Shown here: in pieces, positions 1 to 64,000 of the stretch
Position numbering within the stretch: the stretch's first letter is position 1
Layout of the letters: each line of letters starts with the position of its first letter
Origin: Clostridia bacterium
GTDB lineage: Bacteria > Bacillota > Clostridia > Oscillospirales > Acutalibacteraceae
Length of the DNA: 64,000 bases
Reading direction: 5' to 3'
Assembly (NCBI GenBank): GCA_017549285.1
Contig: JAFYVE010000046.1
Span: forward strand, 2,294-66,293
Notes under the pieces: generated by a model
Databases searched by the model: none
What the model was told of the DNA's origin: nothing
What the model saw: the letters and a program-made list of their open reading frames with translations, nothing else
Program-made: the position numbers and the translations under genes

Positions 1-2
1 TT

Positions 3-212
3 CAAGATTTTGAAAATGCGATTGCAGATGCTCAAAAGGCACTCTCAATCAAAAACAACGGCTCGGAAGCGGCTTCTCTGCTGACAATTATCTATGCTTT
101 GCAGAATGATGAAGAAAATAAGAAAAAATACTATCATATTTCAATAACTTCGGGAAAATCCCCCGAGGATATGAATGCGGCTATAGAGTATTTTCTGAAT
201 GAACAGAATTAA
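3..212 (+). CDS. 3' end of a gene truncated by the window edge; helical/TPR-like C-terminus, product unknown
   Basis: Frame 3 is open from the window edge to TAA at 210-212 (..DFENAIADAQKALSIKNNGSEAASLL..EYFLNEQN). A terminator follows. Confidence 0.5.
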   Translation, partial: QDFENAIADAQKALSIKNNGSEAASLLTIIYALQNDEENKKKYYHISITSGKSPEDMNAAIEYFLNEQN

Positions 213-296
213 AAATAAAGCCTGATTTGTGTGCCGTAAGGTCTGTACGTCTTGAAATTGTAGCGGATTATATTGAATATGAATGGCTATAAAAAG

Positions 297-322
297 AACC
301 ATCCGTCAGGGTGGTTTTTTTG
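297..322 (+). terminator. Rho-independent terminator
   Basis: Stem aaccatcc/gggtggtt (one G:U), loop gtca, then a T-run. Confidence 0.7.
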
Positions 323-391
323 TTATATATAATTGAATTTACAAAAATGTTGTGATAAAATTAAATCAGAAATAATTTTGAGGTGAACTTC

Positions 392-877
392 ATGAACTTA
401 TTTAAACATAAAAAACCTCAGCACAGCACAAGGCATTTTGCCGTCTGCGGAATTCTTGAAATTGACGGTAAGATTCTGTTTGTCCGTCATACATACGGTA
501 CGGCTAAGGATAAAATTTTAATTCCGGGAGGATATGTCAAGGAAAAGGAGCTTCCCACAAAGGCAGTTGAGCGTGAATTTTTCGAGGAAACTTCCGTTGT
601 CTGCAAAGCGGGCGAAATTTATTCAGTTCAGTTCAAACCTGAAGAATGGTGCATTGTTTTCACCCTTGAGTTTGTTTCTGGTGAGCCGAAGTCTGACGGT
701 TACGAAAACAGCGAAGTCCTGCTTCTGACAGTTGATGAGGCACTTGCCCGTGACGATATTACAAATATGAGCCGTGAAATCCTCAAAGCATATAAAGAAA
801 ACAAAAACGGCCTTGCAAAGAGTGATTATGTTGCAAAATCATATACTGCGGAGGATTATGTTCTGTTCGGAGTCTGA
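392..877 (+). CDS. NUDIX hydrolase
   Basis: Nudix box GGYVKEKELPTKAVEREFFEETSV (GX5EX7REUXEEXGU). ATG at 392 lies 6 nt after GAGGTG, so the track's GTG at 383 is probably an over-extension. Confidence 0.8.
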   Translation: MNLFKHKKPQHSTRHFAVCGILEIDGKILFVRHTYGTAKDKILIPGGYVKEKELPTKAVEREFFEETSVVCKAGEIYSVQFKPEEWCIVFTLEFVSGEPKSDGYENSEVLLLTVDEALARDDITNMSREILKAYKENKNGLAKSDYVAKSYTAEDYVLFGV

Positions 878-881
878 TATT

Positions 882-1478
882 ATGAATGACGTTGCAAAAC
901 ATTATGATATTCTCATTGATGAGGGACAGGACCCCGTGCATGACCCTGAGCAGCTGAAAAAATATATGGACAAATGGGACGGTCAGGGCTTTATTGATAA
1001 AATGGAGCTTGATAAAACAAAGTCCGTCCTTGAAATCGGTGTGGGTACGGGCAGAATTGCCGTTAAAGTTGCACCGTTATGTAAAGAATTTACGGGGATA
1101 GATATATCTGAAAAAACTATAAAACAGGCAAAGAAAAATATTAAAATGGGAATGTTCAGAAAGCCTGAACTTATCTGTGCAGATTTTCTCGGATATAATT
1201 TCAGTAAAAAATTTGATTTGATTTATTCGAGCCTTACTTTTCTGCATATAAAAGAAAAACAGAAGGCATTTGACATTGTCAGAGGACTTCTGAATGGTAA
1301 CGGCAGATTTGTCTTGTCAATTGACAAGAATCAGGATGAATTTCTTGATATCGGCACATCAAAAATCAGAGTTTATCCCGATAATCCCGATGATATAAAG
1401 TTATATGCCAAAAATTCAGGTCTTGAGTTGACAGAACAATCTGAAACGGAATTTGCACATATTTTTGTTTTGCGGTGA
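882..1478 (+). CDS. Class I SAM-dependent methyltransferase
   Basis: Motif I VLEIGVGTGRIA, followed by GIDISEKTI. ATG 882 lies just after the NUDIX stop; the track ORF start at 774 overlaps the upstream gene. Confidence 0.75.
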   Translation: MNDVAKHYDILIDEGQDPVHDPEQLKKYMDKWDGQGFIDKMELDKTKSVLEIGVGTGRIAVKVAPLCKEFTGIDISEKTIKQAKKNIKMGMFRKPELICADFLGYNFSKKFDLIYSSLTFLHIKEKQKAFDIVRGLLNGNGRFVLSIDKNQDEFLDIGTSKIRVYPDNPDDIKLYAKNSGLELTEQSETEFAHIFVLR

Positions 1479-1488
1479 AGAGGTAAAA

Positions 1489-2145
1489 ATGATTGATATT
1501 GATATTTTTATAAAAAATTTTATACATTGTCTTGATGAAAACTTCGGTGACAGAGTGTGTTTTGTCGGACTGCAGGGAAGCTACGGCAGAAATGAAGCTA
1601 CCGAAAACAGCGACATTGACATTGTTGTTATACTCGATGAATTTAATACAGAAGATATTGCTTTATATAACAGTATCCTCGATTCAATGCCCCACAGAGA
1701 AAAGCTCTGCGGTTTCATTTCGGGTAAAAACGAAATAATGAACTGGGAAACAGCCGACCTTTTTCAGTTTTATCACGATACAAAGCCTCTCAAGGGGAGT
1801 CTTGATGATTTTATTCCCGTTATTAATGATGAAGCCGTAAAAAGAGCCGTGAAATCTGGTGTCTGCAACATTTATCACGGTTGTGTTCATAATATGCTTT
1901 ATGAAAAAAGTGATGAAATCCTGAAAGACCTGTATAAAGGAGCTTCTTTTGTTTTGCAGGCTGTCGTTTACAGCCGTACGGGTGAATATTTCAGCAGACA
2001 AGCTGATTTATTGCCCTTTCTTAGCGATGATGAAAAGAAGATTCCTGAAACATTCATAACCCTTAAAAACGGAGGCACGGTTGACTTTCCGAAAATGTCC
2101 GAAACCCTGTTCAACTGGGCAAAGAAAGAGATTGATAAACAATAA
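1489..2145 (+). CDS. Nucleotidyltransferase-domain protein (pol-beta/ANT-like fold)
   Basis: GLQGSYGRNEATENSDIDIVVILD matches the GS..DxD NTase signature. ATG 1489 is preceded by GAGGTAAAA. Confidence 0.65.
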   Translation: MIDIDIFIKNFIHCLDENFGDRVCFVGLQGSYGRNEATENSDIDIVVILDEFNTEDIALYNSILDSMPHREKLCGFISGKNEIMNWETADLFQFYHDTKPLKGSLDDFIPVINDEAVKRAVKSGVCNIYHGCVHNMLYEKSDEILKDLYKGASFVLQAVVYSRTGEYFSRQADLLPFLSDDEKKIPETFITLKNGGTVDFPKMSETLFNWAKKEIDKQ

Positions 2146-2179
2146 TTTGCAGAGCAAAGTCCGACAAGATCTGATTTAC
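2138..2179 (+). repeat. Short derivative of the 182-bp intergenic element (left end aacaataatttg plus right end ccgacaaGaTctgattta)
   Basis: The 12-nt left end is identical to copies at 24238 and 33009. The right end has 2 mismatches to 24402-24419. The core is absent. Confidence 0.55.
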
Positions 2180-2240
2180 ATACAAATGTTGAAATGATCA
2201 GATAAATATGATACAATAAATAACGACTGGAGTGATTATT

Positions 2241-3500
2241 TTGAAACTGACAAAAAAGAAAAAAGTTCTTATCGGTATACTCAGTTCAATTCTTGCTGTT
2301 GTGATTCTTCTTACTGCAATCGGCCCGTATCTGGTGCTTAACGGTGCTCGTCAGCCTGAGGTTGCAGAAAGCTATAATTACAGCGAAAGTTTCCTTTTCA
2401 ATTATGATGATGTCCGAAAAAATATTAACAAACGTGTGAATAAGCTCCGTGCAGACGGTATTACAGTTGAAACAAATGAATTTGCCGTTGATGAGAGCGA
2501 CGGACTTTACATTGACAACATCTATCTCCCCTCATCAAAGGACAGAACAAACCTCATTGTCCTGACAACAGGTGTTCACGGTATGGAGGGTTATATCGGC
2601 TCGGTTATGCTTGATGTGTTCTTTGAAGAGATTTATCCCACACTCGACACGGAAAAAACAGGTATTCTTGTTGTTGCAAACGTCAATCCTTATGGTATGA
2701 AATATATGCGCCGTTACAACGAAAACAATGTTGACCTTAACCGTAATTTCATCATCAACTGGGACAATTTTGACCTTTCATCAAACAAGGATTACCCTGA
2801 AGTAAAGGAGTTTCTTCAGCCTGAAGGAAAAATCGGCAACGCACTCTGGCATGAAGTCGGTTTTTATCTGAGCCTTGCAAAAGAGGCTATCACAAAGGGT
2901 GCAGATAAGGTTTCAGATGCTCTTCTTACGGGTCAGTATGAATATCCCGAAGGTGTTTATTACGGCGGTAACGGCGACGAAAAGTCAACAGCTTATCTCA
3001 AAGGCGTTTTTGACGACTGCCTTGAAGGTGAATACGAAAACATTGTCCACATAGATATCCATTCAGGCTACGGTCCCCGTTATAATATGGTTATTTTCAA
3101 CTCTGTCTATGAAAAAATGACAGAAGCCGAAACAAAAAAGGCATTCGGTTATGACTATGTCATTTCACACGATTCCGAATCATTTTATGCCACAACAGGC
3201 GACACAACAGACTTCTTCTATCGTCTTGCCGAAAAGAAAAACACAGATAAAGAACTTTTCTCAACCTGTTTTGAATTCGGAACAATCGGTGACAGTTTTA
3301 TGGATTCAATTCTTTCACTCAAGTATACCGTTGACGAAAACAGACAGCATTGGTATCCCACGGAGAATAAGGTCACAAGTGAAGTTGTGCGTGAAAATTA
3401 CTATGAACTTTTCTATCCTACAGAAACCGAATGGCGTGAAAAAACAGTTGAAGATTTTATTGCCGCAACAAACGGCGTCCTCGGTGCAAAACTGAAATAA
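2241..3500 (+). CDS. M14-like zinc carboxypeptidase family protein (DUF2817-like), N-terminal membrane anchor
   Basis: Motifs VHGMEGYIGS, NPYGM and NVDLNRNF; hydrophobic N-terminus. Start is ambiguous: TTG 2241 sits 8 nt after GGAG, while the GTG at 2232 overlaps that RBS. Confidence 0.6.
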   Translation: MKLTKKKKVLIGILSSILAVVILLTAIGPYLVLNGARQPEVAESYNYSESFLFNYDDVRKNINKRVNKLRADGITVETNEFAVDESDGLYIDNIYLPSSKDRTNLIVLTTGVHGMEGYIGSVMLDVFFEEIYPTLDTEKTGILVVANVNPYGMKYMRRYNENNVDLNRNFIINWDNFDLSSNKDYPEVKEFLQPEGKIGNALWHEVGFYLSLAKEAITKGADKVSDALLTGQYEYPEGVYYGGNGDEKSTAYLKGVFDDCLEGEYENIVHIDIHSGYGPRYNMVIFNSVYEKMTEAETKKAFGYDYVISHDSESFYATTGDTTDFFYRLAEKKNTDKELFSTCFEFGTIGDSFMDSILSLKYTVDENRQHWYPTENKVTSEVVRENYYELFYPTETEWREKTVEDFIAATNGVLGAKLK

Positions 3501-3507
3501 TCAAACA

Positions 3508-3545
3508 AATCCTTCCGTATTTTTTGCGGAAGGATTTTTGTTTTG
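3508..3545 (+). terminator. Rho-independent terminator
   Basis: Stem atccttccg/cggaaggat followed by tttttgtttt. Confidence 0.8.
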
Positions 3546-3748
3546 TTGTAATGTCTGTCAAACCATGTTATAATAAAAAAATGAGGGTATCAGAAGCAAC
3601 AAGTCTGTTCCTTTTTAAAGGAAACGGGCAATTATCTTATGTACCGTTACATTCTCGGCACCGATATAACAGACGAAATCTCATCGCACTATAAATTCTG
3701 TTCACACTTCAGTTTTTGGCATCGGTACGGTTGAAATATAGAAACTTG

Positions 3749-3778
3749 TTGACAAAACCCTTGTTCATATGTGATAAT
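3749..3778 (+). promoter_or_regulatory. Sigma-A type promoter for the FAD-dependent protein gene
   Basis: TTGACA, 18-nt spacer, then TGtGATAAT (extended -10). Confidence 0.5.
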
Positions 3779-3844
3779 ATTTCCGGCACATAAAAAGATT
3801 TTGTATATAACCAACTACTTAAAAAGAAAACAAAAGAGGTTAAA

Positions 3845-5212
3845 ATGATGAATTACGACGTTATTATTGTCGGCGCAGGCCCCGGCGGAATTTTTGCCGC
3901 ATACGAGCTTTCTGAGAGAAGACCCGATCTTAAAATTGCCGTATTCGAGGCAGGACACGCTCTCCACAAAAGAAAATGTCCCATTGACGGTGAAAAAATA
4001 AAAACCTGCATAGGTTGCAAAAGCTGTAGTATTATGAGCGGTTTCGGCGGTGCGGGGGCTTTCTCAGACGGTAAATACAACATCACAAATGACTTCGGCG
4101 GCACACTTTATGAACATCTCGGCAAAAAACAGGCTCTTGACCTGATGCATTATGTTGATAAAATAAATCTCAGATTCGGCGGTGAGGGCACAAAGCTTTA
4201 CTCAACAGCGGGATCACGCTTCAAGACAGTCTGCATTCAGAATGACCTGCATCTTCTTGACGCTTCTGTCCGTCATCTTGGTACAGATATCAACTATATT
4301 GTTCTTGAAAATCTTTATAATTACCTTAAAGATAAGGTTCAGTTTTTCTTTGATACCCATGTTGACACGGTGTCAATGAAAGACGGCAGATACAACATAA
4401 CTACAGGTGACAATACATACACCTGCGAAAAATGTATCATTTCCGTAGGTCGTATCGGAAGCAAATGGATGGAAAATGTCTGTCGTGAACTTAATGTTCC
4501 CACAAAATCAAACCGTGTTGATATCGGTGTCAGAGTTGAACTTCCCGCCGCTGTTTTTGCACATCTTACAGATGAACTTTATGAAAGCAAAATCGTTTAC
4601 CGCACCGAAAAATACGGCGACAGAGTCCGTACATTCTGTATGAATCCCAAGGGCTCCGTTGTTAATGAAAATACAAACGGCATCATCACCGTTAACGGTC
4701 ACAGCTATGAAGACCCTGAAAAGCAGACAGACAACACAAACTTCGCACTGCTTGTTGCCAAGCATTTTTCAGAGCCTTTCAAAGACTCAAACGGCTACGG
4801 TGAATCTATCGCAAGACTCAGCAATATGCTTGGCGGCGGTGTCATTGTCCAGCGTTTCGGTGACCTCATAAGAGGAAGACGTTCAAATGCAAACCGTATA
4901 GAAGAATCATTTGTCACACCCACATTGAATGCAACACCCGGTGACCTCAGCCTTGTTCTTCCCAAGCGTATTCTTGACGGTATTATTGAAATGATTTACG
5001 CCCTTGATAAGGTTGCACCCGGTACAGCAAACGAAGATACACTTCTTTACGGTGTGGAAGTCAAGTTCTACAATATGGAGGTTGACGTTGACAGAAATCT
5101 TCAGACAGATTACGAGGGCCTTTATATCATCGGTGACGGAAGCGGTATCACCCATTCACTTTCACACGCATCTGCAAGCGGCGTCCACGTCGCAAGACAT
5201 ATCTGCGGTTAA
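3845..5212 (+). CDS. FAD-dependent dehydrogenase (COG2509-like)
   Basis: Dinucleotide-binding motif DVIIVGAGPGGIFAAYEL at the N-terminus and IIGDGSG near the C-terminus. RBS GAGG lies 6 nt upstream. Confidence 0.7.
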   Translation: MMNYDVIIVGAGPGGIFAAYELSERRPDLKIAVFEAGHALHKRKCPIDGEKIKTCIGCKSCSIMSGFGGAGAFSDGKYNITNDFGGTLYEHLGKKQALDLMHYVDKINLRFGGEGTKLYSTAGSRFKTVCIQNDLHLLDASVRHLGTDINYIVLENLYNYLKDKVQFFFDTHVDTVSMKDGRYNITTGDNTYTCEKCIISVGRIGSKWMENVCRELNVPTKSNRVDIGVRVELPAAVFAHLTDELYESKIVYRTEKYGDRVRTFCMNPKGSVVNENTNGIITVNGHSYEDPEKQTDNTNFALLVAKHFSEPFKDSNGYGESIARLSNMLGGGVIVQRFGDLIRGRRSNANRIEESFVTPTLNATPGDLSLVLPKRILDGIIEMIYALDKVAPGTANEDTLLYGVEVKFYNMEVDVDRNLQTDYEGLYIIGDGSGITHSLSHASASGVHVARHICG

Positions 5213-5228
5213 AATAATAAAACCATAT

Positions 5229-5266
5229 AAAAAAGATTCCGCCTTATGACGGAATCTTAATTTTTT
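5229..5266. terminator. Bidirectional terminator between convergent genes
   Basis: Stem aagattccg/cggaatctt flanked by an A-run and a T-run. Confidence 0.75.
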
Positions 5267-6605
5267 ATACTGTGAAATTTATTGAAACAGCGTCAGATTT
5301 GTATTTATATGCGCTTTCGGCTGTGACTGTGAGTGTATATGTTTTTCCTTTTTCGAGGATGTCCTTTCCTACGGTAAAGCCGTCTGTCTTTTCATCATCG
5401 ACAATGTAATAGGGAGCGACAAAGTCAGTTTTATAAACTTCTTTGCCCTGCTCATCGGTGATTTTTACGTTATAAGTATGAACGATATAACCATCGGGTA
5501 CCTGAGCCTCTGTGAATGAAATTCTGTAATTGCCGTTTTCGTCGGTTACAACAGAAGCCTCCGTATTTTCGGGGAAAACGGGAGCGTCATCGTGGGCTTT
5601 CATATTTTTGTATGTATAGGCAAAGGTGTCCGTATCGTTTACATTTTCAATGAAATAGTCACAGAAGAATGTGTCTGAAATCAGGTCATAGCCTCTGATT
5701 CTGACTCTGCCGTCATTGTCTGCTTCAACAACACAGAACTGTGCCGCATCTTCATATCTTTCGGGGTGCTGACCTACCATATAATTCTTGTCGGTCTCAA
5801 ATCTCGCCATTGCACCCACACCGACGGATGTATACGAACTCTGATTGATGCTTCTGGGGTCATTCATCGGGAAATGTGAATGTCCCGAGAAATTTATAAC
5901 CTTGCTGTGCCCTGCAAAGACGGGATTAAGCTGAGGTGAGCACCAGAAACTGCTTCCGTAGACGCTGCCGAAAGGATGAGGATGCTGAAAAACAAGAATC
6001 GGTTTGTCACCGGCTGTTTCTTCTGCCTTGTGAATCTCGTCGCTGAGCCATTTTACGCTTTTGGGTGTGAATGTCCACTCTGTCAGCATTCGTTCACCCG
6101 AAAAAGAGATACAGGTAAAGCCATTAATTTCCGTAACCGTGTTAAGACCGTGGGAGAAATGCTTTTCAAACTTTTCCTTGTAGTCGTCGTGCTTGAATTC
6201 GTGATTTCCGCACACATTTATGCAGACGGTTTCTTCCCTGATATGTTCTTTGAGTGTATTCACATAATTCTCATAGTCCTCGTCCGTGCCGATGCTTGTG
6301 AAATCGCCCAGACCGAAAAATCCGTCAACGCCCGCATATACGGGGTCGTTATCAAAAAGAGCATAAGCCGTGTCAATGGCATCTGCAAGATTTTCATTTT
6401 CGTTGTGAGTGTCCGTGTAAACAACAAGTCTTATTGCAGGCTTGAAATCATCAGGCACAACGGGTAAACTTTCCGTCACAGAGCCCTTTGACATCTGTGC
6501 TGCACCCCATAAAAGTGTAACAATACAGCATAAAGCAAGAAAACCTATAATCGTTCCGAAAAAAATACAAAGAACTTTTGCAGTAATTTTAAGTGCTTTT
6601 TTCAT
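5265..6605 (-). CDS. Membrane-anchored/secreted metallophosphoesterase with C-terminal Ig-like region
   Basis: Calcineurin-like motifs DTHNE, GDFTS, GNHEF and GHSHF; hydrophobic N-terminal segment. Confidence 0.75.
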   Translation of the reverse strand: MKKALKITAKVLCIFFGTIIGFLALCCIVTLLWGAAQMSKGSVTESLPVVPDDFKPAIRLVVYTDTHNENENLADAIDTAYALFDNDPVYAGVDGFFGLGDFTSIGTDEDYENYVNTLKEHIREETVCINVCGNHEFKHDDYKEKFEKHFSHGLNTVTEINGFTCISFSGERMLTEWTFTPKSVKWLSDEIHKAEETAGDKPILVFQHPHPFGSVYGSSFWCSPQLNPVFAGHSKVINFSGHSHFPMNDPRSINQSSYTSVGVGAMARFETDKNYMVGQHPERYEDAAQFCVVEADNDGRVRIRGYDLISDTFFCDYFIENVNDTDTFAYTYKNMKAHDDAPVFPENTEASVVTDENGNYRISFTEAQVPDGYIVHTYNVKITDEQGKEVYKTDFVAPYYIVDDEKTDGFTVGKDILEKGKTYTLTVTAESAYKYKSDAVSINFTV

Positions 6606-6738
6606 ATTGAGTCACCCTCTCCTGATTCAATAATATAATTTTATATAAAACATGTCAATATCCGACTCCACGGAAAGTAGGTTGCTGTTTCTATTTGTTT
6701 CTGTTATTATATATTTATAAAATCCAAGGAGAAAAACA

Positions 6739-7323
6739 ATGAACACATATATAACGGGTGCAGTTATAAAGAAACTGCGTGAAGCAAAGGGAATGACACA
6801 GCTTGAACTTGCCGAGGCAACGGGAGTCAGCGATAAAGCCGTGTCAAAATGGGAAACGGCAAAGGGACTGCCCGATATAACCCTTATTGAACCTCTTGCA
6901 AAGGCTCTGTGCGTATCCGTAACGGAACTTATCTCAGGCAATACGGTCACAAACTCAAATATATCATCAAATATACTCCGTTCAAAGTTTTATGTCTGCC
7001 CTGTCTGCGGAAATATCATCCGCACAACGGGTGATGCTGTTATAAGCTGTTGCGGTATAACTCTTCCACCCCTTGAAGCGGAAGAAACAGACGATGCACA
7101 CAGAATAAATGTCGAAAAAGTCGAGGATGAACATTTCATTACCATAAATCACGATATGACGAAGACACATTTCATCTCATTCCTCGCATACCTTACATCA
7201 GACAGAGTGCAGTTTGTCAAATTCTATCCGGAGGGTAATGCCGAAACACGACTGCAGCTCAGAGGAAGAGGATATCTTTATATTTATTGTAATAAACACG
7301 GTCTTATGAAGCAGAAAGTGTAA
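6739..7323 (+). CDS. XRE-family HTH domain fused to a desulfoferrodoxin (2Fe superoxide reductase) module
   Basis: N-terminus IKKLREAKGMTQLELAEATGVSDKAVSKWE. It is followed by CPVCG..(13)..CC (desulforedoxin-type site), then AHRINV, HDMTKTH and YCNKHG, which match the SOR centre II ligands. Confidence 0.75.
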   Translation: MNTYITGAVIKKLREAKGMTQLELAEATGVSDKAVSKWETAKGLPDITLIEPLAKALCVSVTELISGNTVTNSNISSNILRSKFYVCPVCGNIIRTTGDAVISCCGITLPPLEAEETDDAHRINVEKVEDEHFITINHDMTKTHFISFLAYLTSDRVQFVKFYPEGNAETRLQLRGRGYLYIYCNKHGLMKQKV

Positions 7324-7432
7324 ACAACAAATTCTGATTTTCAACATATTTCAGAATACATTCAACTCTTCAGTTATTGAAATACAACCCCCTTTCCTGT
7401 ATAGTATAATCATAATAACAAGGAGTGATTTT

Positions 7433-8209
7433 ATGCTTTCAGCGGGTAACAACATTAAAAGAATGCGCCTTAAAAAGGGATTGACGCAGGAGGAGGTTGC
7501 ACTTCACCTCGGTGTTTCATTTCAGTCCGTCAGCAAATGGGAAAGAGGAGACGGCTATCCCGATATTGAAATGCTTCCTGCAATTGCAAATTATTTCGGA
7601 ATAAGTGTTGACGAATTGCTGGGTGTCAGTGAACAGACAAAAAAAGAAAAGTATGATGAAATCAACTCGGAATGGGCATACAATAACAAAAGCGGTTTCC
7701 ATTCAGAGAATGTAACACTTATGCGTGATGCCCTGAGAAAGTTTCCGAATGATGCACTTCTTCTCGTTCAGCTTTCAACTTCTCTTGAGAAAATTGACGG
7801 AACCGAGGAAGAAAAAGACAGGTATTTAAGGGAATCAATTGCCGTTCAGGAACAGATTATAAAGTATTGTGATGATTGTGAGGTCCGTGGTGCTACACTT
7901 TACAATATTTGTTTTGCATATAAGAAAATCGGCAACATTGATAAAGCAATTGAACAGGCAAAGAAACTCCCGAATCTTTATAAAGGACGGGAGAATGCCC
8001 TTGTTTATTTCCTTGAAGGCGAGGAGAAACATGATGTGGCAAAGGAAGCACTCAAACCCCTTGCATGGGGAATTGCCCATCATATGACGGCACTCTCTGA
8101 AACGGAAAATAATCCGATTTATAAGAAAAAGGCGGCAGAAATTATTGATATTCTTTTCGGTGATGATAAAGATGAATTTATCACCAGGATTAGCGAAAGT
8201 CTGAATTAA
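7433..8209 (+). CDS. XRE-family transcriptional regulator with helical/TPR-like C-terminal domain
   Basis: IKRMRLKKGLTQEEVALHLGVSFQSVSKWERG; helical repeat-like remainder; RBS AAGGAG. Confidence 0.7.
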   Translation: MLSAGNNIKRMRLKKGLTQEEVALHLGVSFQSVSKWERGDGYPDIEMLPAIANYFGISVDELLGVSEQTKKEKYDEINSEWAYNNKSGFHSENVTLMRDALRKFPNDALLLVQLSTSLEKIDGTEEEKDRYLRESIAVQEQIIKYCDDCEVRGATLYNICFAYKKIGNIDKAIEQAKKLPNLYKGRENALVYFLEGEEKHDVAKEALKPLAWGIAHHMTALSETENNPIYKKKAAEIIDILFGDDKDEFITRISESLN

Positions 8210-8218
8210 TATTGTTAT

Positions 8219-8259
8219 TCACCTCTGTTTTATGATATAATCTTTTAAAACAGAGGTGA
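8219..8259 (+). promoter_or_regulatory. 14-bp perfect inverted repeat overlapping the RBS of the next gene
   Basis: tcacctctgtttta (8219-8232) pairs with taaaacagaggtga (8246-8259). The 3' arm contains the GAGGTG Shine-Dalgarno for ATG 8264. Confidence 0.6.
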
Positions 8260-8263
8260 AATT

Positions 8264-8767
8264 ATGATTATTCTCATAACAGGAGCTTCCCACACGGGCA
8301 AAACCGCATTGGCACAGAAGCTTCTTGAAAAATATAAATATCCTTATCTTTCAATTGACCACCTGAAAATGGGGTTGATACGAAGCGGTAATACGGAGCT
8401 TAATCCTACGAGTGATGACACACTTTTAACGGAATATCTGTGGAAAATCGTTCGTGAAATGATAAAAACAGCCGTCGAAAACAATCAGAATCTGATTGTT
8501 GAGGGGTGTTATATCCCGTCTGACTGGAGAACCGGTTTTACGGAAGAATATCTCGGAGATATCATATGTATCTGTCTTGTTATGACAGAAAAATATATAA
8601 GAAACCATTTTGATGATATTAAAAAATACGAAAACGTTATTGAACGCAGACTGTATGATGACTGCACGCAGGAAGAATTGCTGAAAGACAATGCTTACTA
8701 TTACAAGAACTTCGGTACAGACTGTGTTATAATTGATGAAACTTATAATTTTGAATTAAATATCTGA
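8264..8767 (+). CDS. P-loop NTPase / small-molecule kinase-like protein
   Basis: Walker A ITGASHTGKT at residues 5-14; ~19 kDa size typical of nucleotide/2-phosphoglycerate kinase-like folds. Confidence 0.55.
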   Translation: MIILITGASHTGKTALAQKLLEKYKYPYLSIDHLKMGLIRSGNTELNPTSDDTLLTEYLWKIVREMIKTAVENNQNLIVEGCYIPSDWRTGFTEEYLGDIICICLVMTEKYIRNHFDDIKKYENVIERRLYDDCTQEELLKDNAYYYKNFGTDCVIIDETYNFELNI

Positions 8768-8829
8768 TTTAAATTTTATCCGTTTTGATGTTACAATTTC
8801 AGGGCATAATGAATTCAGAGGTGTTTTTT

Positions 8830-10128
8830 ATGAATTCGTTATGGAATGCGACTGCACAAAAAGGCAGTTTTCCCGTGCTTGAAGGTGACATCAGAACGGA
8901 TGTTGTTATAGTCGGAGGCGGACTTGCAGGTGTTATGTGTCTGAAAGAACTGAATGACAGAGGAGTTGACTGTGTTCTTCTTGAGGCGAAAACAATCGGT
9001 TCCGGTGTTACGGCAAACACAACGGCAAAAATAACATTTCAGCACGGGCTGATTTACGATAAACTTATAAATAAATTAGGTGCGGAAAAAGCAGGGATGT
9101 ACCTTTCCGCAAACAGAAATGCCCTTGCAAAAATAAAAAAAATGTCACAGGAGTACCCCTGCGACCTTGAAGAAAAGGATGCTTTTGTTTATTCTTCGGA
9201 TGACCGTGAAAAGATTGAAAAAGAAATACGAGCCTATGAAAAGCTCGGAGTTAATGCATCATTCTTTGATGACATTCCGTTACCTGTCAGGTGTGCAGGG
9301 GCAGTAAAAATAAAGAATCAGGCTCAGTTTCATCCCTTGAAATTTATGTACAGTGTGGCAGAAAATCTGAAAATCTATGAAAACTCAAAGGTGACTGAGT
9401 TTCTTCCGGGTAAAGTAAAATGTGAAAAGGGAAGTGTTACTGCCAAGAAAATCATTATAGCAACACATTTCCCCATACTCAACAAGCACGGAGCTTTTTC
9501 GCTTAAACTTTATCAGCATCGTTCATATGTTACGGCAATTGACAATGCTCCCGACATAAACGGAATGTATCTTGACGAAAAGGAAAACGGGTTTTCTTTC
9601 AGAAATTATAAAAATCTGCTCCTTGTGGGCGGTGGTGACCACAGAACGGGTAAAACGGGCGGTTCATATAATGTTCTCTATGATTTCTGCAGAAAGAATT
9701 ATCCCCGTTCGTCTGTTAAATATAATTTTGCAACACAGGATTGTATGACCCTTGACGGTATGCCTTATATCGGCAGATATTCAGGCAGTTCTCAGGATAT
9801 TTATGTTGCAACGGGTTTCAATAAATGGGGAATGACATCTTCACTTGTTGCGGCAGACATACTCGGTGATATGGTGACGGGCAGAAAGAACGATTATCAG
9901 GAGCTTTTTGCTCCCGACCGTTCTGTTCTGCATCCTCAGCTTTTTGCAAATATTTTTCATTCTTTTATGGGGTTTATTACACCTACAGTACCAAGATGTC
10001 CGCATCTCGGTTGTGCCCTGAAATACAACAAGGAGGAACATTCATGGGATTGTCCTTGTCACGGGTCAAGGTTTTCTGAAAACGGTAAACTTATTGACAA
10101 TCCTGCAACAGATGATCTGAAAAAATGA
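8830..10128 (+). CDS. FAD-dependent oxidoreductase with C-terminal Rieske [2Fe-2S] domain
   Basis: DVVIVGGGLAGV at the N-terminus; CPHLGC..(17)..CPCHGSRF Rieske motif at the C-terminus. ATG 8830 lies 7 nt after GAGGTG. Confidence 0.8.
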   Translation: MNSLWNATAQKGSFPVLEGDIRTDVVIVGGGLAGVMCLKELNDRGVDCVLLEAKTIGSGVTANTTAKITFQHGLIYDKLINKLGAEKAGMYLSANRNALAKIKKMSQEYPCDLEEKDAFVYSSDDREKIEKEIRAYEKLGVNASFFDDIPLPVRCAGAVKIKNQAQFHPLKFMYSVAENLKIYENSKVTEFLPGKVKCEKGSVTAKKIIIATHFPILNKHGAFSLKLYQHRSYVTAIDNAPDINGMYLDEKENGFSFRNYKNLLLVGGGDHRTGKTGGSYNVLYDFCRKNYPRSSVKYNFATQDCMTLDGMPYIGRYSGSSQDIYVATGFNKWGMTSSLVAADILGDMVTGRKNDYQELFAPDRSVLHPQLFANIFHSFMGFITPTVPRCPHLGCALKYNKEEHSWDCPCHGSRFSENGKLIDNPATDDLKK

Positions 10129-10137
10129 GGATATAAA

Positions 10138-11142
10138 ATGAAAATAGCTTTTTTTGATGCAAAGTCTTATGATAAACCGTCTTTTGAAAAGTATGGAGAA
10201 GAATCGGGAATAACTTTCAAATATTTTGAAACAAAGCTCAATGAAGACACGGTTGAACTCGCAAAGGGTTATGACGGAGTGTGTGTTTTTGTCAACGACA
10301 CAATAAATTCTTATGTCATTGACCGTCTTTGTGAAAACGGAGTCAGATTTCTGGCTCTGAGATGCGCAGGTTTCAATAATGTTGATATAAAATATGCAAA
10401 TGGGAAAATCCACGTTTTTCGTGTACCTGCTTATTCACCTTATGCCGTTGCAGAGCACACAATGGCACTTCTGCTCACTTCAATCAGAAGAATACACAAA
10501 GCATATATCCGTTCAAGGGATTTCAATTTCAGTCTTTCGGGTTTTACGGGATTTGATCTTCACGGCAAGACGGTGGGTGTTGTAGGTACGGGTAAAATCG
10601 GTAAGGTGTTTGTTGATATATGCCGTGGCTTCGGGATGAATGTCCTCGCATACGATAAATTTCCCGCAGAGGGTCTTGACAACGGTGATACAATCCGTTA
10701 TGCTGAGCTTGATGAACTGTTTGCAGGGAGTGATATCATTTCACTTCATTGTCCTCTTACGGATGAAACACATCATATGATTAATGCCAAGGCTATTGAA
10801 AAATGTAAAAAAGGTGTTGTCATTCTCAACACTTCAAGAGGAGCTCTTGTTGATGCCGTGGCACTTCTTGAGGGTATAAAATCAAGAAAAATAGGTGCCG
10901 CATGTCTTGATGTTTATGAAGAGGAAGCAGACCTGTTTTATGAAGATAATTCAGGTCATATTCTTGATGATGATATTCTCGCAAGGCTCATTTCAATGCC
11001 GAATGTGATTGTCACTTCGCATCAGGCATTTTTAACAGAAGAAGCACTTGAAAATATTGCTCATACAACGGTTATGAATATTGTTGAGTTTGCAGAAACG
11101 GGACAATGCTCAAACGAAGTGTGCTGCAGAAACAAACAATGA
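10138..11142 (+). CDS. ldhA: D-lactate dehydrogenase (D-isomer-specific 2-hydroxyacid dehydrogenase)
   Basis: Collinear with E. coli LdhA from memory: LRCAGFNNVD, RVPAYSPYAVAEH, GKTVGVVGTGKIG, SLHCPLT, NTSRGALVD, TSHQAFLTEEAL. Confidence 0.9.
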   Translation: MKIAFFDAKSYDKPSFEKYGEESGITFKYFETKLNEDTVELAKGYDGVCVFVNDTINSYVIDRLCENGVRFLALRCAGFNNVDIKYANGKIHVFRVPAYSPYAVAEHTMALLLTSIRRIHKAYIRSRDFNFSLSGFTGFDLHGKTVGVVGTGKIGKVFVDICRGFGMNVLAYDKFPAEGLDNGDTIRYAELDELFAGSDIISLHCPLTDETHHMINAKAIEKCKKGVVILNTSRGALVDAVALLEGIKSRKIGAACLDVYEEEADLFYEDNSGHILDDDILARLISMPNVIVTSHQAFLTEEALENIAHTTVMNIVEFAETGQCSNEVCCRNKQ

Positions 11143-11157
11143 AAGGAAAGTTGAAAA

Positions 11158-12099
11158 ATGCATTTATTGAAGAAACAGGAAGGCTGTTATGAGGGTCAGG
11201 CAGACCCGTTTATTCTTAAAAGCGGCGGAAGATATTATATCTATGTAACGGGGCACGATGCCGTTTATGCTTATCAGTCAGATAAGCTTTTTGATGGCTG
11301 GGAATATTACGGAAAGGTGCTCACAAAAGAGGGACACGATTCTTTCTGGGCTCCGAGTGTGATTGAGCTTGACGGAAAGTTCTATATGTACAATTCAATT
11401 GAAATCTATGATGACGAGCCTGATAAAGGCGGTCACAGAGGCGCTATGCACGTAAGTGTTGCCGATAATCCTTTAGGACCTTTTGAAAATCCCACAAGAA
11501 TTCTGCATCCTTTCTCAATTGACTCTCATATTGTTCAGAATGAATCAGGACTTTTCCTTTTCTATTCCGCAAACAAGTTTGAAGGGGACAGAATCGGCAC
11601 CTGTATTTATGTTGACAGAATGCTTGACCCGTTTACTCCCGAAGGCAAGCCCGTTCTTGTTGTTGAGCCTACTCTTGATGAAGATATTTATCAGAAGGAC
11701 AGATATAAAGAAGGTCAGCATTGGCATACAATCGAGGGTGCCTGTTATTTTAAAGAGGGTGATTGGCATTACCTGATGTATTCGGGCAACTGCTTTACAA
11801 CTCCCACATATTACATAGGTTATGCAAGGGCAAAGACAGACGAAACCGACCTTACAAAGATTAAATTTGAGAAGTACCCCGATGAGAATACTTATCATCC
11901 CGTACTCAAAGCAAATGAGTTTGAAGAAGGTACGGGACATCACTCAATGATAAAAGAAGACGGTCAGTGGTATGCAGTTTATCACGCAAGGGATTACGGC
12001 GATGAACTCAATGCTTTCGATGCAAGAAATGCAAGAATCTGTAAACTTCATGCTCAAGACGGCATTATAACTGCCGAGAGATATGAGAATCATATTTAA
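11158..12099 (+). CDS. Glycoside hydrolase family 43 protein
   Basis: ADPFILKSGGRYYIY, FWAPSVIELDGKFYMY and IEGACYFKEGDWHYLMYSG fit a five-bladed propeller pattern. No signal peptide. Confidence 0.75.
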   Translation: MHLLKKQEGCYEGQADPFILKSGGRYYIYVTGHDAVYAYQSDKLFDGWEYYGKVLTKEGHDSFWAPSVIELDGKFYMYNSIEIYDDEPDKGGHRGAMHVSVADNPLGPFENPTRILHPFSIDSHIVQNESGLFLFYSANKFEGDRIGTCIYVDRMLDPFTPEGKPVLVVEPTLDEDIYQKDRYKEGQHWHTIEGACYFKEGDWHYLMYSGNCFTTPTYYIGYARAKTDETDLTKIKFEKYPDENTYHPVLKANEFEEGTGHHSMIKEDGQWYAVYHARDYGDELNAFDARNARICKLHAQDGIITAERYENHI

Positions 12100-12104
12100 T
12101 CATA

Positions 12105-12133
12105 TTGACATATTTTTCTTTTTTATATATAAT
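12105..12133 (+). promoter_or_regulatory. Consensus sigma-A promoter
   Basis: TTGACA, 17 nt, TATAAT, exact. Confidence 0.7.
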
Positions 12134-12163
12134 TAATTTATATGACTCAAGGAGGTACTTAAA

Positions 12164-13810
12164 ATGAAAAAAAGATTTACAAAAATCATTTCATTCGTTC
12201 TTTGCTTTACAATGCTTCTTTCATGCTCAGGTGTAGTTTCATTTGCAGCAGAAGAAAGCGGTGTATCATTCGGTGATACAATAGCAAAGGGCTTTTACAA
12301 TGCTCTTAACGGTATTGTTGAAGGTCTTGTAAGTGCAATCTGCAAACTTTATCCCAATCCCAAGGACTGGCAGAATCTTTCTGACTATGACAGCGACGAA
12401 GTAGGCTTTATGGCAGGTCGTGATACATATCAGAAGGGTGCTGAAGAAGGCAATTTCTGGAGCCTCGGCTATGCAAGTCTGAGCGTGCTTCCCGAAGATG
12501 CAGGTGAAGGCAAGTATAATCTCGGCAGAGACCTTATGAATAAAATCGCAGAAGGCGTTTATGACGACCAGCGTGTACGTGTTGCTGTTATCGATGACAA
12601 CAGCGGTGAAGGTGCAGTTGTTATGGGTGCTGTTGACGGTATGGGACTTACATCAACTGACGTACGTGCAATCCGTGCAGGTGTTCTTGCTTACTGTGAA
12701 GAAATTGGTTTCGACGTTGCAAGTATCAACTTCTCAGCTACTCATGCTCACTCAGTTCTTGATACTCAGGGTGTCAGCACAGAGTTCTTCAAGAAGCTCC
12801 TTTTAGGTTTTGCTTATAACGCAATGGGCAAGACAGAATCAGTTCCCGGTATGGAAGCTGCTGATTATTTCAAACAGTATTTTATTGCTCAGTCAATTGA
12901 AGCTGTAAAGCTTGCAATTGCTGATATGGAAAGCGGTAAGCTCTACTTTGATGAAATCGATTTCAGCGAATTCATCAAGGATAAGAGAGGTCTTATTGCC
13001 AAGGAAGATGTTCCCGCAACAGCAGCCCTCTGCTTCGTTCCCGATTCAGGCAGCGAAATGACATATATCACAGATATCACATGTCATGCAACATCTTTCA
13101 GCGCAAGTAACGGTCTTGTAGGTTCAGACTACATCTACTATATGGACCAGTACCTCAAGGAACAGACAGGGGCTAACCTTGTTATGGTTCCCGGTGCTGT
13201 CGGTCAGATGTCAAGAGATATTGAAGTTGACACAACAGGTATGACAGAGTGGGAAGATATGGGTGCTTCTGCAAAAGCTCTCGGTGCAGAGTTTGCAAAG
13301 CTCGTTCTTGCTGCAGATTTCTCCAACGAACTTGATCCCGTTCTCAACGTTACACATAAGGAAATCTTCATCACTCCCGAAAACAGCATTCTTGTTCTTG
13401 CTTGTGAAATCAGACTTGTAAATAACAAGGTATTCCTTGATAATAACGGAAATGCACTTATGCCCTCAGAAATGGGTTACCTTGAATTCGGTAATGAGTT
13501 CGCATTCGCAATTATGCCTGCAGAATTCTATCCTGAAACATTCTGGGATGATGAAATCACAAACGGCACAACTTGGGACGGTACCGAATGGCCTTACGAC
13601 AGCCTTTCAGAAGCAGTTGAAGGCGTAACAATTTACCCCATCAGCATCACAAACGATGCTCTCGGTTATGTTCTTACAGACAATAACTTCGCATTCATGG
13701 GTCACATCATCGGTGAAGAAATTGCTGACGAACTTCTTTCAGTAGGTAAGCATATGGGTTCATTCCTTGTTGAAGAATACTATGAAATGATTGCAGATTT
13801 TGTAAAGTAA
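12164..13810 (+). CDS. Secreted hydrolase, neutral/alkaline ceramidase-like (tentative)
   Basis: Signal peptide MKKRFTKIISFVLCFTMLLSCSGVVSFA. INFSATHAHSVLDTQG resembles the ceramidase SATHTHSGPGG motif. Confidence 0.45.
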   Translation: MKKRFTKIISFVLCFTMLLSCSGVVSFAAEESGVSFGDTIAKGFYNALNGIVEGLVSAICKLYPNPKDWQNLSDYDSDEVGFMAGRDTYQKGAEEGNFWSLGYASLSVLPEDAGEGKYNLGRDLMNKIAEGVYDDQRVRVAVIDDNSGEGAVVMGAVDGMGLTSTDVRAIRAGVLAYCEEIGFDVASINFSATHAHSVLDTQGVSTEFFKKLLLGFAYNAMGKTESVPGMEAADYFKQYFIAQSIEAVKLAIADMESGKLYFDEIDFSEFIKDKRGLIAKEDVPATAALCFVPDSGSEMTYITDITCHATSFSASNGLVGSDYIYYMDQYLKEQTGANLVMVPGAVGQMSRDIEVDTTGMTEWEDMGASAKALGAEFAKLVLAADFSNELDPVLNVTHKEIFITPENSILVLACEIRLVNNKVFLDNNGNALMPSEMGYLEFGNEFAFAIMPAEFYPETFWDDEITNGTTWDGTEWPYDSLSEAVEGVTIYPISITNDALGYVLTDNNFAFMGHIIGEEIADELLSVGKHMGSFLVEEYYEMIADFVK

Positions 13811-13831
13811 TATAAAAGCTTTATATAAGAG

Positions 13832-13866
13832 ATTATCACCGTTTTATTACGGTGATAATTTTTTAT
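13832..13866 (+). terminator. Rho-independent terminator
   Basis: Stem attatcaccg/cggtgataat plus a T-run. Confidence 0.8.
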
Positions 13867-13945
13867 TTTTCTTTTACAGCATTGACAATTAATTTATTTT
13901 CTGTTAATTTATACATAATAATATTCATTTACGGAGGTAACGAAA

Positions 13946-15346
13946 ATGAAAAAGATGAAAAAAGTTCTTGCAGTTGTTCTTTCAGTTGCACTTCTTGCAG
14001 GAATGTTCACATGTTTTGCATCAGCAAAAACACATTATGAGTATAAGAAGTACGTTCTTCTCGGTGACAGCGTAGCAAGCGGTCACGATGACATTCTCTA
14101 TCTTCCCACAGAGTTCATAAGAGTTGAAGGTTCATATTCTGACCTTGTTGCAGATGCTCTTGGTGCAGAACTCATTCCCATGGCTTGTCCCGGTTTCAGA
14201 ACAATTGAAATGCGTTATATGCTCGAAGACGATTATGATTATGACGATGCATTTATGTTCCACGATACTGCAGACCCCGACGTTATGAAGGCAAGAATTC
14301 CTATGTACCGTCAGAATATCGCAGAAGCTGACCTTATCACTCTCGGTGTCGGCGGTAATGACTTCGGCACAATGATCACATGGCTTGTTGCTGACATTAT
14401 GGAAGAAAAAGGTATGAATCCCCAGCTTGTTGAGGCTCTCAGAGAACTCGGCAACGAAGCAGGCAGCCTCGGTGAAACAATTGATAAGGTTGTTGACCTT
14501 GCAAACACAATGAAGGCTCTCCCCGCTCTTCTTGAAGCTGTACCTGCAGCTCTTGCAAACGGTCTTGTCACATTCTTCACAAACTGGAACATTATGATTG
14601 AAGATATCTATGCTCTCAATCCCGATGCAACACTTCTTGTTATCGGTATGTTTGACAATGCAATCAAATCAGAAGAAGACCTTGTAGTTGACGAAGCAGA
14701 TGCAGCTAAAATCAACATTGGTCAGATGATTGTTGATATGGCAAACACACCCATGAAGGAGGGTGCAAAGAAGTACGGTTACACATTTGTTGACACAACA
14801 GGCACAATCTGTGTAACATATCATCCCACAGCAGAAGGTCATCAGCATATCGCTGACAGAATTCTTGAAGCTCTTCCCGACGCAACATTCCCCTATACAG
14901 ATGTTACTCTCGGCACTCCTCTTTACAATGCAGTTTCATATTTCTACAGAAACAACATCCTCTCCGGTGTGTCAGAAACTGAATTCGGTGTGAACAATGC
15001 TCTTACAAAGGCAGACCTTGCACAGGCTCTTTATGCTCTTGCAGGTTCACCCGAAGTAACAACAGAAAACCCCTTCACAGATACAGAAAGTGACGCCGCA
15101 GTATGGGCTGCCGCAAACGGTTATGTAACAGGCAACGGCACTTCATTCAGTCCCGATGCAGAAGTTTCAGCTTTTACATTTGCGATGACACTTTTCAGCG
15201 CATCATCAGAAATCTGTCCCGGACTTCTCGGTATTATCAAAGGTCTTGTTGCTGCTGTCACAACTATCTTTGAATTCGGTCTGAGTGCAGGTCCTATGAC
15301 AAAGGGTAATGCAGTAATAAAACTGTACGAAATGGCTGTGCTTTAA
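13946..15346 (+). CDS. Secreted SGNH/GDSL hydrolase with two C-terminal SLH-like repeats
   Basis: Signal peptide; LLGDSVASG (GDS block I); GVGGNDF (block III). SLH-like segments: YTDVTLGTPLYNAVSYFYRNNILSGVSETEFG and FTDTESDAAVWAAANGYVTGNGTSFSPD. Confidence 0.7.
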   Translation: MKKMKKVLAVVLSVALLAGMFTCFASAKTHYEYKKYVLLGDSVASGHDDILYLPTEFIRVEGSYSDLVADALGAELIPMACPGFRTIEMRYMLEDDYDYDDAFMFHDTADPDVMKARIPMYRQNIAEADLITLGVGGNDFGTMITWLVADIMEEKGMNPQLVEALRELGNEAGSLGETIDKVVDLANTMKALPALLEAVPAALANGLVTFFTNWNIMIEDIYALNPDATLLVIGMFDNAIKSEEDLVVDEADAAKINIGQMIVDMANTPMKEGAKKYGYTFVDTTGTICVTYHPTAEGHQHIADRILEALPDATFPYTDVTLGTPLYNAVSYFYRNNILSGVSETEFGVNNALTKADLAQALYALAGSPEVTTENPFTDTESDAAVWAAANGYVTGNGTSFSPDAEVSAFTFAMTLFSASSEICPGLLGIIKGLVAAVTTIFEFGLSAGPMTKGNAVIKLYEMAVL

Positions 15347-15362
15347 TAACTGAATTAAATTC

Positions 15363-15392
15363 AAGGCTTGTCTTCGGATAAGCCTTTTTTTC
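15363..15392 (+). terminator. Rho-independent terminator
   Basis: Stem aaggcttgtc/gataagcctt, TTCG loop, T-run. Confidence 0.8.
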
Positions 15393-15424
15393 TTTTAAAA
15401 TATTGTTTTTTTGCCTTTTTACTG

Positions 15425-15453
15425 TTTACAATCGCTTTTATTTATATTATAAT
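15425..15453 (+). promoter_or_regulatory. Sigma-A type promoter upstream of miaB
   Basis: TTTACA, 17 nt, TATAAT. Confidence 0.55.
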
Positions 15454-15488
15454 ATACAAGTTAAAGTATATTATTTTATCGTGGGGGA

Positions 15489-16913
15489 TTGTCTTTGGAA
15501 ATCAGAGAAGAAAAAAACGTGTTTGTGCCGCCTGCCGAACTCGAAAGGCAGCGGAAATATCTGAGCCTTATAAACACGGTTCTTGTTTCACGTTACGGGG
15601 ATTCCCCCAAAGCCTATGTTCACACTTACGGTTGTCAGGGTAACGTTTCGGACTCAGAAAGAATCAAAGGGCAGCTCCGTGAAATGGGTTACACATTCAC
15701 AGATACTCCCGACGATGCAGACCTGGTGCTTTTCAATACCTGTGCAGTCCGTGAACACGCAGAAGACAGAGTTTTCGGTAATGTGGGTGCACTCAAACCT
15801 ATAAAAGAGCAAAGAAAGAATATGATTATTGTTCTCTGCGGTTGTATGATGCAGCAGAAACATATTTCCGAGCGTATAAAGAAAAGCTTTCCATATGTAA
15901 ACCTTGTTTTCGGCACTTTTGCAGTCCATAAACTTCCCGAAATGCTCTACACCGTACTTTCAAGAGGTAAGAGAGTTTTTGAAGTTGAAGAATGCGACGG
16001 CAATATTGCAGAAGGGCTTCCCACAGAGCGTGACAGAGGTGCAAAAGCGTGGCTCCCGATTATGTACGGTTGCAACAACTTCTGTTCATACTGCATTGTT
16101 CCCTATGTAAGGGGCAGAGAGAGAAGCCGTATGCCCGAAGATATAATCAAAGAGGCAAAGGAGCTTATCGCAAACGGTGCAAAGGATATTACTCTTCTCG
16201 GTCAGAATGTCAATTCTTACGGAAAGTATCCTGATTGCGGAATGAATTTTGCAGGTCTTATCCGTGAAATAAATGCACTCGAGGGTGACTTCATAATCCG
16301 TTTTATGACTTCACATCCCAAGGATTGTACTTATGAGCTTCTTGATGCGATGGCGGAATGCGAAAAGGTTGCTCATCATCTTCATCTTCCCGTTCAGTCA
16401 GGCAGCAACAGAGTTCTGAAAGAAATGAACAGACGTTATACCCGTGAGCAGTATCTTGATCTGATAAGATATGCAAAGGAAAAAATGCCTGACCTTTCAA
16501 TCACAAGTGACATAATTGTAGGTTTCCCGGGGGAAACTTATGAAGAACTGCAGGAAACAATCAGCCTTATAAGAGAAGTTGAATACACTTCACTTTTCAC
16601 CTTCATTTACTCAAAGCGAGTGGGTACAAAGGCGGCTGAAATGGACGACCCCGTGACCTATGCAGAAAAGTCAAAATGGTTCAGGGAACTCTGCACGGCT
16701 CAGGAAGAAATTGCAGGTAAGAGAACCGCTTCAATGGTCGGCAAGGTTTACAGAGTGCTTGTTGAGCCTAATGAAAGAGAAGGTTATCTCACAGGCAGAA
16801 CAGGCGGAAACGTTTCTATTGAATTTGAGGGAAACCCTGACCTTATCGGACAGTTTGCAGATATTGAAATCACGGAAGCAAAAACGTGGATACTTTACGG
16901 AAAATTAAAATAA
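15489..16913 (+). CDS. miaB: tRNA-2-methylthio-N6-dimethylallyladenosine synthase (radical SAM methylthiotransferase)
   Basis: YVHTYGCQGNVSDSE (UPF0004 Cys), CNNFCSYCIVPYVRG (radical SAM CxxxCxxC) and a TRAM-like C-terminus. Start is TTG 15489 or TTG 15495; the latter is better spaced from GGGGGA. Confidence 0.9.
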   Translation: MSLEIREEKNVFVPPAELERQRKYLSLINTVLVSRYGDSPKAYVHTYGCQGNVSDSERIKGQLREMGYTFTDTPDDADLVLFNTCAVREHAEDRVFGNVGALKPIKEQRKNMIIVLCGCMMQQKHISERIKKSFPYVNLVFGTFAVHKLPEMLYTVLSRGKRVFEVEECDGNIAEGLPTERDRGAKAWLPIMYGCNNFCSYCIVPYVRGRERSRMPEDIIKEAKELIANGAKDITLLGQNVNSYGKYPDCGMNFAGLIREINALEGDFIIRFMTSHPKDCTYELLDAMAECEKVAHHLHLPVQSGSNRVLKEMNRRYTREQYLDLIRYAKEKMPDLSITSDIIVGFPGETYEELQETISLIREVEYTSLFTFIYSKRVGTKAAEMDDPVTYAEKSKWFRELCTAQEEIAGKRTASMVGKVYRVLVEPNEREGYLTGRTGGNVSIEFEGNPDLIGQFADIEITEAKTWILYGKLK

Positions 16914-16954
16914 TAAATTATGCTTTATGCATTAAATAAAAGGAGATTTTAAAA

Positions 16955-17365
16955 ATGACAGTAATTGAAGCAGCAAGAGAACTCGGCAAAGCTATTCAGG
17001 CAGACGAGAGATACACAAAACTCATGGCTTGTAAAGAAGCAAACGATAAGGATTCAGACCTTAACGCTCTTATCGGCAAACTCAACCTTATCCAGATGTC
17101 ATATCAGGTAGAGGCTGAAGGTGAAGCTAACGAAGAAAAGATGAACGGATTCGATAAGGAATTCCGTGAAGTTTACACAGAAGTTATGCTCAACGAAAAC
17201 ATGAAGAACTACGAAAACGCAAGACAGGATGTTGACGATATGATGAACTACGTTATGCAGCTCCTTTCAATGGTTGTCAACGGTGAAGACCCCGAAACAT
17301 GTGACCCTGCAAAGATGCAGTCAGAATGCTCAGGCTCATGTTCAACATGCGGCGGATGCGGTTAA
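16955..17365 (+). CDS. YlbF/YmcA-family regulator homolog with Cys-rich tail
   Basis: Helical 136-aa protein in the conserved slot between miaB and mutS. C-terminus CDPAKMQSECSGSCSTCGGCG. Confidence 0.55.
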   Translation: MTVIEAARELGKAIQADERYTKLMACKEANDKDSDLNALIGKLNLIQMSYQVEAEGEANEEKMNGFDKEFREVYTEVMLNENMKNYENARQDVDDMMNYVMQLLSMVVNGEDPETCDPAKMQSECSGSCSTCGGCG

Positions 17366-17443
17366 GCTGTTAATTCGTAATCAGTAATTATATCGAAAAG
17401 GGCGTTGCCCCTTAAACCCATTAAAAAAGGAAGGAAGAACAGA

Positions 17444-20047
17444 ATGGCAGGATTCACACCTATGATGCAACAATATTTCAAAGTCAAGGAGAAATACCCT
17501 GACTCTATTCTGTTCTACCGTCTGGGCGACTTTTACGAGATGTTTTTTGATGATGCAAAAACTGCATCACGTGAACTCGAGCTTGTTCTTACAGGCAGGG
17601 ACTGCGGTCAGGAAGAAAGAGCACCTATGTGCGGTATTCCTTTCCACGCAGCCGAAAACTATATTGCAAGACTTGTTGCAAAAGGCTACAAGGTTGCAAT
17701 TGCCGAGCAGATGGAAGACCCGTCTCAGGCAAAAGGCATCGTTACAAGAGATGTTATAAGAGTACATACTCCCGGTACTGTAATTGAGAGTAATATGCTC
17801 GATGAGGGCAAAAATAACTATCTCGGTTGCATTTTTGCCGAAAAGGGCAGATGCGGTGTATGTTTTGCCGATGTTTCAACAGGTGAAATCCATGCGTCCG
17901 AGTTTTCGGACAAGAATTATGATGAAAAAGTAATCAATGAAATTGCACGTTTTTCTCCCACGGAAATTCTTTATAACAGTTATGTCAGCTCATCTCAGAA
18001 GATGACAGAATTCCTCACAAGAAAAATTTCTGTTTTTGCAAATCTTATTGATGACAGTCATACGGATTTTGCAAAATGTGCACTGACAGTCAGAAAACAG
18101 TTCGGCAAAGAATTGGAGGAACTCGGTCTTTCCGAGAAGCCTGCAGCAGTTATTGCTCTGGGCTCCGTTATAAATTATCTTACCGATGTTCAGAAACACG
18201 ACCTTGCAAATGTAACAGAGGTCAACGTTTTCAATAACGAAAAGTATATGAATCTTGATGCTGCGGCAAGACTTAATCTTGAACTGTGCGAAACACAGCG
18301 CAGACGTGAAAAGAAAGGCTCACTTCTCTGGGTTCTTGACAAAACAAAGACACCTATGGGAAAAAGACTTATCCGTGCGTGGATTGAACAGCCTCTTGTT
18401 AATGTTGCATCAATAATTGCAAGACAGAATGCAGTAAGCGAACTCTATGAAGAAACAGATTTCAGAGAAGAAGCAGTTATCAATCTTGCTCCCATAAGTG
18501 ATATTGAAAGAATTCTTACAAGAGTGGTTTACGGCACAGCAAACGCAAAGGAGCTCAAAGCCCTTTCACGTACACTTGAAAAAATTCCCCCTCTCAAAGA
18601 ACTGCTTGTCGGCAGACATTCAAAGCTCATCGGTGAAATCCGTGAAGATATGGACGAGCTTTCGGATATCCGTCAGCTTATTGATGATGCAATCTGCGAT
18701 GATCCTCCTTTTACGGTCCGAGAAGGCAATATGATAAAAAGAGGCTTCAATGAGGAGCTTGATTCGCTCCACGAAATTGTATCGGGCGGAAAAAGTTTTC
18801 TTTCCGATATCGAAGAGAGAGAGCAGGAAAAAACAGGAATCAAAAAGCTTAAAATCGGCTATAACCGTGTATTCGGATACTATATAGAGGTGCTCAATTC
18901 CTATAAGGAACTTGTGCCCGAAACTTATATCAGAAAACAGACTCTTTCAAATTGTGAAAGATACATAACACCTGAACTCAAAGAACTTGAATCAAAAGTT
19001 CTCGGCGCTCAGGAGAGAATAGTCAATCTCGAATATGAGATTTTTGTCAAAATCAGAAAAAAGGTTGCAGATGCACAGTTCCGTCTTAAAAGAACGGCAG
19101 AATCGGTTGCAAAGCTTGATGTTCTGTGTTCATTTGCAAAGGTTGCCGTTGAAAACGGTTACGAAAGACCCGAAGTTGACTCATCGGATGTAATCGAAAT
19201 CAAAGACGGCAGACATCCCGTTGTTGAAAAGTTCCTTGACGGTGTACCGTTTGTGCCCAACGACACAATTCTTGACTGTCAGGAAAACAGAACGGCAATT
19301 ATTACCGGTCCCAATATGGCAGGTAAATCAACATATATGCGTCAGGTTGCAATAATTGTTCTTATGGCGCAGATAGGTTCGTTTGTTCCCGCAAGAAGTG
19401 CAAGAATAGGTGTTGTTGATTCAATTTTTACACGTGTAGGTGCTTCCGATGACCTTGCGGCAGGTCAGTCAACATTTATGCTTGAAATGAGTGAAGTCGC
19501 ATCAATCATCAGAAATGCAACACCGAAGAGCCTTATCATTCTCGATGAAATCGGCAGAGGCACTTCAACCTATGACGGTATGAGTATTGCAAGAGCCGTT
19601 CTTGAATATATGGCTGACAAGAAAAAGCTCGGCGCAAAAACACTTTTTGCAACTCACTATCATGAACTTACAGAGCTTGAAGAAAAAATGAGCGGAGTCA
19701 AGAATTATAACACTTCCGTTAAAAAGAGGGGAGAAGAAATCACTTTCCTCAGACGCATCGTAAGAGGCGGTGCAGACGGCAGTTACGGTATTGAGGTGGC
19801 TCATCTCGCAGGTGTGCCCAAGAGTGTTGTTTCAAGAGCAAGAGAAATCCTTGCTGAGCTTGAAGAAAACGGCACCGCACCTGTTATATCAACAAAACAG
19901 TCGGTTTCATATGATGAACCGCAGATGTCATTTGCATCTAATCTTAATGACGATGTTATAAATGAGCTTAAAATGCTTGATGTGAATACTCTCACACCTA
20001 TTGAAGCACTTACAAAGCTCTATGAAATAAAGAATAAGATTCAATAA
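17444..20047 (+). CDS. mutS: DNA mismatch repair protein MutS
   Basis: MAGFTPMMQQYF..FYRLGDFYEMFFDDA; Walker A GPNMAGKSTYMRQ; STFMLEM. ATG 17444 follows GGAAGGAAG; the track start at 17405 is an over-extension. Confidence 0.95.
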   Translation: MAGFTPMMQQYFKVKEKYPDSILFYRLGDFYEMFFDDAKTASRELELVLTGRDCGQEERAPMCGIPFHAAENYIARLVAKGYKVAIAEQMEDPSQAKGIVTRDVIRVHTPGTVIESNMLDEGKNNYLGCIFAEKGRCGVCFADVSTGEIHASEFSDKNYDEKVINEIARFSPTEILYNSYVSSSQKMTEFLTRKISVFANLIDDSHTDFAKCALTVRKQFGKELEELGLSEKPAAVIALGSVINYLTDVQKHDLANVTEVNVFNNEKYMNLDAAARLNLELCETQRRREKKGSLLWVLDKTKTPMGKRLIRAWIEQPLVNVASIIARQNAVSELYEETDFREEAVINLAPISDIERILTRVVYGTANAKELKALSRTLEKIPPLKELLVGRHSKLIGEIREDMDELSDIRQLIDDAICDDPPFTVREGNMIKRGFNEELDSLHEIVSGGKSFLSDIEEREQEKTGIKKLKIGYNRVFGYYIEVLNSYKELVPETYIRKQTLSNCERYITPELKELESKVLGAQERIVNLEYEIFVKIRKKVADAQFRLKRTAESVAKLDVLCSFAKVAVENGYERPEVDSSDVIEIKDGRHPVVEKFLDGVPFVPNDTILDCQENRTAIITGPNMAGKSTYMRQVAIIVLMAQIGSFVPARSARIGVVDSIFTRVGASDDLAAGQSTFMLEMSEVASIIRNATPKSLIILDEIGRGTSTYDGMSIARAVLEYMADKKKLGAKTLFATHYHELTELEEKMSGVKNYNTSVKKRGEEITFLRRIVRGGADGSYGIEVAHLAGVPKSVVSRAREILAELEENGTAPVISTKQSVSYDEPQMSFASNLNDDVINELKMLDVNTLTPIEALTKLYEIKNKIQ

Positions 20048-20092
20048 TTAATGCATTATGCATTGTGTATTACAAAAAAGGTGGTGTTTCCA

Positions 20093-22030
20093 TTGGCTAA
20101 AATCAATATTCTTCCCGAATCATTGGCTTGCCTTATTGCAGCAGGTGAAGTTGTTGAAAGACCTGCTTCGGTCGTCAAGGAGCTTATGGAAAACTCCATC
20201 GACGCAGGGGCTACAAAAATCACCGTTGAAATTAAAAACGGCGGTGTCAGATACATAAGAATCACCGATAACGGCTGCGGAATTGCCAGGGAAGATGTCC
20301 CGAAGGCATTCATAAGCCACGCAACAAGTAAAATAAAGACAGAAGTTGACCTTGATGCGATTTTTACGCTCGGTTTCCGTGGTGAAGCTCTTGCATCGGT
20401 TGCTGCTGTGGCTCATGTTGAAATGCTTACAAAAACGGCAGATTCCGATATCGGCACAAGATATCTCATTTCAGGCGGTAAAGAAGAAGAGTATGACGAT
20501 GCAGGTTGTCCCGACGGCACAACAATAATGATACGTGATCTTTTCTATAACACTCCTGCACGAATGAAATTCCTCAAAAAGGATATGACAGAGGGCAGTT
20601 ATGTTGCCGATGTTGTTTCAAAAATTGCTCTTTCACATCCCGATATATGCATAAGTCTTATAAAAGACAACCGCAGAACACTTTTTACTCCCGGTGACGG
20701 AAGACTCCTCAGCGCAATAAACGAAGTTTACGGCAAAGAGCTCGGCTCAACCCTTATTGAATGCGAAGGCAACGCAGGGGGAGTCAGCGTAAAAGGCTTC
20801 ATTTCAAAGCCTGTTCATGCAAGACCCAACAGAAATATGCAGCATTGTTTTGTAAACGGCAGATATGTAAAACTCCCCGTATGTGCATCTGCACTTGACA
20901 ATGCATACAGAAATCAGATTATGACGGGTAAATTCCCCGCATGTGTTCTGTTTCTTGAAGTCAATCCCGCACTTGTTGATGTAAACGTTCATCCCGCAAA
21001 AACTCAGGTGCGTTTTGCAAATGAAAAAAGTGTTTATGATGCAATTTATTTTTCTGCCGTATCAACTCTGCAGAAAAAAGATACACCCGTAAACATCACG
21101 GCATCTCCCAAAAATACAATCAATCTTTTCACACCGAAAACAGAAGTAAAACAGGTTGAAATGCCCGTTATTCCGAAAATGAGCGTTTCAGTTGAAACTG
21201 TCAGGGAAGAAAAAAAGGAACTGCCTCCTCTTGAAGATTTATATAAGAATGTTAAGAAGGATTATACACCTGCTCCCGATACATATAAAAAGCCCCTTGT
21301 GGTAAAAGAACCCGACCCGTCTTTCTACAGAGCTGAAAATGATGATGAAGACGATGTTCTCAATATGCGTCCCGTGGCTGAAACAGTAAAACAGCCCGAA
21401 ATCATTGAACCCGTAAAGGAAGAAAAGACGGAAGAACCTGTCCCTGAAGAAAAGGTTATTCCGGATTTCAGGGTAATAGGCGAAGCTTTCGGCACATATA
21501 TTCTTGTCCAGACAAAGAAAGAACTTCTTTTTGTTGATAAACACGCAGCGCACGAAAGAATGATTTTCAATTCTCTGAAAAAACAGGGCAGAAAAGTTTT
21601 TTCTCAGATTCTTATGTCACCCGTTACCGTGACATTACCCGTAAAAGATTATAACGCAGTTATTTCAAACCTTGATATATTTGAAAAGTCAGGCTATAGT
21701 ATTTCCGATTTCGGTGAAGGCACGGTACGTGTTACAGAATGTCCCACAGAGCTTTCGGACGGTGACGTTTCTCTGATTGTTGCCGAAATTGCCGATAAGC
21801 TCAGTAAAAATTCAGCAGATCCCGAGCCTGAAAAACTTGAATGGCTTTATCATTCAACAGCCTGCAGAGCCGCAATTAAAGCAGGCGACAACATTTCTCT
21901 CATTGAAATGGAAGACCTTGTGAAAAAGGTGCTTTCAGATGATGAAGTCAGATATTGTCCCCACGGCAGACCTGTGCTTTTCTCAATGAGCGAATACGAA
22001 ATCAAAAAGTTATTCGGGAGAAACGGCTGA
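20093..22030 (+). CDS. mutL: DNA mismatch repair protein MutL
   Basis: IAAGEVVERPASVVKELMENSIDAGAT, DNGCGI, GFRGEALASV and the C-terminal dimerisation region FVDKHAAHER. TTG 20093 lies 8 nt after AAAGGTGG. Confidence 0.93.
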   Translation: MAKINILPESLACLIAAGEVVERPASVVKELMENSIDAGATKITVEIKNGGVRYIRITDNGCGIAREDVPKAFISHATSKIKTEVDLDAIFTLGFRGEALASVAAVAHVEMLTKTADSDIGTRYLISGGKEEEYDDAGCPDGTTIMIRDLFYNTPARMKFLKKDMTEGSYVADVVSKIALSHPDICISLIKDNRRTLFTPGDGRLLSAINEVYGKELGSTLIECEGNAGGVSVKGFISKPVHARPNRNMQHCFVNGRYVKLPVCASALDNAYRNQIMTGKFPACVLFLEVNPALVDVNVHPAKTQVRFANEKSVYDAIYFSAVSTLQKKDTPVNITASPKNTINLFTPKTEVKQVEMPVIPKMSVSVETVREEKKELPPLEDLYKNVKKDYTPAPDTYKKPLVVKEPDPSFYRAENDDEDDVLNMRPVAETVKQPEIIEPVKEEKTEEPVPEEKVIPDFRVIGEAFGTYILVQTKKELLFVDKHAAHERMIFNSLKKQGRKVFSQILMSPVTVTLPVKDYNAVISNLDIFEKSGYSISDFGEGTVRVTECPTELSDGDVSLIVAEIADKLSKNSADPEPEKLEWLYHSTACRAAIKAGDNISLIEMEDLVKKVLSDDEVRYCPHGRPVLFSMSEYEIKKLFGRNG

Positions 22031-22962
22031 TGAAAAAGAAAGTTATAGCCGTTGTGGGCCCCACGGCATCAGGTAAAACTTCACTTGCAATTGAAATTGC
22101 AAAAGCTGTCGGCGGCGAGATTGTTTCCTGTGATTCAATGCAGATTTACAAGGGAATGACAATCGCAACTGCTCAGCCCACTGAAGAAGAAAAACAGGGG
22201 ATTCCTCATCATCTTATTGCATTTCTTGACCCGTCCGAAACATACAGCGTGGCTCAGTATGTTGAAGATGCGAAAAACTGCATTGATGATATCATTTCAA
22301 GAGAAAAAGTTCCCGTTATCGCAGGCGGAACAGGGCTTTATGTTGACTCTCTTCTCGGCGGAATCGATTTTGGTTTTGTGCCCGATAACAGCGAAATGAG
22401 AGAGAAGCTCAGAGTAAGGTTTGAAAATGAGGGTGCAGAAAAGCTTCTCGATGAACTTCGTGAAATCGACCCCGAAACAGCGGGGCAGCTTCACGTGAAC
22501 AATACGGGAAGAATTATAAGAGCTCTTGAAGTTTATTATCTTACGGGTGAAACAATTTCGGCTCAGAAGGTTAAATCCCGTGAAAAAGGCTCCAATTATG
22601 ATGTTTTATATATTTATATAAACTATAAAGACCGTCAGATACTCTATGACAGAATTGAAAAAAGAGTAGATATAATGGTTGAAACCGGACTTCTCGAAGA
22701 AGCAGAAAAGTTCATTTCTCTCGGTGAAGAAACAACAGCAAAACAGGCAATAGGCTATAAGGAGCTCAAACCTTATTTCAACAACGAGTGCTCACTTGAA
22801 GAAGCACTTGACAATCTCAAAAAAGAAACAAGACATTACGCAAAGCGTCAGATGACGTGGTTCAGACGCAACAAGGATTTGTCTGAAATCAATCCCGATA
22901 CAGATGCCTCATATTGTCTGACGGCAATAAATGCGGCAAAGAATTTCCTGAAGGGTGAATAA
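22030..22962 (+). CDS. miaA: tRNA dimethylallyltransferase
   Basis: VVGPTASGKTSLAIEIA, CDSMQIYKGMTIATAQP. The ATG overlaps the mutL stop (ATGA). Confidence 0.93.
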   Translation: MKKKVIAVVGPTASGKTSLAIEIAKAVGGEIVSCDSMQIYKGMTIATAQPTEEEKQGIPHHLIAFLDPSETYSVAQYVEDAKNCIDDIISREKVPVIAGGTGLYVDSLLGGIDFGFVPDNSEMREKLRVRFENEGAEKLLDELREIDPETAGQLHVNNTGRIIRALEVYYLTGETISAQKVKSREKGSNYDVLYIYINYKDRQILYDRIEKRVDIMVETGLLEEAEKFISLGEETTAKQAIGYKELKPYFNNECSLEEALDNLKKETRHYAKRQMTWFRRNKDLSEINPDTDASYCLTAINAAKNFLKGE

Positions 22963-24238
22963 AGTGGAAAATAAAAAGAAAGGGAATACTGCTCCGAAAA
23001 TGAAACAGCTTACGCTGCCCAACATCGTTGCAATAGCTGTTGTGGCATTTCTTGCTTTGCTTTTCATTATCGGTCAGCTGTATGTCAGAAATGCAGAAAA
23101 CACAATAACAACAGAAATTGCCCTTGCAGATTCTGCAGTCAAAGACGTTTCTGTTGATATGTTTGCCGTAAGAGATGAAAAAATAATTTCGTCAAACGGT
23201 ATAAATGTTGTTTCTGCAGTCAAAGACGGGTGCCGTGTAAGTTCAAGCGATACTGTTGCTTATTCTTTTGCAGACAGCACTTCTGCGGGCAACATTATCC
23301 GTATGGATGAAATCAATGAGCTGCTTGATTATTACGGCACACTTATGAATAAATCGGCAATCGTTGCAGGTAACACACAGGTTTATGATGACGAAATTTT
23401 TAACGACCTGAATTCATTTTCATCAATGATTTCAAAGGGCAATTTCTTATCCCTCAGTGATGAACAGAGTGCAATCCGTGATGCAATAACTTCAAAACAG
23501 ACTGCAACGGGTGTTGAAATTGATGTTACAGACAGCATTACTGCACTGCGAAACGAATATGCCCAGCTCAAGGCTTCAACGGGAAGATATACCGAAATAA
23601 AGTCGGGCGGAACAGGTTATTATATCTCGGGCACCGACGGTTATGAAGGTGTTCTTGATTATAAAGATGTTGATAAATGGACAATTGAGGATGTTGAGAA
23701 AGCTCTTGATGCAACACCTTCGGTTACCGTTTCAACTCAGGTAGGCAGACTTGTTCACGGTTATTACTGGTATCTTGTATGTATTGCCGATACAGCCGAT
23801 GTTATGAATCTTAAGGAAGGCAGTAAAAAGACGATTGTTTTTCCTGATTCATCGGTAGATGATATAACTGCTCAGGTTTACTCAATCCGTTCAGACCCGT
23901 CAGGCAAAACACTCCTTGTGTTCAGATGCAATCTTATGAATGAGGAACTTGCAGCTCTCAGATGTGACAATGCAAAGATAATTCTTGAAAATCACGAAGG
24001 TTACCGTGTTGATAACAGAGCCATCCGTGTAAATGAAGACAATGAAACGGGTGTTTATGTTGTTACGGGCAGTGTGATGAAATTCAAAAAGGTCAATATC
24101 GTATACTCAACTGATGATTACAGTATAGTTACAAATCCTTACCGTGATGACGTAACAATGCGAGGAAAATACATCAATCTTTATGATGAATATATTATTG
24201 AGGGTATGGACCTGAGTGACGGAAAGCTGATTGACTAA
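22955..24238 (+). CDS. Single-pass membrane protein, HlyD/membrane-fusion-like (tentative)
   Basis: One N-terminal TM segment (IVAIAVVAFLALLFIIGQLYV), a coiled segment, then a beta-rich C-terminus (GVYVVTGSVMKFKKVNIVYSTDDYSIV). Start is uncertain (GTG 22955 or ATG 23000). Confidence 0.4.
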   Translation: MNKVENKKKGNTAPKMKQLTLPNIVAIAVVAFLALLFIIGQLYVRNAENTITTEIALADSAVKDVSVDMFAVRDEKIISSNGINVVSAVKDGCRVSSSDTVAYSFADSTSAGNIIRMDEINELLDYYGTLMNKSAIVAGNTQVYDDEIFNDLNSFSSMISKGNFLSLSDEQSAIRDAITSKQTATGVEIDVTDSITALRNEYAQLKASTGRYTEIKSGGTGYYISGTDGYEGVLDYKDVDKWTIEDVEKALDATPSVTVSTQVGRLVHGYYWYLVCIADTADVMNLKEGSKKTIVFPDSSVDDITAQVYSIRSDPSGKTLLVFRCNLMNEELAALRCDNAKIILENHEGYRVDNRAIRVNEDNETGVYVVTGSVMKFKKVNIVYSTDDYSIVTNPYRDDVTMRGKYINLYDEYIIEGMDLSDGKLID

Positions 24239-24420
24239 ACAATAATTTGTAGGGCTTAAGCCCGACAAATTATTCAGTGATGAGTTAGGAATGAAGAGTG
24301 AGGAGTGAAGGAAGGGGCAAGCCCCTTAAACCCCGATTTTATAATCCAAGTCCGCAGGACTTCCGAAACTCCTAACTCCTAACTCCACACTCCTAACTAA
24401 CCCGACAAATTCTGATTTAT
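24238..24420 (+). repeat. Structured intergenic element, copy A (~183 bp)
   Basis: The 118-nt core 24282-24399 differs at only 2 positions from 33052-33169. The ends are aataatttgt...acaaatt inverted repeats. It fills the whole gap between two + strand genes. Confidence 0.85.
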
Positions 24421-24431
24421 GGAGTTGAATT

Positions 24432-25142
24432 ATGGAACATAAATTCATTGATATAGAAGAAAATCTGAAAGTTATAAAAAACAGAATTAATGAAGCGGCC
24501 GTAAGAAGCGGCAGAAGTGAAAACGATGTCCGTTTTATGGCTGTTACAAAAACAGTTGACCCTGTTTATATCAATCACGCAATTGATTGCGGTATTGACC
24601 TTATAGGTGAAAACAAGGTTCAGGAATTTCTCGGCAAAAAAGATGCCTTGAAACTTGAAAAGGTTGAAAAACACCTTATCGGTCACCTTCAGTCAAACAA
24701 GGTCAGAAAAATCATAACGGAAGTTGATATGATTCAGTCTGTAGACAGCGTATCTCTTGCAAAAGAAATTGAAAGACAGGCTGAAAAAAACAATATGACG
24801 GCAAATGTGCTCATTGAAGTGAATGTCGGCGGTGAGGACAGCAAGACCGGTATGGATAAGTCACTTTTTCTTGAATCATTCGCTGAAATTTCAGAAATGA
24901 AACATATTTCAATCAGAGGACTTATGACTATTCCTCCGATTTGCGAAAATAATGCCGAATTAACAAAATTTTTTAACGAAATGTATAATATGTTTATTGA
25001 CATTAAGGCTAAAAAATTAGATAATGTAAATATGGATATTCTGTCTATGGGAATGTCAGGCGATTTTGAGGAAGCTATACTCTGCGGCTCAAATCTTGTC
25101 AGAGTCGGCTCGGCAATTTTCGGGCCGAGAATCTATAAGTAA
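24432..25142 (+). CDS. yggS: YggS-family pyridoxal-phosphate homeostasis protein
   Basis: AVTKT (PLP lysine), IGENKVQE, HLIGHLQSNKV, MGMSGDFEEAI, VRVGSAIFG. Confidence 0.9.
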   Translation: MEHKFIDIEENLKVIKNRINEAAVRSGRSENDVRFMAVTKTVDPVYINHAIDCGIDLIGENKVQEFLGKKDALKLEKVEKHLIGHLQSNKVRKIITEVDMIQSVDSVSLAKEIERQAEKNNMTANVLIEVNVGGEDSKTGMDKSLFLESFAEISEMKHISIRGLMTIPPICENNAELTKFFNEMYNMFIDIKAKKLDNVNMDILSMGMSGDFEEAILCGSNLVRVGSAIFGPRIYK

Positions 25143-25181
25143 TTGATTGTAATATTTTATATTAAGAGAGGATTGTTAAAA

Positions 25182-25718
25182 ATGGGAATCTGGGAAAAAT
25201 TCAAAAACTATATGGACGTTCCGGAACCGGACTATGATGAAGACGATACAGCAGAAGAAGCTGTTGAAGAAGAGTTTGTTCAGCCCAAAAAGAGCAGACC
25301 TGTAAGTGAAAAGAAATCTTACAGCTATTCAGGTGCAAATGACTATAATCTTTCAGCATTCGATAAACCTGCACAGCCCCGTCAGGCATCATACAAGAGC
25401 GTAAGCCATTCAACAAAGGTTGTTGATATCCATACAACCGCAAAGCTTCAGGTTGTGCTTACAAAACCTGAAAAATTCTCTGATGCAAGAGAAATTGCAG
25501 ATAATCTCAATGAAAAGAGAACTATCGTTCTTAATCTTGAATCAACAAATAAGGATGAAGCATTAAGACTTCTTGATTTCCTCAGCGGTGTTGCTTATGC
25601 AAACGACGGTGAAATCAAAAAGATTGCAAAAAGCACATTCATCATCACTCCTTACAATGTTGATGTTATGGGCGATCTTCTTTATGAACTTGAAAACAAC
25701 GGCGTTTATTTCGTATAA
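25182..25718 (+). CDS. sepF: Cell division protein SepF
   Basis: MGIWEKFKNYM..; conserved C-terminal domain VVLTKPEKFSDAREIADNLNEKRTIVLNLE..LDFLSGVAYANDGEIKKI. ATG 25182 has RBS GAGGA. Confidence 0.88.
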   Translation: MGIWEKFKNYMDVPEPDYDEDDTAEEAVEEEFVQPKKSRPVSEKKSYSYSGANDYNLSAFDKPAQPRQASYKSVSHSTKVVDIHTTAKLQVVLTKPEKFSDAREIADNLNEKRTIVLNLESTNKDEALRLLDFLSGVAYANDGEIKKIAKSTFIITPYNVDVMGDLLYELENNGVYFV

Positions 25719-25747
25719 AGAGAAATTAAGAACGGAAGGTAATTGAT

Positions 25748-27871
25748 ATGACAGCTGATGAAATGAGAAAATACAGCTTTGAAGCTCTCCCCGAAGGCGG
25801 TTATTCAACAGAGAGTGTTGATGCTTTTGTTGAATCAACAGCAAAGGCTTATGATGAACTCTTTGAAGAAAATAAGGAAATTGTAAGAAGACTTACTATT
25901 TTCGCAAAGAAACTCGATGAATACAAGCGTAACGAAAGTTATATGACAGAAACTCTTCTCACAGCACAGAAAACAGCAGCGCAGACTATTGCGGGTGCTG
26001 AATCTGTTGTTGCAAAGATGATTGAAGCTGCAAAGAATGAAGGCAAGAAAATCATCAACGATGCAAGAGAACGTTCAAACGAAATTTACGTTGACAGAGA
26101 TAAGGTTATTGCCGAAGCAGAAGAAAAAGCAAAAGAGCTTACGGAAAAAGCTGAAAATGCTCTTGCAGAAGCTACTGCAGAAGCAGAAAAAGAAGCTCAG
26201 GTTATTCTTGATAACGCAAATGCTCAGGCAAAGGCAACTGTTGACGGTGCAAAAGCAGGTATCCAGCGCACAATTGACGATATCAACGCAAATGCTGATA
26301 CCGTTATGCGTGAAGCAACAGAAACTGCAGATAAGATTGTTAACGAAGCAGTAGGCAAGGCTCAGGCAACTGTTGATGCTATTATTGCTGATGCAAACAA
26401 GTCAAAAGCAGAAGGTGAAGCTCTCAAGGCAGAAGCTTTTGAGCTTAAAAAAGAAGCTGTTATCTATAAAGAAGAGCAGTATAAGCTTGTTGATGAATAC
26501 AAGGCAGAGCAGCATAAGGCTGTTGATGATTATAAATCAGAACAGACTAAACTTGCTGATGAATATTATGCTCAGCACACAGCTGATGCAGATGCATATA
26601 AGGCAGAGCAGATAAAACTTGCTGATGATTACAGAACAGAGCAGACAAAGCTCACTGATGATTACAGAACAGAGCAGACAAAGCTCGCTGATCTTTACAA
26701 GGCAGAACAGATCAAGTTTGCAAATGAAGAAGCAAAGAACATCAAGAACGATGCAGAAGTTTTTGCAAAAACAGTTACTGCAAAGGCAAAGGCTGCAGCT
26801 GCAGGTATCCTTCTTAAGGCTCAGGCTGATGTGAACAGACTCAATGATGAACTTGCAGAAAGAATGGCTGCGATAAACAGCGCTATTGATGCGGCAGCAG
26901 AGAGATATGCTGCTATCAAGACAATTTCAGACGCTATGTTTGAAAAGCTTGTTGTTGTTGAACCTCTTAATGAAATGCCTTCTGCAGAACATCTCGTTGC
27001 TGACGAAACAGCTTTCACATCAGATTCAGAAGCTCTTGATAAGGCTGTTGCAAATGAAAATATTGAAGGCATACTTCTTTGTTTCGGTATCGATGCAGAC
27101 GAAATGACAAAGGCAACTCAGAAACTCATTGAAGAAGACAAAGAAAAAGAAGCTGCTCAGGAAGAAGCAATTGAAGAAACAACTGAAGAAGTTGCAGAAG
27201 AAGTTGTTGAAGAAGTTGCAGCTCCTGAGGTTCAGGAAGAAGTAACTGAAGAAGTTCAGGAAGAAGCAATTGAAGAAACAGCTGAAGAAGTCCAGGAGGA
27301 AATTCAGGAAGAAGCAGAAGATTTCGAATTTGAACTCGATTTTGACGATGCAGAAGAAATTCCCGAAGCATTCTCCGATGCAGAACCTGAAGCAGAAGAA
27401 GTTATTGAAGAAATAACAGAAGAACCTATTGAAGAAGAAGTTTTCGAAGAGGTTGTTGAAGAAGCTGCAGAAGAATTCGTTGAAGAAGAAATCGAAGTAA
27501 TCATTGAAGAAGAATTTGAAGAACTTCCCGAAGAAGAAACCGAAGAAGTTGTTGAGGAAATTATTGAAGAAGTTGTCGAAGACGATTTTGATGATTCAAT
27601 TTTCGATGATGACTGGGACAACATCGCAGACGATGAAGATGATGTGAAAGTCTTTGTTCCCGAAGTTCCTGCAGAAAATGAAGAAGATGCAGTATTTGCT
27701 TCATTTGAAGAAGTTGACATCAATGACCCCGTTTTCAATGAAGAAACTGCACCTGCAGAAGATTTTGAAATAGATTTCAGTATTTTTGAAGTTGATGAAG
27801 CTAAGAAACAGGCAAGAGAAGTTGAAAGAACCGAATCATTCTCACGCAAAAAGAGAAGAAAGAAAAGATAA
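25748..27871 (+). CDS. DivIVA-domain protein, unusually long (707 aa), with coiled-coil repeats and a poly-acidic tail
   Basis: N-terminal DivIVA motif (MTADEMRKYSFEALPEGGYSTESVDAFVES). It sits in the sepF-divIVA position, followed by long Ala/Lys/Glu coiled coil and a Glu/Val/Ile-rich tail. Confidence 0.8.
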   Translation: MTADEMRKYSFEALPEGGYSTESVDAFVESTAKAYDELFEENKEIVRRLTIFAKKLDEYKRNESYMTETLLTAQKTAAQTIAGAESVVAKMIEAAKNEGKKIINDARERSNEIYVDRDKVIAEAEEKAKELTEKAENALAEATAEAEKEAQVILDNANAQAKATVDGAKAGIQRTIDDINANADTVMREATETADKIVNEAVGKAQATVDAIIADANKSKAEGEALKAEAFELKKEAVIYKEEQYKLVDEYKAEQHKAVDDYKSEQTKLADEYYAQHTADADAYKAEQIKLADDYRTEQTKLTDDYRTEQTKLADLYKAEQIKFANEEAKNIKNDAEVFAKTVTAKAKAAAAGILLKAQADVNRLNDELAERMAAINSAIDAAAERYAAIKTISDAMFEKLVVVEPLNEMPSAEHLVADETAFTSDSEALDKAVANENIEGILLCFGIDADEMTKATQKLIEEDKEKEAAQEEAIEETTEEVAEEVVEEVAAPEVQEEVTEEVQEEAIEETAEEVQEEIQEEAEDFEFELDFDDAEEIPEAFSDAEPEAEEVIEEITEEPIEEEVFEEVVEEAAEEFVEEEIEVIIEEEFEELPEEETEEVVEEIIEEVVEDDFDDSIFDDDWDNIADDEDDVKVFVPEVPAENEEDAVFASFEEVDINDPVFNEETAPAEDFEIDFSIFEVDEAKKQAREVERTESFSRKKRRKKR
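26624..26689 (+). repeat. Tandem 33-bp duplication inside the DivIVA-domain gene
   Basis: 26624-26656 and 26657-26689 differ at one base. They encode DDYRTEQTKLT and DDYRTEQTKLA within a 7 x 11-aa periodic segment. Confidence 0.9.
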
Positions 27872-28386
27872 TGAATAAATCAAAAAAATGGCTTGTTTTC
27901 GGCATTCAGATGGTGTCTGCGGCTGTACTTGTGCTTCTTGATCTGTGGTTTAAGAAACTTGCCGTCGCAAATCTTATGGGCAAAGAAGATGTTGTTCTTA
28001 TAAAAAACTTTCTTGCACTCTCATATGCCGAAAACACAGGTGCCGCATTCAGCATCTTTTCAGATTCAACATTATTCCTGTCAATTGTGACGCTTGTTAT
28101 AATAGTTGCCGGTGTGATTTATCTTATGCTCGGCAAGGTTGAAGGCAGACTTATGAACATCTGTGCAGTTCTTATCCTTGCAGGTGGAGCCGGAAATCTT
28201 GTTGACCGTTTTGCACAGGGGTATGTTGTTGATTATATAAAAACACTTTTTATTGATTTCCCTGTTTTTAATTTTGCCGATATTCTTGTTGTTGTCGGAG
28301 TATTCGTTGTCTGCGGATATCTGATTTATGACATTATCAGGGAAGAAAAACAAAAAAAGAAGGAGAAAGCCGATGGAAAATCTTGA
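27871..28386 (+). CDS. lspA: Lipoprotein signal peptidase (signal peptidase II)
   Basis: ENTGAAFSIF, GGAGNLVDRF, PVFNFADILVV. The ATG shares one base with the upstream TAA. Confidence 0.9.
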   Translation: MNKSKKWLVFGIQMVSAAVLVLLDLWFKKLAVANLMGKEDVVLIKNFLALSYAENTGAAFSIFSDSTLFLSIVTLVIIVAGVIYLMLGKVEGRLMNICAVLILAGGAGNLVDRFAQGYVVDYIKTLFIDFPVFNFADILVVVGVFVVCGYLIYDIIREEKQKKKEKADGKS

Positions 28387-29281
28387 ATTTGTCGTAAATG
28401 AGTCGGGAACAAGACTCGACAAATTCCTTTCTGATAATTCATCCCTTTCCAGAAATGCTGCAACACAGCTTATCGAAGACGGTAAGGTCGCGGTAAACGG
28501 AAAAACTGCGGCAAAAAGCATCAAACTTAAGCAGGGAGATATTGTAACAGCCGAAATTCCCGAGCCCATAGAGCTCGATGTTGTGGCTGAGAATATCCCC
28601 CTTGAAATAGTTTATGAGGACGATGATCTGCTTGTTGTGAACAAGCCCAAGGATATGGTTGTTCACCCTGCCCCCGGAAATTATACCGGTACACTTGTGA
28701 ATGCCCTGATGTATCACTGCGGGGACAGTCTTTCGGGCATAAACGGAGTAATCCGTCCCGGCATTGTCCACAGAATTGACAAGGACACAAGTGGACTGCT
28801 TATCGTTGCAAAAAATGATAAAGCGCACATTTCCCTTGCTTCTCAGATTCAGGAGCACTCATTCACAAGGGAATACGAAGCCGTTGTTGTGGGTAATTTC
28901 AGAGAAGATAACGGTACAATTGACCGACCTCTCGGCAGAAGTCCACACGACAGAAAAAAACAGGCAATAAACGGGCTCAATCCCCGTAATGCCGTCACTC
29001 ATTATGAAGTTATCGAAAGATTTACGGGCTTCTGTCGTTGCAGATTTCGTCTTGAAACGGGCAGGACTCATCAGATAAGAGTCCATGCCGCATCAATGGG
29101 GCACCCCGTTGCTGGCGACACCGTTTACGGCGACGCAAAACACACTTACGGACTGCAGGGACAATGCCTCCACGCAAGAAAAATCGGATTTATACATCCC
29201 GCAACAGGGGAGTATATGGAGTTCACATCCGATTTGCCCGAGTATTTTACGCAGTTTCTTGAAAAGTTAAAAAAGATATGA
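28373..29281 (+). CDS. rluD: RluA-family 23S rRNA pseudouridine synthase (RluD-like)
   Basis: S4 domain (RLDKFL), HRIDKDTSGLLIVAKN, TGRTHQIRVH. ATG 28373 follows GGAGAAAG and overlaps lspA by 14 nt. Confidence 0.88.
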   Translation: MENLEFVVNESGTRLDKFLSDNSSLSRNAATQLIEDGKVAVNGKTAAKSIKLKQGDIVTAEIPEPIELDVVAENIPLEIVYEDDDLLVVNKPKDMVVHPAPGNYTGTLVNALMYHCGDSLSGINGVIRPGIVHRIDKDTSGLLIVAKNDKAHISLASQIQEHSFTREYEAVVVGNFREDNGTIDRPLGRSPHDRKKQAINGLNPRNAVTHYEVIERFTGFCRCRFRLETGRTHQIRVHAASMGHPVAGDTVYGDAKHTYGLQGQCLHARKIGFIHPATGEYMEFTSDLPEYFTQFLEKLKKI

Positions 29282-30123
29282 AAATGAAACACCTTTTCGG
29301 TCTTGTCGGTTCTGCAGGGGCAGTTGCTCTCGGTTGTGCCGCATATTCCGAACTCGCAATCAGAACAACAGAATATTCACTCACTACGGGTAAAACCGAT
29401 TGCCCTCTGACCGTTACGGTACTCAGCGATCTGCATTTTTCCGTTTTCGGTAAGGATAACTGCCGTCTTGTGAAGACTGTCAGAAACACTAATCCCGATG
29501 TTATTCTTCTTGCCGGTGACTTCTTTGACTACCACCACGGCAAGACAAACACCGACCGTGTTGTAAAAACGCTGAAAGCACTCTGTGAGGTTGCTCCCGT
29601 ATATATGACACCGGGCAATCACGACAAACGTTATGATGTGCAGACCGGTGACGATTTCAGAAAACACGCTGAAAATTCGGGCGTTACGGTCCTTGACGGT
29701 GAGATTACAGATAATGAAATAAAAGGGCAGAAAGTGCGTCTGGGCGGTATTTTTGACCACAGCGTCTATCTTGAAGACTACGGTGACCGATGGAAGACTT
29801 CGCCTGTTTATGAATATCTCAAAGAATTTGAAAAATCAGATGGTCTTAAACTTCTGATGATGCACAGACCTAATACTTTTATATATACAAACGACAAATG
29901 GGACATCGATGCCGTTTTCTGCGGTCATGACCACGGAGGAATATGGCAGATTCCTCTTTTCGGCGGTGTTTATGCTCCCGAGCAGGGTTTCCTTCCCGAA
30001 TATTACAAAGGCGAACACGACCTCTGCGGAACAAAAATGTTCCTCTCCACAGGTCTTGAGGGGTATTATATCGTCCCCCGACTTTTTAACAGGGTGGAAA
30101 TACTTAAAATTACGGTAAAATAG
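29278..30123 (+). CDS. Metallophosphoesterase (YkuE-like)
   Basis: LSDLHF, GDFFD, GNHDK, GHDHGG. ATGA overlap with rluD. Confidence 0.75.
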   Translation: MKMKHLFGLVGSAGAVALGCAAYSELAIRTTEYSLTTGKTDCPLTVTVLSDLHFSVFGKDNCRLVKTVRNTNPDVILLAGDFFDYHHGKTNTDRVVKTLKALCEVAPVYMTPGNHDKRYDVQTGDDFRKHAENSGVTVLDGEITDNEIKGQKVRLGGIFDHSVYLEDYGDRWKTSPVYEYLKEFEKSDGLKLLMMHRPNTFIYTNDKWDIDAVFCGHDHGGIWQIPLFGGVYAPEQGFLPEYYKGEHDLCGTKMFLSTGLEGYYIVPRLFNRVEILKITVK

Positions 30124-30132
30124 GTGAAAGAA

Positions 30133-31188
30133 ATGGAAGATAAGAAGGTCTACAGTAATATTGACTTATTAAAGTTCATTTTTTCATTTTTTATCGTAAT
30201 GATTCATACAAATATTTTTGCCGATGTAAACCCGACTGTAGATTATATTTTCGGTAATATAATTACAAGAATTGCCGTACCTTTTTTCTTCATTTCAAGC
30301 GGATTCTTCTTTGCAAAGAGTTTTGAATACAATAAACAGAAAAAAGTTGCAGGAACAAAGACAAATTTCAAAAGACTCAGAAAAACCGAGTGGCGTATAA
30401 TTCTTCTTTATGCAGTCTGGTCTTTCATTTATCTTTTTATCGCATTGTCCGTGAATTATGACGGTTGGAGCATAAATAATATTGTTGATTATGTGATTAC
30501 ATCGGTTGTCAGATGTTCTTACTATCATTTATGGTATGTCTATGCTCTTGTTTTTGCTTGTCCGATACTTTATTTCTTTATGAGGCATCTGAATCCCAAG
30601 GCAGTTGCGGGAATTTGCATTTCTTTTTATCTTACAGGTGTTTTCGTTAACAGTTATGCATATCTTCTGCCTTTGCAGGGAATGACTTCATTCTTTGAAA
30701 GAATCAGCGGAGTAACCGGTTATTATCTTGTTTCAAACATACTTTTCAGAGCACTCCCTCTTATGTGGCTCGGAGTTTTTGTTGCAAGGCACAGAAAGAA
30801 ACCGAATAAGCTTCTTTGTCTTATGGGTGCAGTATTATGTTTCGGAATGTATTTTGCAGAAAATATTATGCTTAATAATTTTTCAAACGGAAAAGCCGCA
30901 GGGCATTACCTTATTTTCTCAGCTCTTTGTGTTTATTTTGTTTTCCTTTGTGCCGTACAGTTTAAAAAATCCGTTAACAGGGAAAACGGCATCAGGCTCC
31001 GTAAAATGAGTACCGTTATATATTGTCTTCACGTAATGATTCAATTGTTATTAAGCAATTATCTTATTCCGTCAATTAATTCTTTTGTTCTCTTTTTGCT
31101 TACAAGCATTATAACTGCAGGTCTTTCTGTTGCAATTGTTTTGCTGTCAGAAAAAAGAAAGCTTAAGTTTTTGAAATATTTATATTAA
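30133..31188 (+). CDS. Acyltransferase family 3 integral membrane protein
   Basis: About 10 TM segments. The N-terminal IDLLKFIFSFFIVMIHT pattern is typical of acyltransferase_3. ATG 30133 follows AGGTGA. Confidence 0.6.
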   Translation: MEDKKVYSNIDLLKFIFSFFIVMIHTNIFADVNPTVDYIFGNIITRIAVPFFFISSGFFFAKSFEYNKQKKVAGTKTNFKRLRKTEWRIILLYAVWSFIYLFIALSVNYDGWSINNIVDYVITSVVRCSYYHLWYVYALVFACPILYFFMRHLNPKAVAGICISFYLTGVFVNSYAYLLPLQGMTSFFERISGVTGYYLVSNILFRALPLMWLGVFVARHRKKPNKLLCLMGAVLCFGMYFAENIMLNNFSNGKAAGHYLIFSALCVYFVFLCAVQFKKSVNRENGIRLRKMSTVIYCLHVMIQLLLSNYLIPSINSFVLFLLTSIITAGLSVAIVLLSEKRKLKFLKYLY

Positions 31189-31223
31189 TACGAACATTAT
31201 GCTTTTATCATAGGAGTGATAAT

Positions 31224-32066
31224 ATGGACGCTAACGTAAAAAAACAGCTTCTTCTCGATGCAGTCAATATCCGTAAGGGTATCATCGAGGGGACATTCAA
31301 TGCAAAATCAGGTCATCCCGGCGGTTCACTTTCAATCGCAGATGTTCTTGCCTTCCTTTACAGATGCGAACTCAGAGTTGACGCATCTGCACCCAAGGCA
31401 GAGAACAGGGACAGGCTTGTTCTTTCAAAAGGTCACGCAGCCCCCGCACTTTATGCAGCTCTTGCAAATGCAGGTTTCTTCCCCGTGGAAGACCTCAAAA
31501 CTCTCAGAAAGAGTAATTCATACCTTCAGGGCCATCCCAATATGAACTATGTTCCCGGCGTTGATATGAGCACAGGTTCACTCGGTCAGGGAATTTCAGC
31601 TGCGGCAGGTATGGCTCTCGGTTCAAAGTTCTCAGGCGATGCTTTCAGAGTTTATGCAATTCTTGGTGACGGTGAAATTCAGGAAGGTCAGGTATGGGAA
31701 GCAGCAATGTTTGCCGCTGCAAAGAAACTTGATAACTTCGTTGCAATCGTTGATAACAACAACCTTCAGATTGACGGTACTGTTGAACAGGTCAACTCAC
31801 CCTATCCCATTGATGAAAAGTTTGCAGCATTCGGCTGGAATGTAATTAATATAAACGGCCATTGTTTTGATGAAATTGAAAATGCTTTTGCACAGGCTAA
31901 GGAATGCAAGGGCAAACCCACAGCAATCATTATGAAGACCACAAAGGGCAAGGGCGTTTCATTTATGGAAAATCAGGTTTCATGGCACGGTGCTGCTCCC
32001 AATGCAGAGCAGTATGCACAGGCTATGGCAGAACTTGATGCAGCAAAAACAGAAGTGGAGGGCTGA
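31224..32066 (+). CDS. Transketolase, N-terminal (TPP-binding) subunit
   Basis: GHPGGSLS, SKGHAAPALYA, GSLGQGIS, GDGEIQEGQVWEA. Split-gene arrangement with the next ORF. Confidence 0.92.
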   Translation: MDANVKKQLLLDAVNIRKGIIEGTFNAKSGHPGGSLSIADVLAFLYRCELRVDASAPKAENRDRLVLSKGHAAPALYAALANAGFFPVEDLKTLRKSNSYLQGHPNMNYVPGVDMSTGSLGQGISAAAGMALGSKFSGDAFRVYAILGDGEIQEGQVWEAAMFAAAKKLDNFVAIVDNNNLQIDGTVEQVNSPYPIDEKFAAFGWNVININGHCFDEIENAFAQAKECKGKPTAIIMKTTKGKGVSFMENQVSWHGAAPNAEQYAQAMAELDAAKTEVEG

Positions 32067-32068
32067 TT

Positions 32069-33016
32069 ATGGCAGATGTAATTAAAACAGCAACAAGAGA
32101 TGCCTACGGTAAGGCTCTCGTTGAACTCGGACAGAAAAATGATAAGGTTATCGTTTTTGATGCTGACCTTGCAGCAGCAACAAAGACAGGTATGTTCAAA
32201 AAAGAATTCCCCGAAAGATTTATCGACTGCGGTATTGCAGAAGGTAATATGATGGGTGTTGCCGCAGGTATGGCAACAGCAGGGTACACAGTTTTTGCAT
32301 CTTCATTCGCAATGTTTGCCGCAGGCAGAGCATTCGAACAGGTCAGAAACACAATCGGCTATCCTCATATCAATGTTAAAATCGGTGCAACTCATGCAGG
32401 TATCTCAGTCGGCGAAGACGGTGCAAGCCATCAGTGCTGTGAAGATATCGCACTTATGAGAACAATTCCCGGTATGACAATCATCAATCCTGCAGACGAT
32501 GTTGAAGCAAGACTTGCATTTATGGCAGCCGCTGAAATTGACGGCCCCGTTTATATGCGATTCGGCAGACTTGCAGTGCCCAGAATTTTCGACGAAAATT
32601 ACAAGTTTGAAATCGGCAAGGGCGTTTACCTCAAAGAAGGTAAGGATGTAACAATCATCGCAACAGGTCTTATGGTTGAAAGAGCACTTCAGGCTGCAGA
32701 AATGCTCGCTGCAGAAGGCATTGATGCCGCTGTTATCAATATGGCAACAATCAAGCCCATCGATAAGGATATCATTGTTGATGCGGCAAAGAAGACAGGC
32801 GCAATTGTTACAGCAGAAGAACACAGCGTAATCGGCGGTCTCGGTGAAGCTGTTGCAGCTGTTGTTGCAGAAACAAAGCCCGTGCCCGTACTCAGAGTCG
32901 GTGTTGAAGACACATTCGGTAAGTCAGGTCCTGCACTTGAGCTTCTCGAAATCTACGGTCTTAATGCAGAAAATATCTGCAAAAAGGCAATTCAGGCAAT
33001 GGAAAACAAACAATAA
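32069..33016 (+). CDS. Transketolase, C-terminal (pyrimidine-binding) subunit
   Basis: FIDCGIAEGNMMGVAAG, HAGISVGEDGASHQ, EEHSVIGGLG. The stop TAA lies inside repeat copy B. Confidence 0.92.
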   Translation: MADVIKTATRDAYGKALVELGQKNDKVIVFDADLAAATKTGMFKKEFPERFIDCGIAEGNMMGVAAGMATAGYTVFASSFAMFAAGRAFEQVRNTIGYPHINVKIGATHAGISVGEDGASHQCCEDIALMRTIPGMTIINPADDVEARLAFMAAAEIDGPVYMRFGRLAVPRIFDENYKFEIGKGVYLKEGKDVTIIATGLMVERALQAAEMLAAEGIDAAVINMATIKPIDKDIIVDAAKKTGAIVTAEEHSVIGGLGEAVAAVVAETKPVPVLRVGVEDTFGKSGPALELLEIYGLNAENICKKAIQAMENKQ

Positions 33017-33190
33017 TTTGTCGAGGTACCCTCGACAAATTACAAAGTGAGGAGTTAGGAATGATGAGTGAGGAGTGAAGGAAGGGGCAAGCCCCTTAAA
33101 CCCCGATTTTATAATCCAAGTCCGCAGGGCTTCCGAAACTCCTAACTCCTAACTCCACACTCCTAACTATTCCGATAAATTCTGATTTAT
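33009..33190 (+). repeat. Structured intergenic element, copy B (~182 bp)
   Basis: See copy A. The outer hairpin aatttgtcgagg-tac-cctcgacaaatt is perfect and differs from copy A by paired changes. Confidence 0.85.
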
Positions 33191-33221
33191 CAACTAAACT
33201 ATATTATTCTCGGTGATTAAA

Positions 33222-34040
33222 ATGTCAAAAGTATTAAACGCAAATTTTTTCAATGAATTTATTGATATGGTTGACCTCTGCTGTCAGCTCGGCTGGAATG
33301 AGCGAAACGGCGGTAATATGTCATACCGTGTTGCAACTGAAGATATTGATGCGATAAAGGATGAATTTACCTTTGAAAAACCCTGGACATCAATAGGCGT
33401 TACTGTTGCAAACCTTGCAAATGAGTATTTCCTTGTAACAGGCAGCGGAAAATATTTCCGTTACACAAAGGCTGAGCCTGAAAAGAGCGTATGCATTGCA
33501 CAGCTTGATGAAAAAGGTGAAAACTACAGAATCGTATGGGGACTTGTTGAGGGTGGCAGACCCACAAGTGAATTCCCCACACATCTTCTCAATCACTCTG
33601 TTAAGTTTGACATCACAGGCGGCAAGCACAGACTCGTTATGCACGTGCATCCCGTCAACACAATCGCTCTCACATTTGTCCTTCCTCAGAATGACAAGGA
33701 CTTCACACGTGAAATCTGGGATATGATGCCTGAATGTGCGGTTGTATTCCCCAGAGGTATCGGTATTCTTCCCCTTATGCTTACGGGCAGTATCGACATC
33801 GCAAAGGCAACGGCAGAAAAGTTCAAAGAATATGACGTTGTTGTATGGTCAATGCACGGTATTTTCAGCTCAGGTGAAAATTTCAGAGATGTTTTCGGCA
33901 TAATCGAAACAGTTGAAAAAGCAGCGGAAATTCTTGTAAAAGTAATTTCTATGGGCGGCAAAAAGGTGCGTCCTACAGCTCAGGAAATCATTGATGTGTG
34001 CGAAGAATACAATCTTGACATCAATAAAGCCCTGCTCTGA
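33222..34040 (+). CDS. rhaD: Rhamnulose-1-phosphate aldolase (class II aldolase)
   Basis: Collinear with E. coli RhaD from memory: GWNERNGGN, VTGSGKYFR, PTSEFPTHL, VFPRGIGILP, HGIFSSG, VEKAAEILVKV. Confidence 0.85.
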   Translation: MSKVLNANFFNEFIDMVDLCCQLGWNERNGGNMSYRVATEDIDAIKDEFTFEKPWTSIGVTVANLANEYFLVTGSGKYFRYTKAEPEKSVCIAQLDEKGENYRIVWGLVEGGRPTSEFPTHLLNHSVKFDITGGKHRLVMHVHPVNTIALTFVLPQNDKDFTREIWDMMPECAVVFPRGIGILPLMLTGSIDIAKATAEKFKEYDVVVWSMHGIFSSGENFRDVFGIIETVEKAAEILVKVISMGGKKVRPTAQEIIDVCEEYNLDINKALL

Positions 34041-34141
34041 TAAAAAATTAAAATTTTACTTGTAAAATATACAAAAACATCTTGTTATTTTTATTTGAAT
34101 ATGTTAAAATTACAAGTACTATAAATGAATGGGTGATATGA

Positions 34142-34951
34142 ATGGCATCTTTTTGTCCCAAATGCGGCTATAGGCTGTCAATGACCGATATTAAACCTGA
34201 GTGTCCCGTCTGCGGTGTCAATCTGGTTTATTACGGAATGGAAGAAAGTCTTAATAAGGAAGCTGACAGAGCTGAATTTGAACATGCTGCAGGTCAGCCT
34301 GCGATGGACAGATTTAAATTTTCAACAATCGGCCATCCTCTTTCTATCATAAGAATGATTCTCAGCATTCTTCCCCTTGTTGCAACACTTGCACCTATGG
34401 GTAAGGTTGCAGTTTCACTTCCTTTCTTTCAGGAAACAACAACAATCAATATTGTTTCAATTGTAACAAAAGTATTTATGGCGCTTGATATTGACCATAT
34501 GCTTGCAATGGTCGGTTCAGAAATGGTCGGCAAGGCATACATCTTCTATCTTGTTGCTCTTGTCGGTCTTGTCGGTATAGTAATCACAGCGATTGTCAAC
34601 ATTGTCAATATGATGTTCGCAACTGCAAAAAAAGGCATAAAGAGATATATTTCAACTGCAATTGCAGGTATTGTGTTCACAGTTATCGGCACAGTTGGTC
34701 TCGCAATGTGGCTTTCAGGTGTTACAGCAGCTGTTCCCGAAGTCTTCAACGGCACCTTTATGATCTGGGGTACACTCTGCATAATCCTTACTTTTGTTCT
34801 TGAAATCGTTATCAGCGTTATCTATCTCAAGAAAGACATTCAGGTTAAGTATAAGGATATGTCAATGTATCTTCTTTCATATGAAGAACGCAAAAAGATT
34901 CAGGAAGAAAAAGAAACTGAGGAAGTTGTTGCTGAAAAAGCAGAAGCTTAA
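34142..34951 (+). CDS. Zinc-ribbon membrane protein, function unknown
   Basis: CPKCGYRL..(11)..CPVCG at the N-terminus, then about 5 TM segments and an acidic tail. Confidence 0.6.
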   Translation: MASFCPKCGYRLSMTDIKPECPVCGVNLVYYGMEESLNKEADRAEFEHAAGQPAMDRFKFSTIGHPLSIIRMILSILPLVATLAPMGKVAVSLPFFQETTTINIVSIVTKVFMALDIDHMLAMVGSEMVGKAYIFYLVALVGLVGIVITAIVNIVNMMFATAKKGIKRYISTAIAGIVFTVIGTVGLAMWLSGVTAAVPEVFNGTFMIWGTLCIILTFVLEIVISVIYLKKDIQVKYKDMSMYLLSYEERKKIQEEKETEEVVAEKAEA

Positions 34952-34962
34952 AGATTAATAAC

Positions 34963-34994
34963 AAACGGGGCAGTTAAACTGCCCCGTTTTTTTT
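34963..34994. terminator. Bidirectional terminator
   Basis: Stem aaacggggcag/ctgccccgttt followed by T8; an A-rich run lies on the other side. Confidence 0.85.
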
Positions 34995-34996
34995 GT

Positions 34997-35269
34997 TCAG
35001 TTTTCTCCATCTTCGTATTTATTCCATCTCAGCTTTGCATTTTCTCTGTTCTTGTTACATATATTTTCATATTTCTCCCTGTCTTTGTCAAGTGATTCTT
35101 TTATCATCTGAAAAACAAGCAACGTTTTATCTGTTAAAAATTCAGGAAACACTCTTTCTTTTTCATAATAAAAGATTCCTCTGAGAACAAGCCCTATTTC
35201 TTCATTTGTCAGAAGCCTGAACCAGTTCCAGTAATCGTGATATAAAACGAATGACTTTTTTGTTTTCAT
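34997..35269 (-). CDS. Phage-type DUF6291/Lin1244-N-like small protein
   Basis: FVLYHDYWNWFRLLTNEEIGLVLRGIFYYE...LDKDREKYENICNKNRENAKLRW follows the pattern of phage replisome-organiser N-terminal domains. RBS GAGGAG. Confidence 0.55.
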   Translation of the reverse strand: MKTKKSFVLYHDYWNWFRLLTNEEIGLVLRGIFYYEKERVFPEFLTDKTLLVFQMIKESLDKDREKYENICNKNRENAKLRWNKYEDGEN

Positions 35270-35307
35270 AACATCAACTCCTCTGATAAGCAGTATATCT
35301 GTTATTA

Positions 35308-35336
35308 AGTATAGAACAAATGTTCTGTCTTGTCAA
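35308..35336 (-). promoter_or_regulatory. Promoter (TTGACA-17-TATACT) with embedded LexA/Cheo box AGAACAAATGTTCT
   Basis: The -35 is at 35336-35331 and the -10 at 35313-35308. The palindrome GAAC-N4-GTTC at 35313-35326 lies in the spacer. Confidence 0.6.
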
Positions 35337-35379
35337 TAGAAATATAAAAAAGAGCTATACATAAAGTATAGCTCATATA

Positions 35380-36765
35380 TTATTCTCTTACAGGTTCGTC
35401 AGAATTTTTCAGGCGTAATTTTGCGTCCTGAGAAGTGAGAATACCGTTTTTATCAAAGCCGTTACAGATAAAATTTTTACCTGTGAGGTTATCAATGTTT
35501 TCGGCAATTTTGTTTGCTGCAATTCTTGCATCTGCAGAAGTCAGTCTTGAGTCACCGTTTCTGTCACCGTTGAGATGCTCGTGTTTTTCACCTACACATA
35601 TTACATTGTCGCTGTAAAGGATTGAACTGTTGTTATTATCGTCAATAATGGTGACACTTGCCTGATAAGAACCTTTATGTTTAAGGGTGTATGTGAAAGT
35701 ATTGTCGGAACTGAAAGTGCCGTTATATATTTTTATGCCGTCCCTGTAAATATAGAAAGCATAGAATTCTTTTTTGCCTGTATCTGTACGGGCTGTCCAT
35801 GTTACATCAGTACCACTGAAAACAGCAGGACGGTCTGCCGAAAGATACTGTTTACGAAGATCGCTTGCAACAGATTCGGGGGAGTCTGCTTTTGCTGAGT
35901 CAGAAATTTTTTCGGTTGTGATTGAGAGCCTGAGTGCATAATCAAGGTGAATCCAGCCCACGTGACTGTCATAACGGATTTTACCCCATTTGCCCCTGAC
36001 TTCGGTTACAGATACCTTATCGTTGTTCTGAAGAAGGCCGAGCGACTGTGAATCACTGTCAGCTCTCTTTCTTATCTGAAGCATATCTGAAGTGATAATG
36101 TATTCACCGGGGATATATGTTCTGTTTGCGGTTACCCATCCGTCGGGAGTTTCCGAAGATCCTGAATAATGCTCTGTGTTGTCATTCTTTGCAAAGTAAA
36201 TACAGCCGTAGGGATTACCGTTCATTCTTCTGTATGCAGCAATAAATGTATCAAGAGGAAGAACTGTGCCCGAGCCTTCGGGATAATAACGTCCGTTGTA
36301 TGAGTTGCCGAATGAATCTGCAAAATAGACATAACCGTCAATTATTGCACGGATATACATAGCGTGATTGGGTCCGCTTGAACCGCCGGTACCGAGTGAA
36401 TAAACGATATTGTAAATTTCGTTACCGTATTGTTCAATAAGATCGTAAAGACAGTTTTTGCCGCTGATTGTTATTACATTGTAACCGCCTGATGTCTTAT
36501 TGATATTTTTGAAATGACCGTACCACAGATTACCTGAGCCTGAAAAATCAAGCTGACCTTTGTAAATGCCCATAGCTTTGAGCTGATAAGCTGTTGCAAG
36601 GTTGCATCTGCCGTAGAATGAGTTTCTGCCTGACATTGAAAGTGCTGTATTATAGTTGGCGGTAATGCTGTTTACAAGATCTCTGTTATAAGCTGAAGCC
36701 GAAACAGTAAATACTCCTGAAAGCATTATCGCAGCAAGCAGAATTGTTATGAGTTTTTTCTTCAT
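35380..36765 (-). CDS. Secreted protein: papain-like Cys-peptidase-like domain + SH3b + Ig-like repeat + dockerin
   Basis: Signal peptide MKKKLITILLAAIMLSGVFTVSA. Candidate Cys (GRCNLATAY), His (PNHAMYI), Asp. SH3b-like VSVTEVRGKWGKIRYDSHVGWIHLDY. C-terminal GDRNGDSRLTSADARI...FDKNGILTSQDAKL. ATG 36765 follows GGAGAA; the track start at 36828 overlaps the upstream gene. Confidence 0.55.
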   Translation of the reverse strand: MKKKLITILLAAIMLSGVFTVSASAYNRDLVNSITANYNTALSMSGRNSFYGRCNLATAYQLKAMGIYKGQLDFSGSGNLWYGHFKNINKTSGGYNVITISGKNCLYDLIEQYGNEIYNIVYSLGTGGSSGPNHAMYIRAIIDGYVYFADSFGNSYNGRYYPEGSGTVLPLDTFIAAYRRMNGNPYGCIYFAKNDNTEHYSGSSETPDGWVTANRTYIPGEYIITSDMLQIRKRADSDSQSLGLLQNNDKVSVTEVRGKWGKIRYDSHVGWIHLDYALRLSITTEKISDSAKADSPESVASDLRKQYLSADRPAVFSGTDVTWTARTDTGKKEFYAFYIYRDGIKIYNGTFSSDNTFTYTLKHKGSYQASVTIIDDNNNSSILYSDNVICVGEKHEHLNGDRNGDSRLTSADARIAANKIAENIDNLTGKNFICNGFDKNGILTSQDAKLRLKNSDEPVRE

Positions 36766-36781
36766 TAAATTCTCCGTTTCT

Positions 36782-38800
36782 TTAAAAAGTTTCCAGGTGT
36801 GCGGACACACGCAGAATAAGTCTTGCATCGGCAGCTGAAATTTTGCCGTCTGCAGTTACATCAATTGCATAGAAAACCGATTTATCATATGTTTCAAGCA
36901 TTGCTGAGCATCTGAGTGTGAATCTCGCATCACTTGCATTGACTTTGCCGTCACAATTTGCATCACCTTTCAGTGCAGTTTCCTGTACGGTCAGCATACC
37001 ACCTGAAGCATCTGCTGTGGTGCCGTCTGCATCTGTTACCGTGACTGAGGCTGTATAAACACCGGTTTCATAAACTGTAAATGTGAATGTATCTGTTGTG
37101 AGCCTATCTGATGTAAAAATAAGCTCATCATTACAATATATACTGAAAACGCAGGAATATGACCCTGTACCGCCGATTATATCAGCTTTGCAGGAAACAT
37201 CCTGACCGTAAACAGCATATTTTTTTGAAAAAGTGACATTATCTGCAGAAATCTGCCTGATAACTCTGATATCGGCACTTTTTTGTGTAACAACCTGTGA
37301 ACGTGAATCCATTACGGTTACTGTTACATTGTAAACACCGTCATCACTGAATATATATGAAAAAGTATTACGCTCTGAAAACTTAGTGCTGTGAATACTT
37401 TTGTCATCTTTGTAAACTGTATAGGAATACTTAAGCTGACCTTCTCCGCCTGATGTGCTGACTGTCCATAAGCAGGAGTCACCGACCATAGCAGATGTGG
37501 TTTTTGAAGTTACAGATTCTATTGTTATCGGCGTAAAAATGTCAATTTTATTGCTTGTTACCGTTGCAGTAGTGTCTGCTGACATATCTTTTACGTTCAC
37601 AACAACGTAATAAGAACCTGTTTTTGTAACTGTATAAGAAAAATCAGAAAAATCGTTGAACTTTCTCTTATCAATTATAATATTATCTCTGTAAAGAATG
37701 AATTCATACTGATAATTGCCGCTTCCGTTTACAGCTGTTGCGTGCCATCTGATTGATGTGCCTACTCCGCTGCCTGATTTTGCAGTAACAGTGATTGTGA
37801 GGGGAGGGGTTGCAGGTTCAGCTTCGGGAACGGTTATTATATTGAGTTCTGCCGAAATGTAATTGCCTGCTTCATCAAAAACATATATATATGTGCAGTA
37901 TTCCCCGGCTTTTGAACCGAAATCAGCAATATTTACAGTGCAGGAGGCATTATCTTTGTTTTTATAAGAAAACCATTTTGCAGAATTGATGCCGTCATCT
38001 TTTCTGTAAACAACGAAATATATAGTTGCAACCTTTTCATTGTCGGAAGCCTTACAGGAAACAGTATAGCCGTTGCTTGTAAGGTCTGAAATTAAAACAT
38101 CTGAGATTTCGGGTGCAGTTTTATCAGTTTCATAAGAAGGACTGTCACCGTAATCTGCCCAGTTGACCGTTGCACAGAAGTTATATGTCTTTACACGGCG
38201 CCAGTTCTTGCTGGAGTTTTCATATAATGTTGCAAGATTTACTTTGCCGAATACCGATAACGTCTGATAATAGTAATTCTTTGCTCCTGTTGCACCGTTC
38301 TGGTTTTCATAATCGGCAAAGAATACAAGGGCTTCGGGTTCATTGATTCCGAGTGAAATACCGTGATTGATATAATCACTTACGTATTTCCACGCAGTTT
38401 TATCTTGAATATAATGACTTTCTGATGTTGAAAGCAGAACAGAAATTGCATTTGCTTCCTCAATTGTAGGGATTTTTGTTTCCCAGTATGTCGAAGTAAC
38501 AATTTCATTATAAAGTGTTGCGCCGAGAATGTTTACTGCCTGAGAAGGATTCATCGCAACGATATCTTTGAGAAGATTAAGCGCATTTGTTGCGTGCCAG
38601 CATATTTTGCCGATGCTCAGAGCGCCCACGTCATTTCTGACAACTGTCGTGTAGTTGCCTTCGTTTGACATAATGATTTCTGTTGCCGCATTAACCATCT
38701 GATTGAAAGAAGGTTTTGCATAAGATGTAAGGGGATAAGCCGTAATTATAAGAATAATTGCCATTACTGATGAAACTATCTTGCAGAGTCTGCTTTTCAT
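36782..38800 (-). CDS. Secreted protein: lysozyme-like N-terminal domain + repeated Ig-like (YYY-type) modules + dockerin
   Basis: Signal peptide. NEGNYTTVVRNDVGALSIGKICWH resembles phage-tail-lysozyme/GH24-like motifs. Three ~95-aa repeats (GSGNYQYEFILYRD.., GGEGQLKYSYTVYKD.., GGTGSYSCVFSIYCND..). C-terminal DANCDGKVNASDARFTL...DVTADGKISAADARLIL is a two-segment dockerin. Confidence 0.6.
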   Translation of the reverse strand: MKSRLCKIVSSVMAIILIITAYPLTSYAKPSFNQMVNAATEIIMSNEGNYTTVVRNDVGALSIGKICWHATNALNLLKDIVAMNPSQAVNILGATLYNEIVTSTYWETKIPTIEEANAISVLLSTSESHYIQDKTAWKYVSDYINHGISLGINEPEALVFFADYENQNGATGAKNYYYQTLSVFGKVNLATLYENSSKNWRRVKTYNFCATVNWADYGDSPSYETDKTAPEISDVLISDLTSNGYTVSCKASDNEKVATIYFVVYRKDDGINSAKWFSYKNKDNASCTVNIADFGSKAGEYCTYIYVFDEAGNYISAELNIITVPEAEPATPPLTITVTAKSGSGVGTSIRWHATAVNGSGNYQYEFILYRDNIIIDKRKFNDFSDFSYTVTKTGSYYVVVNVKDMSADTTATVTSNKIDIFTPITIESVTSKTTSAMVGDSCLWTVSTSGGEGQLKYSYTVYKDDKSIHSTKFSERNTFSYIFSDDGVYNVTVTVMDSRSQVVTQKSADIRVIRQISADNVTFSKKYAVYGQDVSCKADIIGGTGSYSCVFSIYCNDELIFTSDRLTTDTFTFTVYETGVYTASVTVTDADGTTADASGGMLTVQETALKGDANCDGKVNASDARFTLRCSAMLETYDKSVFYAIDVTADGKISAADARLILRVSAHLETF

Positions 38801-39178
38801 GGCTTTTCACCTTTTTTCATATTTGTTAAAAGGGCATAATGACAATGTCTGCGCCTTTACAGCTTGATATAATACCATTATTCGTCATTTTAGTCAATAA
38901 CAAAGCGGTATTTTTGTTGGGTTATGACAAACAATATAATATGTTATATATATATTTGTTAAGTATTACAACGTTTTTGTCGGAAATAATGCATTTCCGG
39001 TTACATATGTGCACGTCGGTATTGGTAAAATAAGATGCAAAGATTGTTTTAATGTACAATATTGTCGAATATGCCTATTTGGAAAAAATGTTCATTGTTT
39101 GTTCATTTTTATGAAATGAATAGAACATAAATATATCTTATAATAATAAACGTATAAAAAAGAACGGAGGGAAATAGA

Positions 39179-39298
39179 ATGGGCGCAGTTATGGGTAACC
39201 TTGCAGCAGCAGTAGAATTCATCAAGAGCTTCTTCCAGATGATCATGGACTTCTTTGCAGGTCTTTTCGGTGGAGAAGATGCTTCAGCAGCTGAATAA
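39179..39298 (+). CDS. 39-aa hydrophobic/amphipathic anionic peptide (not in ORF track)
   Basis: ATG lies 7 nt after ACGGAGGGA. Sequence MGAVMGNLAAAVEFIKSFFQMIMDFFAGLFGGEDASAAE. Terminator immediately downstream. Confidence 0.55.
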   Translation: MGAVMGNLAAAVEFIKSFFQMIMDFFAGLFGGEDASAAE

Positions 39299-39311
39299 TT
39301 TATGAAATGAT

Positions 39312-39344
39312 AACGCCTCTGTAAAGGGGCGTTGTTTCTTTTTA
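39312..39344 (+). terminator. Rho-independent terminator
   Basis: Stem aacgcctct/aggggcgtt (one G:U), loop gtaa, T-rich tail. Confidence 0.7.
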
Positions 39345-39435
39345 TGCAGCAAAATATTTTATATTTATGTATTGCATTTCTTGGTTTTATTTGTTAAAAT
39401 ATAATCGAAATTATATCCGATGAAAGGTGATAAAA

Positions 39436-40611
39436 ATGAAACTTACAAAAAAAGTTCTTGCAGTTGTTCTTGCAATGCTTATGCTCACAGCTACTTTTGC
39501 TATGACAGCTTCTGCAAACGTTTCAGATTACATCCTCAAGTTCAATGAAGACGGCAAATTCAAGATTATGATGTTTGCTGACAGTCAGGATGACGATGAT
39601 CTTGAAGAAACAACAGCTCAGCTTATGAGAGAAGCTCTTGCTGCTTACACACCTGACCTTGTTATCTATATGGGCGACAACTCAGTTGCTCCCGGTGAAA
39701 AACAGGCAGATGCTATCGCTGCAATTGTTGCTCCCGTTATTGAAGCAGGCGTTCCCTTCACAGTTGTTTTTGGTAACCATGATCAGGAACAGGGCGTTCC
39801 CAACGAAGATCTTCTCAAGGAATATCAGAAGTTCCCCGGTTGCCTTGCATATGATGCAGTTCCTTCTCTTTACGGCTGTGGTAACCACAACCTTCCCATC
39901 CTCGCTTCAAACGGTATCGGTGTTGCATTCAATCTCTGGATGATTGACTCAGGTACAACAACTGCAGAAGCAGGCGGTTATGACTATGTCCGTGAAGACC
40001 AGATCAACTGGTACAAGGATACAGCAAAAGCTCTTTCACTTCTCAACGGCGGTGAAGTTGTTCCTGCTATGGCATTCCAGCACATCATTGTTCCCGAAGT
40101 TTATGATGCACTCGGTATGATGAAGATTCCCTTCGGTGTCGGCGAATGGACATTCGACGGTCAGGCATATCTTCCCATTCCCAACTTCGGTTCATTCACA
40201 GGCTTCCTTTTCGAGCCTCCCTGCCCCTCACACATCAACGGCGGTCAGTTCGATGCATGGGTTGAAACAGGCGATGTTATGGCTACATTCTACGGTCATG
40301 ACCACGTTAACAGCTTCACAACAACTTATGAAGGCATTGATATCACAACTGTTCCCACAGTAGGCTGCAATTCATACAGCAATGATATGAACAGAGGTGT
40401 AGGCCTTATCACTCTTGATGAAAATGACCTTACAACATATGAATACGAAGTTCTTCCTATGTATGACTTCGCTCTTGCAGAAGGTTCAAAGATTCTTGAT
40501 TGCGAAGGCGCTCTCAGCAAAACAAGCTATCAGTTCAATAAGTTTATGGCTGAATTCCTTGCAAAGCTTCACAGCGTTTTCTCAGGTTTCTCACTTCCCT
40601 CATTTGGTTAA
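39436..40611 (+). CDS. Secreted metallophosphoesterase
   Basis: Signal peptide MKLTKKVLAVVLAMLMLTATFAMTASA; motifs MMFADSQDD, MGDNS, FGNHDQ, GHDHVNSF. Confidence 0.7.
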   Translation: MKLTKKVLAVVLAMLMLTATFAMTASANVSDYILKFNEDGKFKIMMFADSQDDDDLEETTAQLMREALAAYTPDLVIYMGDNSVAPGEKQADAIAAIVAPVIEAGVPFTVVFGNHDQEQGVPNEDLLKEYQKFPGCLAYDAVPSLYGCGNHNLPILASNGIGVAFNLWMIDSGTTTAEAGGYDYVREDQINWYKDTAKALSLLNGGEVVPAMAFQHIIVPEVYDALGMMKIPFGVGEWTFDGQAYLPIPNFGSFTGFLFEPPCPSHINGGQFDAWVETGDVMATFYGHDHVNSFTTTYEGIDITTVPTVGCNSYSNDMNRGVGLITLDENDLTTYEYEVLPMYDFALAEGSKILDCEGALSKTSYQFNKFMAEFLAKLHSVFSGFSLPSFG

Positions 40612-40633
40612 TTAATAACACTTGAATAATTCC

Positions 40634-40670
40634 GATAACCGTGCTATACTTAGTACGGTTATCTTTTTTT
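40634..40670 (+). terminator. Rho-independent terminator
   Basis: Stem gataaccgt/acggttatc plus T7. Confidence 0.8.
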
Positions 40671-40686
40671 GAAAGGAGTTGACAGA

Positions 40687-42525
40687 ATGAAAGCCTTTTC
40701 AGGTATTAAAAACACAGTTGTTGCCGTTATAATGACGGTGCTTGTTGTTCTGTCTGCTCCGGTTGATATTGTTTCTGTAAACGGTACCTTTTCATCGGGT
40801 GAAACCGACAATTCAGAAAAAACCGGCATTATCAATCTGAATGCACAGGATAACTCAACTGAATCTGTTCAGCCTGAAGCAATCATTCCGACATATAATA
40901 CCGATGATTATAAGGCACCCGAAACAAAAACGCCCGAAGGCACAGCAATAAAGCCCGAAGATATTCTGCCCGGTAAGGATGCTGAAATAAATCAGGTTCC
41001 GTCAGACAATGATGTATCGCACGACGGAACAATTGTTGTTCCCGCTTTGCTTAACAATATAATGCGTGATTCTCTCTCAACTACTGTTTCAAAAAAGGTA
41101 TATACATTTACTGCAGATGAACGTGGTGCCGTTGTTTATGCATTCAATCATAATCAGGCAACCAATACGGCATGTCTGTGGTATATCACTCTTTATGAGG
41201 AGTATTCTCCCGACGGAACGGGAAAAACAACTGCATACAGAGAACTCAACAGGCTTTCATATGAATATATCGGTAGAGGTGTTCAGTCATCAACAATCGG
41301 TGTGCTCCCGGGCAATTACAGACTTGTTGTTGAATGTGTTTCGGGACACACAGCAGATAAATATGATGTTCTCATAGGTTTCACGGCAACAAACGCTTAT
41401 GAAACGGAATGTAACGATTCACATTCAAGATATACTCATCTTCCCCTAAATAAAACGCTCAACGGCGGGGCAAGTATTTATTCTGATGATGCAAAAGACA
41501 CAGACTGCTATCTTTTCAGAATAACCGATGACGGCTATACAGTATTCTATTTTGACCACGAAGAAGATGCCGAGGGAGTGAATGGCACAATTGCCTGGAG
41601 AATAACCCTTGAGGATACTGATGGTAATGAATACTTTTATGCCACATCCGAAATGTCAAAAACATCAATCAACAGCGGTATAATGGGTCTTCCGAAGGGC
41701 TATTATTACCTTACTGTGTATTCGCACAACTACAGCAGAGTGGGTTATTCGGTTAATGTTTCATTCACTAAGGATGATGCAGTTGAATCCGAACCCAACG
41801 ATACACGTGAAACTGCTGATATTATTGAGCTCAACACCGAAAAGGTCGGTTCACTTACTTATCGAAGTGATAAATCTGACCGTGACTGGTTCACATTTGA
41901 AATGAAGAAGAACGGTTTTGTTGTTCTTGATTTCATTCACGAGGGACTTGTCGATGATAAGGATGGATGGAATATCAGAATCTCCTCTGAAGACGGCAGA
42001 GTTGCATACAGTACGGTTTCCGAGTGGAATCAGGCTGTCCTTCAGTCACCGTCAATCGGTCTTGAGGCAGGCAGATATTATATAAGTATTGATTCTGATA
42101 ACCTTTATCATAATCCAATCGTTTACAGACTCATTCTTATGTCTGTTGACAGCGCAGATTGGGAAACAGAGCCCAATAATGACCCCGAAACTGCAGATAT
42201 CATTTCAATTGGTGAAACCGTCAATGGTACAATGGTTGAAATGGGTACAGATTTCGATAAGGACTACTTTGCAATTGATATTGAAACTGCAGGCAAACTG
42301 AATGTTGCATTCGGTCACGTGATTACAGAAGAATCAGGCAAGGAAGGTTGGGTTGTTTCAATCGTCAACTCCGAAGGATATGTTGTTCAGACGGTTTCAT
42401 CCGATTGGGACAGCAAGGCAGTTGCTCTTTCTGCAGATGTAAAGGCAGGCAGATATTATATTCTTGTTGAAACGGGACTTTACTTCAATACTGCAAGATA
42501 TATGTTTATAACTTCATTAGAATAA
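40687..42525 (+). CDS. Secreted/anchored protein made of four PPC-like (pre-peptidase C-terminal type) modules
   Basis: N-terminal anchor. Modules begin ETECNDSHS, ESEPNDTRETAD and ETEPNNDPETAD, and contain DxDWF/DKDYF, as in PPC domains. ATG 40687 follows AAAGGAG. Confidence 0.6.
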   Translation: MKAFSGIKNTVVAVIMTVLVVLSAPVDIVSVNGTFSSGETDNSEKTGIINLNAQDNSTESVQPEAIIPTYNTDDYKAPETKTPEGTAIKPEDILPGKDAEINQVPSDNDVSHDGTIVVPALLNNIMRDSLSTTVSKKVYTFTADERGAVVYAFNHNQATNTACLWYITLYEEYSPDGTGKTTAYRELNRLSYEYIGRGVQSSTIGVLPGNYRLVVECVSGHTADKYDVLIGFTATNAYETECNDSHSRYTHLPLNKTLNGGASIYSDDAKDTDCYLFRITDDGYTVFYFDHEEDAEGVNGTIAWRITLEDTDGNEYFYATSEMSKTSINSGIMGLPKGYYYLTVYSHNYSRVGYSVNVSFTKDDAVESEPNDTRETADIIELNTEKVGSLTYRSDKSDRDWFTFEMKKNGFVVLDFIHEGLVDDKDGWNIRISSEDGRVAYSTVSEWNQAVLQSPSIGLEAGRYYISIDSDNLYHNPIVYRLILMSVDSADWETEPNNDPETADIISIGETVNGTMVEMGTDFDKDYFAIDIETAGKLNVAFGHVITEESGKEGWVVSIVNSEGYVVQTVSSDWDSKAVALSADVKAGRYYILVETGLYFNTARYMFITSLE

Positions 42526-42528
42526 GCA

Positions 42529-42565
42529 AAAACGATGTCGGTGAGTAACCGGCATCGTTTTGGTT
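42529..42565. terminator. Terminator between convergent genes
   Basis: Stem aaacgatgtcgg/ccggcatcgttt (one G:U) followed by ttggtttt. Confidence 0.7.
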
Positions 42566-43273
42566 TTATCTGAATTGAGCAATTATCGGCAGATGATCCG
42601 AGCACACTTCTGTTATTGTATGAGCATTTATGCATTCAAGACCTCTGTAAAAGATGTAGTCAATTTTTATTCTCGGTTTGTCTGACGGGTAAGTTTTTAC
42701 ATCGTGGTTATCTGATTTATCCTGCGTATCCGAAAGTCTTTCTTTTATCGGATCAAAAACGGGATCGTCAGGCTCTGCGTTGAAATCCCCCATAAGTATA
42801 ACAGGCAAATCAGTTGCATCAATTATTGTGCAAATTGTTTTAACTGCATTTTTTCTTTCTTTTTTCGCAAGTCCCATATGAGTCACAAGAAAACAGATGT
42901 CTTTGTCTTCAATATTGATAACGGCTTTTATAACGCACCTTGTTTCATATGATGCGGGTTCAAGTTTTATAACGGGATCAGGTATTTTAATCGTTTCGGC
43001 ACTCTTTATTGCGTTACGGCTAAGAATGGCATTACCGTAAGGTGAATTCTTTTTCACTTTTATGGCTTCACCGAAGTAACGGTTATAACCCGTCCTGTCA
43101 CCGAGAATGTCAGTCTGGTTGGTGTAGTCTTTTTCGGGGCCTTCACCTCTTACTTCATTGAGTCCGCACACATCGGGTGAATGTTTCTTTATAAAATCTG
43201 CAAAAAGGTCAAAATCTATCACTCGGTTTGTGTAATCAAGACAATGCTGAATATTGAATGTCATTATTTTCAT
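42566..43273 (-). CDS. Endonuclease/exonuclease/phosphatase (EEP) family protein
   Basis: MTFNIQHC, GLNEV, LMGDFN, CSDHLPI. Confidence 0.8.
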   Translation of the reverse strand: MKIMTFNIQHCLDYTNRVIDFDLFADFIKKHSPDVCGLNEVRGEGPEKDYTNQTDILGDRTGYNRYFGEAIKVKKNSPYGNAILSRNAIKSAETIKIPDPVIKLEPASYETRCVIKAVINIEDKDICFLVTHMGLAKKERKNAVKTICTIIDATDLPVILMGDFNAEPDDPVFDPIKERLSDTQDKSDNHDVKTYPSDKPRIKIDYIFYRGLECINAHTITEVCSDHLPIIAQFR

Positions 43274-43298
43274 AAAATCACCGTCCGTTATGATTATA

Positions 43299-43781
43299 TC
43301 AGTATGTATTTACTCCGTCAATATGCAAAAACCTTGCAACTGCGTAATCATAGGTTGATAAAGGTCTGTCGAGCGCATCATTTGTGTGTGCCGCAATAAG
43401 AATGGTCGGCTGAGTTCTCAGAATAAAAAGTGAATGATAAAAATCACCATAGCTGTTGCCAAGTTGAATGATATCACCCGCAACGGCTGAACTTTCATTC
43501 ACTTCACTTGCAAAAGGACCGTAAGAACGGTTTGTTGTAAGAAAATTATAAAGATATTCAACTCCTGTCCACGCCGCAGCTCTGTCATAAAGTGAACGGT
43601 AATACCAGCCCAGGTCGGGAGTAAAATTCATAACACCTGCACCTGCATAAATGCATTGTGAAACAAAGTTTGTGCAGTCACCGCCGATTGATGAAAAATC
43701 AAAATAACGGGGATTTCGCCCTAAAGCCCATCTTCTTGCATAGCTTATCGCTTCGGCTCTGTTATACTGAATTGTTCTCAT
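43299..43781 (-). CDS. Putative amidase-domain protein (Amidase_6-like)
   Basis: YNRAEAISYARRWALGRNPRYFDF..GGDCTNFVSQCIYAGAG. Confidence 0.7.
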   Translation of the reverse strand: MRTIQYNRAEAISYARRWALGRNPRYFDFSSIGGDCTNFVSQCIYAGAGVMNFTPDLGWYYRSLYDRAAAWTGVEYLYNFLTTNRSYGPFASEVNESSAVAGDIIQLGNSYGDFYHSLFILRTQPTILIAAHTNDALDRPLSTYDYAVARFLHIDGVNTY

Positions 43782-43868
43782 AAAAACACCTCTTTCATTT
43801 TTATCATATGCATATCAGCATTCACTTGTCAGTATCCTGAAGCATATAGTGTTAGGGGAGGTGATATT

Positions 43869-44273
43869 ATGAATATTTGCGGTTGCAAAACCAAATGTGA
43901 TTGCACAATTATTGCCGTTATTGTGAGCATTATAGCAGGTATAGTTGCAACATTCCTGAATTTTTCAGGCACAATTGCAATTCCTCAGTTTGTGCTTTGG
44001 ATTTTCTTCGGTGTGGCACTCGGACTTCTCGGTCTTTCACTTGTTGCAGCTCCGTTTATAGGCAAAAGAGAGTCAGGCACCTGTTTATGCACTTCTCTCA
44101 TAGCATTCTTTGTCGGTATTTTCGGAACGGTGCTGTTTTCTCTTGTTCTTGTTCTTATTGATATTGCTGCAGGCGGAATTCTTGCTTCAATTCTTACAGG
44201 TCTGCTTATAGGATTGTTCGCATTGGCAATAACTTCGGCAGCGTGTATAGTAAAAAATCTTTTTGATTGTTAA
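43869..44273 (+). CDS. Small polytopic membrane protein with Cys-rich N-terminus
   Basis: MNICGCKTKCDC, then 4 predicted TM segments. Strong RBS GGGGAGGTGA. Confidence 0.55.
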   Translation: MNICGCKTKCDCTIIAVIVSIIAGIVATFLNFSGTIAIPQFVLWIFFGVALGLLGLSLVAAPFIGKRESGTCLCTSLIAFFVGIFGTVLFSLVLVLIDIAAGGILASILTGLLIGLFALAITSAACIVKNLFDC

Positions 44274-44419
44274 CGTTATTTCGGGGGATGTATCGGGAGG
44301 TACATCCCTTTATTTAAATTTTTTAACAAAAGTGCTCAAAAACCTTGCAATTTGATGAATGTTATTGTACAATAATAACACATAATATGTGTAAACAATA
44401 AAACAAGGAGGTATTTTTA

Positions 44420-45064
44420 ATGCCTACACAGAAAGTATCAAAAATTACGACAGAACGCAGCGACCTTTTCCTTCGTGCATCAAAAGGACATTTTGCTTCA
44501 ACGCATTCTCACAGCAATTATTATATTGATGTTGCCGCTCAGAAATCGAGACTCTCAGAAGCAAAGGCAGTAGCAAAAGAAATTTGCCGTAATTATAACT
44601 ATAATACAAGAATTGTTGACACAATTCTTTGCCTTGATGGTACGGAAGTTATCGGCACCTGCCTTGCAGAAGAACTTACAAAGCACGACTTTATGAATAT
44701 CAATGCCCATCAGACAATTTATGTTGTCACACCTGAAATGACAGGCTCATCTCAGCTCCTTCTCCGTGACAATATCGTGCCTATGGTAAAGGATAAGCAC
44801 GTTCTTGTTCTTGCTGTTTCTGTTGCTTCGGGTAACACGGTCAAGAATGCGATTGAGGCTGTTAAATATTACGGCGGTGAAGTTGTCGGTATCGGCTCAA
44901 TCTTTGCAACAACAGAAGAAATCTCAGGTTATCAGGTTGACAGCGTTTTTAATCCCAACGATTTACCTGATTATTTCTCAGTGCCTTCTCACGAATGTCC
45001 CCTGTGTAAAGAAAAAGTCAAAATTGACGCTCTTATCAATTGTTACGGTTATTCAAAACTGTAA
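44420..45064 (+). CDS. Phosphoribosyltransferase-domain protein (OPRT-like)
   Basis: PRPP-binding loop HVLVLAVSVASGNTV; C-terminal CPLCKEK. RBS AAGGAGG. Promoter TTGCAA-17-TACAAT at 44345-44373. Confidence 0.55.
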   Translation: MPTQKVSKITTERSDLFLRASKGHFASTHSHSNYYIDVAAQKSRLSEAKAVAKEICRNYNYNTRIVDTILCLDGTEVIGTCLAEELTKHDFMNINAHQTIYVVTPEMTGSSQLLLRDNIVPMVKDKHVLVLAVSVASGNTVKNAIEAVKYYGGEVVGIGSIFATTEEISGYQVDSVFNPNDLPDYFSVPSHECPLCKEKVKIDALINCYGYSKL

Positions 45065-45121
45065 AAATATCAGCCGGCTGCATACTGTAGTCGGCATTTT
45101 AATTAAAAAGGAGCTTTTAAA

Positions 45122-45976
45122 ATGGAATTTTTAAAACCTATTATTTCAATTCTCACATCTCTTATTATGTCATTCTGTGTGCTTGTCGGCATTCCCTGTT
45201 ATCCTATGGGTGAAGAAGTTGATATGGATAAGTTTGAGCTGACTTTCTCAGATGAATTTGAGGGTGAACTTGACAGAAGTGTATGGTCAGGTCATTATCA
45301 GTACGGCAATAAGACAGAATCAAGAAAGGGAAGTTATTGGAATCAGTATCTTGCTGAAACAAAAGACGGTAACCTTGTTATTCCCGTTGTTTATCTTGAA
45401 GAAGGTATGGGCGGTGAAGGTGCAGGCTGGTATACAGCAGGTGTTGATACCGATTCAGATTCTCCCAACGGTTTCAGTCAGAAATTCGGTTATTTTGAAT
45501 GCAGATGTATCCTTCCCGAGGGAGCTGACGTCTGGAGTGCATTCTGGCTTATGAATGACGGTGTTTATGAAGTTGACGGCAGCGGTAGAGACGGCACGGA
45601 AATCGATATTTTTGAAAGTGACGGATATGAAGAAATTCTTAACAGAAATATTTCATCAAACCTTCACTTTGACGGCTACGGTGACGATCATCAGAAACTC
45701 GGTGCAAAGAGATTCCTTATAAAGAACAATCCGTATGAAGAATATAATACATACGGTCTTGAATGGAATGAAGATGAATATATCTTCTATATCAACGGAG
45801 TTGAAACTTTCCGCACCTCATACGGCGGAGTAAGTCAGAACCCCGAATATCTCATACTTTCAGTTGAAATGCGTGGCGAAAACGGTATTCCTTCCCAGAG
45901 AGAAAATGCCCCCGGTGAAGAAGCTCAGTTCGTGGTTGACTATGTAAGAGTTTATCAGTATAAAGATATGGCATAA
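45122..45976 (+). CDS. Glycoside hydrolase family 16 (beta-glucanase/laminarinase-like), N-terminal anchor
   Basis: Catalytic motif GTEIDIFES (ExDxxE); WSAFWLM; GLEWNEDEYIFYING. Confidence 0.8.
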   Translation: MEFLKPIISILTSLIMSFCVLVGIPCYPMGEEVDMDKFELTFSDEFEGELDRSVWSGHYQYGNKTESRKGSYWNQYLAETKDGNLVIPVVYLEEGMGGEGAGWYTAGVDTDSDSPNGFSQKFGYFECRCILPEGADVWSAFWLMNDGVYEVDGSGRDGTEIDIFESDGYEEILNRNISSNLHFDGYGDDHQKLGAKRFLIKNNPYEEYNTYGLEWNEDEYIFYINGVETFRTSYGGVSQNPEYLILSVEMRGENGIPSQRENAPGEEAQFVVDYVRVYQYKDMA

Positions 45977-45986
45977 GTATGAAATA

Positions 45987-46013
45987 AAAGCACCCGTGAA
46001 GGGTGCTTTTTTT
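45987..46013. terminator. Terminator between convergent genes
   Basis: Stem agcaccc/gggtgct, T7. Confidence 0.8.
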
Positions 46014-46023
46014 ATTATATTGA

Positions 46024-46248
46024 TCAGGCACAGGCTTTAAGTAATCCTATTGCTCCACCGATCAGCGCAACGGGTAAAAGCAATACAAATCCGCCTGCGG
46101 AAACAAGGCACACAATGAATATCGGAACTGCAAGTATCATAAGAATTGTTGCAATTATTTTTGCCACACCCCATGTGATTTTAAAAGCAAGGCGTATAGA
46201 TGTTACAAGCAAGCAGATTGCGAGTATTGATATAATTATTTCAAACAT
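46024..46248 (-). CDS. 74-aa two/three-TM membrane protein
   Basis: Hydrophobic throughout. RBS AAAGGAGTGA lies 6 nt upstream. Confidence 0.6.
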   Translation of the reverse strand: MFEIIISILAICLLVTSIRLAFKITWGVAKIIATILMILAVPIFIVCLVSAGGFVLLLPVALIGGAIGLLKACA

Positions 46249-46254
46249 TGATTA

Positions 46255-46374
46255 TCACTCCTTTTTGTGGGTATTTTTAGTTTTTATTTCAACCCCAATG
46301 CTTTTTGCACAGTCGGGATTTTTTGAAATCTTTTCTGCGAGTTTTATTCTTATAATTTTCTGTTTCGGTGTCAT
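46255..46374 (-). CDS. 39-aa basic micro-protein (not in ORF track)
   Basis: ATG at 46374 lies 8 nt after AAAAGGAG. Sequence MTPKQKIIRIKLAEKISKNPDCAKSIGVEIKTKNTHKKE. Its last codons overlap the RBS of the 74-aa gene. Confidence 0.45.
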   Translation of the reverse strand: MTPKQKIIRIKLAEKISKNPDCAKSIGVEIKTKNTHKKE

Positions 46375-46517
46375 AATTAACACTCCTTTTTGTTCCTGTG
46401 TCTATATGATATTCTTTTTTTCTGAAAATGTGAATGACAATCTGTGCGGAAAAAGTGTATTTAAATTTACAATAAGTGCAAAACGGTGCCGGAACCTGAG
46501 TTCTGACACCGTTAATT

Positions 46518-47018
46518 TTAATTATTTTTAATCTGATTGTATTTTTCTATGTTGATTCTGCCGTCTGACAGCATCTGTTCAACCCACAGCTGGAGAGTTT
46601 CAACAGTAATGGAAATCCGTTCAAGCTCTTTCTGAATGAAAACGAAATCCTTTATTTCCTCATCGTCAATAACGCCGTCTGCAGAAATTTCAATAAGGCG
46701 CTCCTGACTTTTCTTCATAGAATTGAGTGAAGAGAGCATTTCAAGCACAATTTGAGACAAATCCTTGACCTTGATTTCAGGAACATATTTTTCACCGATA
46801 GGACATTCCTTGGCACAGTAGTGATTGCACAGAGTCGGCTCACCGTAGATTTCTGAAAGTAACATAACCTCATCGGGCGTGATGTCGAATTTGCCGTTTT
46901 CAATTCGCTCAAGCCTTTCGGGCTGTAGGGGTTTGTTTAACTCCGAAGCTTTGTCGCAGACATCGTCCCTTGTCAGCTCGTGCCTTTTTCTTGTTTCTTT
47001 ATATATAGTGTCTGCCAT
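46518..47018 (-). CDS. XRE-like HTH transcriptional regulator with Cys-containing middle segment
   Basis: RKRHELTRDDVCDKASEL..LERIENGKF..PDEVMLLSEIYG, then CNHYCAKECPIG. RBS GGAGG. Confidence 0.65.
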   Translation of the reverse strand: MADTIYKETRKRHELTRDDVCDKASELNKPLQPERLERIENGKFDITPDEVMLLSEIYGEPTLCNHYCAKECPIGEKYVPEIKVKDLSQIVLEMLSSLNSMKKSQERLIEISADGVIDDEEIKDFVFIQKELERISITVETLQLWVEQMLSDGRINIEKYNQIKNN

Positions 47019-47178
47019 AGTTTAACCTCCAAGTTTATTATCGAAATATAACTTGTAAATTTCACGAAGTATATTTTTATTATAACACAAACTCACACAC
47101 AATCGCAATACCCGATTGAAACGGCAATGGATGTGTGATATAATCATAAAAAGAAAAACAATTTCAGGAAGTGTTATT

Positions 47179-48585
47179 ATGGCAAAGAAACCGAATGTTT
47201 TATTTATCGTTACCGATGACCAGCGTTTTGACACTATTCACGCTCTCGGTAACAATGAAATCATTACGCCGAATCTTGATAAACTTGCAAAGAGGGGAAT
47301 GTCCTTTGTCCGAGCTCATATTGCAGGTGGTACGTGCGGTGCAGTATGTATGCCGAGCCGTGCGATGATTCTCTCGGGCAGAAATCCTTTTCACCTTGAG
47401 GAGTTGGGAGGAAACATTCCCGAAGCACATAAAACACTCGCAGAAACTTTTAAAAACAACGGCTATGAAACAATCGGTCTGGGAAAATGGCACAACGGAT
47501 GTCCTGCCTATGCGAGAAGCTTCACTCAGGGCGCAAAGATTTTCTTCGGCGGTATGTGGGACCATTGGAATGTGCCTACCTGTCGTTATGACCCCACAGG
47601 TGAATACGATAATGTGATAAATTTTGTTGTGGATTTCTATGGCGACAATCACCCGCAACAGCAGCATTGTGATGAGTTTGACCCGGGTAAGCATTCAAGC
47701 ACTCTGCTTACCGATGCGGCAATTGACCTGCTGAATAAAAACACGGGCAAAGAGAATCCTTTCTTTATGTACCTCGCTTATCTTGCGCCCCACGACCCGA
47801 GGACTATGCCTGATGAATTCAGAAATATGTATGACCCTGAAAAAATAACACTTCCTCTCAATTTTCAGGAGCTTATCGACACGAATTATCCGCTTATGGT
47901 GCACCGTGACGAGCATCTTGCCGCTTATCCCCGTGACGAAAAGGAAATCAGACGCCATATTGCAGAGTATTTTGCAATGATAACACATCTTGACCACGAA
48001 ATCGGCAGACTTCTGACAGCGCTTCACGAATCAGGTGAAGAGGATAACACAATCGTTGTTTTTACGGGTGACAACGGTCTTGCAGTCGGTCAGCACGGAT
48101 GGCTCGGCAAAGAGGATATTTATGAGCACGGTGTCAGAATTCCTCTTGTTATGGCAGGCCCCGGTATAGCCTCTGATACACGTAACGATGCATATGTTTA
48201 TCTTTATGATATTTTCCCCACACTTTGCGAAAAGGTCGGAATCAGCGTGCCCGATTCCGTTGACGGCAAGAGTTTTGTACAGCTTCTTGACGGACAGCAC
48301 GGTGAAAAATTCCGTGATGAGCTTTATCTGATTTTTGACAACTTTGTCCGTGGTGTGAAGGATGAAAATTACAAGCTTATTGAATACCGAAACGGTGACG
48401 GGGAAGAGGACAAATGGACTTTCCTTTATGATATAAAAAATGACCCGTGGGAAATAAACAACCTTGCTGATGACGAAGCATATAAAGAAAAAGTTGCTGA
48501 AATGAGAGCAAAAATTATTACCCACCGCGACGAGTGGGAAGAACAATCCCATCCTTGGGGCAAGGATTTCTGGACGAGATTCTGA
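47179..48585 (+). CDS. Cys-type sulfatase (arylsulfatase family)
   Basis: PNVLFIVTDDQR; formylglycine signature CGAVCMPSRAMILSG (CxPxR); GKWH; FTGDNG. ATG 47179 chosen; the track start at 47116 has no RBS. Confidence 0.85.
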   Translation: MAKKPNVLFIVTDDQRFDTIHALGNNEIITPNLDKLAKRGMSFVRAHIAGGTCGAVCMPSRAMILSGRNPFHLEELGGNIPEAHKTLAETFKNNGYETIGLGKWHNGCPAYARSFTQGAKIFFGGMWDHWNVPTCRYDPTGEYDNVINFVVDFYGDNHPQQQHCDEFDPGKHSSTLLTDAAIDLLNKNTGKENPFFMYLAYLAPHDPRTMPDEFRNMYDPEKITLPLNFQELIDTNYPLMVHRDEHLAAYPRDEKEIRRHIAEYFAMITHLDHEIGRLLTALHESGEEDNTIVVFTGDNGLAVGQHGWLGKEDIYEHGVRIPLVMAGPGIASDTRNDAYVYLYDIFPTLCEKVGISVPDSVDGKSFVQLLDGQHGEKFRDELYLIFDNFVRGVKDENYKLIEYRNGDGEEDKWTFLYDIKNDPWEINNLADDEAYKEKVAEMRAKIITHRDEWEEQSHPWGKDFWTRF

Positions 48586-48627
48586 GTATTGCTTTGAAAA
48601 CAGAATTTCATTATAAGGAAAGAAAGT

Positions 48628-49908
48628 ATGGAAGAATTAAAAATAATAAATGCTCAGGAATATGGTTTTCTGCCTGAAAACGATTCATATGAAAACTCCG
48701 TTGCTTTACAGAAAGCCGTTGATGTCGGAGATGTGATTCAGATTACAGTTCCCGGTGTTTACTGCATTTCAAAACAGATTGAAATCGGCAGCGACACAAA
48801 ACTTGTATTTGGTGAAGGTGTGATTCTCAGGCGTGAAGCGGATGAAAGCGGAGTCAACGGAAATGCTTTTATAAATAAAGGTGCAGTCAGAGGTGAATAT
48901 AACAGAAATATTGAAATCATCGGTCTGCATCTTGAATGCAACGGTGTTGAAAGCAATGACTTTGGTGTCAACAGCCGTATTGCGGGATTGCGTGCCCAGG
49001 TGGCGATGATTTATGTGGAAAATCTCAGAATCATTGACCTTGAGTGTCACGGATTGCTTGAAAAAGACTATGCAATCCAGATAAGTGCATTCAGAAATAT
49101 TTATCTTGACGGTTTATATATTACGGGCAATAAAGACGGTGTTCATCTTGGCTGGGGTGACGGATTTGTTGTCAGAAACGGCAGATTCCGTACTTTTGAT
49201 GACCCCATAGCACTCAATGCTTTTGATTATGCGACATCAAACACTCATGTGGGCTGGATTGAAAACGGAATAATTGAAAATTGTACTGACCTTGATGATA
49301 AATCAACAACAGGTTTTTTCTGCAGAATTCTCGGCGGTGCATGGTGCAGATGGCACTCAGGTATGCAGGTTCAGCATTCTGATACCGTTGCCGTGAACGG
49401 CAGAACATATCGCGTGCTGATGAATCCGAAAGACGGCAAGCTTTATTCTTCGTTTACTCCTCCGTGCCATGAAAAAGGAATAGCGGAATATGACGGCATA
49501 AACTGGGTTGCTGTAAGGGATACGGAAGAATATGACTGCGGATGCCGTAACATAATAATACGCAATATCAGACTCGAGAAAAAACGCAGCACAGCAATTG
49601 CAATAAGTCTGAATTATGATACTTACGCACGCAGTTACTATCCCGGATGTGTATGTGTTCCGCATGACGGAATTACCATGGAAAATATTGTTGTTGAAAA
49701 TGAAGTTGATAATCTGTTCAGTTCGGATTATCCGACAGGGAATATATCTCTTAAAAATATTGATTTCAGGAATTCAAAACTTCGTTTTTCCTGTATATCT
49801 GCAGCAGAAAATATTGTTTATCCCGAGGTGCAGATAAAAGCGGAAAATGTTGTGTTTTATGATGACACAATACAATCTGACCCGGGACACAGGATAAAAA
49901 TTTTGTGA
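48628..49908 (+). CDS. Right-handed parallel beta-helix protein (pectate-lyase-fold; possible glycanase)
   Basis: The N-terminus (YGFLPENDSYENSVALQKAVD) is typical of pectate_lyase_3-like proteins; periodic N/G/I-rich coils follow. No signal peptide. Confidence 0.5.
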   Translation: MEELKIINAQEYGFLPENDSYENSVALQKAVDVGDVIQITVPGVYCISKQIEIGSDTKLVFGEGVILRREADESGVNGNAFINKGAVRGEYNRNIEIIGLHLECNGVESNDFGVNSRIAGLRAQVAMIYVENLRIIDLECHGLLEKDYAIQISAFRNIYLDGLYITGNKDGVHLGWGDGFVVRNGRFRTFDDPIALNAFDYATSNTHVGWIENGIIENCTDLDDKSTTGFFCRILGGAWCRWHSGMQVQHSDTVAVNGRTYRVLMNPKDGKLYSSFTPPCHEKGIAEYDGINWVAVRDTEEYDCGCRNIIIRNIRLEKKRSTAIAISLNYDTYARSYYPGCVCVPHDGITMENIVVENEVDNLFSSDYPTGNISLKNIDFRNSKLRFSCISAAENIVYPEVQIKAENVVFYDDTIQSDPGHRIKIL

Positions 49909-49987
49909 TTTATTATGTTCTGCACCATAACAGGTTGCACTCAAAGTCCGTGAGTTTCAGTTTGATTTTCTTATTAAACATAAAAAT

Positions 49988-50036
49988 GACCTCCTTGTAT
50001 TTGGTAATACCATTTTACAAGGAGGTCTGTGTTTTG
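49988..50036. terminator. 12-bp stem hairpin between convergent genes
   Basis: gacctccttgta (49988-49999) pairs with tacaaggaggtc (50016-50027). T-rich on both sides. Confidence 0.65.
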
Positions 50037-50056
50037 TCGAATGTATGGAAGTTTAT

Positions 50057-51967
50057 TTACGAAACATATACCGCTGATACGAATTGTTTTAATTCTTCAA
50101 TATTTGTAAAATAACGATATCCATATTTGCTTACAATAGCCTGAATTTCTGCTGGCTCGTTGAGAAGAAGTGCAGTCGGTTCACTCAAACCTGTCTGAAT
50201 GCCGTGTGGCCAAGCGAGGTCGATTATTGCGACAACCTTTCCAGTCTCATCAATCAATTCGTGGTTATGTATACCTTCATGTAGCCCTTTTTCTGCCATC
50301 CACAAAGACATATTTTCGATATCCTCTTCTTCTGAAAGAGATGCTTCATATTCCTTTGATGCATAAGACAAAATCATAGTTTCTTCCATCTTACCATAGT
50401 ACAAAGAATCTAGCAAATCATTTGCTGCTTTAGCAAGCAACTTGCGTCTTTCTTCAAGGAATTTTTCATAGTTTTCGATTTCCCACAATTCGGGATCACT
50501 GGGAATCCAATGTGTATCCATTGCTCCTGGACACTTCGCTCTATATTCAGGAAAGTATTCATTAGGATATCTATTAGAGATGGCAATATTTGTTTCCTTC
50601 GTTAAAAAAGCATAGTTTGCAAGTGCATTAACAATTGCTTTATTCTTTCCTTCTTTATAAAGAATATCTTTGGGGAAAATATGATGAACGTCAAGAGAAG
50701 AACTTTTACCTAACAGTCCACTTTTAAGTTCAAGATTAGTTCCCCAATCTCGAGAATTGTTGGTTCTCGTGAGCAAATAAAGCAGTGGATAAAATCTTGC
50801 GCCTGTACTCCATCCCCAAAAATCTTCCGGCCTAATTTTTAAATCACCTCGAGATTGCTTTAACTGACGAATTAATCCTTCAATTCCGTCACCTCGATTA
50901 ATGGAATTTAAATCCTGTGCCATATTACTTTCAGTAGAACCTGCATAGCGCCCCCAAAGAAAAGCGTGCACATACCAATATAAAAGTTTATCCCATTCTG
51001 CACTACCGGATAATTTCCATTTATTATATCTTAAATAGCCTATCATTGTAACAATGGCAAACACACCACCAAGAACACGCGCATGATCCAAACCTAATCT
51101 TGAACCAATGTGATCTAAACATGTACCTATCATCTGTTCGGTTTTCGGCATTGCATCTTTAATTTTATCTGCAGAAATTTGACTAAGTGCGTTAAAATAA
51201 GGCTGCCCTGTGAGATATACAGTTATGCATCTTAATAACCAATCAATTGTAAAATCATAACCGGCTTTCTCAAATTTTGCGAGAATTTTCTTCATCTCGT
51301 TACGAGCTTCGGGCCATTCTCCGCAAATTTTTGCAAGAGCCAAGTCACCTTTACTCAATTTAGTGCCACCACTATTAACATTATTGAAAATTTCAACAAC
51401 CACATCAATAGTCTTATCGACACCAGAAACAGTTTGAACATGGATATCAAGTTGTTTGATACTATCAAGTCTGTTAAGTGCACTCATATGCTCAATCCAA
51501 AACATTGCATTTTCAGGTTCCGCAGTCATTTTCTTTTGAACAAAATTTGATGCACCCATTTTCATTAATTCAGTAACGCTTATCCACGCCTTATCGCTTT
51601 TCATTTTTGCCGCAAGATAAAACTCAAAAATTTCATCCTCTACGTTGAAATAAAGACCTGTAAAAGAATAGGGATTTCCATCAAAAAACTTTGGCGGTTC
51701 GCCCCTGATAATACCATAAAGAGTAGTCATTCTCTGTTGACCATCTAATATTAAATTAACATTACCAGGTGTTAGCGGTCCATCACCACGAGATATATTA
51801 GGATCGGTTGTTGTGTTCCATACAAGCAACTCACCAATAGGGTAGCCTTTATACAACGAACCCATAAGCTTTCTGACTTGGTCACGATTCCACACGTAAC
51901 CACGCTGAAAAACAGGCATTGCATAGCTTCCCAGATCTATTTGACTTAGTATTGTAATAATTTCCAT
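50057..51967 (-). CDS. GmrSD-family type IV restriction-like protein (DUF262 N-terminal domain + His-Me/DUF1524-like nuclease + extra C-terminal tail)
   Basis: PVFQRGYVWNRDQV and LILDGQQRMTTLY are DUF262 hallmarks, with FNNVNSGGTKLSKGDLALAKI. DVHHIFPKD...LANYAFLTKETNIAISNRYP matches the nuclease motif. ATG 51967 is preferred (AAAGGA upstream); an alternative ATG at 51985 lacks an RBS. Confidence 0.8.
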   Translation of the reverse strand: MEIITILSQIDLGSYAMPVFQRGYVWNRDQVRKLMGSLYKGYPIGELLVWNTTTDPNISRGDGPLTPGNVNLILDGQQRMTTLYGIIRGEPPKFFDGNPYSFTGLYFNVEDEIFEFYLAAKMKSDKAWISVTELMKMGASNFVQKKMTAEPENAMFWIEHMSALNRLDSIKQLDIHVQTVSGVDKTIDVVVEIFNNVNSGGTKLSKGDLALAKICGEWPEARNEMKKILAKFEKAGYDFTIDWLLRCITVYLTGQPYFNALSQISADKIKDAMPKTEQMIGTCLDHIGSRLGLDHARVLGGVFAIVTMIGYLRYNKWKLSGSAEWDKLLYWYVHAFLWGRYAGSTESNMAQDLNSINRGDGIEGLIRQLKQSRGDLKIRPEDFWGWSTGARFYPLLYLLTRTNNSRDWGTNLELKSGLLGKSSSLDVHHIFPKDILYKEGKNKAIVNALANYAFLTKETNIAISNRYPNEYFPEYRAKCPGAMDTHWIPSDPELWEIENYEKFLEERRKLLAKAANDLLDSLYYGKMEETMILSYASKEYEASLSEEEDIENMSLWMAEKGLHEGIHNHELIDETGKVVAIIDLAWPHGIQTGLSEPTALLLNEPAEIQAIVSKYGYRYFTNIEELKQFVSAVYVS

Positions 51968-52112
51968 ATTATAAAATCCTTTCATTATTCTATATTGATA
52001 AATGGTATGCTTTTTAAAATCAGTTTGCTATAAGATAAATATTATTGTTATCAAAGCAAAATCTTTTCTTCATTATATCACATAATAGTTAATTAACTCA
52101 ATACCCCTATAC

Positions 52113-52146
52113 AACAAAAAAACCAAGGCTATTTTTAACCTTGGTT
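52113..52146 (-). terminator. Rho-independent terminator on - strand, downstream of the displaced tmRNA 3'-end copy
   Basis: aaccaagg/ccttggtt stem; on the - strand it is followed by T7. Confidence 0.6.
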
Positions 52147-52226
52147 CTTGTCTTTCTGTCAGATGTCCACTTTCACGGCGAAGCCGCCTGTGAAGAAGTA
52201 GTAGGTGTTCGTCTGACTTTCGATTA

Positions 52227-52247
52227 GTGGAGATGGCGGTATCCGAA
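52227..52247 (-). repeat. Direct copy of the last 21 nt-equivalent of the tmRNA gene (att-like)
   Basis: gtggagatggcggtatCcgaa versus 52397-52417 gtggagatggcggtatTcgaa (1 mismatch). Confidence 0.8.
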
Positions 52248-52356
52248 GGCTGACGCCTTCGGCTGAATTCGATTATAAGTCCCTCGTGTCTCCGCCTTCA
52301 GCGAACCGACACGAGATGGACTATGCGGTTTCGAATACCTTGATAAAATGACAGTC

Positions 52357-52389
52357 ATAAAAAAATAACACCTCAGAAGAGGTGTTATT
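52357..52389 (-). terminator. tmRNA terminator
   Basis: aataacacctc/gaggtgttatt 11-bp stem immediately 3' of the CCA end; T-run on the - strand. Confidence 0.85.
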
Positions 52390-52394
52390 TTTTA

Positions 52395-52747
52395 TGGTGG
52401 AGATGGCGGTATTCGAAACCGCGTCCGAAAATTCATTCTCTCAGCTTTCTACGAGCGTAGCCGATAAATTAAATCTCTCCCTCAACACGCCTGTCGGCAG
52501 GCTTATATCGGGACAGCTCCGTTATGCATGACGGGTTACGGAGACACTTGCCCGTTCACGTTCACTGCTAATCGACGCCTTATCCCGGTCCGCAGTACTA
52601 CCGGGTAAGACGGCAGCTATTAAGCAGCTGCTAAAACAGTTTTATTGTTGTCGTTTATTTTTAATAAACTTGCGATTTTTAAAGCGGTACCGCACCTCTG
52701 CTCGCTTACCGGGATTCAAAATCCCCGTCGAAATCCTTTCATCCCCC
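52395..52747 (-). ncRNA. ssrA: tmRNA (SsrA)
   Basis: The - strand reads GGGGGATGAAAGGATTTCGACGGGG... at the 5' end and ...GGACGCGGTTTCGAATACCGCCATCTCCACCA at the 3' end. The internal tag frame ends ..NDNNKTVLAAA-TAA-TAG. It sits directly downstream of smpB. Confidence 0.93.
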
Positions 52748-52782
52748 TGTATCAATTAACAATGTACAATGTACAATGAAAA

Positions 52783-53247
52783 TTACACATTACGCAAAGA
52801 CATATTTCTTTCAATTTCTCTGTTTGCGCTCTTTTTTGCGGCGTCTTCACGCTTATCATAGAGCTTTTTACCTTTACAAAGACCGATGAGAAGTTTTGCT
52901 TTGCCTTTTTTGAAGTAGACCTGCAGGGGTATTATCGCATAACCCTGTTGTTTTGTCAAGCCGAAAAGCTTTAGTATTTCTTTCTTGTGCATCAGCAATT
53001 TTTTCGGTCTCATAGGGTCACGGTTGAAGATGTTACCGTGGTCATAGGGCGAAATGTGCATACCGTTGACGAAAATTTCGCCTTTTACGATGTTGCACCA
53101 TGAATCTTTGAGATTGATTTTACCCTGACGGACAGATTTTACTTCCGTGCCGAAAAGTTCAATACCTGCTTCATAAGTTTCCTCAACAAAATAGTCGTGA
53201 TAGGCTTTTTTGTTCTGGGCAACTATTCTGTTTTCATTTTTTTCCAT
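52783..53247 (-). CDS. smpB: SsrA-binding protein SmpB
   Basis: NKKAYHDYFVEETYEAGIELFGTEVKSVRQGKINLKDS..; basic C-terminal tail. Confidence 0.93.
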   Translation of the reverse strand: MEKNENRIVAQNKKAYHDYFVEETYEAGIELFGTEVKSVRQGKINLKDSWCNIVKGEIFVNGMHISPYDHGNIFNRDPMRPKKLLMHKKEILKLFGLTKQQGYAIIPLQVYFKKGKAKLLIGLCKGKKLYDKREDAAKKSANREIERNMSLRNV

Positions 53248-53268
53248 TTTTATCACTCAATATGATAT

Positions 53269-53658
53269 TTATTTGACTCTGCACATAGTAAATGATGCTT
53301 TTGCAATAGTTTTGTTGCAATCATCATTTATAACAACGTCGCAGAAAACAAGAGTTTTGCCTCTTTTTATGACTGTGGCTTCTGCAATAAGCTTACTTCC
53401 CTGTGTTGCACTCAGAAAACTGATGTTGCCGTCAGCTGAAACAAAAGCAATTTCATCAGCGTTTGCCGTGACGGCACTTGCGAAATCTGCAAGTGTGAAA
53501 AAAACACCGCCCTGTACACAATTGTTGCCGTTGAAATGCTTTTCTTCAATATCGATTTCTACAATTGAATGATTGCTGTCGGCTTCAATTATCCTGCAAC
53601 CCATATAGGTTGCAACACGGTCATTGCTGAAAAAATTTCTGAGTTCATCAATAGTCAT
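53269..53658 (-). CDS. PaaI-family hotdog-fold thioesterase
   Basis: HFNGNNCVQGGVFFTLADFA motif; 129 aa. Confidence 0.7.
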   Translation of the reverse strand: MTIDELRNFFSNDRVATYMGCRIIEADSNHSIVEIDIEEKHFNGNNCVQGGVFFTLADFASAVTANADEIAFVSADGNISFLSATQGSKLIAEATVIKRGKTLVFCDVVINDDCNKTIAKASFTMCRVK

Positions 53659-53683
53659 AAAAATTCACTTCGCTGTAGTTATT

Positions 53684-55372
53684 TTACATGCTTTCGGGAG
53701 CTGAGAGCTTCATCATTGTAAGCACGTTATATAATACATCTTTGACACATTTGCAAAGGAATAATCTTGCCTGCTGAAGATTTTTATCTTCAATGTCGCA
53801 ACGGCATGCATTATAGAACTTATGGAAAAGTGTTGACAGCTCAAGGGCATAACGTGTGATTCTTGAGGGGTCAAGTGACTTTGCGGCACTTTCGATTTCA
53901 CCTGTAAGTGATGAAATGTGCCTGATAAGTTCCTTTTCTTCAGAAGCTGTGAGGAGCTGTGCGTTTTCTTCGGTGCAACCGTTGAAATCAACACCCTTTT
54001 CGCTCATTTTTCTGAAGATAGAGCAGATTCGTGCGTGTGCATACTGACAGTAGTAAACGGGGTTTGAGCTTGATTCTTCAATAGCAAGGTCAAGGTCAAA
54101 GTCGCAATGAGTGTTTGCTTCTCTCATATTGAAGAAGAATCTTGCGGCATCGATGGGTACTTCATCAAGAAGAGTAACGAGTGTGATTGCCTTACCTGAA
54201 CGCTTTGAAAGTTTGACTGTTTCACCGTTTCTTACAAGACGTACCATCTGCATAAGAACAACTTCGATTCTTGAGGGGTCAACACCAAGAGCCTGAATTG
54301 CGCCTTTGAGTCTGGGTACATAGCCGTGGTGGTCAGCACCGAGAATGTCAATTGCTCTGTCGAAACCTCTTGTTACGAGCTTATTATAATGGTATGCAAT
54401 ATCGGGAACGATATATGTGTAGAAACCGTTTGAACGGCGGAGAACGAAATCCTTGTCACAACCGAACTGCTCTGCCTTAAACCAGAGAGCACCGTCGAGT
54501 TCATATGTGTAACCCTTTTCGGTAAGCATATCTACAACTTTTTTAGCTTCGCCTGAGTTGTGAAGAGTGCTTTCTCTGAACCAGGTGTCGTACTTGATTT
54601 TGTACTTGAGAAGGTCACGTTCAAGACCCTGAATGTTGAGGGGAAGTGCATACTCAACGAGTGCATTTCTTCTCTCTTCTTCAGTAGCATTTATATATTT
54701 GTCGCCGTAGATTTCAGCGAAATTCTTTGCGTGGTCGATGATGTCCTGACCGTGATATGCGTCTTCAGGCATTTCCATAGGGTCACCGAAGTGCTGTTTG
54801 TAACGCACGTCGAGTGAAAGACCGAATTTTTCAATCTGATTACCGCCGTCGTTTACATAGAATTCTCTTTCTGAATGATAACCTGCCCAGGAGAGAATCT
54901 CAGCAAGACAGTCACCCATAGCACCGCCACGGGCATTACCGATGTGCATAGGACCTGTGGGGTTGGCTGAAACGAACTCAACGAGAGCTGATTTGCCCTT
55001 GCCGTAGTCTGAATGACCGTACATTTCACCCTTGTTCTCAACATCAAAGAGAATGTCTGCATAGTAAGCGGAGCCGAGAGTGAAGTTGATGAAACCTGCA
55101 CCTGCAGCTTCGATTTTGTTGAAATATGTGCCTTCAAGTTCTGCATTTTCGCAGAGTGCTGCGGCAATTTTCATAGGAGCTGTTCTGAAAACACGTGCAG
55201 AAACCATAGCGGCATTTGTTGAATAGTCGCCGTGTGTTCTGTCAGCGGGAACTTCCACCTTGAAATCGGGCACTTCACCCTCGGGAAGCTGACCGTTTTC
55301 AATTGCCTTTGCAAGAGCTTTCTTTATGATTTCGTAAATCTGATTTTCAGCCTTTTTTACAACAAAACTCAT
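53684..55372 (-). CDS. argS: Arginine--tRNA ligase
   Basis: SANPTGPMHIGNARG (HIGH), GADHHGY, KLSKRSGK (KMSK variant), C-terminal anticodon-binding DALR domain. Confidence 0.95.
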   Translation of the reverse strand: MSFVVKKAENQIYEIIKKALAKAIENGQLPEGEVPDFKVEVPADRTHGDYSTNAAMVSARVFRTAPMKIAAALCENAELEGTYFNKIEAAGAGFINFTLGSAYYADILFDVENKGEMYGHSDYGKGKSALVEFVSANPTGPMHIGNARGGAMGDCLAEILSWAGYHSEREFYVNDGGNQIEKFGLSLDVRYKQHFGDPMEMPEDAYHGQDIIDHAKNFAEIYGDKYINATEEERRNALVEYALPLNIQGLERDLLKYKIKYDTWFRESTLHNSGEAKKVVDMLTEKGYTYELDGALWFKAEQFGCDKDFVLRRSNGFYTYIVPDIAYHYNKLVTRGFDRAIDILGADHHGYVPRLKGAIQALGVDPSRIEVVLMQMVRLVRNGETVKLSKRSGKAITLVTLLDEVPIDAARFFFNMREANTHCDFDLDLAIEESSSNPVYYCQYAHARICSIFRKMSEKGVDFNGCTEENAQLLTASEEKELIRHISSLTGEIESAAKSLDPSRITRYALELSTLFHKFYNACRCDIEDKNLQQARLFLCKCVKDVLYNVLTMMKLSAPESM

Positions 55373-55420
55373 AATTTATACCTTCCTGTTTTATCGGACA
55401 CCCGATGGGCGCCCCTACAA

Positions 55421-55831
55421 TTATTCTAATGTTATAATTAACTCATTCTCACTCGCAACACCGCCGTAGAAGTCGATGGTGTATTTAAGTTCGAGAGTAC
55501 CTTTTCCGTCTGTGATATCTGATGCAACTTTCTGTGCATTGATGCCTATGAGCATCGAGCCGAAAGGTGACTGATACTGACACGAATGGCGTTTGCCCAT
55601 TTCGATTGTCATTTCCGTGTTGAATGAACCCGTACGGAGCATCGATGCACAGGTGCCTTTTACATCGATTGATGTGTGACAGCCCTTGAGCTCGTCATAC
55701 TGTTCATCATATTCGATTTTATATCCGTCAATGTATGATTCCCATGTGCCTCGGGTGGTCATTTCGTATGATTCTTTATTGCCGTCAACGATGTGGGAAT
55801 CCTTTATTGTCAGAAGAATGTCTTTTTTCAT
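55421..55831 (-). CDS. DUF1934 (YwiB-like) beta-barrel protein
   Basis: 136-aa protein in the conserved position immediately upstream of argS in Firmicutes. Confidence 0.6.
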   Translation of the reverse strand: MKKDILLTIKDSHIVDGNKESYEMTTRGTWESYIDGYKIEYDEQYDELKGCHTSIDVKGTCASMLRTGSFNTEMTIEMGKRHSCQYQSPFGSMLIGINAQKVASDITDGKGTLELKYTIDFYGGVASENELIITLE

Positions 55832-55833
55832 TT

Positions 55834-56889
55834 TTATCTTTCCAATGCTAAATTGATAAGTCTGTCAACAAGCTCGCCGTAGGGGATGCCGTATGCGCCG
55901 AAAAGCTTTGCATACATACTGATTGATGTAAATCCGGGGAGTGTGTTGATTTCGTTGAGAAGTACAGCGCCGTCTGTGTGTCTTACGAAGAAGTCTACTC
56001 TTGAAAGACCTGTACAACCGAGAGCCTTGTATGCTCTGATTGCCTGAGCTCTGATTTCTTCGCTCTTTTCATCTGAAAGTTCAGCAGGAATGCAGAGCTT
56101 TGAAGCCGCATCGATATATTTTGCTTCGTAATCATAGAATTCATTTGCGGGAAGAATTTCGCCGATGACTGATGCGATAGGCTTTTCGTTGCCGAGTACG
56201 GCACATTCAACTTCTCTGCCGTCGATGTTTTCTTCAGCAACAACCTTGTCGTCTTCTGCGAAAGCTACTTCCATCGCCTTGTAAATATCTTCCTTTGTCT
56301 TGGCCTTTGAAATACCGACTGATGAGCCTGCATTTGCGGGCTTGATGAATACGGGCAGACCGAGATAATTCACGCAGTCATCTGCAAATTTTTCTTTGTT
56401 TTCTGCATAATCCCATTTTGAAACTGCAAGCCATTTTGCCTGAGCAATCTGAGCATTGTCTGCAGTCATGTTAGTTACTGCTTTGTCCATACACATTGCA
56501 CTTGCGAGTGTTCTGCAACCAACGTAGGGAAGACCTGCAAGTTCAAGAAGCCCCTGAACTGTTCCGTCTTCACCGTTTTTGCCGTGAAGTACGGGGAAAA
56601 CTGCATCGACAGATATTTTTTCAATGCCGTCATTTCTGAAAACATTGATACACTTCTCACCGAAGTCTGTTGAAATTGCGGCAGGAGTGCATTTTGCATC
56701 GAGCCATTTATTGTCGGGGATAAGACTTATGTCGTCTTCATAAAGGAACCATTTTCCCTCTTTTGTGATGCCCATAAGAACGGGATTGTATTTGTCTTTC
56801 GGAATATTTGTGATAACTGCGAATGCGCTGCGGAGTGAAACTTCATATTCGCTTGATTTGCCGCCGAAGAGAACGAGTATATTTTTCAT
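55834..56889 (-). CDS. ddl: D-alanine--D-alanine ligase
   Basis: VLFGGKSSEYEVSLRS, HGKNGEDGTVQGLLE, ANAGSSVGISK, EINTLPGFT. Confidence 0.93.
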   Translation of the reverse strand: MKNILVLFGGKSSEYEVSLRSAFAVITNIPKDKYNPVLMGITKEGKWFLYEDDISLIPDNKWLDAKCTPAAISTDFGEKCINVFRNDGIEKISVDAVFPVLHGKNGEDGTVQGLLELAGLPYVGCRTLASAMCMDKAVTNMTADNAQIAQAKWLAVSKWDYAENKEKFADDCVNYLGLPVFIKPANAGSSVGISKAKTKEDIYKAMEVAFAEDDKVVAEENIDGREVECAVLGNEKPIASVIGEILPANEFYDYEAKYIDAASKLCIPAELSDEKSEEIRAQAIRAYKALGCTGLSRVDFFVRHTDGAVLLNEINTLPGFTSISMYAKLFGAYGIPYGELVDRLINLALER

Positions 56890-56951
56890 AATTATCAATC
56901 TCCTGAAAAAAGTGATATATATAATAGCATAAAATAAAATATATTACAAGT

Positions 56952-57908
56952 TTATTTAAAACAGAAAGTGCAAAAAATTAATATTACCGCAAACAGACAT
57001 ACAGTATTGTTCAGTTTCTCAGGTATCAACGGGAGATCGTTTTCTTTGTAAGATGCTGAAATCTGAATGTTTCCTGCAATATACATTACAAGCGATAAAA
57101 GTATTGCGTGCTTTATTTCTGAAGAAGTAAGAATAAAAATGCAGTTGAATACAGCAATTGCGAAAGGGTAAACAGCAAAAAGAATAAGGCTGAGTTTCTG
57201 CATGGTTTTTCCGTTTTTTATTACGGGAAGAACTCTGATTGTTAATGTTACGGCAGATATAAGCAACAGCAACATTCCCGAAGAGAGTTCAATCAGGCTT
57301 TTTGTGTTGTTCAGATTGATGTAAGCCGGATGAAAAATGAAGCTGATTTTTTTTGTAAACAACAGTATTAGGATAAGAACGGGAATATAAAGATATGCAA
57401 AAAAAAGAAAGCTTTGTTTTTTGCTGTCTGTTTTTGTTTTCGATGCAGTCTGCAATATAATCAGAAGTAACACAGGGATATATACTGCAAAAATGTAAGA
57501 TGTGGGGGAGAGTAACACGATTAAACCCGATAAAAGTACAGCATTTGCAACCGTATCATTGATGTTTATGATTATAACTGCAAGAATGATTACAGCAACA
57601 AGAGTGAAGAAGACTCCGCTTCTGTTTGTCTGAATTGCGCTGTGCATAAGAACAATAATAACACTGCCCAGTGCCGAAAGAATCATTACGCTGTCTTTTT
57701 CCGTGAATTCCTTTTTCTTAAGAAAAACATACATAAGTACAGGAGCTATATAAAGCAGATAATTTGCGGGGAAAGTCACAAAAGTGCAACGGAAACCGTC
57801 AGCGATATTACTTCCTCCGAGGGCCAGAAACGGTAATGTCAAAAGCGCAATACAGAATGTGAGGGTTACGTATGCGGATAAACCGGTTTTTTTGTTTGTT
57901 TTCATCAT
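56952..57908 (-). CDS. Polytopic membrane protein, type B, copy 2 (318 aa), unknown function
   Basis: About 9-10 TM segments. Same size and topology as 59109-60056, but weak sequence similarity. Confidence 0.6.
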   Translation of the reverse strand: MMKTNKKTGLSAYVTLTFCIALLTLPFLALGGSNIADGFRCTFVTFPANYLLYIAPVLMYVFLKKKEFTEKDSVMILSALGSVIIVLMHSAIQTNRSGVFFTLVAVIILAVIIININDTVANAVLLSGLIVLLSPTSYIFAVYIPVLLLIILQTASKTKTDSKKQSFLFFAYLYIPVLILILLFTKKISFIFHPAYINLNNTKSLIELSSGMLLLLISAVTLTIRVLPVIKNGKTMQKLSLILFAVYPFAIAVFNCIFILTSSEIKHAILLSLVMYIAGNIQISASYKENDLPLIPEKLNNTVCLFAVILIFCTFCFK

Positions 57909-57915
57909 ACCCCTC

Positions 57916-59094
57916 CTATATTATATTGAAAACCAATGTGCAAAAATACGGAATGAAAAGATGCTGAGGATTTTTTGTCAGAATGTCAAGTCCTTCATCA
58001 ATATTAGGGTCCTTTCTTTTTATGCACATAAACAGATAAATGAACTGCACGATAATGAAAGTGGACACAAATCTTGTAACGTCAACAGATATGACAAGAC
58101 TTGCAATCTGAGGTATTATTGTGAGCATAAAAAGAATATAGGGGAGCTTACCGAAAAATCCTTCGGCATTTTTTGAAGCTTTTATCCATATTCTGAAAAA
58201 TACTGCAAGCATCGGGATTAATGACAACATGCAGAAAAAGTCTGCAGTTGAAAACTGGTCAATCGTCAGTTTAATCATATGTTTCAGCAGAACAAAAATA
58301 TTATCTGCATAATCGATATCAGTAAAGTTATGAACATCCTTGCCGTAAATGAAAGCCTCAAGATAACCTGAAACATCTTCGATGGCACAACTTCCTTTGT
58401 TTGCAAGGTATTCAAGCATTTCAGCTTCAGTCATTTTTGCAGTTGAAGTTGAGAAAAAAAGTCTGTATATTACCGTTGCAAAGCCTGCAGCTGTTGTAGT
58501 TGCGAATGCCGCTACACTTTTTTTTGTTATTTTGTATTTTGTTATTAAATAATAAATGAGTATGCCGAAACATGGTGCCATATAAGCAGTTATGTAAGCA
58601 TCGTGAATAAATATACCTGCACAGACAAGGATGGGGAATGTCCATATCAGATATCTGTTTTCTGCAGCAAATGCACATATGAGAAGAACAATCATACAGA
58701 AAACATCAATAAAGCCGAAAATATCGCCTGCAAAAATGGTTATTGAAAACGGAAAAGCTATAAAGATGCCTGTGAGTATATAAACAGTTCTTTTATGTTC
58801 ACTTTTAAGACTGTTCAGACTTGTAGCAACATAAATTGCAGTTATAAAAAAGGTGACATATGTTATAACTATAAGGAAAGACCTCATCCAGCCTATGTCA
58901 AATGTATCTTTGAAAATGCTGAGAATTGAGCCGATAAGCATTCTGGGAGCTATGGCAATTGAAAAATCTCCGAGAAAAAGAACATAAAGGCTTGTTATGA
59001 TGTAATCAAAATTTTTCACAAAGCAATATAACACCGTCAACGCAAAAATGATGACAGTATTACGTATTGTGAAAAAAGCTTTTGATTTCTGCAT
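57916..59094 (-). CDS. Polytopic membrane protein, type A, copy 2 (392 aa), unknown function
   Basis: Clear paralog of 60073-61266 (GDFSI..., KMTEAEMLEYLANKGSC..DVSGYLE, KLPYILFMLTIIPQ..). RBS AAGGAG. Confidence 0.7.
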   Translation of the reverse strand: MQKSKAFFTIRNTVIIFALTVLYCFVKNFDYIITSLYVLFLGDFSIAIAPRMLIGSILSIFKDTFDIGWMRSFLIVITYVTFFITAIYVATSLNSLKSEHKRTVYILTGIFIAFPFSITIFAGDIFGFIDVFCMIVLLICAFAAENRYLIWTFPILVCAGIFIHDAYITAYMAPCFGILIYYLITKYKITKKSVAAFATTTAAGFATVIYRLFFSTSTAKMTEAEMLEYLANKGSCAIEDVSGYLEAFIYGKDVHNFTDIDYADNIFVLLKHMIKLTIDQFSTADFFCMLSLIPMLAVFFRIWIKASKNAEGFFGKLPYILFMLTIIPQIASLVISVDVTRFVSTFIIVQFIYLFMCIKRKDPNIDEGLDILTKNPQHLFIPYFCTLVFNII

Positions 59095-59108
59095 AAAAAC
59101 TCCTTTTG

Positions 59109-60056
59109 TCAGTTTATCATTCCGATGCAGAAGAGTATTGCGGAGGTTACCGTGATAATGTCTGTAACTTTTTTGTTGTATTTCTGCTCCGTCGGGAAAG
59201 ACAAGTTATGCTGTGTGTTGAAAATCAGAAGATAAATCAGAGAAATCAGAATTGATGTTCTGTTTTCTGTTGAGAGAATGTCGGTGAAATATCCCGTGAT
59301 TCCGATAGCTGTGATAATAAAAGCTGATAATGTGAAAAACAGCTTTGTTGTAACTTTTTTTATCTGCTCATTTCTGAAAACATTTATAGTAACACAAATG
59401 AAAATGAACATCAGAAGAGCAATACATGCAACAGTTCTGATTATGAACTGTGCCGTTATATACTGCGGTGATGTAGCTGTTATGTTGATCCAGTATATAT
59501 CCGTTACAAGAAGTGCAACGAAAAATACACATATATAGCCCTGAATAAAAAGGGTGATTCTCATTGCATTCTTTTTTATTCTGTTTTCCGTGTTGCTCAG
59601 TTTTATAATAATCAATGAAATAAGGGGCAGCGCAACAGTAAGCGCATAATGAAAAATATCAAGATCCGAAAGGAAGAAGAACGGAATTATTCCGAGAACA
59701 GCAAACAGCTCATTTATGTTTATGAGTATGAAAAAGAAAATGAAAATTGCCGTGAGAAGATTGAGATAATAGTTTGCCGAAACAAAAAATTCAACAAAAA
59801 TAAGGAACAGCACAAGAGCGTCAGTTGTTGCAAGAATAAAAGTCCTGTTTGCAATATCTTTTTTGCAGAATAACATGCCGAGTGCCGCAGGAACAAGACA
59901 GAGAGCAATATTCATATTGGAGTTCATGAAGAAAGCTCTGTAAACATCGGCTCCTGCAATATCTTTCTGAACAAAAGAGGGTATAAACAGAAGAAAAACA
60001 TAAAATGATGCTGTTATTATGAAAACAGGGCTTTTAACTTTTTTTATCAATGTCAT
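59109..60056 (-). CDS. Polytopic membrane protein, type B, copy 1 (315 aa), unknown function
   Basis: About 9-10 TM segments. RBS GGGAGG. Confidence 0.6.
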   Translation of the reverse strand: MTLIKKVKSPVFIITASFYVFLLFIPSFVQKDIAGADVYRAFFMNSNMNIALCLVPAALGMLFCKKDIANRTFILATTDALVLFLIFVEFFVSANYYLNLLTAIFIFFFILININELFAVLGIIPFFFLSDLDIFHYALTVALPLISLIIIKLSNTENRIKKNAMRITLFIQGYICVFFVALLVTDIYWINITATSPQYITAQFIIRTVACIALLMFIFICVTINVFRNEQIKKVTTKLFFTLSAFIITAIGITGYFTDILSTENRTSILISLIYLLIFNTQHNLSFPTEQKYNKKVTDIITVTSAILFCIGMIN

Positions 60057-60072
60057 AAATGTTACCTCCCTG

Positions 60073-61266
60073 TCAGCTGATTCCTGAAAGGAACATTAAT
60101 GTCAGTGGCAGAATGAGAAGCTCTGCCTTTTCACTTGTTTTTTCAAGAAGTTTTAAAACACAGGGGTCTTTCTGCTTTGCGCATACAAAAAGATAAAATG
60201 CCTGAGAAATTATGAGCGCCGAGAAAAAACGGGCATAGTCCATTGAGATTACTGTTGCGGCAATCAGCTGCGGAATCGGGGTGAGCATAAAAAGGATATA
60301 CGGAATCTTTTTTGTGAATTCCTTGGTGTTTTTTATGCAGTAACACCACATTGCGAAAATCAGCACAAGAAAAGGTAACGCCGCAACGGTCTGTGTTATC
60401 TGGATACCGTTGGTTTCTCCTGCTGTAATTTCAACAAGATGTAAAAATACTTCAAAAATGTTGTCAACGTGCGTTTTGCCCGTTTCTCCGATAACATCTG
60501 TATAATAAAGGAATGTTTCAAGATACCCCGAAACGTCTGATACATCACAGTTGCCCTTTTCTGCAAGATAGCCGAGCATCTGCTGTTCTGTCATTTTCAG
60601 AGTCATTCTTGAAAAGAAAACGCTGTAAACACCGGTTCCCACAGCGGAAAAAGCAGAAACAATAAAACCTGCTGAAGTGAAAACAGTCTTTTTATGTACA
60701 GTTGTTGCATAATAAGCCGTAAGAGCCAGAATCGGGCACATAAAAGAGAACATAAATGAATCGTGAAGCATAATTCCCGTGAAAATGATAACGGGAGTAA
60801 AATAAATGAAGATTCTTCTTTCTCCTGCAAATGCGGTGATGATAAAAAGCATAATCATATACAGCTCAAGGAAACCGAAGTTTATATTGAGATATGAATT
60901 GAACGAAACGGGATAAATGCACAACATAAAACAGACAATAAAGAGAGCTTTTGTTGTTGTTTTCTCTGATTTTGCAAGAACGGAGCCCATAAATGCCGCA
61001 GCAAGAAAAAACATCACAAAGATGCTGACAAAAATAAAGGATGTAATCCATTCCTGAGTAAAAGAATCTTTGAAAAGCGACAAAACCTGCCCCATCATAA
61101 GTCTTGAACATACGCCGATTGAAAAATCACCTATGTAGTGCGAATAAAAAGTGCCGATAAAAGAATCAGTCTTCTGAAAAAGGGCAATTGCCGAGATGAT
61201 GCAGAAAAATAAAGCCGTGAATAACACAGCGGAAAGCATATTTCTGTTTTTTGTTTTCTGCACCAT
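60073..61266 (-). CDS. Polytopic membrane protein, type A, copy 1 (397 aa), unknown function
   Basis: Paralog of 57916-59094. RBS GAGG. First gene behind the consensus promoter at 61330-61302. Confidence 0.7.
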   Translation of the reverse strand: MVQKTKNRNMLSAVLFTALFFCIISAIALFQKTDSFIGTFYSHYIGDFSIGVCSRLMMGQVLSLFKDSFTQEWITSFIFVSIFVMFFLAAAFMGSVLAKSEKTTTKALFIVCFMLCIYPVSFNSYLNINFGFLELYMIMLFIITAFAGERRIFIYFTPVIIFTGIMLHDSFMFSFMCPILALTAYYATTVHKKTVFTSAGFIVSAFSAVGTGVYSVFFSRMTLKMTEQQMLGYLAEKGNCDVSDVSGYLETFLYYTDVIGETGKTHVDNIFEVFLHLVEITAGETNGIQITQTVAALPFLVLIFAMWCYCIKNTKEFTKKIPYILFMLTPIPQLIAATVISMDYARFFSALIISQAFYLFVCAKQKDPCVLKLLEKTSEKAELLILPLTLMFLSGIS

Positions 61267-61301
61267 AAAAACCTCTGCGATTTCAGTATAAATATAATTG
61301 T

Positions 61302-61330
61302 ATTATATATATAAAAGTATTTGTTGTCAA
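61302..61330 (-). promoter_or_regulatory. Consensus sigma-A promoter for the membrane-protein/ddl operon
   Basis: On the - strand: TTGACA (61330-61325), 17 nt, TATAAT (61307-61302). Confidence 0.7.
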
Positions 61331-61423
61331 GTAAGCAATAATTTATCGCAGAGGCGATAAATTCTGCTTTTGTATACATATTTCCTTTTTTTTATATATT
61401 ATAGATAATTTGCATTTTTGTGC

Positions 61424-61452
61424 TTGACATTTGCATCTTGAATAAATATAAT
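61424..61452 (+). promoter_or_regulatory. Consensus sigma-A promoter for the surface-protein gene
   Basis: TTGACA (61424-61429), 17 nt, TATAAT (61447-61452). It is followed by a ~190-nt leader. Confidence 0.7.
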
Positions 61453-61648
61453 AAAATATGTATTAGTGTAAATGTCCAAAAATGTGCCTTTTGGTGCATA
61501 ACTCAAGGAAAAACACTATGGCAAAGAAAAATAACCGTATTTTCGGGTGTTCAGTTCAGAGTCAGGTCAGGGACTTTTGAACGCAGGAAAATCAGTTATA
61601 ATCCGAAGCCATTACAAAAACCCCTTAAAATTAAAGGAGGAAATTTCA

Positions 61649-64000
61649 ATGTTTAACAATGCAAAAACAAAGAAAAGACTTACACAGTTTATTATTGCAT
61701 TTGTTGTTATCTGTATGTCAATAACAGGAAGCTTTATGCTTCTTGAAGACACTATTGAAGAAGCAACAGCTGCAACTGTAAGTGTTGACGTTAATTCTGC
61801 AGACACATGGCGTTCAGCTGTTAACGGCAGAGGTAGCGGAGATATTGTCAATATCAGACTTACAGGTGATGTCAGCGCAAGTGCATTGCTTCAGGCTATT
61901 CCCACAGGCGTAACCGTTAACCTTAATATGAACGGTAAGGGTATTTACTGGGATACTATTGCAACAGGCACAGCATCAATCATGGACGAGAACTATGCAG
62001 ACGGTATCCGTTCTGATTTCTGGGGTCTTATCACCAATAACGGTACTCTCAATATCACAGGTACCGGTACAATCAGAATGCAGAAGGTTAATTATAACTA
62101 TAAGACAAACGGTGAAAAGAATAACTTTGCAACCAGATCATGTGCAATTGTCAATAACGGTACAATGACTATCGGTAGCGGTATCACAGTTGTTAACGAT
62201 ACTGCTATGGCTGCTAATGACCAGGAGGGTACAAACAAATTTATGGACACATTCGTTTACGGATGTGCTATCTATAATAACAGCGGTACTCTTACAACTT
62301 CAGGTAAGATTTCATCAAACGTAATGGCAGGTGGTATCTCTGTTTCAGGCAGTAACTCATACCACTATGCTTTCTCATACGGTATTTACGGCGGAAAAAT
62401 CACAACAAAGGGCGGCTCTGTTTCTTCTGAAGCAAAGTCAGGTTCTCTTATGGCTACATCAAGCTGTAAAGAAGAAAACCAAGTATCATCTATAGCTACA
62501 GCTATCTATGGTAACGGAGCTCAGATTCTCGGTGACACAAAAATCACATCAAGAACATCAACATGGGACTCTCCCGGCGGTTATGACTGTTGGTCAGGCG
62601 GTATAGATATTTCTATCTCTACAGGTGTTATGTACACAGGTTCAAACTATCCCGTTATCGGTGCATCTGTTGATATTGATTCAACATTCTTCTGTCCCGG
62701 TGGAAGTGATTTCCAGGCAATCGTTCCCGGTACACAGGATTATTATACTGTTAAGAATAAGACAGGCCCCTCAAACTATGCAAGACGTGCATATCCCATC
62801 GCAGGTGCCGTCAAAGTTCAGAATACAATCGGTGACCACACATCAGAAAAGAACTGGAGCGACGGTAATTTCTTCGGTACACCCGGTTCGGGCAGCAACA
62901 ATGTTGAAAACAACTTCAATATGAACGGCAATATGTTTTACTATCCCGAAGAAGCTTACTTCGGTAACACAAGTCTCTCAGGTCTTGCTGTAAATGCAAA
63001 CGGTCAGTTCATGAGAGAATCAGGTCAGAATAACAATCAGACTGCAACAGGTTCTTTCAGAAGCGGTGTTCACGGCACAACAGGTACTCAGTTTAAGGTT
63101 ATGTACCGTTACTATGACGGTGAAATCTCAGCTTCAAAGCTTATTGAAGTTTCACCCAAACCTATTACAGCAAGAAACAGTCAGGCAATAATCAATGTGG
63201 GTGGAAGTGCTAACAAGACCGGTGCAGCAACAGCTGCAGATGCAACATTCACTTTCGGTTCAGGCGGCGATTCTGTAAACTCAAGATATTATGAGCTTCA
63301 GAGCAAGACTTATGAAAAGGTTCCCACAGCAACATTTGCAAACAGGGATTACAGTAATAAATCTCATTGGACAAATAACGCAACACAGTTCACAGGTAAT
63401 GTCAATATGACAACCGAAAATACACTTGTTGTTTATATGAACTATGTTCTTAAAACTCCCGAAGCTATAAGAATTGTTGCAAGTAATGATACTATTTATC
63501 CCACTACAACAACAAAGAGCTTCTCTGTTCCTTATACAGGTAATGCAATCGTTCCCGGTGCAGACTTCAAGCTTGGTATTATCGGTATGGGTATTGGTCT
63601 TTCAGCTGATACAAATGATACAAGTGATGATACAATTGTAACAGGCAGATATAATATTGCAGGTAATGAATCATCAAAGATCGGCGTAGCTTACAGATAC
63701 ACAACCGACCAGGTTGAATGGAAAAACGGTCTTCCCAAGGATGTAGGTACATACACAATTGAAGTAAGTGTTGCTGAAGATACAACATTCTCTTCAACTT
63801 CAGAAAACCGTCAGGCTGTAACAACAACAATCTCAGCTACAATCACAAAGGTTGACGTTGAAATCAGTGGTGAAGGTTCAAGAACCGTAGTTTACGGCGG
63901 AACTTATCTTGAACAGATTCCTTTCGGTGAATATAAAGCAACCGGTAAGGGTTCAGATAAGCTTGAAGGTAAGTTCGGTTTTGCAGGCATTCAGGAATCA
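61649..64000 (+). CDS. Large secreted/anchored surface protein (5' part, >780 aa, runs off the window): beta-helix-like N/G/T-rich repeats then MBG(YGX)-like domains
   Basis: ATG lies 8 nt after AAAGGAGG. I read the frame codon by codon to 64000 and found no stop; it is absent from the track because it has no stop. N-terminal anchor KRLTQFIIAFVVICMSITGSFML. Repeats NNGTLNITGTGTI, NNGTMTIGSGITV and NNSGTLTTSGKIS. Later LPKDVGTYTIEVSV and VVYGGTY resemble MBG domains. Confidence 0.75.
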   Translation, partial: MFNNAKTKKRLTQFIIAFVVICMSITGSFMLLEDTIEEATAATVSVDVNSADTWRSAVNGRGSGDIVNIRLTGDVSASALLQAIPTGVTVNLNMNGKGIYWDTIATGTASIMDENYADGIRSDFWGLITNNGTLNITGTGTIRMQKVNYNYKTNGEKNNFATRSCAIVNNGTMTIGSGITVVNDTAMAANDQEGTNKFMDTFVYGCAIYNNSGTLTTSGKISSNVMAGGISVSGSNSYHYAFSYGIYGGKITTKGGSVSSEAKSGSLMATSSCKEENQVSSIATAIYGNGAQILGDTKITSRTSTWDSPGGYDCWSGGIDISISTGVMYTGSNYPVIGASVDIDSTFFCPGGSDFQAIVPGTQDYYTVKNKTGPSNYARRAYPIAGAVKVQNTIGDHTSEKNWSDGNFFGTPGSGSNNVENNFNMNGNMFYYPEEAYFGNTSLSGLAVNANGQFMRESGQNNNQTATGSFRSGVHGTTGTQFKVMYRYYDGEISASKLIEVSPKPITARNSQAIINVGGSANKTGAATAADATFTFGSGGDSVNSRYYELQSKTYEKVPTATFANRDYSNKSHWTNNATQFTGNVNMTTENTLVVYMNYVLKTPEAIRIVASNDTIYPTTTTKSFSVPYTGNAIVPGADFKLGIIGMGIGLSADTNDTSDDTIVTGRYNIAGNESSKIGVAYRYTTDQVEWKNGLPKDVGTYTIEVSVAEDTTFSSTSENRQAVTTTISATITKVDVEISGEGSRTVVYGGTYLEQIPFGEYKATGKGSDKLEGKFGFAGIQES

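Follow-up and report, generated by a model that had tools for sequence, protein, structure and literature searches.

The closest described relatives of the protein analysed here belong to a class named HTH-Dx-SOR, which was defined in SORGOdb in 2011, where 19 such proteins were catalogued without a function and their Cys4 motif was given as CXXCX15CC (Lucchetti-Miganeh et al., PMC3116461). Our full-text literature searches found no experimental study of any HTH-Dx-SOR protein, which agrees with the earlier note on this DNA, whose author was aware of no characterised example. Two other leads taken from the literature were rejected, as TrtA of Treponema denticola, an XRE protein of 104 aa, lacks a desulfoferrodoxin (Dfx) module and OseR of C. 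difficile is a member of the Spx family.

The Dfx proteins, or two-iron superoxide reductases (2Fe-SORs), of Desulfovibrio desulfuricans and Desulfoarculus baarsii (1dfx, 2ji1, 2ji2 and 1vzg) have a two-domain fold and nine metal ligands that are shared with the protein encoded in the window, i.e. in the whole 64,000-nucleotide stretch of DNA that was analysed. The window protein differs from them in its additional N-terminal helix-turn-helix (HTH) domain, an identity of only 21-27%, a Cys4 loop that is two residues shorter, the sequence DDA-H in place of the EKH motif, and a score far below the cut-off of the Dfx profile TIGR00320. Phage repressors of the XRE type (P22 c2, 434 cI and lambda cI) share the fold of the HTH domain, with a target TM-score of 0.80-0.88 for 3jxb and 1adr in Foldseek, and they bind as dimers to a palindrome at their own promoter, as is proposed below for the window protein. 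The candidate site in the window, centred near -42, recalls OR2 at PRM. On the other hand, the C-terminal domain of the window protein is a metalloprotein module and not a LexA/cI-type domain or a simple helical dimeriser, and the half-sites lie closer together.

In SoxR, PerR, FNR and IscR, the activity on DNA is governed by a bound iron centre, through its redox state or its occupancy. These regulators are functional analogues only; they are not homologous to the window protein and have other DNA-binding folds and metal sites. To our knowledge, none of them uses a SOR-type Fe(His)4Cys site or a desulforedoxin Fe(Cys)4 site, and we know of little that would explain superoxide sensing in strictly anaerobic Clostridia, unlike the sensing of H2O2 (PerR) or NADH (Rex). 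PutA, a redox enzyme, represses its own operon by means of a DNA-binding domain that is part of the same protein. Its logic resembles that of one of the explanations weighed below, although its folds and chemistry are unrelated to those of the window protein, whose enzyme activity is putative.

New in comparison with the SORGOdb catalogue are the operator-like element, the loss of the catalytic lysine, the decay of centre II as opposed to the conserved Cys4 site, and the coexistence of the fusion with canonical SORs. In this very widespread family of gut and rumen anaerobes a DNA-binding domain is joined to superoxide-reactive iron chemistry, and whether the protein is a sensor or an enzyme is directly testable, given the conserved 18-nt candidate operator, natural variants with centre II either intact or decayed, and at least one carrier in culture.

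Domain composition, metal ligands and predicted dimer

The fusion gene (Table 1) encodes a well-formed member of the HTH-Dx-SOR class, with the same order of parts, i.e. an N-terminal HTH domain, a desulforedoxin-type Cys4 domain and SOR centre II. All features of the class were found in the window protein: the HTH domain, the Cys4 site (with X13 and not X15 between its cysteine pairs, and with the Dx N-domain profile PF06397 below threshold at 14.7 bits versus 23) and the four histidines and one cysteine of centre II. The architecture is not a discovery, having been a SORGOdb class since 2011, and it is very common: in an exhaustive search of 50%-identity representatives, 194 clusters passed E<=1e-30, and a scan of one genome per species gave at least 555 matches.

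Table 1. Coordinates of the fusion gene, its domains and its upstream signals within the window
Feature	Position	Strand	Description and basis
Operator-like element TCCACGGAAAGTAGGTTG	6667..6684	+	18 nt; conserved upstream block in orthologues
Inferred sigma-A promoter	6682..6710	+	-35 TTGCTG (6682-6687), 17-nt spacer, TGn and -10 TATTAT (TGn-TATTAT 6702-6710); read from sequence
Ribosome-binding site AAGGAG	6726..6731	+	7 nt before ATG; read from sequence
Fusion gene (HTH-Dx-SOR)	6739..7323	+	194 aa plus stop, ATG start; ORF list and sequence
XRE/Cro-C1 helix-turn-helix domain, residues 10-64	6766..6930	+	Pfam HTH_3, 53 bits
Desulforedoxin-like Cys4 domain, residues ~83-112	6985..7074	+	C87, C90, C104, C105 (CX2CX13CC); aligns to C9, C12, C28, C29 of 1dfx
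SOR centre II-like beta-sandwich, residues ~113-194	7075..7320	+	H121, H138, H144, C184, H187; no Lys before H121; PF01880, ligand alignment to 1dfx and 2ji2, fold

The protein is a fusion of an XRE HTH domain to a diverged two-iron SOR module. This is in essence what the earlier note had proposed, and it is confirmed by the HTH_3 match (53 bits), the PF01880 match (22.8 bits) and the 2Fe-SOR fold. The HTH domain matches the P22 c2 repressor both by sequence (phmmer against PDB) and by fold (Foldseek), and its positions W38, E39, P45 and D46 do not vary among the 36 family proteins of an alignment whose mean column identity is 47%. The Desulfoferrodox profile PF01880 covers residues 135-192 and barely passes its cut-off of 22.2 bits. 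The NCBIfam profile TIGR00320 (dfx_rbo) aligns end to end (positions 5-124 of its 125 on residues 82-192); its score of about 37 bits (37.2), however, does not reach the equivalog cut-off of 146.9. Among PDB chains the best phmmer match was 1dfx_A (E 4.5e-7, residues 83-191 on 5-122), and the D. baarsii SOR entries gave an E-value of ~1e-6. An AlphaFold2 model computed from the 36-sequence alignment (mean pLDDT 92.7) is predicted to adopt the two-domain Dfx fold, its top Foldseek matches being the 2Fe-SORs 2ji2, 2ji1, 1dfx and 1vzg (target TM-score 0.72-0.73, E 1e-9).

In the phmmer alignments, all nine metal ligands of the fusion protein are positionally equivalent to those of solved Dfx structures: C87, C90, C104 and C105 (CPVC and CC) align on the Cys4 site, H121 on the first histidine of centre II, H138 and H144 (HDMTKTH) on HPMEEKH, and C184 and H187 (CNKHG) on CNLHG. 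The claim that every metal ligand of desulfoferrodoxin is present in order thus holds, and a check of their positions revealed no ligand out of register with Dfx; the spacing of the histidine pair, which had been given as H-x6-H, is actually H-x5-H, as in HPMEEKH itself. The Cys4 spacing of CX2CX13CC is two residues shorter than the canonical CX2CX15CC.

The module had also been described as complete, which is correct as far as the ligands are concerned. Otherwise the word overstates its state, because the catalytic lysine is missing and the score is far below the Dfx equivalog cut-off. In SOR enzymology, the lysine of the EKH motif steers superoxide to the iron and helps to protonate the peroxo intermediate. 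The Glu-Lys of this motif is replaced by Asp-Ala in the fusion protein (DDA-H, within the acidic loop EAEETDDAH), and therefore the catalytic lysine is gone. The residue before the first histidine is lysine in only two of 72 family representatives, and is usually Asp, Glu or Ala in an acidic loop.

Dfx/2Fe-SOR proteins form homodimers through the Dx domain and the beta-sandwich, and the same arrangement is predicted for the window protein. A two-copy prediction of the fusion protein scored 0.80, compared with 0.00 for the best of three controls, a pass that may reflect only likeness to known structures, because Dfx homodimers have already been solved. Of 30 proteins solved as pairs of one chain, 20 attained the mark used for this score, as did one of 23 that were solved as single chains. 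Contact agreement among the dimer runs was at least 78% and the partner pLDDT at least 79. The predicted interface comprises residues 72-79, 87, 90-104 and 155-164, which belong to the Cys4 domain and a strand of the beta-sandwich, as in Dfx homodimers. If the dimer model is right, the conserved Cys4 site would lie in the interface, where its metal or redox state could influence how far apart the two HTH domains stand.

Conservation in the family and coexistence with canonical SORs

The best 80 of the at least 555 species-genome relatives are mostly animal-gut MAGs of Acutalibacteraceae, Oscillospiraceae and Faecousia, and a cultured carrier is Anaerolentibacter hominis CSJ-1, whose protein is 66% identical to that of the window. 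A full-length copy of the fusion was present in 19 of 401 genomes sampled evenly across the phylum. The best 120 of at least 8000 word-indexed matches are all 84-100% identical and 194-199 aa long; those that bear a name are annotated simply as 'helix-turn-helix domain-containing protein', from MAGs of Clostridia, Ruminococcaceae or Acutalibacteraceae. Identical or near-identical fusion proteins were found in many gut metagenomes, and the DNA of the window is present in bovine, pig and other gut metagenomes.

Conservation was counted over 72 aligned full-length cluster representatives. C87, C90 and C104 are invariant in all 72, and position 105 is cysteine in 63 and histidine in 9. All five centre II ligands are kept in only 28 of the representatives, and nine more have the last histidine replaced by aspartate; whole sublineages, aligned over the full length, read EHDSQ, EHDSE, THNSN or DHNSK at the five centre II positions. 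The metal site that is conserved family-wide is thus the Cys4 site and not centre II. As the lysine is mostly absent and centre II is often lost, the family as a whole has been selected for the HTH domain and the Cys4 site and not for efficient SOR catalysis. All nine ligands are kept in 119 of 120 homologues of the window clade (at least 84% identity), a pattern which indicates that this clade is still under selection for metal binding at centre II, and the five centre II ligands are kept in 13 of the 19 phylum-wide genomic orthologues.

Five representatives (P0121, P0122, P0124, P0132 and P0191) are 275-488 aa long, and their N-termini match the full 194 aa of the window protein. Their long C-terminal extensions may be further fusions or artefacts of gene calling.

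Canonical stand-alone SORs, about 125-137 aa long and one or two per genome, are encoded in 16 of the 18 other genomes with a fusion; they score 64-111 bits on PF01880, compared with 19-28 bits for the fusions. Since a canonical SOR is present in so many of these carriers, the fusion is not needed as the SOR of the cell. One genome of the same family, which is 100% complete, encodes two stand-alone SORs in addition to the fusion. In the 88%-complete genome to which the window belongs, we found neither another PF01880 match nor a Fe/Mn SOD, and the genome has a rubrerythrin and a rubredoxin. At this level of completeness, a stand-alone sor gene may simply be unassembled.

Candidate operator and possible roles of the fusion protein

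The 140 nt before the start codon were compared at 79 loci, i.e. the window and 78 of the 80 closest loci (62-86% protein identity). All 79 share the consensus TCyACG-N3-CGTAGGTTG, which overlaps the -35 hexamer, whereas the other upstream DNA is unalignable; 15 of the 18 positions of the element contain 0.95-2.0 bits of information (most core positions 1.6-2.0) versus 0.1-0.5 in the flanks. The core is a palindrome of 13 bp with arms of 5+5, C(C/T)ACG-N3-CGTAG; in the window it is imperfect (CCACG / AGTAG), occupies positions 6668-6680 and is centred ~43 nt before the inferred transcription start. With 8 bp between their centres, the half-sites are closely spaced for an XRE dimer. The last three bases of the element are the TTG of the -35 hexamer, and a -10-like hexamer follows this TTG in 76 of the 79 loci (after 17 nt in 75 and 16 nt in one), being exactly TATAAT in 45. 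AAGGAG-like sites stand at the same place in orthologues as in the window.

When the genome of the window was scanned with a weight matrix, the site at the fusion promoter scored 27.1 bits and was the sole site above 20, the next best reaching 18.0. All five exact matches to the pattern in the 19 carrier genomes (13 families) lie just upstream of the fusion gene, and one-mismatch matches elsewhere in these genomes were no commoner than those to a reversed-pattern control. Most phylum-wide orthologues carry the element or a variant of it; none was found in the 130 nt upstream in three of the 19. Five orthologues (37-45% identity), some of them with a decayed centre II, have a right-half variant resembling TCTACG-N3-CGTTGATTG at the same place. 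Two protein clades with different right halves of the element also have different N-terminal arms and different loops after the recognition helix, a correspondence limited to these two clades. The element was not found near 17 canonical sor genes, where the best full-motif scores were -7 to 6.6 bits (95th percentile of the null 5.6, maximum 12.7), or near the rubrerythrin and rubredoxin genes of the window's own genome. Because the element accompanies a single gene across unrelated neighbourhoods and is not seen elsewhere, the simplest view is that it is the operator of the fusion product itself, and from this co-inheritance we infer that the fusion protein probably binds it.

At one of the loci (L051, G357:C200) a canonical stand-alone Dfx gene (684-1061) lies ~2.4 kb upstream of the fusion gene (3428-4015), and the operator-like element, here TCTACTCAGCGTAGGTAG, stands only before the fusion gene and not before the canonical one. 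The genome of the window contains only two other exact matches to the core, one of which is inside a coding region. The intergenic one, CCACGAATCGTAG (contig C53, ~8619, minus strand; locus L150), precedes a flavodoxin-like gene (Flavodoxin_5, 33.6 bits) by ~100 nt and is followed immediately by a terminator-like hairpin; it does not stand at a -35. The same genome encodes a paralogous 204-aa XRE protein (contig C26:111157-111838; locus L152), for which membrane helices are predicted and whose C-terminus has a CxxC...CxxC ribbon. The -35 of its own promoter-like site is overlapped by a related element, TCAACCGACAGTATGTTG (14.2 bits). An element at the gene's own -35 may be a general layout for the XRE HTH subfamily to which the fusion and this paralogue belong.

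We lean towards the view that the fusion protein is an autoregulated dimeric XRE regulator, in which the Dx-SOR module both dimerises the protein and senses iron/metal or oxidant/redox state. A homodimer held by the Cys4 (Dx) domain and the beta-sandwich strand would bind the 13-bp palindrome at the upstream edge of its own -35 and would in this way control transcription of the fusion gene. A changed iron occupancy or oxidation state would then alter the geometry of the dimer and its affinity for DNA, the change being sensed at the interface Fe(Cys)4 site and, in the window clade, perhaps also at the solvent-exposed Fe(His)4Cys site. As the gene has a conserved candidate docking site on its own promoter, it would most likely switch its own expression by iron or oxidant state. 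Repression seems somewhat likelier than activation, because the promoter, with its TTG, 17-nt spacer and near-consensus -10, looks competent unaided. In this proposal we infer that the protein binds the element, which way it regulates, whether it responds to oxidant or to iron, and any targets other than its own gene.

The earlier note had suggested a redox-sensing transcription factor, and the regulatory part of this suggestion gains support from the intact HTH domain, the operator-like palindrome at the gene's own promoter and the canonical SORs in most carriers. As to the sensing itself, it is possible, though in our opinion doubtful, that the Fe(His)4Cys centre and the interface Fe(Cys)4 site have jointly been repurposed to sense superoxide or O2 directly, with oxidation of the iron releasing the dimer from its operator or re-setting it there. 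If true, sensing through the active site of superoxide reductase would be known for a transcription factor for the first time, and strict gut anaerobes would possess a self-contained oxidant switch consisting of one gene.

Three observations speak against an autoregulated regulator. The genome contains no second strong site, and none was found near the 17 sor genes or the rubrerythrin and rubredoxin genes; a regulator whose sole target is itself is unsatisfying, and this is the weak point of every regulatory reading. Furthermore, the strict retention of centre II in the clade (119/120), along with the lack of another SOR or Fe/Mn SOD in the 88%-complete genome, fits a catalytic role. The third is the close spacing of the half-sites described above.

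A catalytic role is assumed in the explanation that survives best among the alternatives, according to which the protein is a bifunctional PutA-like enzyme, i.e. a working SOR of low efficiency that carries its own repressor domain, with its own promoter as the sole target and thus a one-gene feedback on oxidant load. The equivalence of all centre I and centre II ligands to those of Dfx, and their maintenance in all but one of the 120 close homologues, would be expected of an enzyme. So would a genome in which the fusion is the sole PF01880 match and no Fe/Mn SOD was found, although a stand-alone sor gene may be missing from the assembly. The same genome encodes rubredoxin, the usual electron donor of SOR, and an operator confined to the gene's own promoter, with no regulon detected, agrees with feedback of this kind. 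However, the lysine of EKH has become alanine in the acidic loop, the module scores 37 bits against the 146.9 of the Dfx equivalog, 16 of the 18 other carriers already have a canonical SOR, and many family members that lost centre II ligands still keep the HTH domain, the Cys4 site and the operator. We consider the enzyme rather unlikely.

The dispensability of the centre II ligands in many lineages would also be understandable if the Dx-SOR module were only a structural scaffold for dimerisation, with metal sites that are structural (e.g. Zn or Fe at Cys4) and transmit no signal, so that the protein would act as a constitutive XRE autorepressor. The predicted interface through the Cys4 domain is in line with this, even if it may reflect likeness to solved Dfx dimers, and the paralogous XRE protein of contig C26, which has a similar element at its -35 and an unrelated C-terminus, suggests that the autoregulatory layout is generic. 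On the other hand, the five centre II ligands are retained jointly in 28 of the 72 representatives, which are ~40-60% identical to the protein of the window, and in 13 of the 19 genomic orthologues. Joint retention at such divergence argues for selection on metal binding, which a pure scaffold would not need, and makes this explanation distinctly improbable.

It is very improbable that the element upstream belongs to another, unlinked factor or represents an extended -35 of an unusual kind. In favour of such a view, binding of the element by the fusion protein is deduced from sequence, its 3' part (TTG) is simply the -35, and the palindrome is short and imperfect in the window, but in the genomes searched it stands at no other promoter, so that an unlinked factor would have a regulon of one gene, which would always be the fusion gene, and it accompanies this gene through wholly different neighbourhoods, with a right half that varies along with the clade-specific N-terminal arm and the loop after the recognition helix (in two clades, which is the weak point of this argument).

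Gene neighbourhood

Clustering of the ORFs around the 19 phylum-wide loci yielded only generic ABC ATPases, and no conserved neighbours were found. The earlier note had drawn attention to a second XRE regulator and a P-loop kinase directly downstream of the fusion gene; their position is as described, but a link to the fusion gene finds no support, as the arrangement is not conserved in relatives. In tblastn searches with the neighbours from the window, the second XRE gene was found in none of the 80 close loci, the P-loop kinase was detected in four, at other positions, and the metallophosphoesterase-like neighbour in two. The Rieske-FAD neighbour occurs in one of the 80 close loci and in one of the 19 phylum-wide loci. 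The downstream XRE/TPR-like regulator and the P-loop kinase are incidental to the fusion gene.

In the window, the second XRE regulator (7433-8209, plus strand; HTH_3, 64 bits) has a weak TPR-like C-terminus. It is followed on the same strand by a small P-loop kinase-like protein (8264-8767) with weak AAA_33, Zeta-toxin and CPT-like matches, and by a 447-aa FAD-type oxidoreductase (8785-10128) with a C-terminal Rieske-like CPHLGC...CPCHGS motif. The divergent gene on the other side (5265-6605, minus strand) encodes a membrane-anchored protein of 446 aa, in which calcineurin-like phosphoesterase motifs were recognised by eye (DTHNE, GD, GNHEF and GHSH); it has an Ig-like C-terminus, and Pfam gave only weak Ig matches. 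This gene has a strong promoter-like sequence, TTGACA-17-TATTAT (6658-6630, minus strand), 9 nt from the operator-like element. Its ribosome-binding site and start codon are bracketed by an inverted repeat at 6605-6632, TATTGAGTCA / TGATTCAATA, whose arms are 90% complementary and separated by a loop of 8 nt. Finally, the gap that separates the fusion gene from the next XRE gene has a copy of a 19-nt direct repeat on either side (7323-7341 and 7414-7432, 74% identity).

Follow-up and report, generated by a model that had tools for sequence, protein, structure and literature searches.

The question raised by this locus is whether a highly structured spacer, found twice in a 64-kb window (the whole stretch of DNA analysed, 64,000 nucleotides from a Clostridia bacterium), is a mobile repeat or a regulatory RNA. 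The preliminary description had allowed for both, proposing either a MITE/REP/BOX-like element or a family of cis-regulatory or non-coding RNA modules. Direct comparison of both sequences indicated that positions 24238-24420 and 33009-33190 correspond to one element of ~183 nt, the match being exact as reported. Ungapped alignment of the 118-nt core (24282-24399 against 33052-33169) gave exactly the two differences previously counted, at 24295 (A/T) and 24359 (A/G), and a repeat search of the window aligned the pair over 158 nt with 94% identity. Each copy was confirmed to fill the entire gap between co-directional genes, HlyD_2 and a YggS-type gene for copy 1, the transketolase C-subunit and a class II aldolase for copy 2. 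The element contained no open reading frame of 60 aa or more, in agreement with its proposed lack of coding capacity; those touching it were spurious run-ins from the flanking genes. Neither the HlyD-like nor the transketolase protein had a match in exact-protein look-ups.

All the sub-features proposed earlier (an outer hairpin, a G/A-rich arm, a GGGGC-AA-GCCCC hairpin, a C/T-rich arm and a right end inverse to the left one) were located in the sequence. Copy 1 runs on the plus strand from left to right terminal repeat at 24237-24420, between the HlyD_2 stop codon (24236-24238) and the yggS-type Shine-Dalgarno sequence (SD, 24421) and ATG (24432). Its outer palindromic unit (24241-24274, without assigned strand) consists of a constant AATAATTT...AAATTATT frame enclosing a variable stem, here GTAGGGC-TTAA-GCCCGAC with one A.G mismatch. 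Because of this mismatch, the left stem of copy 1 resembles a chimera, as if joined from two stem types present elsewhere. Among relatives, at least eight other stems, all perfectly paired, sit in the same frame, and the inner stems of the left hairpins of copies 1 and 2 differ by compensating changes.

The remaining parts of copy 1 all lie on the plus strand. The 5' arm (24282-24314) is made of purine-rich, degenerate 7-nt repeats (AGTTAGG, AATGAAG, AGTGAGG, AGTGAAG), each of which contains a stop codon; all three frames are therefore closed. It leads into hairpin A (AAGGGG-CAAG-CCCCTT), followed by an A-linker and a C-run tail, AAACCCC (24312-24334 as a whole, tail at 24328-24334). The GGGGC-AA-GCCCC hairpin falls within 24312-24327, and hairpin A with its tail is the most widely shared sub-motif of the element. 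A central AT box, GATTTTATAATCC (24335-24347), for which relatives keep a ATTTATATAAT-like sequence, is followed by hairpin B (AAGTCC-GCA-GGACTT) and CCGAAA (24348-24368), the frame AAG-(variable hairpin)-CTT(TT)CCGA being kept across variants. The 3' arm (24369-24398) carries the pyrimidine-rich 7-nt repeats CTCCTAA (twice), CTCCACA and CTCCTAA. The right terminal repeat, CCCGACAAATTCTGATTTAT (24401-24420), is the inverse of the left end, and its first 11 nt are a direct repeat of 24262-24272.

Copy 2 (33008-33190, plus strand) follows the same plan. The TAA stop of the transketolase C-subunit gene (33014-33016) lies inside its left end, and the class II aldolase ATG is found at 33222. An outer palindromic unit with the stem GTCGAGG-TAC-CCTCGAC (33012-33042, without assigned strand) precedes an inner part comprising 5' arm, hairpin A with tail, AT box, hairpin B and 3' arm (33052-33168, plus strand). 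Hairpin B reads AAGTCC-GCA-GGGCTT, with one G.T pair, and the right terminal repeat is TCCGATAAATTCTGATTTAT (33171-33190, plus strand). The left terminal repeat thus overlaps or abuts the TAA stop of the upstream gene, and the right one ends less than ~30 nt from the next SD, abutting it in copy 1 and lying 21 nt upstream in copy 2. The centre can be summarised as GGAAG-hairpin A-CTT, C-run tail, AT box and AAG-hairpin B-CTTCCGA, a quasi-palindromic and conserved arrangement.

Partial modules were found elsewhere in the window. A solo version, AAACAATAATTTGCAGAGCAAAGTCCGACAAGATCTGATTTAC (2137-2179, plus strand), consists of the left and right ends without the inner part and contains the TAA stop (2143-2145) of the upstream nucleotidyltransferase gene; two full copies and this solo version are thus present within 64 kb. 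Just upstream of the mutS SD lies a solo module made of hairpin A plus tail, AAAAGGGCGTTGCCCCTTAAACCCATT (17396-17422, plus strand). In relatives, this mutS-upstream module is preceded by an array matching the Gut-1 motif, which is absent in the window. The hairpin-plus-mirror-tail module was also observed in Margulisbacteria, in phage contigs and in conjugative elements of Firmicutes, in the last case within an oriT-like region.

The preliminary description had considered that the two copies could derive from a local segmental duplication including their flanking genes. This origin, like an assembly artefact, can almost certainly be dismissed: no point was found in its favour, the genes flanking the two copies are unrelated with similarity stopping at the element borders, and the same element occurs in independent assemblies and samples. 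Logan contigs end exactly k-1 = 30 nt into the element, as expected of a repeat.

A search for empty sites in relatives showed that both sites are empty in a near-identical strain; strains of one species thus differ in whether they carry the element. Contig L008, from a second strain, is 95.9-98.9% identical to window positions 15103-35129. At site 1, 22 nt of L008 replace window positions 24240-24430 (191 nt); at site 2, 33 nt correspond to 221 nt in the window. Occupancy was compared across seven further syntenic lineages. Both sites are filled in L022, and in L032, which carries a third copy and therefore at least three in 20 kb. Only site 1 is filled in L033 and L043; site 2 is filled in L044-L046, site 1 being empty in L044-L047; neither site is filled in L048. 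Copy 1 is therefore missing from L008, copy 2 from L008, L033, L043 and L048, and one or both sites are empty in L033, L043, L044 and L048. The borders of these alleles are not clean. At site 1, the replacement takes in the entire spacer with its SD; at site 2, the extra sequence runs on for ~20 nt beyond the right terminal repeat, and the transketolase gene is unusually diverged over its last 12 codons. Since the insertion borders do not coincide cleanly with the terminal repeats and no target-site duplication could be defined, the 'empty' alleles could be deletions or imported alleles instead of never-occupied sites.

Copies within one genome are near-identical (W1/W2, L022_1/L022_2, L032_1/2/3), but from lineage to lineage different variants occupy the same sites, and the arm repeats are wholly different between strains (AGTTAGG, GAATAAT, AATTGAA, ATGAAAT, AATGCAC, ATTGTAA, TTCGCAA), with extra small hairpins inserted in the arms of some relatives. 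The arms are period-7 arrays whose unit number varies between strains: L032_1 is one heptamer unit longer than L032_2, and ATTATGC units upstream of tktN number one in the window, three in L022 and five in L032. With the window as reference, the inner part lies the other way round in L022, L025 and L026, and so does that of L043 when compared with L032; these opposite orientations occupy the same locus and come from independent assemblies. L032 and L044 share the L032-type inner part with a single substitution between them, against 92% identity for tktC and the aldolase gene and 79% for yggS. An IS3-family insertion disrupts the element in L025, and a rearrangement breakpoint coincides with its left end in L024. 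A homologous element was found in an Acutalibacteraceae MAG, between the terminator of an HPr-like gene and uvrC; it shares the centre, whereas its heptamer arms are AT-rich and bear no likeness to those of the window. The centre is conserved across genera.

The ends define a wider superfamily. The 19-nt right end CCGACAAATTCTGATTTAT is present at 41 metagenome loci, among them elements of 230-480 nt that it and its inverse bound and that are filled with unrelated hairpins. When AAACAATAATTTGT(A/C)G was compared with the reverse complement of CGA(C/T)AAATTCTGATTT, 11 of 16 positions matched in both window copies, and the ends in L079, L082 and L054 are complementary at 16-17 of 19 positions. 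Small size (~183 nt), absence of coding capacity and multiple copies are likewise as expected of a MITE. No consistent flanking direct repeat was seen; a TA duplication is possible at copy 1 but not at copy 2, and the 11-nt repeat CCCGACAAATT is internal to the element, not flanking. No pair of ends more than ~480 nt apart, as a parent insertion sequence would have, was found in any fetched locus, no transposase with matching ends came to light, and the 64-kb window contains no IS3, IS200 or RAYT genes. RAYT and IS200 were discarded as mobilisers because their ends are unlike those of the element and the window has neither; the RAYT of L008 is flanked by ACGTAGGGCGGCTTGCCCTCAAGCCGCC, which does not resemble the element and is absent from the window. 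A retron, an integron attC site and a CRISPR-like array were also discarded, as no reverse transcriptase or integrase lies nearby. Moreover, heptamers other than GTTAGGA do not fit GTTRRRY core sites of attC, and the arrays lack spacer-like unique segments, small palindromes aside.

Searches in other sequence collections gave little. A first metagenome scan for the window-type centre, GCCCCTTAAACCCCGN{0,1}TTTTAT, and a viral-sequence scan for a 22-mer each returned 0 matches. In BLAST against plasmids, matches of the element were confined to simple (CTCCTAA)n arrays of a cyanobacterium and of Sulfurovum, and the oriT-like region of integrative and conjugative elements had no match there. Literature searches on the centre and end sequences retrieved either nothing or unrelated papers on LAMP primers.

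Folding of both copies was predicted to be far better than that of shuffled sequences on both strands (z = -5.2 and -7.2 for copy 1, -7.2 for copy 2). The strand with the better folding energy was the minus strand in the window, L022 and L028 and the plus strand in L032, L033 and L005. As folding energy favoured no consistent strand relative to the genes or the centre, G.U pairs were abandoned as a guide to the transcribed strand. No intrinsic terminator was found on the plus strand in 24000-24600 or 32800-33400. A promoter in the TATAAT-like centre was rejected, there being no -35 element and no hit in a sigma-70 promoter scan. The element is most likely transcribed passively inside the operon, given that no promoter or terminator was found and that empty alleles leave the genes 17-24 nt apart. 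The SD-like and anti-SD-like motifs of the arms, noted in the preliminary description, did not hold as a feature of the family: in relatives the arms are AT-rich or built from other heptamers and contain no GGAG or CTCC. SD/anti-SD sequestration was rejected on this ground.

Collectively, these data argue for the first of the two readings proposed at the outset. The empty sites, the near-identical multiple copies, the superfamily-wide terminal inverted repeats and the lack of coding capacity indicate that the element is probably a non-coding, non-autonomous mosaic palindromic DNA repeat, MITE/BIME-like in nature and passively co-transcribed within operons. Terminal inverted repeats and insertion polymorphism make it similar to a MITE; the nest of palindromic units makes it similar to a BIME or REPIN. 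The cis-regulatory or non-coding RNA reading was not supported, given the unrelated neighbours, the two inner orientations at one locus, the lack of strand preference and the lack of promoter or terminator. Nor did the element show the conserved gene-family association and fixed upstream orientation of a riboswitch or regulatory leader: the downstream gene is yggS, a class II aldolase gene, uvrC or none, and one copy lies downstream of a DUF6291 gene.

A more specific RNA role deserves separate consideration. REP/BIME and Correia elements have processing, stabilising or uncoupling roles in operon mRNA in other bacteria, and the element could similarly be a selected intercistronic module that is processed by RNase III, stabilises the mRNA or uncouples translation. 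In every case a stop codon precedes it and the SD of the next gene follows, with no promoter or terminator inside; its predicted stems are long and stable, its small hairpins vary by compensated substitutions, its centre is conserved across genera and its 5' arm closes all frames. The conserved centre and compensated hairpin changes could thus reflect selection on a functional structure and not only recognition by an enzyme. However, the same operons work without the element in sister strains, its neighbours are unrelated and its orientation is variable, the better-folding strand changes between variants, and DNA palindromes, too, should show compensated changes; we therefore regard this role as unlikely. 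A free-standing small RNA gene, as proposed for the Gut-1 motif (RF01706), appears far less probable still. Neither the window, searched against Rfam at the gathering threshold, nor 24150-24500, searched at E<=10, gave anything but noise (miRNA and snoRNA models). The earlier statement that the element belongs to no named family consequently stood for the window copies but not for their relatives: at a gathering score of 50 bits for the Gut-1 covariance model, L008, L022, L032 and L033 reach 54-63 bits. Gut-1 was rated certainly an RNA by Weinberg et al. 2010 (PMC2864571) and described as a stand-alone sRNA known from human gut sequence only. Its three small hairpins and GUGAAAU-type 7-nt spacers are like the hairpin-studded heptamer arms of relatives such as L033; the window arms, in contrast, are uninterrupted plain heptamers without inserted hairpins. 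In L033, at the site orthologous to copy 1, Gut-1 matches at 9662-9745 and 9876-9956 form an inverted pair on opposite strands of a single, larger DNA element bounded by terminal repeats. Further matches lie in the ylbF-mutS spacers of L008, L022, L032 and L033. The missing promoter and terminator and the presence/absence polymorphism likewise speak against a free-standing small RNA gene here. Gut-1, a 15-year-old orphan Rfam motif, is probably a DNA-repeat component and not a stand-alone sRNA.

Two further readings concern the DNA itself. The arms could serve as recombinase inverted repeats of a programmed switch in which the orientation of the centre controls the downstream gene; both inner orientations do occur at the same locus in close relatives, and arm chimeras fit crossover within inverted repeats. 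Such a switch is nevertheless very unlikely, given an invertible segment of only ~60 nt without a promoter, no recombinase gene nearby and a single orientation shared by both copies of a genome. Alternatively, and also doubtfully, the element may represent a class of mobile DNA of its own that structures itself, in which only the ends and centre are fixed, the arms are regenerated in place from 7-nt repeats and gain nested mini-hairpins, and the interior flips. If so, the Gut-1 'RNA' would be a by-product of the same DNA element and not an sRNA, and the hairpin with its mirrored tail would serve widely as a structural signal on single strands, an idea suggested by its occurrence outside this family. 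On this reading, an intramolecular triple helix could arise from the centre hairpin and its mirror-repeated C-run tail.

For the favoured MITE/BIME-like repeat, we propose that spread would occur in trans, through a putative enzyme recognising the ~19-nt ends ATAAAYCAGAATTTGTCGG and CCGACAAATTCTGATTTAT, and/or through homologous exchange between copies, AT-rich AATAATTT sequences at gene ends being favoured during this process. The arms may change and grow by slipped-strand mispairing of 7-nt units, with template switching within the palindrome roughly maintaining their complementarity. Recombination between the inverted arms would flip the centre, and ectopic gene conversion or recent copying could keep the copies of a genome alike. 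As a side effect, the ~35-bp RNA stem in the operon transcript might be cut by RNase III or alter the coupling of neighbouring genes.

The members of this family, found in uncultured gut and rumen Clostridia, look like selfish mobile or recombining DNA and not gene-specific regulators. As a family of hairpin-within-hairpin repeats it is largely undescribed, and it provides a Clostridial addition to the few bacterial repeat families in which birth, turnover and inversion are traceable site by site, here across a graded series of strains. It also calls for caution in annotation and assembly: short-read contigs break at such spacers, SD regions and the 3' ends of genes are replaced by them, and rearrangements have their breakpoints there. 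Should the elements be processed as RNA, they would make operon expression in gut and rumen Clostridia differ from strain to strain.

Among known systems, the RAYT-associated REP/BIME/REPIN sequences (Bertels & Rainey 2011, PMC3116915) are likewise extragenic palindromic units arranged in mosaics, have inverted doublets that fold into long hairpins, are nearly uniform within a genome but divergent between strains, and often directly follow stop codons inside operons. The element shares the inverted doublets, extragenic position and within-genome homogeneity of a REPIN. Unlike these sequences, it has 7-nt tandem-repeat arms and terminal inverted repeats and lacks a GTAG-type REP head; GTAG occurs in some outer hairpins only, and the palindromes are not identical to RAYT-flanking REPs, those of the sole RAYT seen in this lineage (L008) being GC-rich and unrelated. 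Correia/NEMIS, ERIC, RUP, BOX and bcr1 are bacterial MITEs that fold as RNA hairpins; they are 100-200 nt long, non-coding and intergenic, with terminal inverted repeats, are co-transcribed and are polymorphic for presence, and BOX has modular variants (A-Bn-C). Length, termini, lack of coding capacity, intergenic placement, polymorphism and modular variants are common to the element. It differs from them in its nested palindromes, heptamer arms and invertible centre; no TA or other target duplication, no known cognate IS and no sequence similarity were found. Cyanobacteria reportedly carry STRR heptamer repeats along with small dispersed repeats, as described by Elhai and colleagues. Like the element, STRRs are intergenic tandem 7-nt repeats that pair as hairpins with tiny nested palindromic inserts, and (CTCCTAA)n arrays identical to the window 3' arm are present in a cyanobacterial replicon. 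They belong to a different phylum, with no shared terminal repeats or centre found, and because BLAST matched the simple repeat only, the likeness of the heptamers to the cyanobacterial arrays looks like parallel evolution and not homology.

Comparing the two sequences bore out that window positions 24237-24420 (copy 1, site 1) and 33008-33190 (copy 2, site 2) carry one element of about 183 nt, whose 118-nt core differs only at 24295 and 24359, as the preliminary description had counted. Each copy filled the whole gap between two plus-strand genes. Copy 1 lies between a HlyD_2-family gene (upstream) and a YggS-type gene (downstream); copy 2 has a transketolase C-subunit gene (tktC) upstream and a class II aldolase gene downstream. 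On both strands of both copies, predicted folding was much stronger than in shuffled controls (z-scores of -5.2 to -7.2). No other repeat of comparable length was present within the window. A local segmental duplication as the origin of the pair was refuted, since the flanking genes are unrelated between copies and similarity stops at the element borders. Partial forms consisted of both ends without the inner part (a 'solo' at 2137-2179) and of hairpin A (AAGGGG-CAAG-CCCCTT) with its C-run tail alone, upstream of mutS (17396-17422).

Occupancy of the two sites was patchy among syntenic contigs. L008, a 56.8-kb contig found by an exact protein match to the neighbouring SepF, aligned collinearly with window 15103-35129 (95.9-98.9% identity). 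At site 1, window 24240-24430 was replaced by 22 nt, with 24 nt separating the HlyD-like gene from yggS; at site 2, 32991-33211 was replaced by 33 nt, with 17 nt between the transketolase and aldolase genes. YggS homologues led to a graded series of further syntenic relatives (yggS 91% to 76% identical to that of the window at the nucleotide level). Both sites were filled in L022 and in L032, which had a third copy, located downstream of a DUF6291 gene; only site 1 was filled in L033 and L043, only site 2 in L044-L046, and neither in L048, while site 1 was likewise empty in L047. Logan short-read contigs stopped exactly 30 nt (k-1) into the element, the behaviour expected of contigs when a repeat makes the assembly graph branch. 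Next to copy 2 (32991-33016), the last 12 codons of tktC differed from the empty allele at 13 of 39 nt (...KAIQAMENKQ* versus ...KAKAAIANKK*), the remainder of the gene being about 94% identical, which suggests either an imported allele or a gene end rewritten along with the element. In L024 (3140-3230), a rearrangement breakpoint fell on the left end and a divergent FAD-oxidoreductase gene replaced the HlyD-like gene; in L025 (1466-1490), an IS3-family element interrupted the 5' arm. The 707-aa ORF downstream of sepF (25748-27871) contained in-frame tandem repeats of 33 nt and 12 nt in an E-rich low-complexity region (26459-26730 and 27129-27596), and had no Pfam match in the precomputed annotation of relatives.

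All versions shared a common frame, and their contents differed strongly between strains. Four parts were kept: the left end, A(A/G)TAATTT, mostly TAAACAATAATTTG; a small hairpin framed by AATAATTT...AAATTATT, whose stem differs yet pairs perfectly in at least eight versions; the centre; and the right end, CCGACAAATTCTGATTTAT, which is the inverse of the left. The upstream gene's stop codon was the left-end TAA or a TAA seven bases further on, and the right end abutted the next ribosome-binding site (SD) in copy 1 and preceded it by 21 nt in copy 2. Read in one orientation, the centre comprised GGAAG-hairpin A-CTT, a short A-rich linker, a C run, a ATTTATATAAT-like sequence and AAG-hairpin B-CTT(TT)CCGA, hairpin B being AAGTCC-GCA-GGACTT in copy 1. 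The arms were built of AGTTAGG/AGTGAGG units in the window type, AATTGAA in L032 and L044 (with GTTTTCC-TTCG-GGAAAAC in place of hairpin A), AATGCAC in L028 (centre nearly gone), ATTGTAA in L029 and TTCGCAA at other spacers of L044 and L047; a 371-nt version in L033 had eight different small hairpins between ATGAAAT(A) units. The entire inner part was inverted in L022, L025 and L026, where one arm was AT-rich (GAATAAT/GAATGAT), and L043 carried the inverted L032 type.

The inverted inner part was found in three independent assemblies, and an assembly artefact was ruled out because the arms span 35-40 nt, far below the k of 141 used for assembly. At the L022 junctions, the outermost units (...CTCCTAACTAACCCGAC) were the same as in the window and the right arm, in its inner portion, was the reverse complement of the window left arm, a pattern consistent with a crossover inside the two inverted arms. 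Copies were nearly identical within genomes (the two window copies, the two of L022 and the three of L032). Between L032 and L044, the L032-type inner part differed by one substitution, with adjacent genes only 92% and yggS 79% identical. In-place expansion of a simple repeat by heptamer slippage was directly visible upstream of the transketolase N-subunit gene, where ATTATGC units numbered one in the window (31195-31216), three in L022 (15686-15709) and five in L032 (15639-15664). Two minus-strand genes, smpB (52783-53256) and the tmRNA gene (52395-52746; Rfam 161 bits), flanked a lone heptamer array (ACAATGT x3, 52750-52784). Long (CTCCTAA)n arrays, with the same unit as the window 3' arm, occurred on Kovacikia minuta plasmid pA (a cyanobacterium; L041 405-465) and in Sulfurovum mangrovi (a campylobacterote; L042 398-466). 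The cyanobacterial arrays faced purine-rich degenerate heptamers, and both cases appear to be parallel heptamer-repeat hairpins, non-homologous to the element.

Scanning metagenomes with the right end returned 41 loci, about half of them non-coding repeats. Segments of 230-480 nt, packed with between four and eight unrelated hairpins rich in GC, were bounded by the right end and its inverse (ATAAAYCAGAATTTGTCGG) in L079 (two copies), L054 and L082; heptamer arms were present in L072 and L061/L075. The window centre recurred nearly unchanged in an Acutalibacteraceae MAG (L005), where the heptamer arms around it are AT-rich; this element follows a true terminator and precedes uvrC. It follows that the ends and the centre are conserved and that whatever lies between them is fluid. 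The ends and centre had no match in the literature or the plasmid database searched.

The hairpin-A 22-mer GGGGCAAGCCCCTTAAACCCCG was found in three further settings: an oriT-like multi-hairpin region in a conjugative element from Firmicutes, with ardA-like genes on one side and mobC/relaxase genes on the other; a partly N-masked array in a Marinamargulisbacteria MAG (L002 4539-5010) of about nine 53-nt tandem repeats, each opening with hairpin A plus tail and flanked as a whole by other GC hairpins; and 12 viral contigs, with other loops. The motif AAGGGGC-N2-4-GCCCCTT-AAA-CCCC recurred across phyla (window 24312-24334 and 33082-33104; L001 7763-7791; the L002 array; L003 5333-5360; L004 1441-1464; L010-L021). 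The length of the C-run tail followed that of the 5'-arm G run (GGG/CCC, GGGG/CCCC, GGGGG/CCCCC). For asymmetric arms, two equally specific patterns were compared in IMG/VR (L020, L090-L118): tails after GGAGGGG...CCCCTCC hairpins were mirror images (CCTCCCC) in 14 distinct cases, direct repeats (CCCCTCC) in 3 and either in 3. An intramolecular triple helix requires mirror symmetry, and the mirror-image tail is compatible with the idea of a putative one, on either strand.

How the element moves was approached from the filled and empty alleles, between which no target-site duplication was definable; their differences extended past the terminal repeats, into the SD at site 1 and over about 20 extra nt and the 12 diverged codons at site 2. 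We found no transposase whose ends match those of the element; the candidates were the RAYT of L008 and the IS200 of L022, and the window contains neither type. The L008 RAYT 'REPtron' (14080-14868), a Y1-transposase (PF01797) gene with inverted GC-rich flanking REPs, is inserted between rluD and a metallophosphatase gene and missing at window 29249-29271; it was rejected as mobiliser, its REPs being unrelated to the element. The same applied to the ends of the L022 IS200-type Y1 transposase gene (19600-20200), which lies downstream of a 265-aa gene and has no counterpart at the equivalent window site (34930-35400). A combination of four processes is consistent with the data: mobilisation in trans via the conserved ends, which would prefer AATAATTT at gene ends; exchange of alleles between strains by homologous recombination; gene conversion among copies; and slippage and template switching inside the palindromes.

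For the cis-regulatory or ncRNA module offered as an alternative in the preliminary description, no evidence of a dedicated regulatory role was found. The gene strand contained neither a sigma-70-type promoter nor an intrinsic terminator. Flanking gene pairs are almost certainly co-transcribed, being only 17-24 nt apart in empty alleles, and from this spacing we infer that the element is passively co-transcribed. A gene-specific regulator is unlikely given the unrelated neighbours, the absence from sister strains, the variable orientation of the interior and a better-folding strand that switches between variants. The SD-like and anti-SD-like arm motifs proved an accident of the window's particular heptamers. 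By analogy with REP/BIME and Correia elements, the likely remaining effect would be generic, that of a ~35-bp RNA stem between cistrons. Every 7-nt unit of the window 5' arm contains TAG or TGA, so every frame is closed within 21 nt; this may be of consequence since the element begins at a stop codon.

No named family had been recognised initially. This held for the window copies, which matched no family in Rfam searches, but relatives matched Gut-1 (RF01706), a motif known from 43 sequences of the human gut that was described as probably a stand-alone RNA, with no function given (Weinberg et al. 2010, PMC2864571). The L033 element that occupies the orthologue of site 1 reached the Gut-1 gathering score in both arms, as an inverted pair (9662-9745, plus; 9876-9956, minus). 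So did ylbF-mutS spacers of L008 (2282-2363), L022 (2850-2931), L032 (2613-2694) and L033 (2637-2718). The window spacer (17362-17425) lacked the four-hairpin Gut-1 array of these contigs (L008 2260-2425) and retained just the terminal hairpin-A-plus-tail module; the array has been lost from the window. In these relatives, Gut-1 consists of a heptamer arm whose units are separated by small hairpins, as part of a larger palindromic DNA element. The matches on opposite strands of one element, together with those in the spacers, suggest that Gut-1 belongs to a DNA repeat as one of its modules and is no stand-alone sRNA. Collectively, the MITE/REP-like alternative was supported: what the two sites carry is a genuine mosaic repeat of nested palindromes from gut and rumen Clostridia, either mobile or recombining. 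It belongs to the MITE/REP-BIME type, with the orphan Gut-1 motif as a relative.

What the first reader, a model, noticed from the sequence alone, without database searches (positions are those of the whole stretch)
50057..51985. Orphan GmrSD-type defence gene wedged between a glycan-utilisation cluster and smpB-ssrA
Seen in sequence: a 636-642 aa protein carries the DUF262 hallmarks (FQRGYVW, DGQQR, NSGGTKLSKGDL) and a C-terminal DVHHIFPK...N..N..LTKETN motif. The gene stands alone on the - strand between hairpins at 49988-50036 and 52113-52146, with an AT-rich upstream region, about 400 bp from the tmRNA gene. Established knowledge: DUF262 plus a DUF1524/His-Me nuclease is the architecture of GmrSD, BrxU and SspE, which are modification-dependent anti-phage nucleases, and tmRNA loci are classic island hotspots. 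Inference: this is a single-gene type IV restriction/defence islet. The last ~130 aa (..ETGKVVAIIDLAWPHGIQTGLSEPTALLLNE..) are not part of the canonical architecture. They loosely resemble the DLAWP..E core of DUF559/PD-(D/E)XK domains, so this could be a variant with a second nuclease or sensor module.
Basis: partly seen in the sequence, partly recalled or inferred. Interest (0 to 1): 0.7.

Follow-up and report, generated by a model that had tools for sequence, protein, structure and literature searches.

The report
Orphan BrxU-like restriction gene beside tmRNA
This is an intact, horizontally acquired single-gene anti-phage nuclease of the well-known GmrSD/BrxU family, sitting in a swap-prone slot next to the tmRNA gene; its only unusual feature is an extra, unannotated C-terminal domain of about 95 residues that looks like a restriction-endonuclease fold.

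Summary
The ORF is real (50057-51985, minus strand). Homologs and a ribosome-binding site put the true start at 51967, giving 636 aa. It has a strong GmrSD_N/DUF262 domain. It matches the PADLOC HEC-05 (BrxU) model at E=6.7e-45, and its predicted fold matches BrxU at E=4.6e-16. The HHIFPK...N...N nuclease motif is invariant in 20 homologs. The last ~95 residues form a separate conserved domain with no Pfam or PDB sequence match. That domain occurs in 411 protein clusters, nearly always after a GmrSD nuclease, and sometimes ahead of Schlafen/AlbA_2, DUF5655, NERD or kinase modules. Its confident model (pLDDT 91) has the alpha-beta-beta-beta-alpha-beta topology of restriction endonucleases. Fold matches to DUF559/VRR-NUC proteins are only borderline, and there is no canonical (D/E)xK lysine. 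None of 80 related species carries a GmrSD gene at smpB-ssrA. Between the same conserved flanks, the closest relatives hold a different conflict-type gene or nothing. Other family members lie after helicase-methylase-nuclease clusters or on integrative elements. Verdict: an ordinary family member in an interesting slot, with a modestly novel extra domain. Function is untested.

The parts
50057..51967 (-). GmrSD/BrxU-family gene, 636 aa (the longest ORF extends to 51985)
   Evidence: ORF; homolog lengths and start; RBS; Pfam, PADLOC and fold matches
51323..51967 (-). N-terminal DUF262/GmrSD_N ParB-like NTPase domain (aa 1-215) with the KLMGS (RLFDS-equivalent) and DGQQR motifs
   Evidence: Pfam PF03235 E=3.7e-28; sequence alignment to BrxU 7p9k over residues 10-57; invariant columns
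50768..51322 (-). Helical linker region (aa 216-400)
   Evidence: The AF2 model is all-helical here with pLDDT mostly 85-96; covered by the HEC-05 profile
50393..50767 (-). DUF1524/GmrSD_C His-Me (HNH) nuclease domain (aa 401-525): HHIFPK 428-433, N447, N451, N460
   Evidence: Pfam PF07510 at 21.2 bits, below the 23-bit cut-off; invariant motif; fold hits to BrxU and Cas9 HNH domains
50060..50338 (-). Extra C-terminal domain (aa 544-636), unannotated, restriction-endonuclease-like topology, core motif DLAWPxGxQxGxSxPxALL(D/N)E
   Evidence: No Pfam or PDB sequence hit; 411 clusters carry it; AF2 pLDDT 91; fold searches; conservation
52072..52101 (-). Promoter-like site (TTGAGT, 18 nt, TG-TATAAT); the -10 element is partly conserved in L009
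   Evidence: alignment
52118..52149 (-). Terminator hairpin, the ancestral ssrA terminator, within the conserved segment 52113-52247
52227..52242 (-). Second exact copy of the tmRNA 3' end (ATACCGCCATCTCCAC); the first copy is at 52397-52412
   Evidence: 0 of 100 shuffles reached 3 matches
52243..52394 (-). Mini-element of about 150 nt between the two copies (own terminator plus a structured core); present in L008, absent in L009
52395..52746 (-). tmRNA gene (ssrA), tag DNNKTVLAAA
49913..50044 (-). Remnant of the left part of a TnpV/DUF6809-type mobile module. It holds a conserved leader, a hairpin (49973-50042) whose 3' arm is an AAGGAGG RBS, and a 22-codon stub (49981-49913) of a 52-aa ORF. 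Homology to relatives ends near 49928.

Best explanation
The gene encodes a stand-alone, BrxU-like (GmrSD-family, PADLOC HEC-05) type IV restriction enzyme.

Mechanism, inferred by homology to BrxU: the N-terminal DUF262 ParB-like domain binds and hydrolyses NTP through the KLMGS and DGQQR motifs. This drives a dimer-monomer cycle that licenses the C-terminal His-Me (HNH) nuclease (HHIFPK...N...N) to cut invading DNA that carries modified bases.

The enzyme carries one extra C-terminal domain of about 95 residues with a restriction-endonuclease-like fold. Its acidic/polar patch (E546, E570, D583, Q591, D/N603-E604) is conserved but has no catalytic lysine. I think this domain is most likely a DNA- or ligand-binding or regulatory module, and in relatives it serves as a docking point for further modules. 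A second nuclease role is less likely.

The gene is expressed from its own promoter. It arrived by horizontal transfer into a recombination-prone slot between the ssrA terminator and the left end of a TnpV-type mobile module that has since been truncated. That left a one-gene defence islet.
For: - Shown, family: GmrSD_N at E=3.7e-28. HEC-05 at E=6.7e-45 over residues 75-525 and PDC-M55C at 7e-26. BrxU is the only PDB sequence hit and the top fold hit, at E=4.6e-16 over 611 columns, followed by Cas9 HNH and ParB. Catalytic motifs are invariant in 21 sequences of 62-92% identity.
- Literature: HEC-05 equals BrxU. BrxU cuts 5mC, 5hmC and glc-5hmC DNA, needs NTP hydrolysis, and depends on its DGQQR and DHIYP motifs (10.1101/2024.01.29.577857; PMC8565348). 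HEC-05/BrxU act without partner genes (PMC11411939).
- Shown, mobility: no GmrSD homolog lies after smpB-ssrA in 80 related species loci, 44 of which have at least 3 kb of downstream sequence.
- Shown, slot: window and L009 share both flanks at 92-93% identity (52113-52247 and 49928-50044). Between them lies GmrSD in the window, a 458-aa 2-TM (CyanoTRADDas_TM) gene in L009, and nothing in L008.
- Shown, strain variation: Logan contigs of 2.2 kb hold the gene alone, which implies assembly-graph forks at both flanks. GC3 is 28%.
- Shown, family contexts: relatives lie directly after SNF2-methylase-ResIII clusters, on integrase/relaxase elements, or alone after gatCAB. IMG/VR viral contigs encode seven full-length relatives at 48-66% identity.
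- Shown, tail.
Against: - No experiment was done. Modification-dependence, NTP use and phage protection are all inferred.
- Pfam GmrSD_C is below its gathering score. The first motif residue is His where BrxU has Asp (HH against DH).
- TM-scores to BrxU are only 0.36-0.39, because the domains are oriented differently in the model.
- Several relatives sit in-line behind methylase/helicase clusters, so some family members may cooperate with partners.
- No integrase, and no direct repeat enclosing the gene itself, was found. The tmRNA 3'-end repeat brackets only the 150-nt mini-element.
- The compositional deviation is mild: the gene is at the 11th percentile of window GC.
Confidence: 0.72

Rival explanations
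1. The C-terminal domain is a second, active PD-(D/E)xK-type nuclease. This subfamily would then be a two-nuclease type IV enzyme, for example with HNH and REase-like sites each cutting one strand.
For: The domain has the alpha-beta-beta-beta-alpha-beta-alpha topology at pLDDT 91. The best fold neighbours are nucleases: DUF559 (TM 0.56/0.52, prob 0.84), VRR-NUC (TM 0.51), and weakly TnsA, the R2 endonuclease domain, OkrAI, Can2 and PvuRts1I. Four acidic positions are 80-97% conserved across 98 diverse copies: E546, E570, D583 and E604. Acidic-only active sites exist in this superfamily, for example BamHI (own knowledge).
Against: No fold hit is significant (best E=0.049; all PDB hits have E>=0.5). 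No Lys or His is conserved where (D/E)xK or ExDGxxH would lie, and the strand-3 position is Leu. No Pfam nuclease family matches, even at E<=10.
Confidence: 0.2
2. The protein is not autonomous. It is a stray component of a larger helicase-methylase-nuclease (Hma/type III-like) system, and in this genome it is inactive or serves another role.
For: Relatives P0120, P0087 and P0012 lie 13-155 nt downstream of SNF2 / N6_N4 methylase / ResIII genes, in the same orientation.
Against: Payne et al. describe exactly this embedding for HEC-05/BrxU, which nevertheless defends on its own. Other relatives are solitary or sit on mobile elements without such clusters. The window gene is full length, has all motifs intact, and has its own promoter-like site and RBS. 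No PADLOC-recognised partner lies within 10 kb on the low-coordinate side, and only housekeeping genes lie upstream.
Confidence: 0.12
3. It is an SspE-like enzyme that senses phosphorothioate (self) modification rather than phage base modifications.
For: Weak PADLOC SspE hits exist (E about 1e-5), but only to the first 90 residues.
Against: HEC-05 scores 40 orders of magnitude better and spans both domains. No ssp or dnd genes appear in the gene lists within 10 kb on either side.
Confidence: 0.03

Closest known systems
BrxU (= PADLOC HEC-05), GmrSD-family type IV restriction enzyme of Escherichia fergusonii pEFER (PDB 7p9k/7p9m)
   Same: It has the same order of DUF262 NTPase, helical linker and DUF1524 HNH nuclease. 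The RLFDS-like and DGQQR motifs are present. It is the best sequence and fold match. It is a single-gene system that is often embedded in or next to other defence systems.
   Different: Identity is only about 20%. The nuclease motif reads HHIFP where BrxU has DHIYP. Our protein has about 95 extra C-terminal residues forming a separate domain that BrxU (587 aa) and the HEC-05 profile (which ends at residue 525) lack. It lies beside ssrA, not inside a BREX locus.
GmrSD of E. coli CT596 / Eco94GmrSD
   Same: It has the fused DUF262-DUF1524 architecture and belongs to the same Pfam families. Machnicka et al. 2015 already noted extra, unassigned C-terminal regions in some homologs.
   Different: The additional domains named in that paper (DUF4268, DUF4357, DNA_binding_1) are not what is found here; the tail matches no Pfam family.
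HEC-06, SspE and TgvAB (other GmrSD-like defences)
   Same: They share the DUF262 N-terminal domain.
   Different: Matches are weak and cover only the N-terminus. SspE needs sspABCD and TgvAB is a two-protein system; neither context is present here.
DUF559 / Vsr-like and VRR-NUC members of the PD-(D/E)xK superfamily (for the tail only)
   Same: The core topology is the same, and these are the best named fold neighbours, with TM 0.51-0.56. A 'D..(A/F)xP' strand is followed by a hydrophobic strand.
   Different: There is no sequence-profile match. The catalytic E/D-x-K or ExDGxxH motif is not conserved. The fold matches are not statistically significant.

Membership tests
GmrSD / BrxU (HEC-05) type IV restriction enzymes | N-terminal DUF262 (ParB-like NTPase) domain with the DGQQR and RLFDS-type motifs | tested here: met
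   PF03235 E=3.7e-28. DGQQR 75-79 and S37 are (nearly) invariant. The region aligns to BrxU residues 10-57.
GmrSD / BrxU (HEC-05) type IV restriction enzymes | C-terminal DUF1524 His-Me/HNH nuclease with (D/H)H-I-x-P and downstream Asn residues | tested here: met
   HHIFPK, N447, N451 and N460 are invariant. The HEC-05 profile covers the domain. Fold hits go to BrxU and Cas9 HNH. Caveat: Pfam PF07510 scores 21.2 bits, below its 23-bit cut-off.
GmrSD / BrxU (HEC-05) type IV restriction enzymes | Overall fold similar to a solved family member | tested here: met
   Foldseek against 7p9k_A: E=4.6e-16, prob 1.0, 611 columns. TM is only 0.36-0.39 because of domain orientation.
GmrSD / BrxU (HEC-05) type IV restriction enzymes | NTP-dependent cleavage of modified (5mC/5hmC/glc-hmC) DNA and phage protection | not testable with these tools
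   This needs biochemistry and phage challenge. It is known for BrxU.
SspE | Full-length SspE profile match and linkage to sspABCD | tested here: not met
   Only residues 10-93 match, at E>=7.8e-6. No ssp/dnd genes appear in the flanking gene lists.
DUF559 / Vsr-like PD-(D/E)xK nucleases (tail domain) | Sequence-profile match to PF04480 or a related family | tested here: not met
   hmmscan of the tail alone at E<=10 gave no family. phmmer against the PDB gave only chance Hsp20 hits.
DUF559 / Vsr-like PD-(D/E)xK nucleases (tail domain) | Restriction-endonuclease-like alpha-beta-beta-beta-alpha-beta core fold | tested here: inconclusive
   The topology fits at pLDDT 91. BFVD hits to DUF559 and VRR-NUC have TM 0.51-0.56 and E 0.05-0.2. 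The top PDB hits are all PD-(D/E)xK proteins but have E>=0.5.
DUF559 / Vsr-like PD-(D/E)xK nucleases (tail domain) | Conserved catalytic residues (D ... (D/E)xK, or ExDGxxH) | tested here: not met
   In 98 diverse copies, D583 is 97% conserved and E604 92%. No Lys or His is conserved, and the strand-3 position is Leu.
tmRNA-associated genomic island | Direct repeat of the ssrA 3' end bounding the inserted DNA | tested here: not met
   An exact 16-nt repeat exists, but it brackets only the 150-nt mini-element at 52243-52394. The GmrSD gene lies outside it.
tmRNA-associated genomic island | Integrase or other mobility gene within the islet | tested here: not met
   No integrase appears in the gene lists within 10 kb. 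Only a 130-nt stub of a TnpV-type module remains; the complete module is present in L009 and L008.
tmRNA-associated genomic island | Variable presence at the locus among close relatives | tested here: met
   0 of 80 related species loci carry it. The slot holds three different contents in the window, L009 and L008.

The most novel reading that the evidence does not exclude
The conserved C-terminal domain is a new functional module of type IV restriction enzymes. It could be a second (PD-(D/E)xK-derived) catalytic centre. It could instead be a reader of a modified base or of a phage-derived signal that sets substrate choice. In either case it would also serve as the adaptor onto which further effectors (Schlafen/AlbA_2, NERD, DUF5655, kinase) are fused in relatives.
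Probability: 0.25. Interest if true: 0.55.

Novelty: new variant of a known kind. Interest (0 to 1): 0.35.

Why it matters
How BrxU-type enzymes recognise modified DNA is still unknown; Picton et al. saw no base-binding pocket. A widespread subfamily carries an additional conserved domain of unknown role. That subfamily is a tractable place to look for a specificity or regulatory module, because truncation and point mutants are easy to make. The locus is also a clean natural example of single-gene defence cargo being swapped between conserved flanks next to ssrA in uncultured ruminant-gut Clostridia. Otherwise the gene is an ordinary member of a well-described defence family.

Tried and rejected
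- NCBIfam gave no hit for the protein. PHROGs gave only families of unknown function for the N-terminal domain and nothing useful for the tail.
- A word-indexed homolog search with the tail alone found only one protein. The exhaustive phmmer search was needed.
- A PDB sequence search with the tail gave chance Hsp20 hits.
- Foldseek of the full-length model cannot see the tail, so the tail was modelled and searched separately.
- I first read the duplicated tmRNA 3' end as the att boundary of an island containing the gene. The alignment to L009 and L008 showed that it encloses only a 150-nt element, so I dropped that reading.
- A third, 3-mismatch copy at 44877 was treated as chance.
- I considered the downstream hairpin to be the gene's own terminator. 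It is a conserved part of a TnpV/DUF6809 module, found in 13 metagenome contigs behind unrelated genes.
- Exact-match scans of viral contigs for the hairpin and for the mini-element found nothing.
- SspE-type and partner-dependent readings were considered and ranked low (see rivals).
Full report
**Observation**

The window has a 642-codon ORF at 50057-51985 on the minus strand. Twenty close homologs (62-92% identity, 632-656 aa, most about 636) all begin at the second Met. An AAAGGA ribosome-binding site lies 9 nt upstream of the ATG at 51967 and none precedes 51985. The product is therefore most likely 636 aa. All residue numbers below use the 636-aa numbering.

A full-length tmRNA gene lies at 52395-52746 on the same strand (ARAGORN; Rfam 161 bits). 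It is preceded by smpB, a 4HBT thioesterase gene and argS. Both reported hairpins exist. The 145-nt spacer upstream of the gene is 21% GC.

**What the protein is**

- Pfam finds GmrSD_N/DUF262 at E=3.7e-28. GmrSD_C/DUF1524 scores 21.2 bits, just under its 23-bit cut-off.
- PADLOC's HEC-05 model matches residues 75-525 at E=6.7e-45, and PDC-M55C matches at 7e-26. SspE and HEC-06 models match only the first ~90 residues weakly.
- HEC-05 is BrxU according to Payne et al. (10.1101/2024.01.29.577857).
- BrxU (7p9k) is the only PDB sequence hit.
- An AlphaFold2 model (pLDDT 79.9) has BrxU as its top fold match (E=4.6e-16, 611 columns), followed by Cas9 HNH domains and ParB/Noc. That is exactly the ParB-like NTPase plus His-Me nuclease pair expected.
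- KLMGS (the BrxU RLFDS equivalent), DGQQR and HHIFPK (BrxU has DHIYP) are conserved.
- For BrxU these motifs are required for NTP hydrolysis, dimer-monomer cycling and cleavage of 5mC, 5hmC and glc-5hmC DNA (PMC8565348).
- HEC-05/BrxU defend without partner genes (PMC11411939).

Membership in the GmrSD/BrxU family is therefore well supported. Activity is inferred.

**The tail**

Residues 544-636 are not covered by the HEC-05 profile. They match nothing in Pfam even at E<=10, nothing in NCBIfam and nothing in the PDB by sequence.

An exhaustive phmmer search of 1.84 billion cluster representatives found 411 proteins with this domain, 151 of them below 1e-10. Where enough upstream sequence exists, it usually follows a GmrSD nuclease: 23 of 38 with at least 130 upstream residues show the HNH motif, and 8 of 9 with at least 480 upstream residues (near full length) have both DGQQR and HNH.

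In 16 of 150 representatives, further modules follow the tail. These are Schlafen/AlbA_2, DUF5655, a Ser/Thr kinase, NERD, or a degenerate second copy of the tail. A few proteins have unrelated N-termini.

Modelled alone with 15 sequences, the tail folds confidently (pLDDT 91.1) as alpha-beta-beta-beta-alpha-beta-alpha. This is the core topology of the restriction-endonuclease-like (PD-(D/E)xK) fold.

- Against the PDB no match is significant. The weak top hits are nevertheless almost all PD-(D/E)xK proteins: TnsA, the R2 endonuclease domain, DrdV, OkrAI, Can2 and PvuRts1I, all at E>=0.5.
- Against predicted viral structures, the best hits are an uncharacterised phi191 protein (E=0.049, prob 0.97, TM 0.53), a DUF559 protein (TM 0.56/0.52) and VRR-NUC proteins (TM 0.51).
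- Across 98 diverse copies the conserved polar residues are E546, E570, D583, Q591, S595, D/N603 and E604. W556, W586-P587 and G589 are also conserved. No lysine or histidine is conserved, and the strand-3 position where (D/E)xK would lie is leucine.

The canonical active site is not there. I favour a binding or regulatory role and give an active second nuclease about 20%.

**Genomic setting**

SmpB relatives place the window in Acutalibacteraceae (Oscillospirales), in ruminant-gut MAGs. The identical contig is from a ruminant metagenome assembly.

None of 80 related species loci has a GmrSD homolog after smpB-ssrA. Of these, 44 have at least 3 kb of sequence beyond the tmRNA, and 17 contigs end within 500 nt of it.

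The three nearest relatives have ArgS at 97-99% and SmpB at 95-96% identity. Two of them are informative.

- **L009** shares two flanking segments with the window at 92-93% identity. One is 52113-52247, which holds the ssrA terminator and part of the promoter. The other is 49928-50044. Between them L009 has a 458-aa gene with a CyanoTRADDas 2-TM conflict-system domain in place of GmrSD.
- **L008** has no gene in this position.

The downstream flank is the start of a small module: a conserved leader, a hairpin whose 3' arm is an AAGGAGG ribosome-binding site, a 52-aa ORF, DUF6809 and TnpV. L009 has this module complete. The same hairpin was found by exact match in 13 metagenome contigs, and 8 of them carry the intact 50-52-aa ORF behind entirely different upstream genes. 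The homology boundary lies about 25 nt before the hairpin.

In the window this module is cut off after 18 codons, at about 49928, leaving a 22-codon stub ORF next to the convergent pectate-lyase-like gene. The L009 island continues with an HATPase-TIR protein and a C5 methylase fragment.

Two Logan contigs of 2.2 kb contain only the GmrSD gene. They end in the two conserved flanks, as expected if strains differ here.

GC is 37.2% (GC3 28%) against a window mean of 40.1 +/- 2.2%.

No other PADLOC-recognised defence gene lies in the 10 kb on the low-coordinate side. The neighbours there are a sulfatase, a GH16 enzyme, an Amidase_6 protein, phosphatase-type enzymes (Exo_endo_phos, Metallophos) and unannotated genes. 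'Orphan' is therefore fair, and 'glycan-utilisation cluster' is plausible but loose.

**Family contexts**

- Relatives at 62-79% identity lie immediately downstream of SNF2 helicase / N6_N4 methylase / ResIII clusters. This is the embedding described for HEC-05.
- Others lie on elements with integrase, RepA_N, Mob_Pre relaxase, a toxin-antitoxin pair or a reverse transcriptase.
- One sits alone after gatCAB.
- IMG/VR viral contigs encode seven full-length relatives at 48-66% identity, out of 21 viral loci with any relative.
- The hosts named by source databases span Oscillospiraceae, Lachnospiraceae, Phascolarctobacterium and Bacteroidales.

This is the pattern of a horizontally mobile defence gene.

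**Verdict**

This is a single-gene, BrxU-like type IV restriction islet in a variable slot beside ssrA.

Three corrections apply:
- The start codon is probably 51967.
- The two hairpins belong to the neighbours: the ssrA terminator and the leader of a mobile module.
- The tmRNA 3'-end repeat does not bound the gene.

The one feature beyond the textbook architecture is the C-terminal REase-like domain. It defines a sizeable, unannotated subfamily.

Novelty: a new variant of a known kind. Interest is modest at 0.35.

Noticed in passing
window 52243-52394 (- strand), with repeat copies at 52227-52242 and 52397-52412; also L008, L014, L019, L026, L029, L030, L032, L037, L063, L069, L076, L081: A structured element of about 100-150 nt lies directly after the tmRNA terminator. 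It starts with an inverted copy of the tmRNA T-arm and ends with a direct copy of the tmRNA 3' end, which always matches the species' own tmRNA. It is present in the window and L008 and absent in L009. It recurs 130-190 nt after ssrA in 12 of 71 related species loci. It folds with z=-6, and 7 of 22 consensus pairs show compensatory changes. No Rfam family matches. It may be a scar of a miniature integrative element or an undescribed RNA/DNA element tied to ssrA.
   Followed up: partly
window 49913-50044; L009 12564-13445; L097-L108: A conserved module (leader, hairpin with an embedded RBS, 52-aa ORF MFNKKTKLKLTDFECNLLINGMNEFRNMLL..., DUF6809, TnpV) occurs behind unrelated genes in many ruminant or gut metagenome contigs, with a sharp homology boundary about 25 nt before the hairpin. 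It probably marks the end, or a cargo hotspot, of a family of mobile elements. The window retains only a 130-nt stub.
   Followed up: partly
L009 11171-12547 (same slot as the GmrSD gene): The closest relative carries a 458-aa protein here, with a CyanoTRADDas 2-TM domain and no PADLOC match. It is a candidate abortive-infection effector. It is followed further on by an HATPase_c_3-TIR protein (SpbK/ThsB-like hits) and a C5-methylase fragment.
   Followed up: partly
window 53269-53658 (-): The 129-aa 4HBT thioesterase gene between argS and smpB is absent from the three nearest relatives. In L008-L010, argS and smpB are only about 90-260 nt apart, so this is another small indel in the same neighbourhood.
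   Followed up: no
P0148 and P0161 (relatives of the tail domain): Some proteins carry a second, degenerate copy of the tail right after the first (motif E(L/F)xLAWPExK(I/V)G(I/V)W). This suggests the domain can duplicate in tandem.
   Followed up: no
L008-L087 (smpB loci of related species): 17 of 71 species-representative contigs end within 500 nt downstream of the tmRNA gene. This fits repeated or strain-variable DNA (mobile elements) at this site across the family.
   Followed up: no
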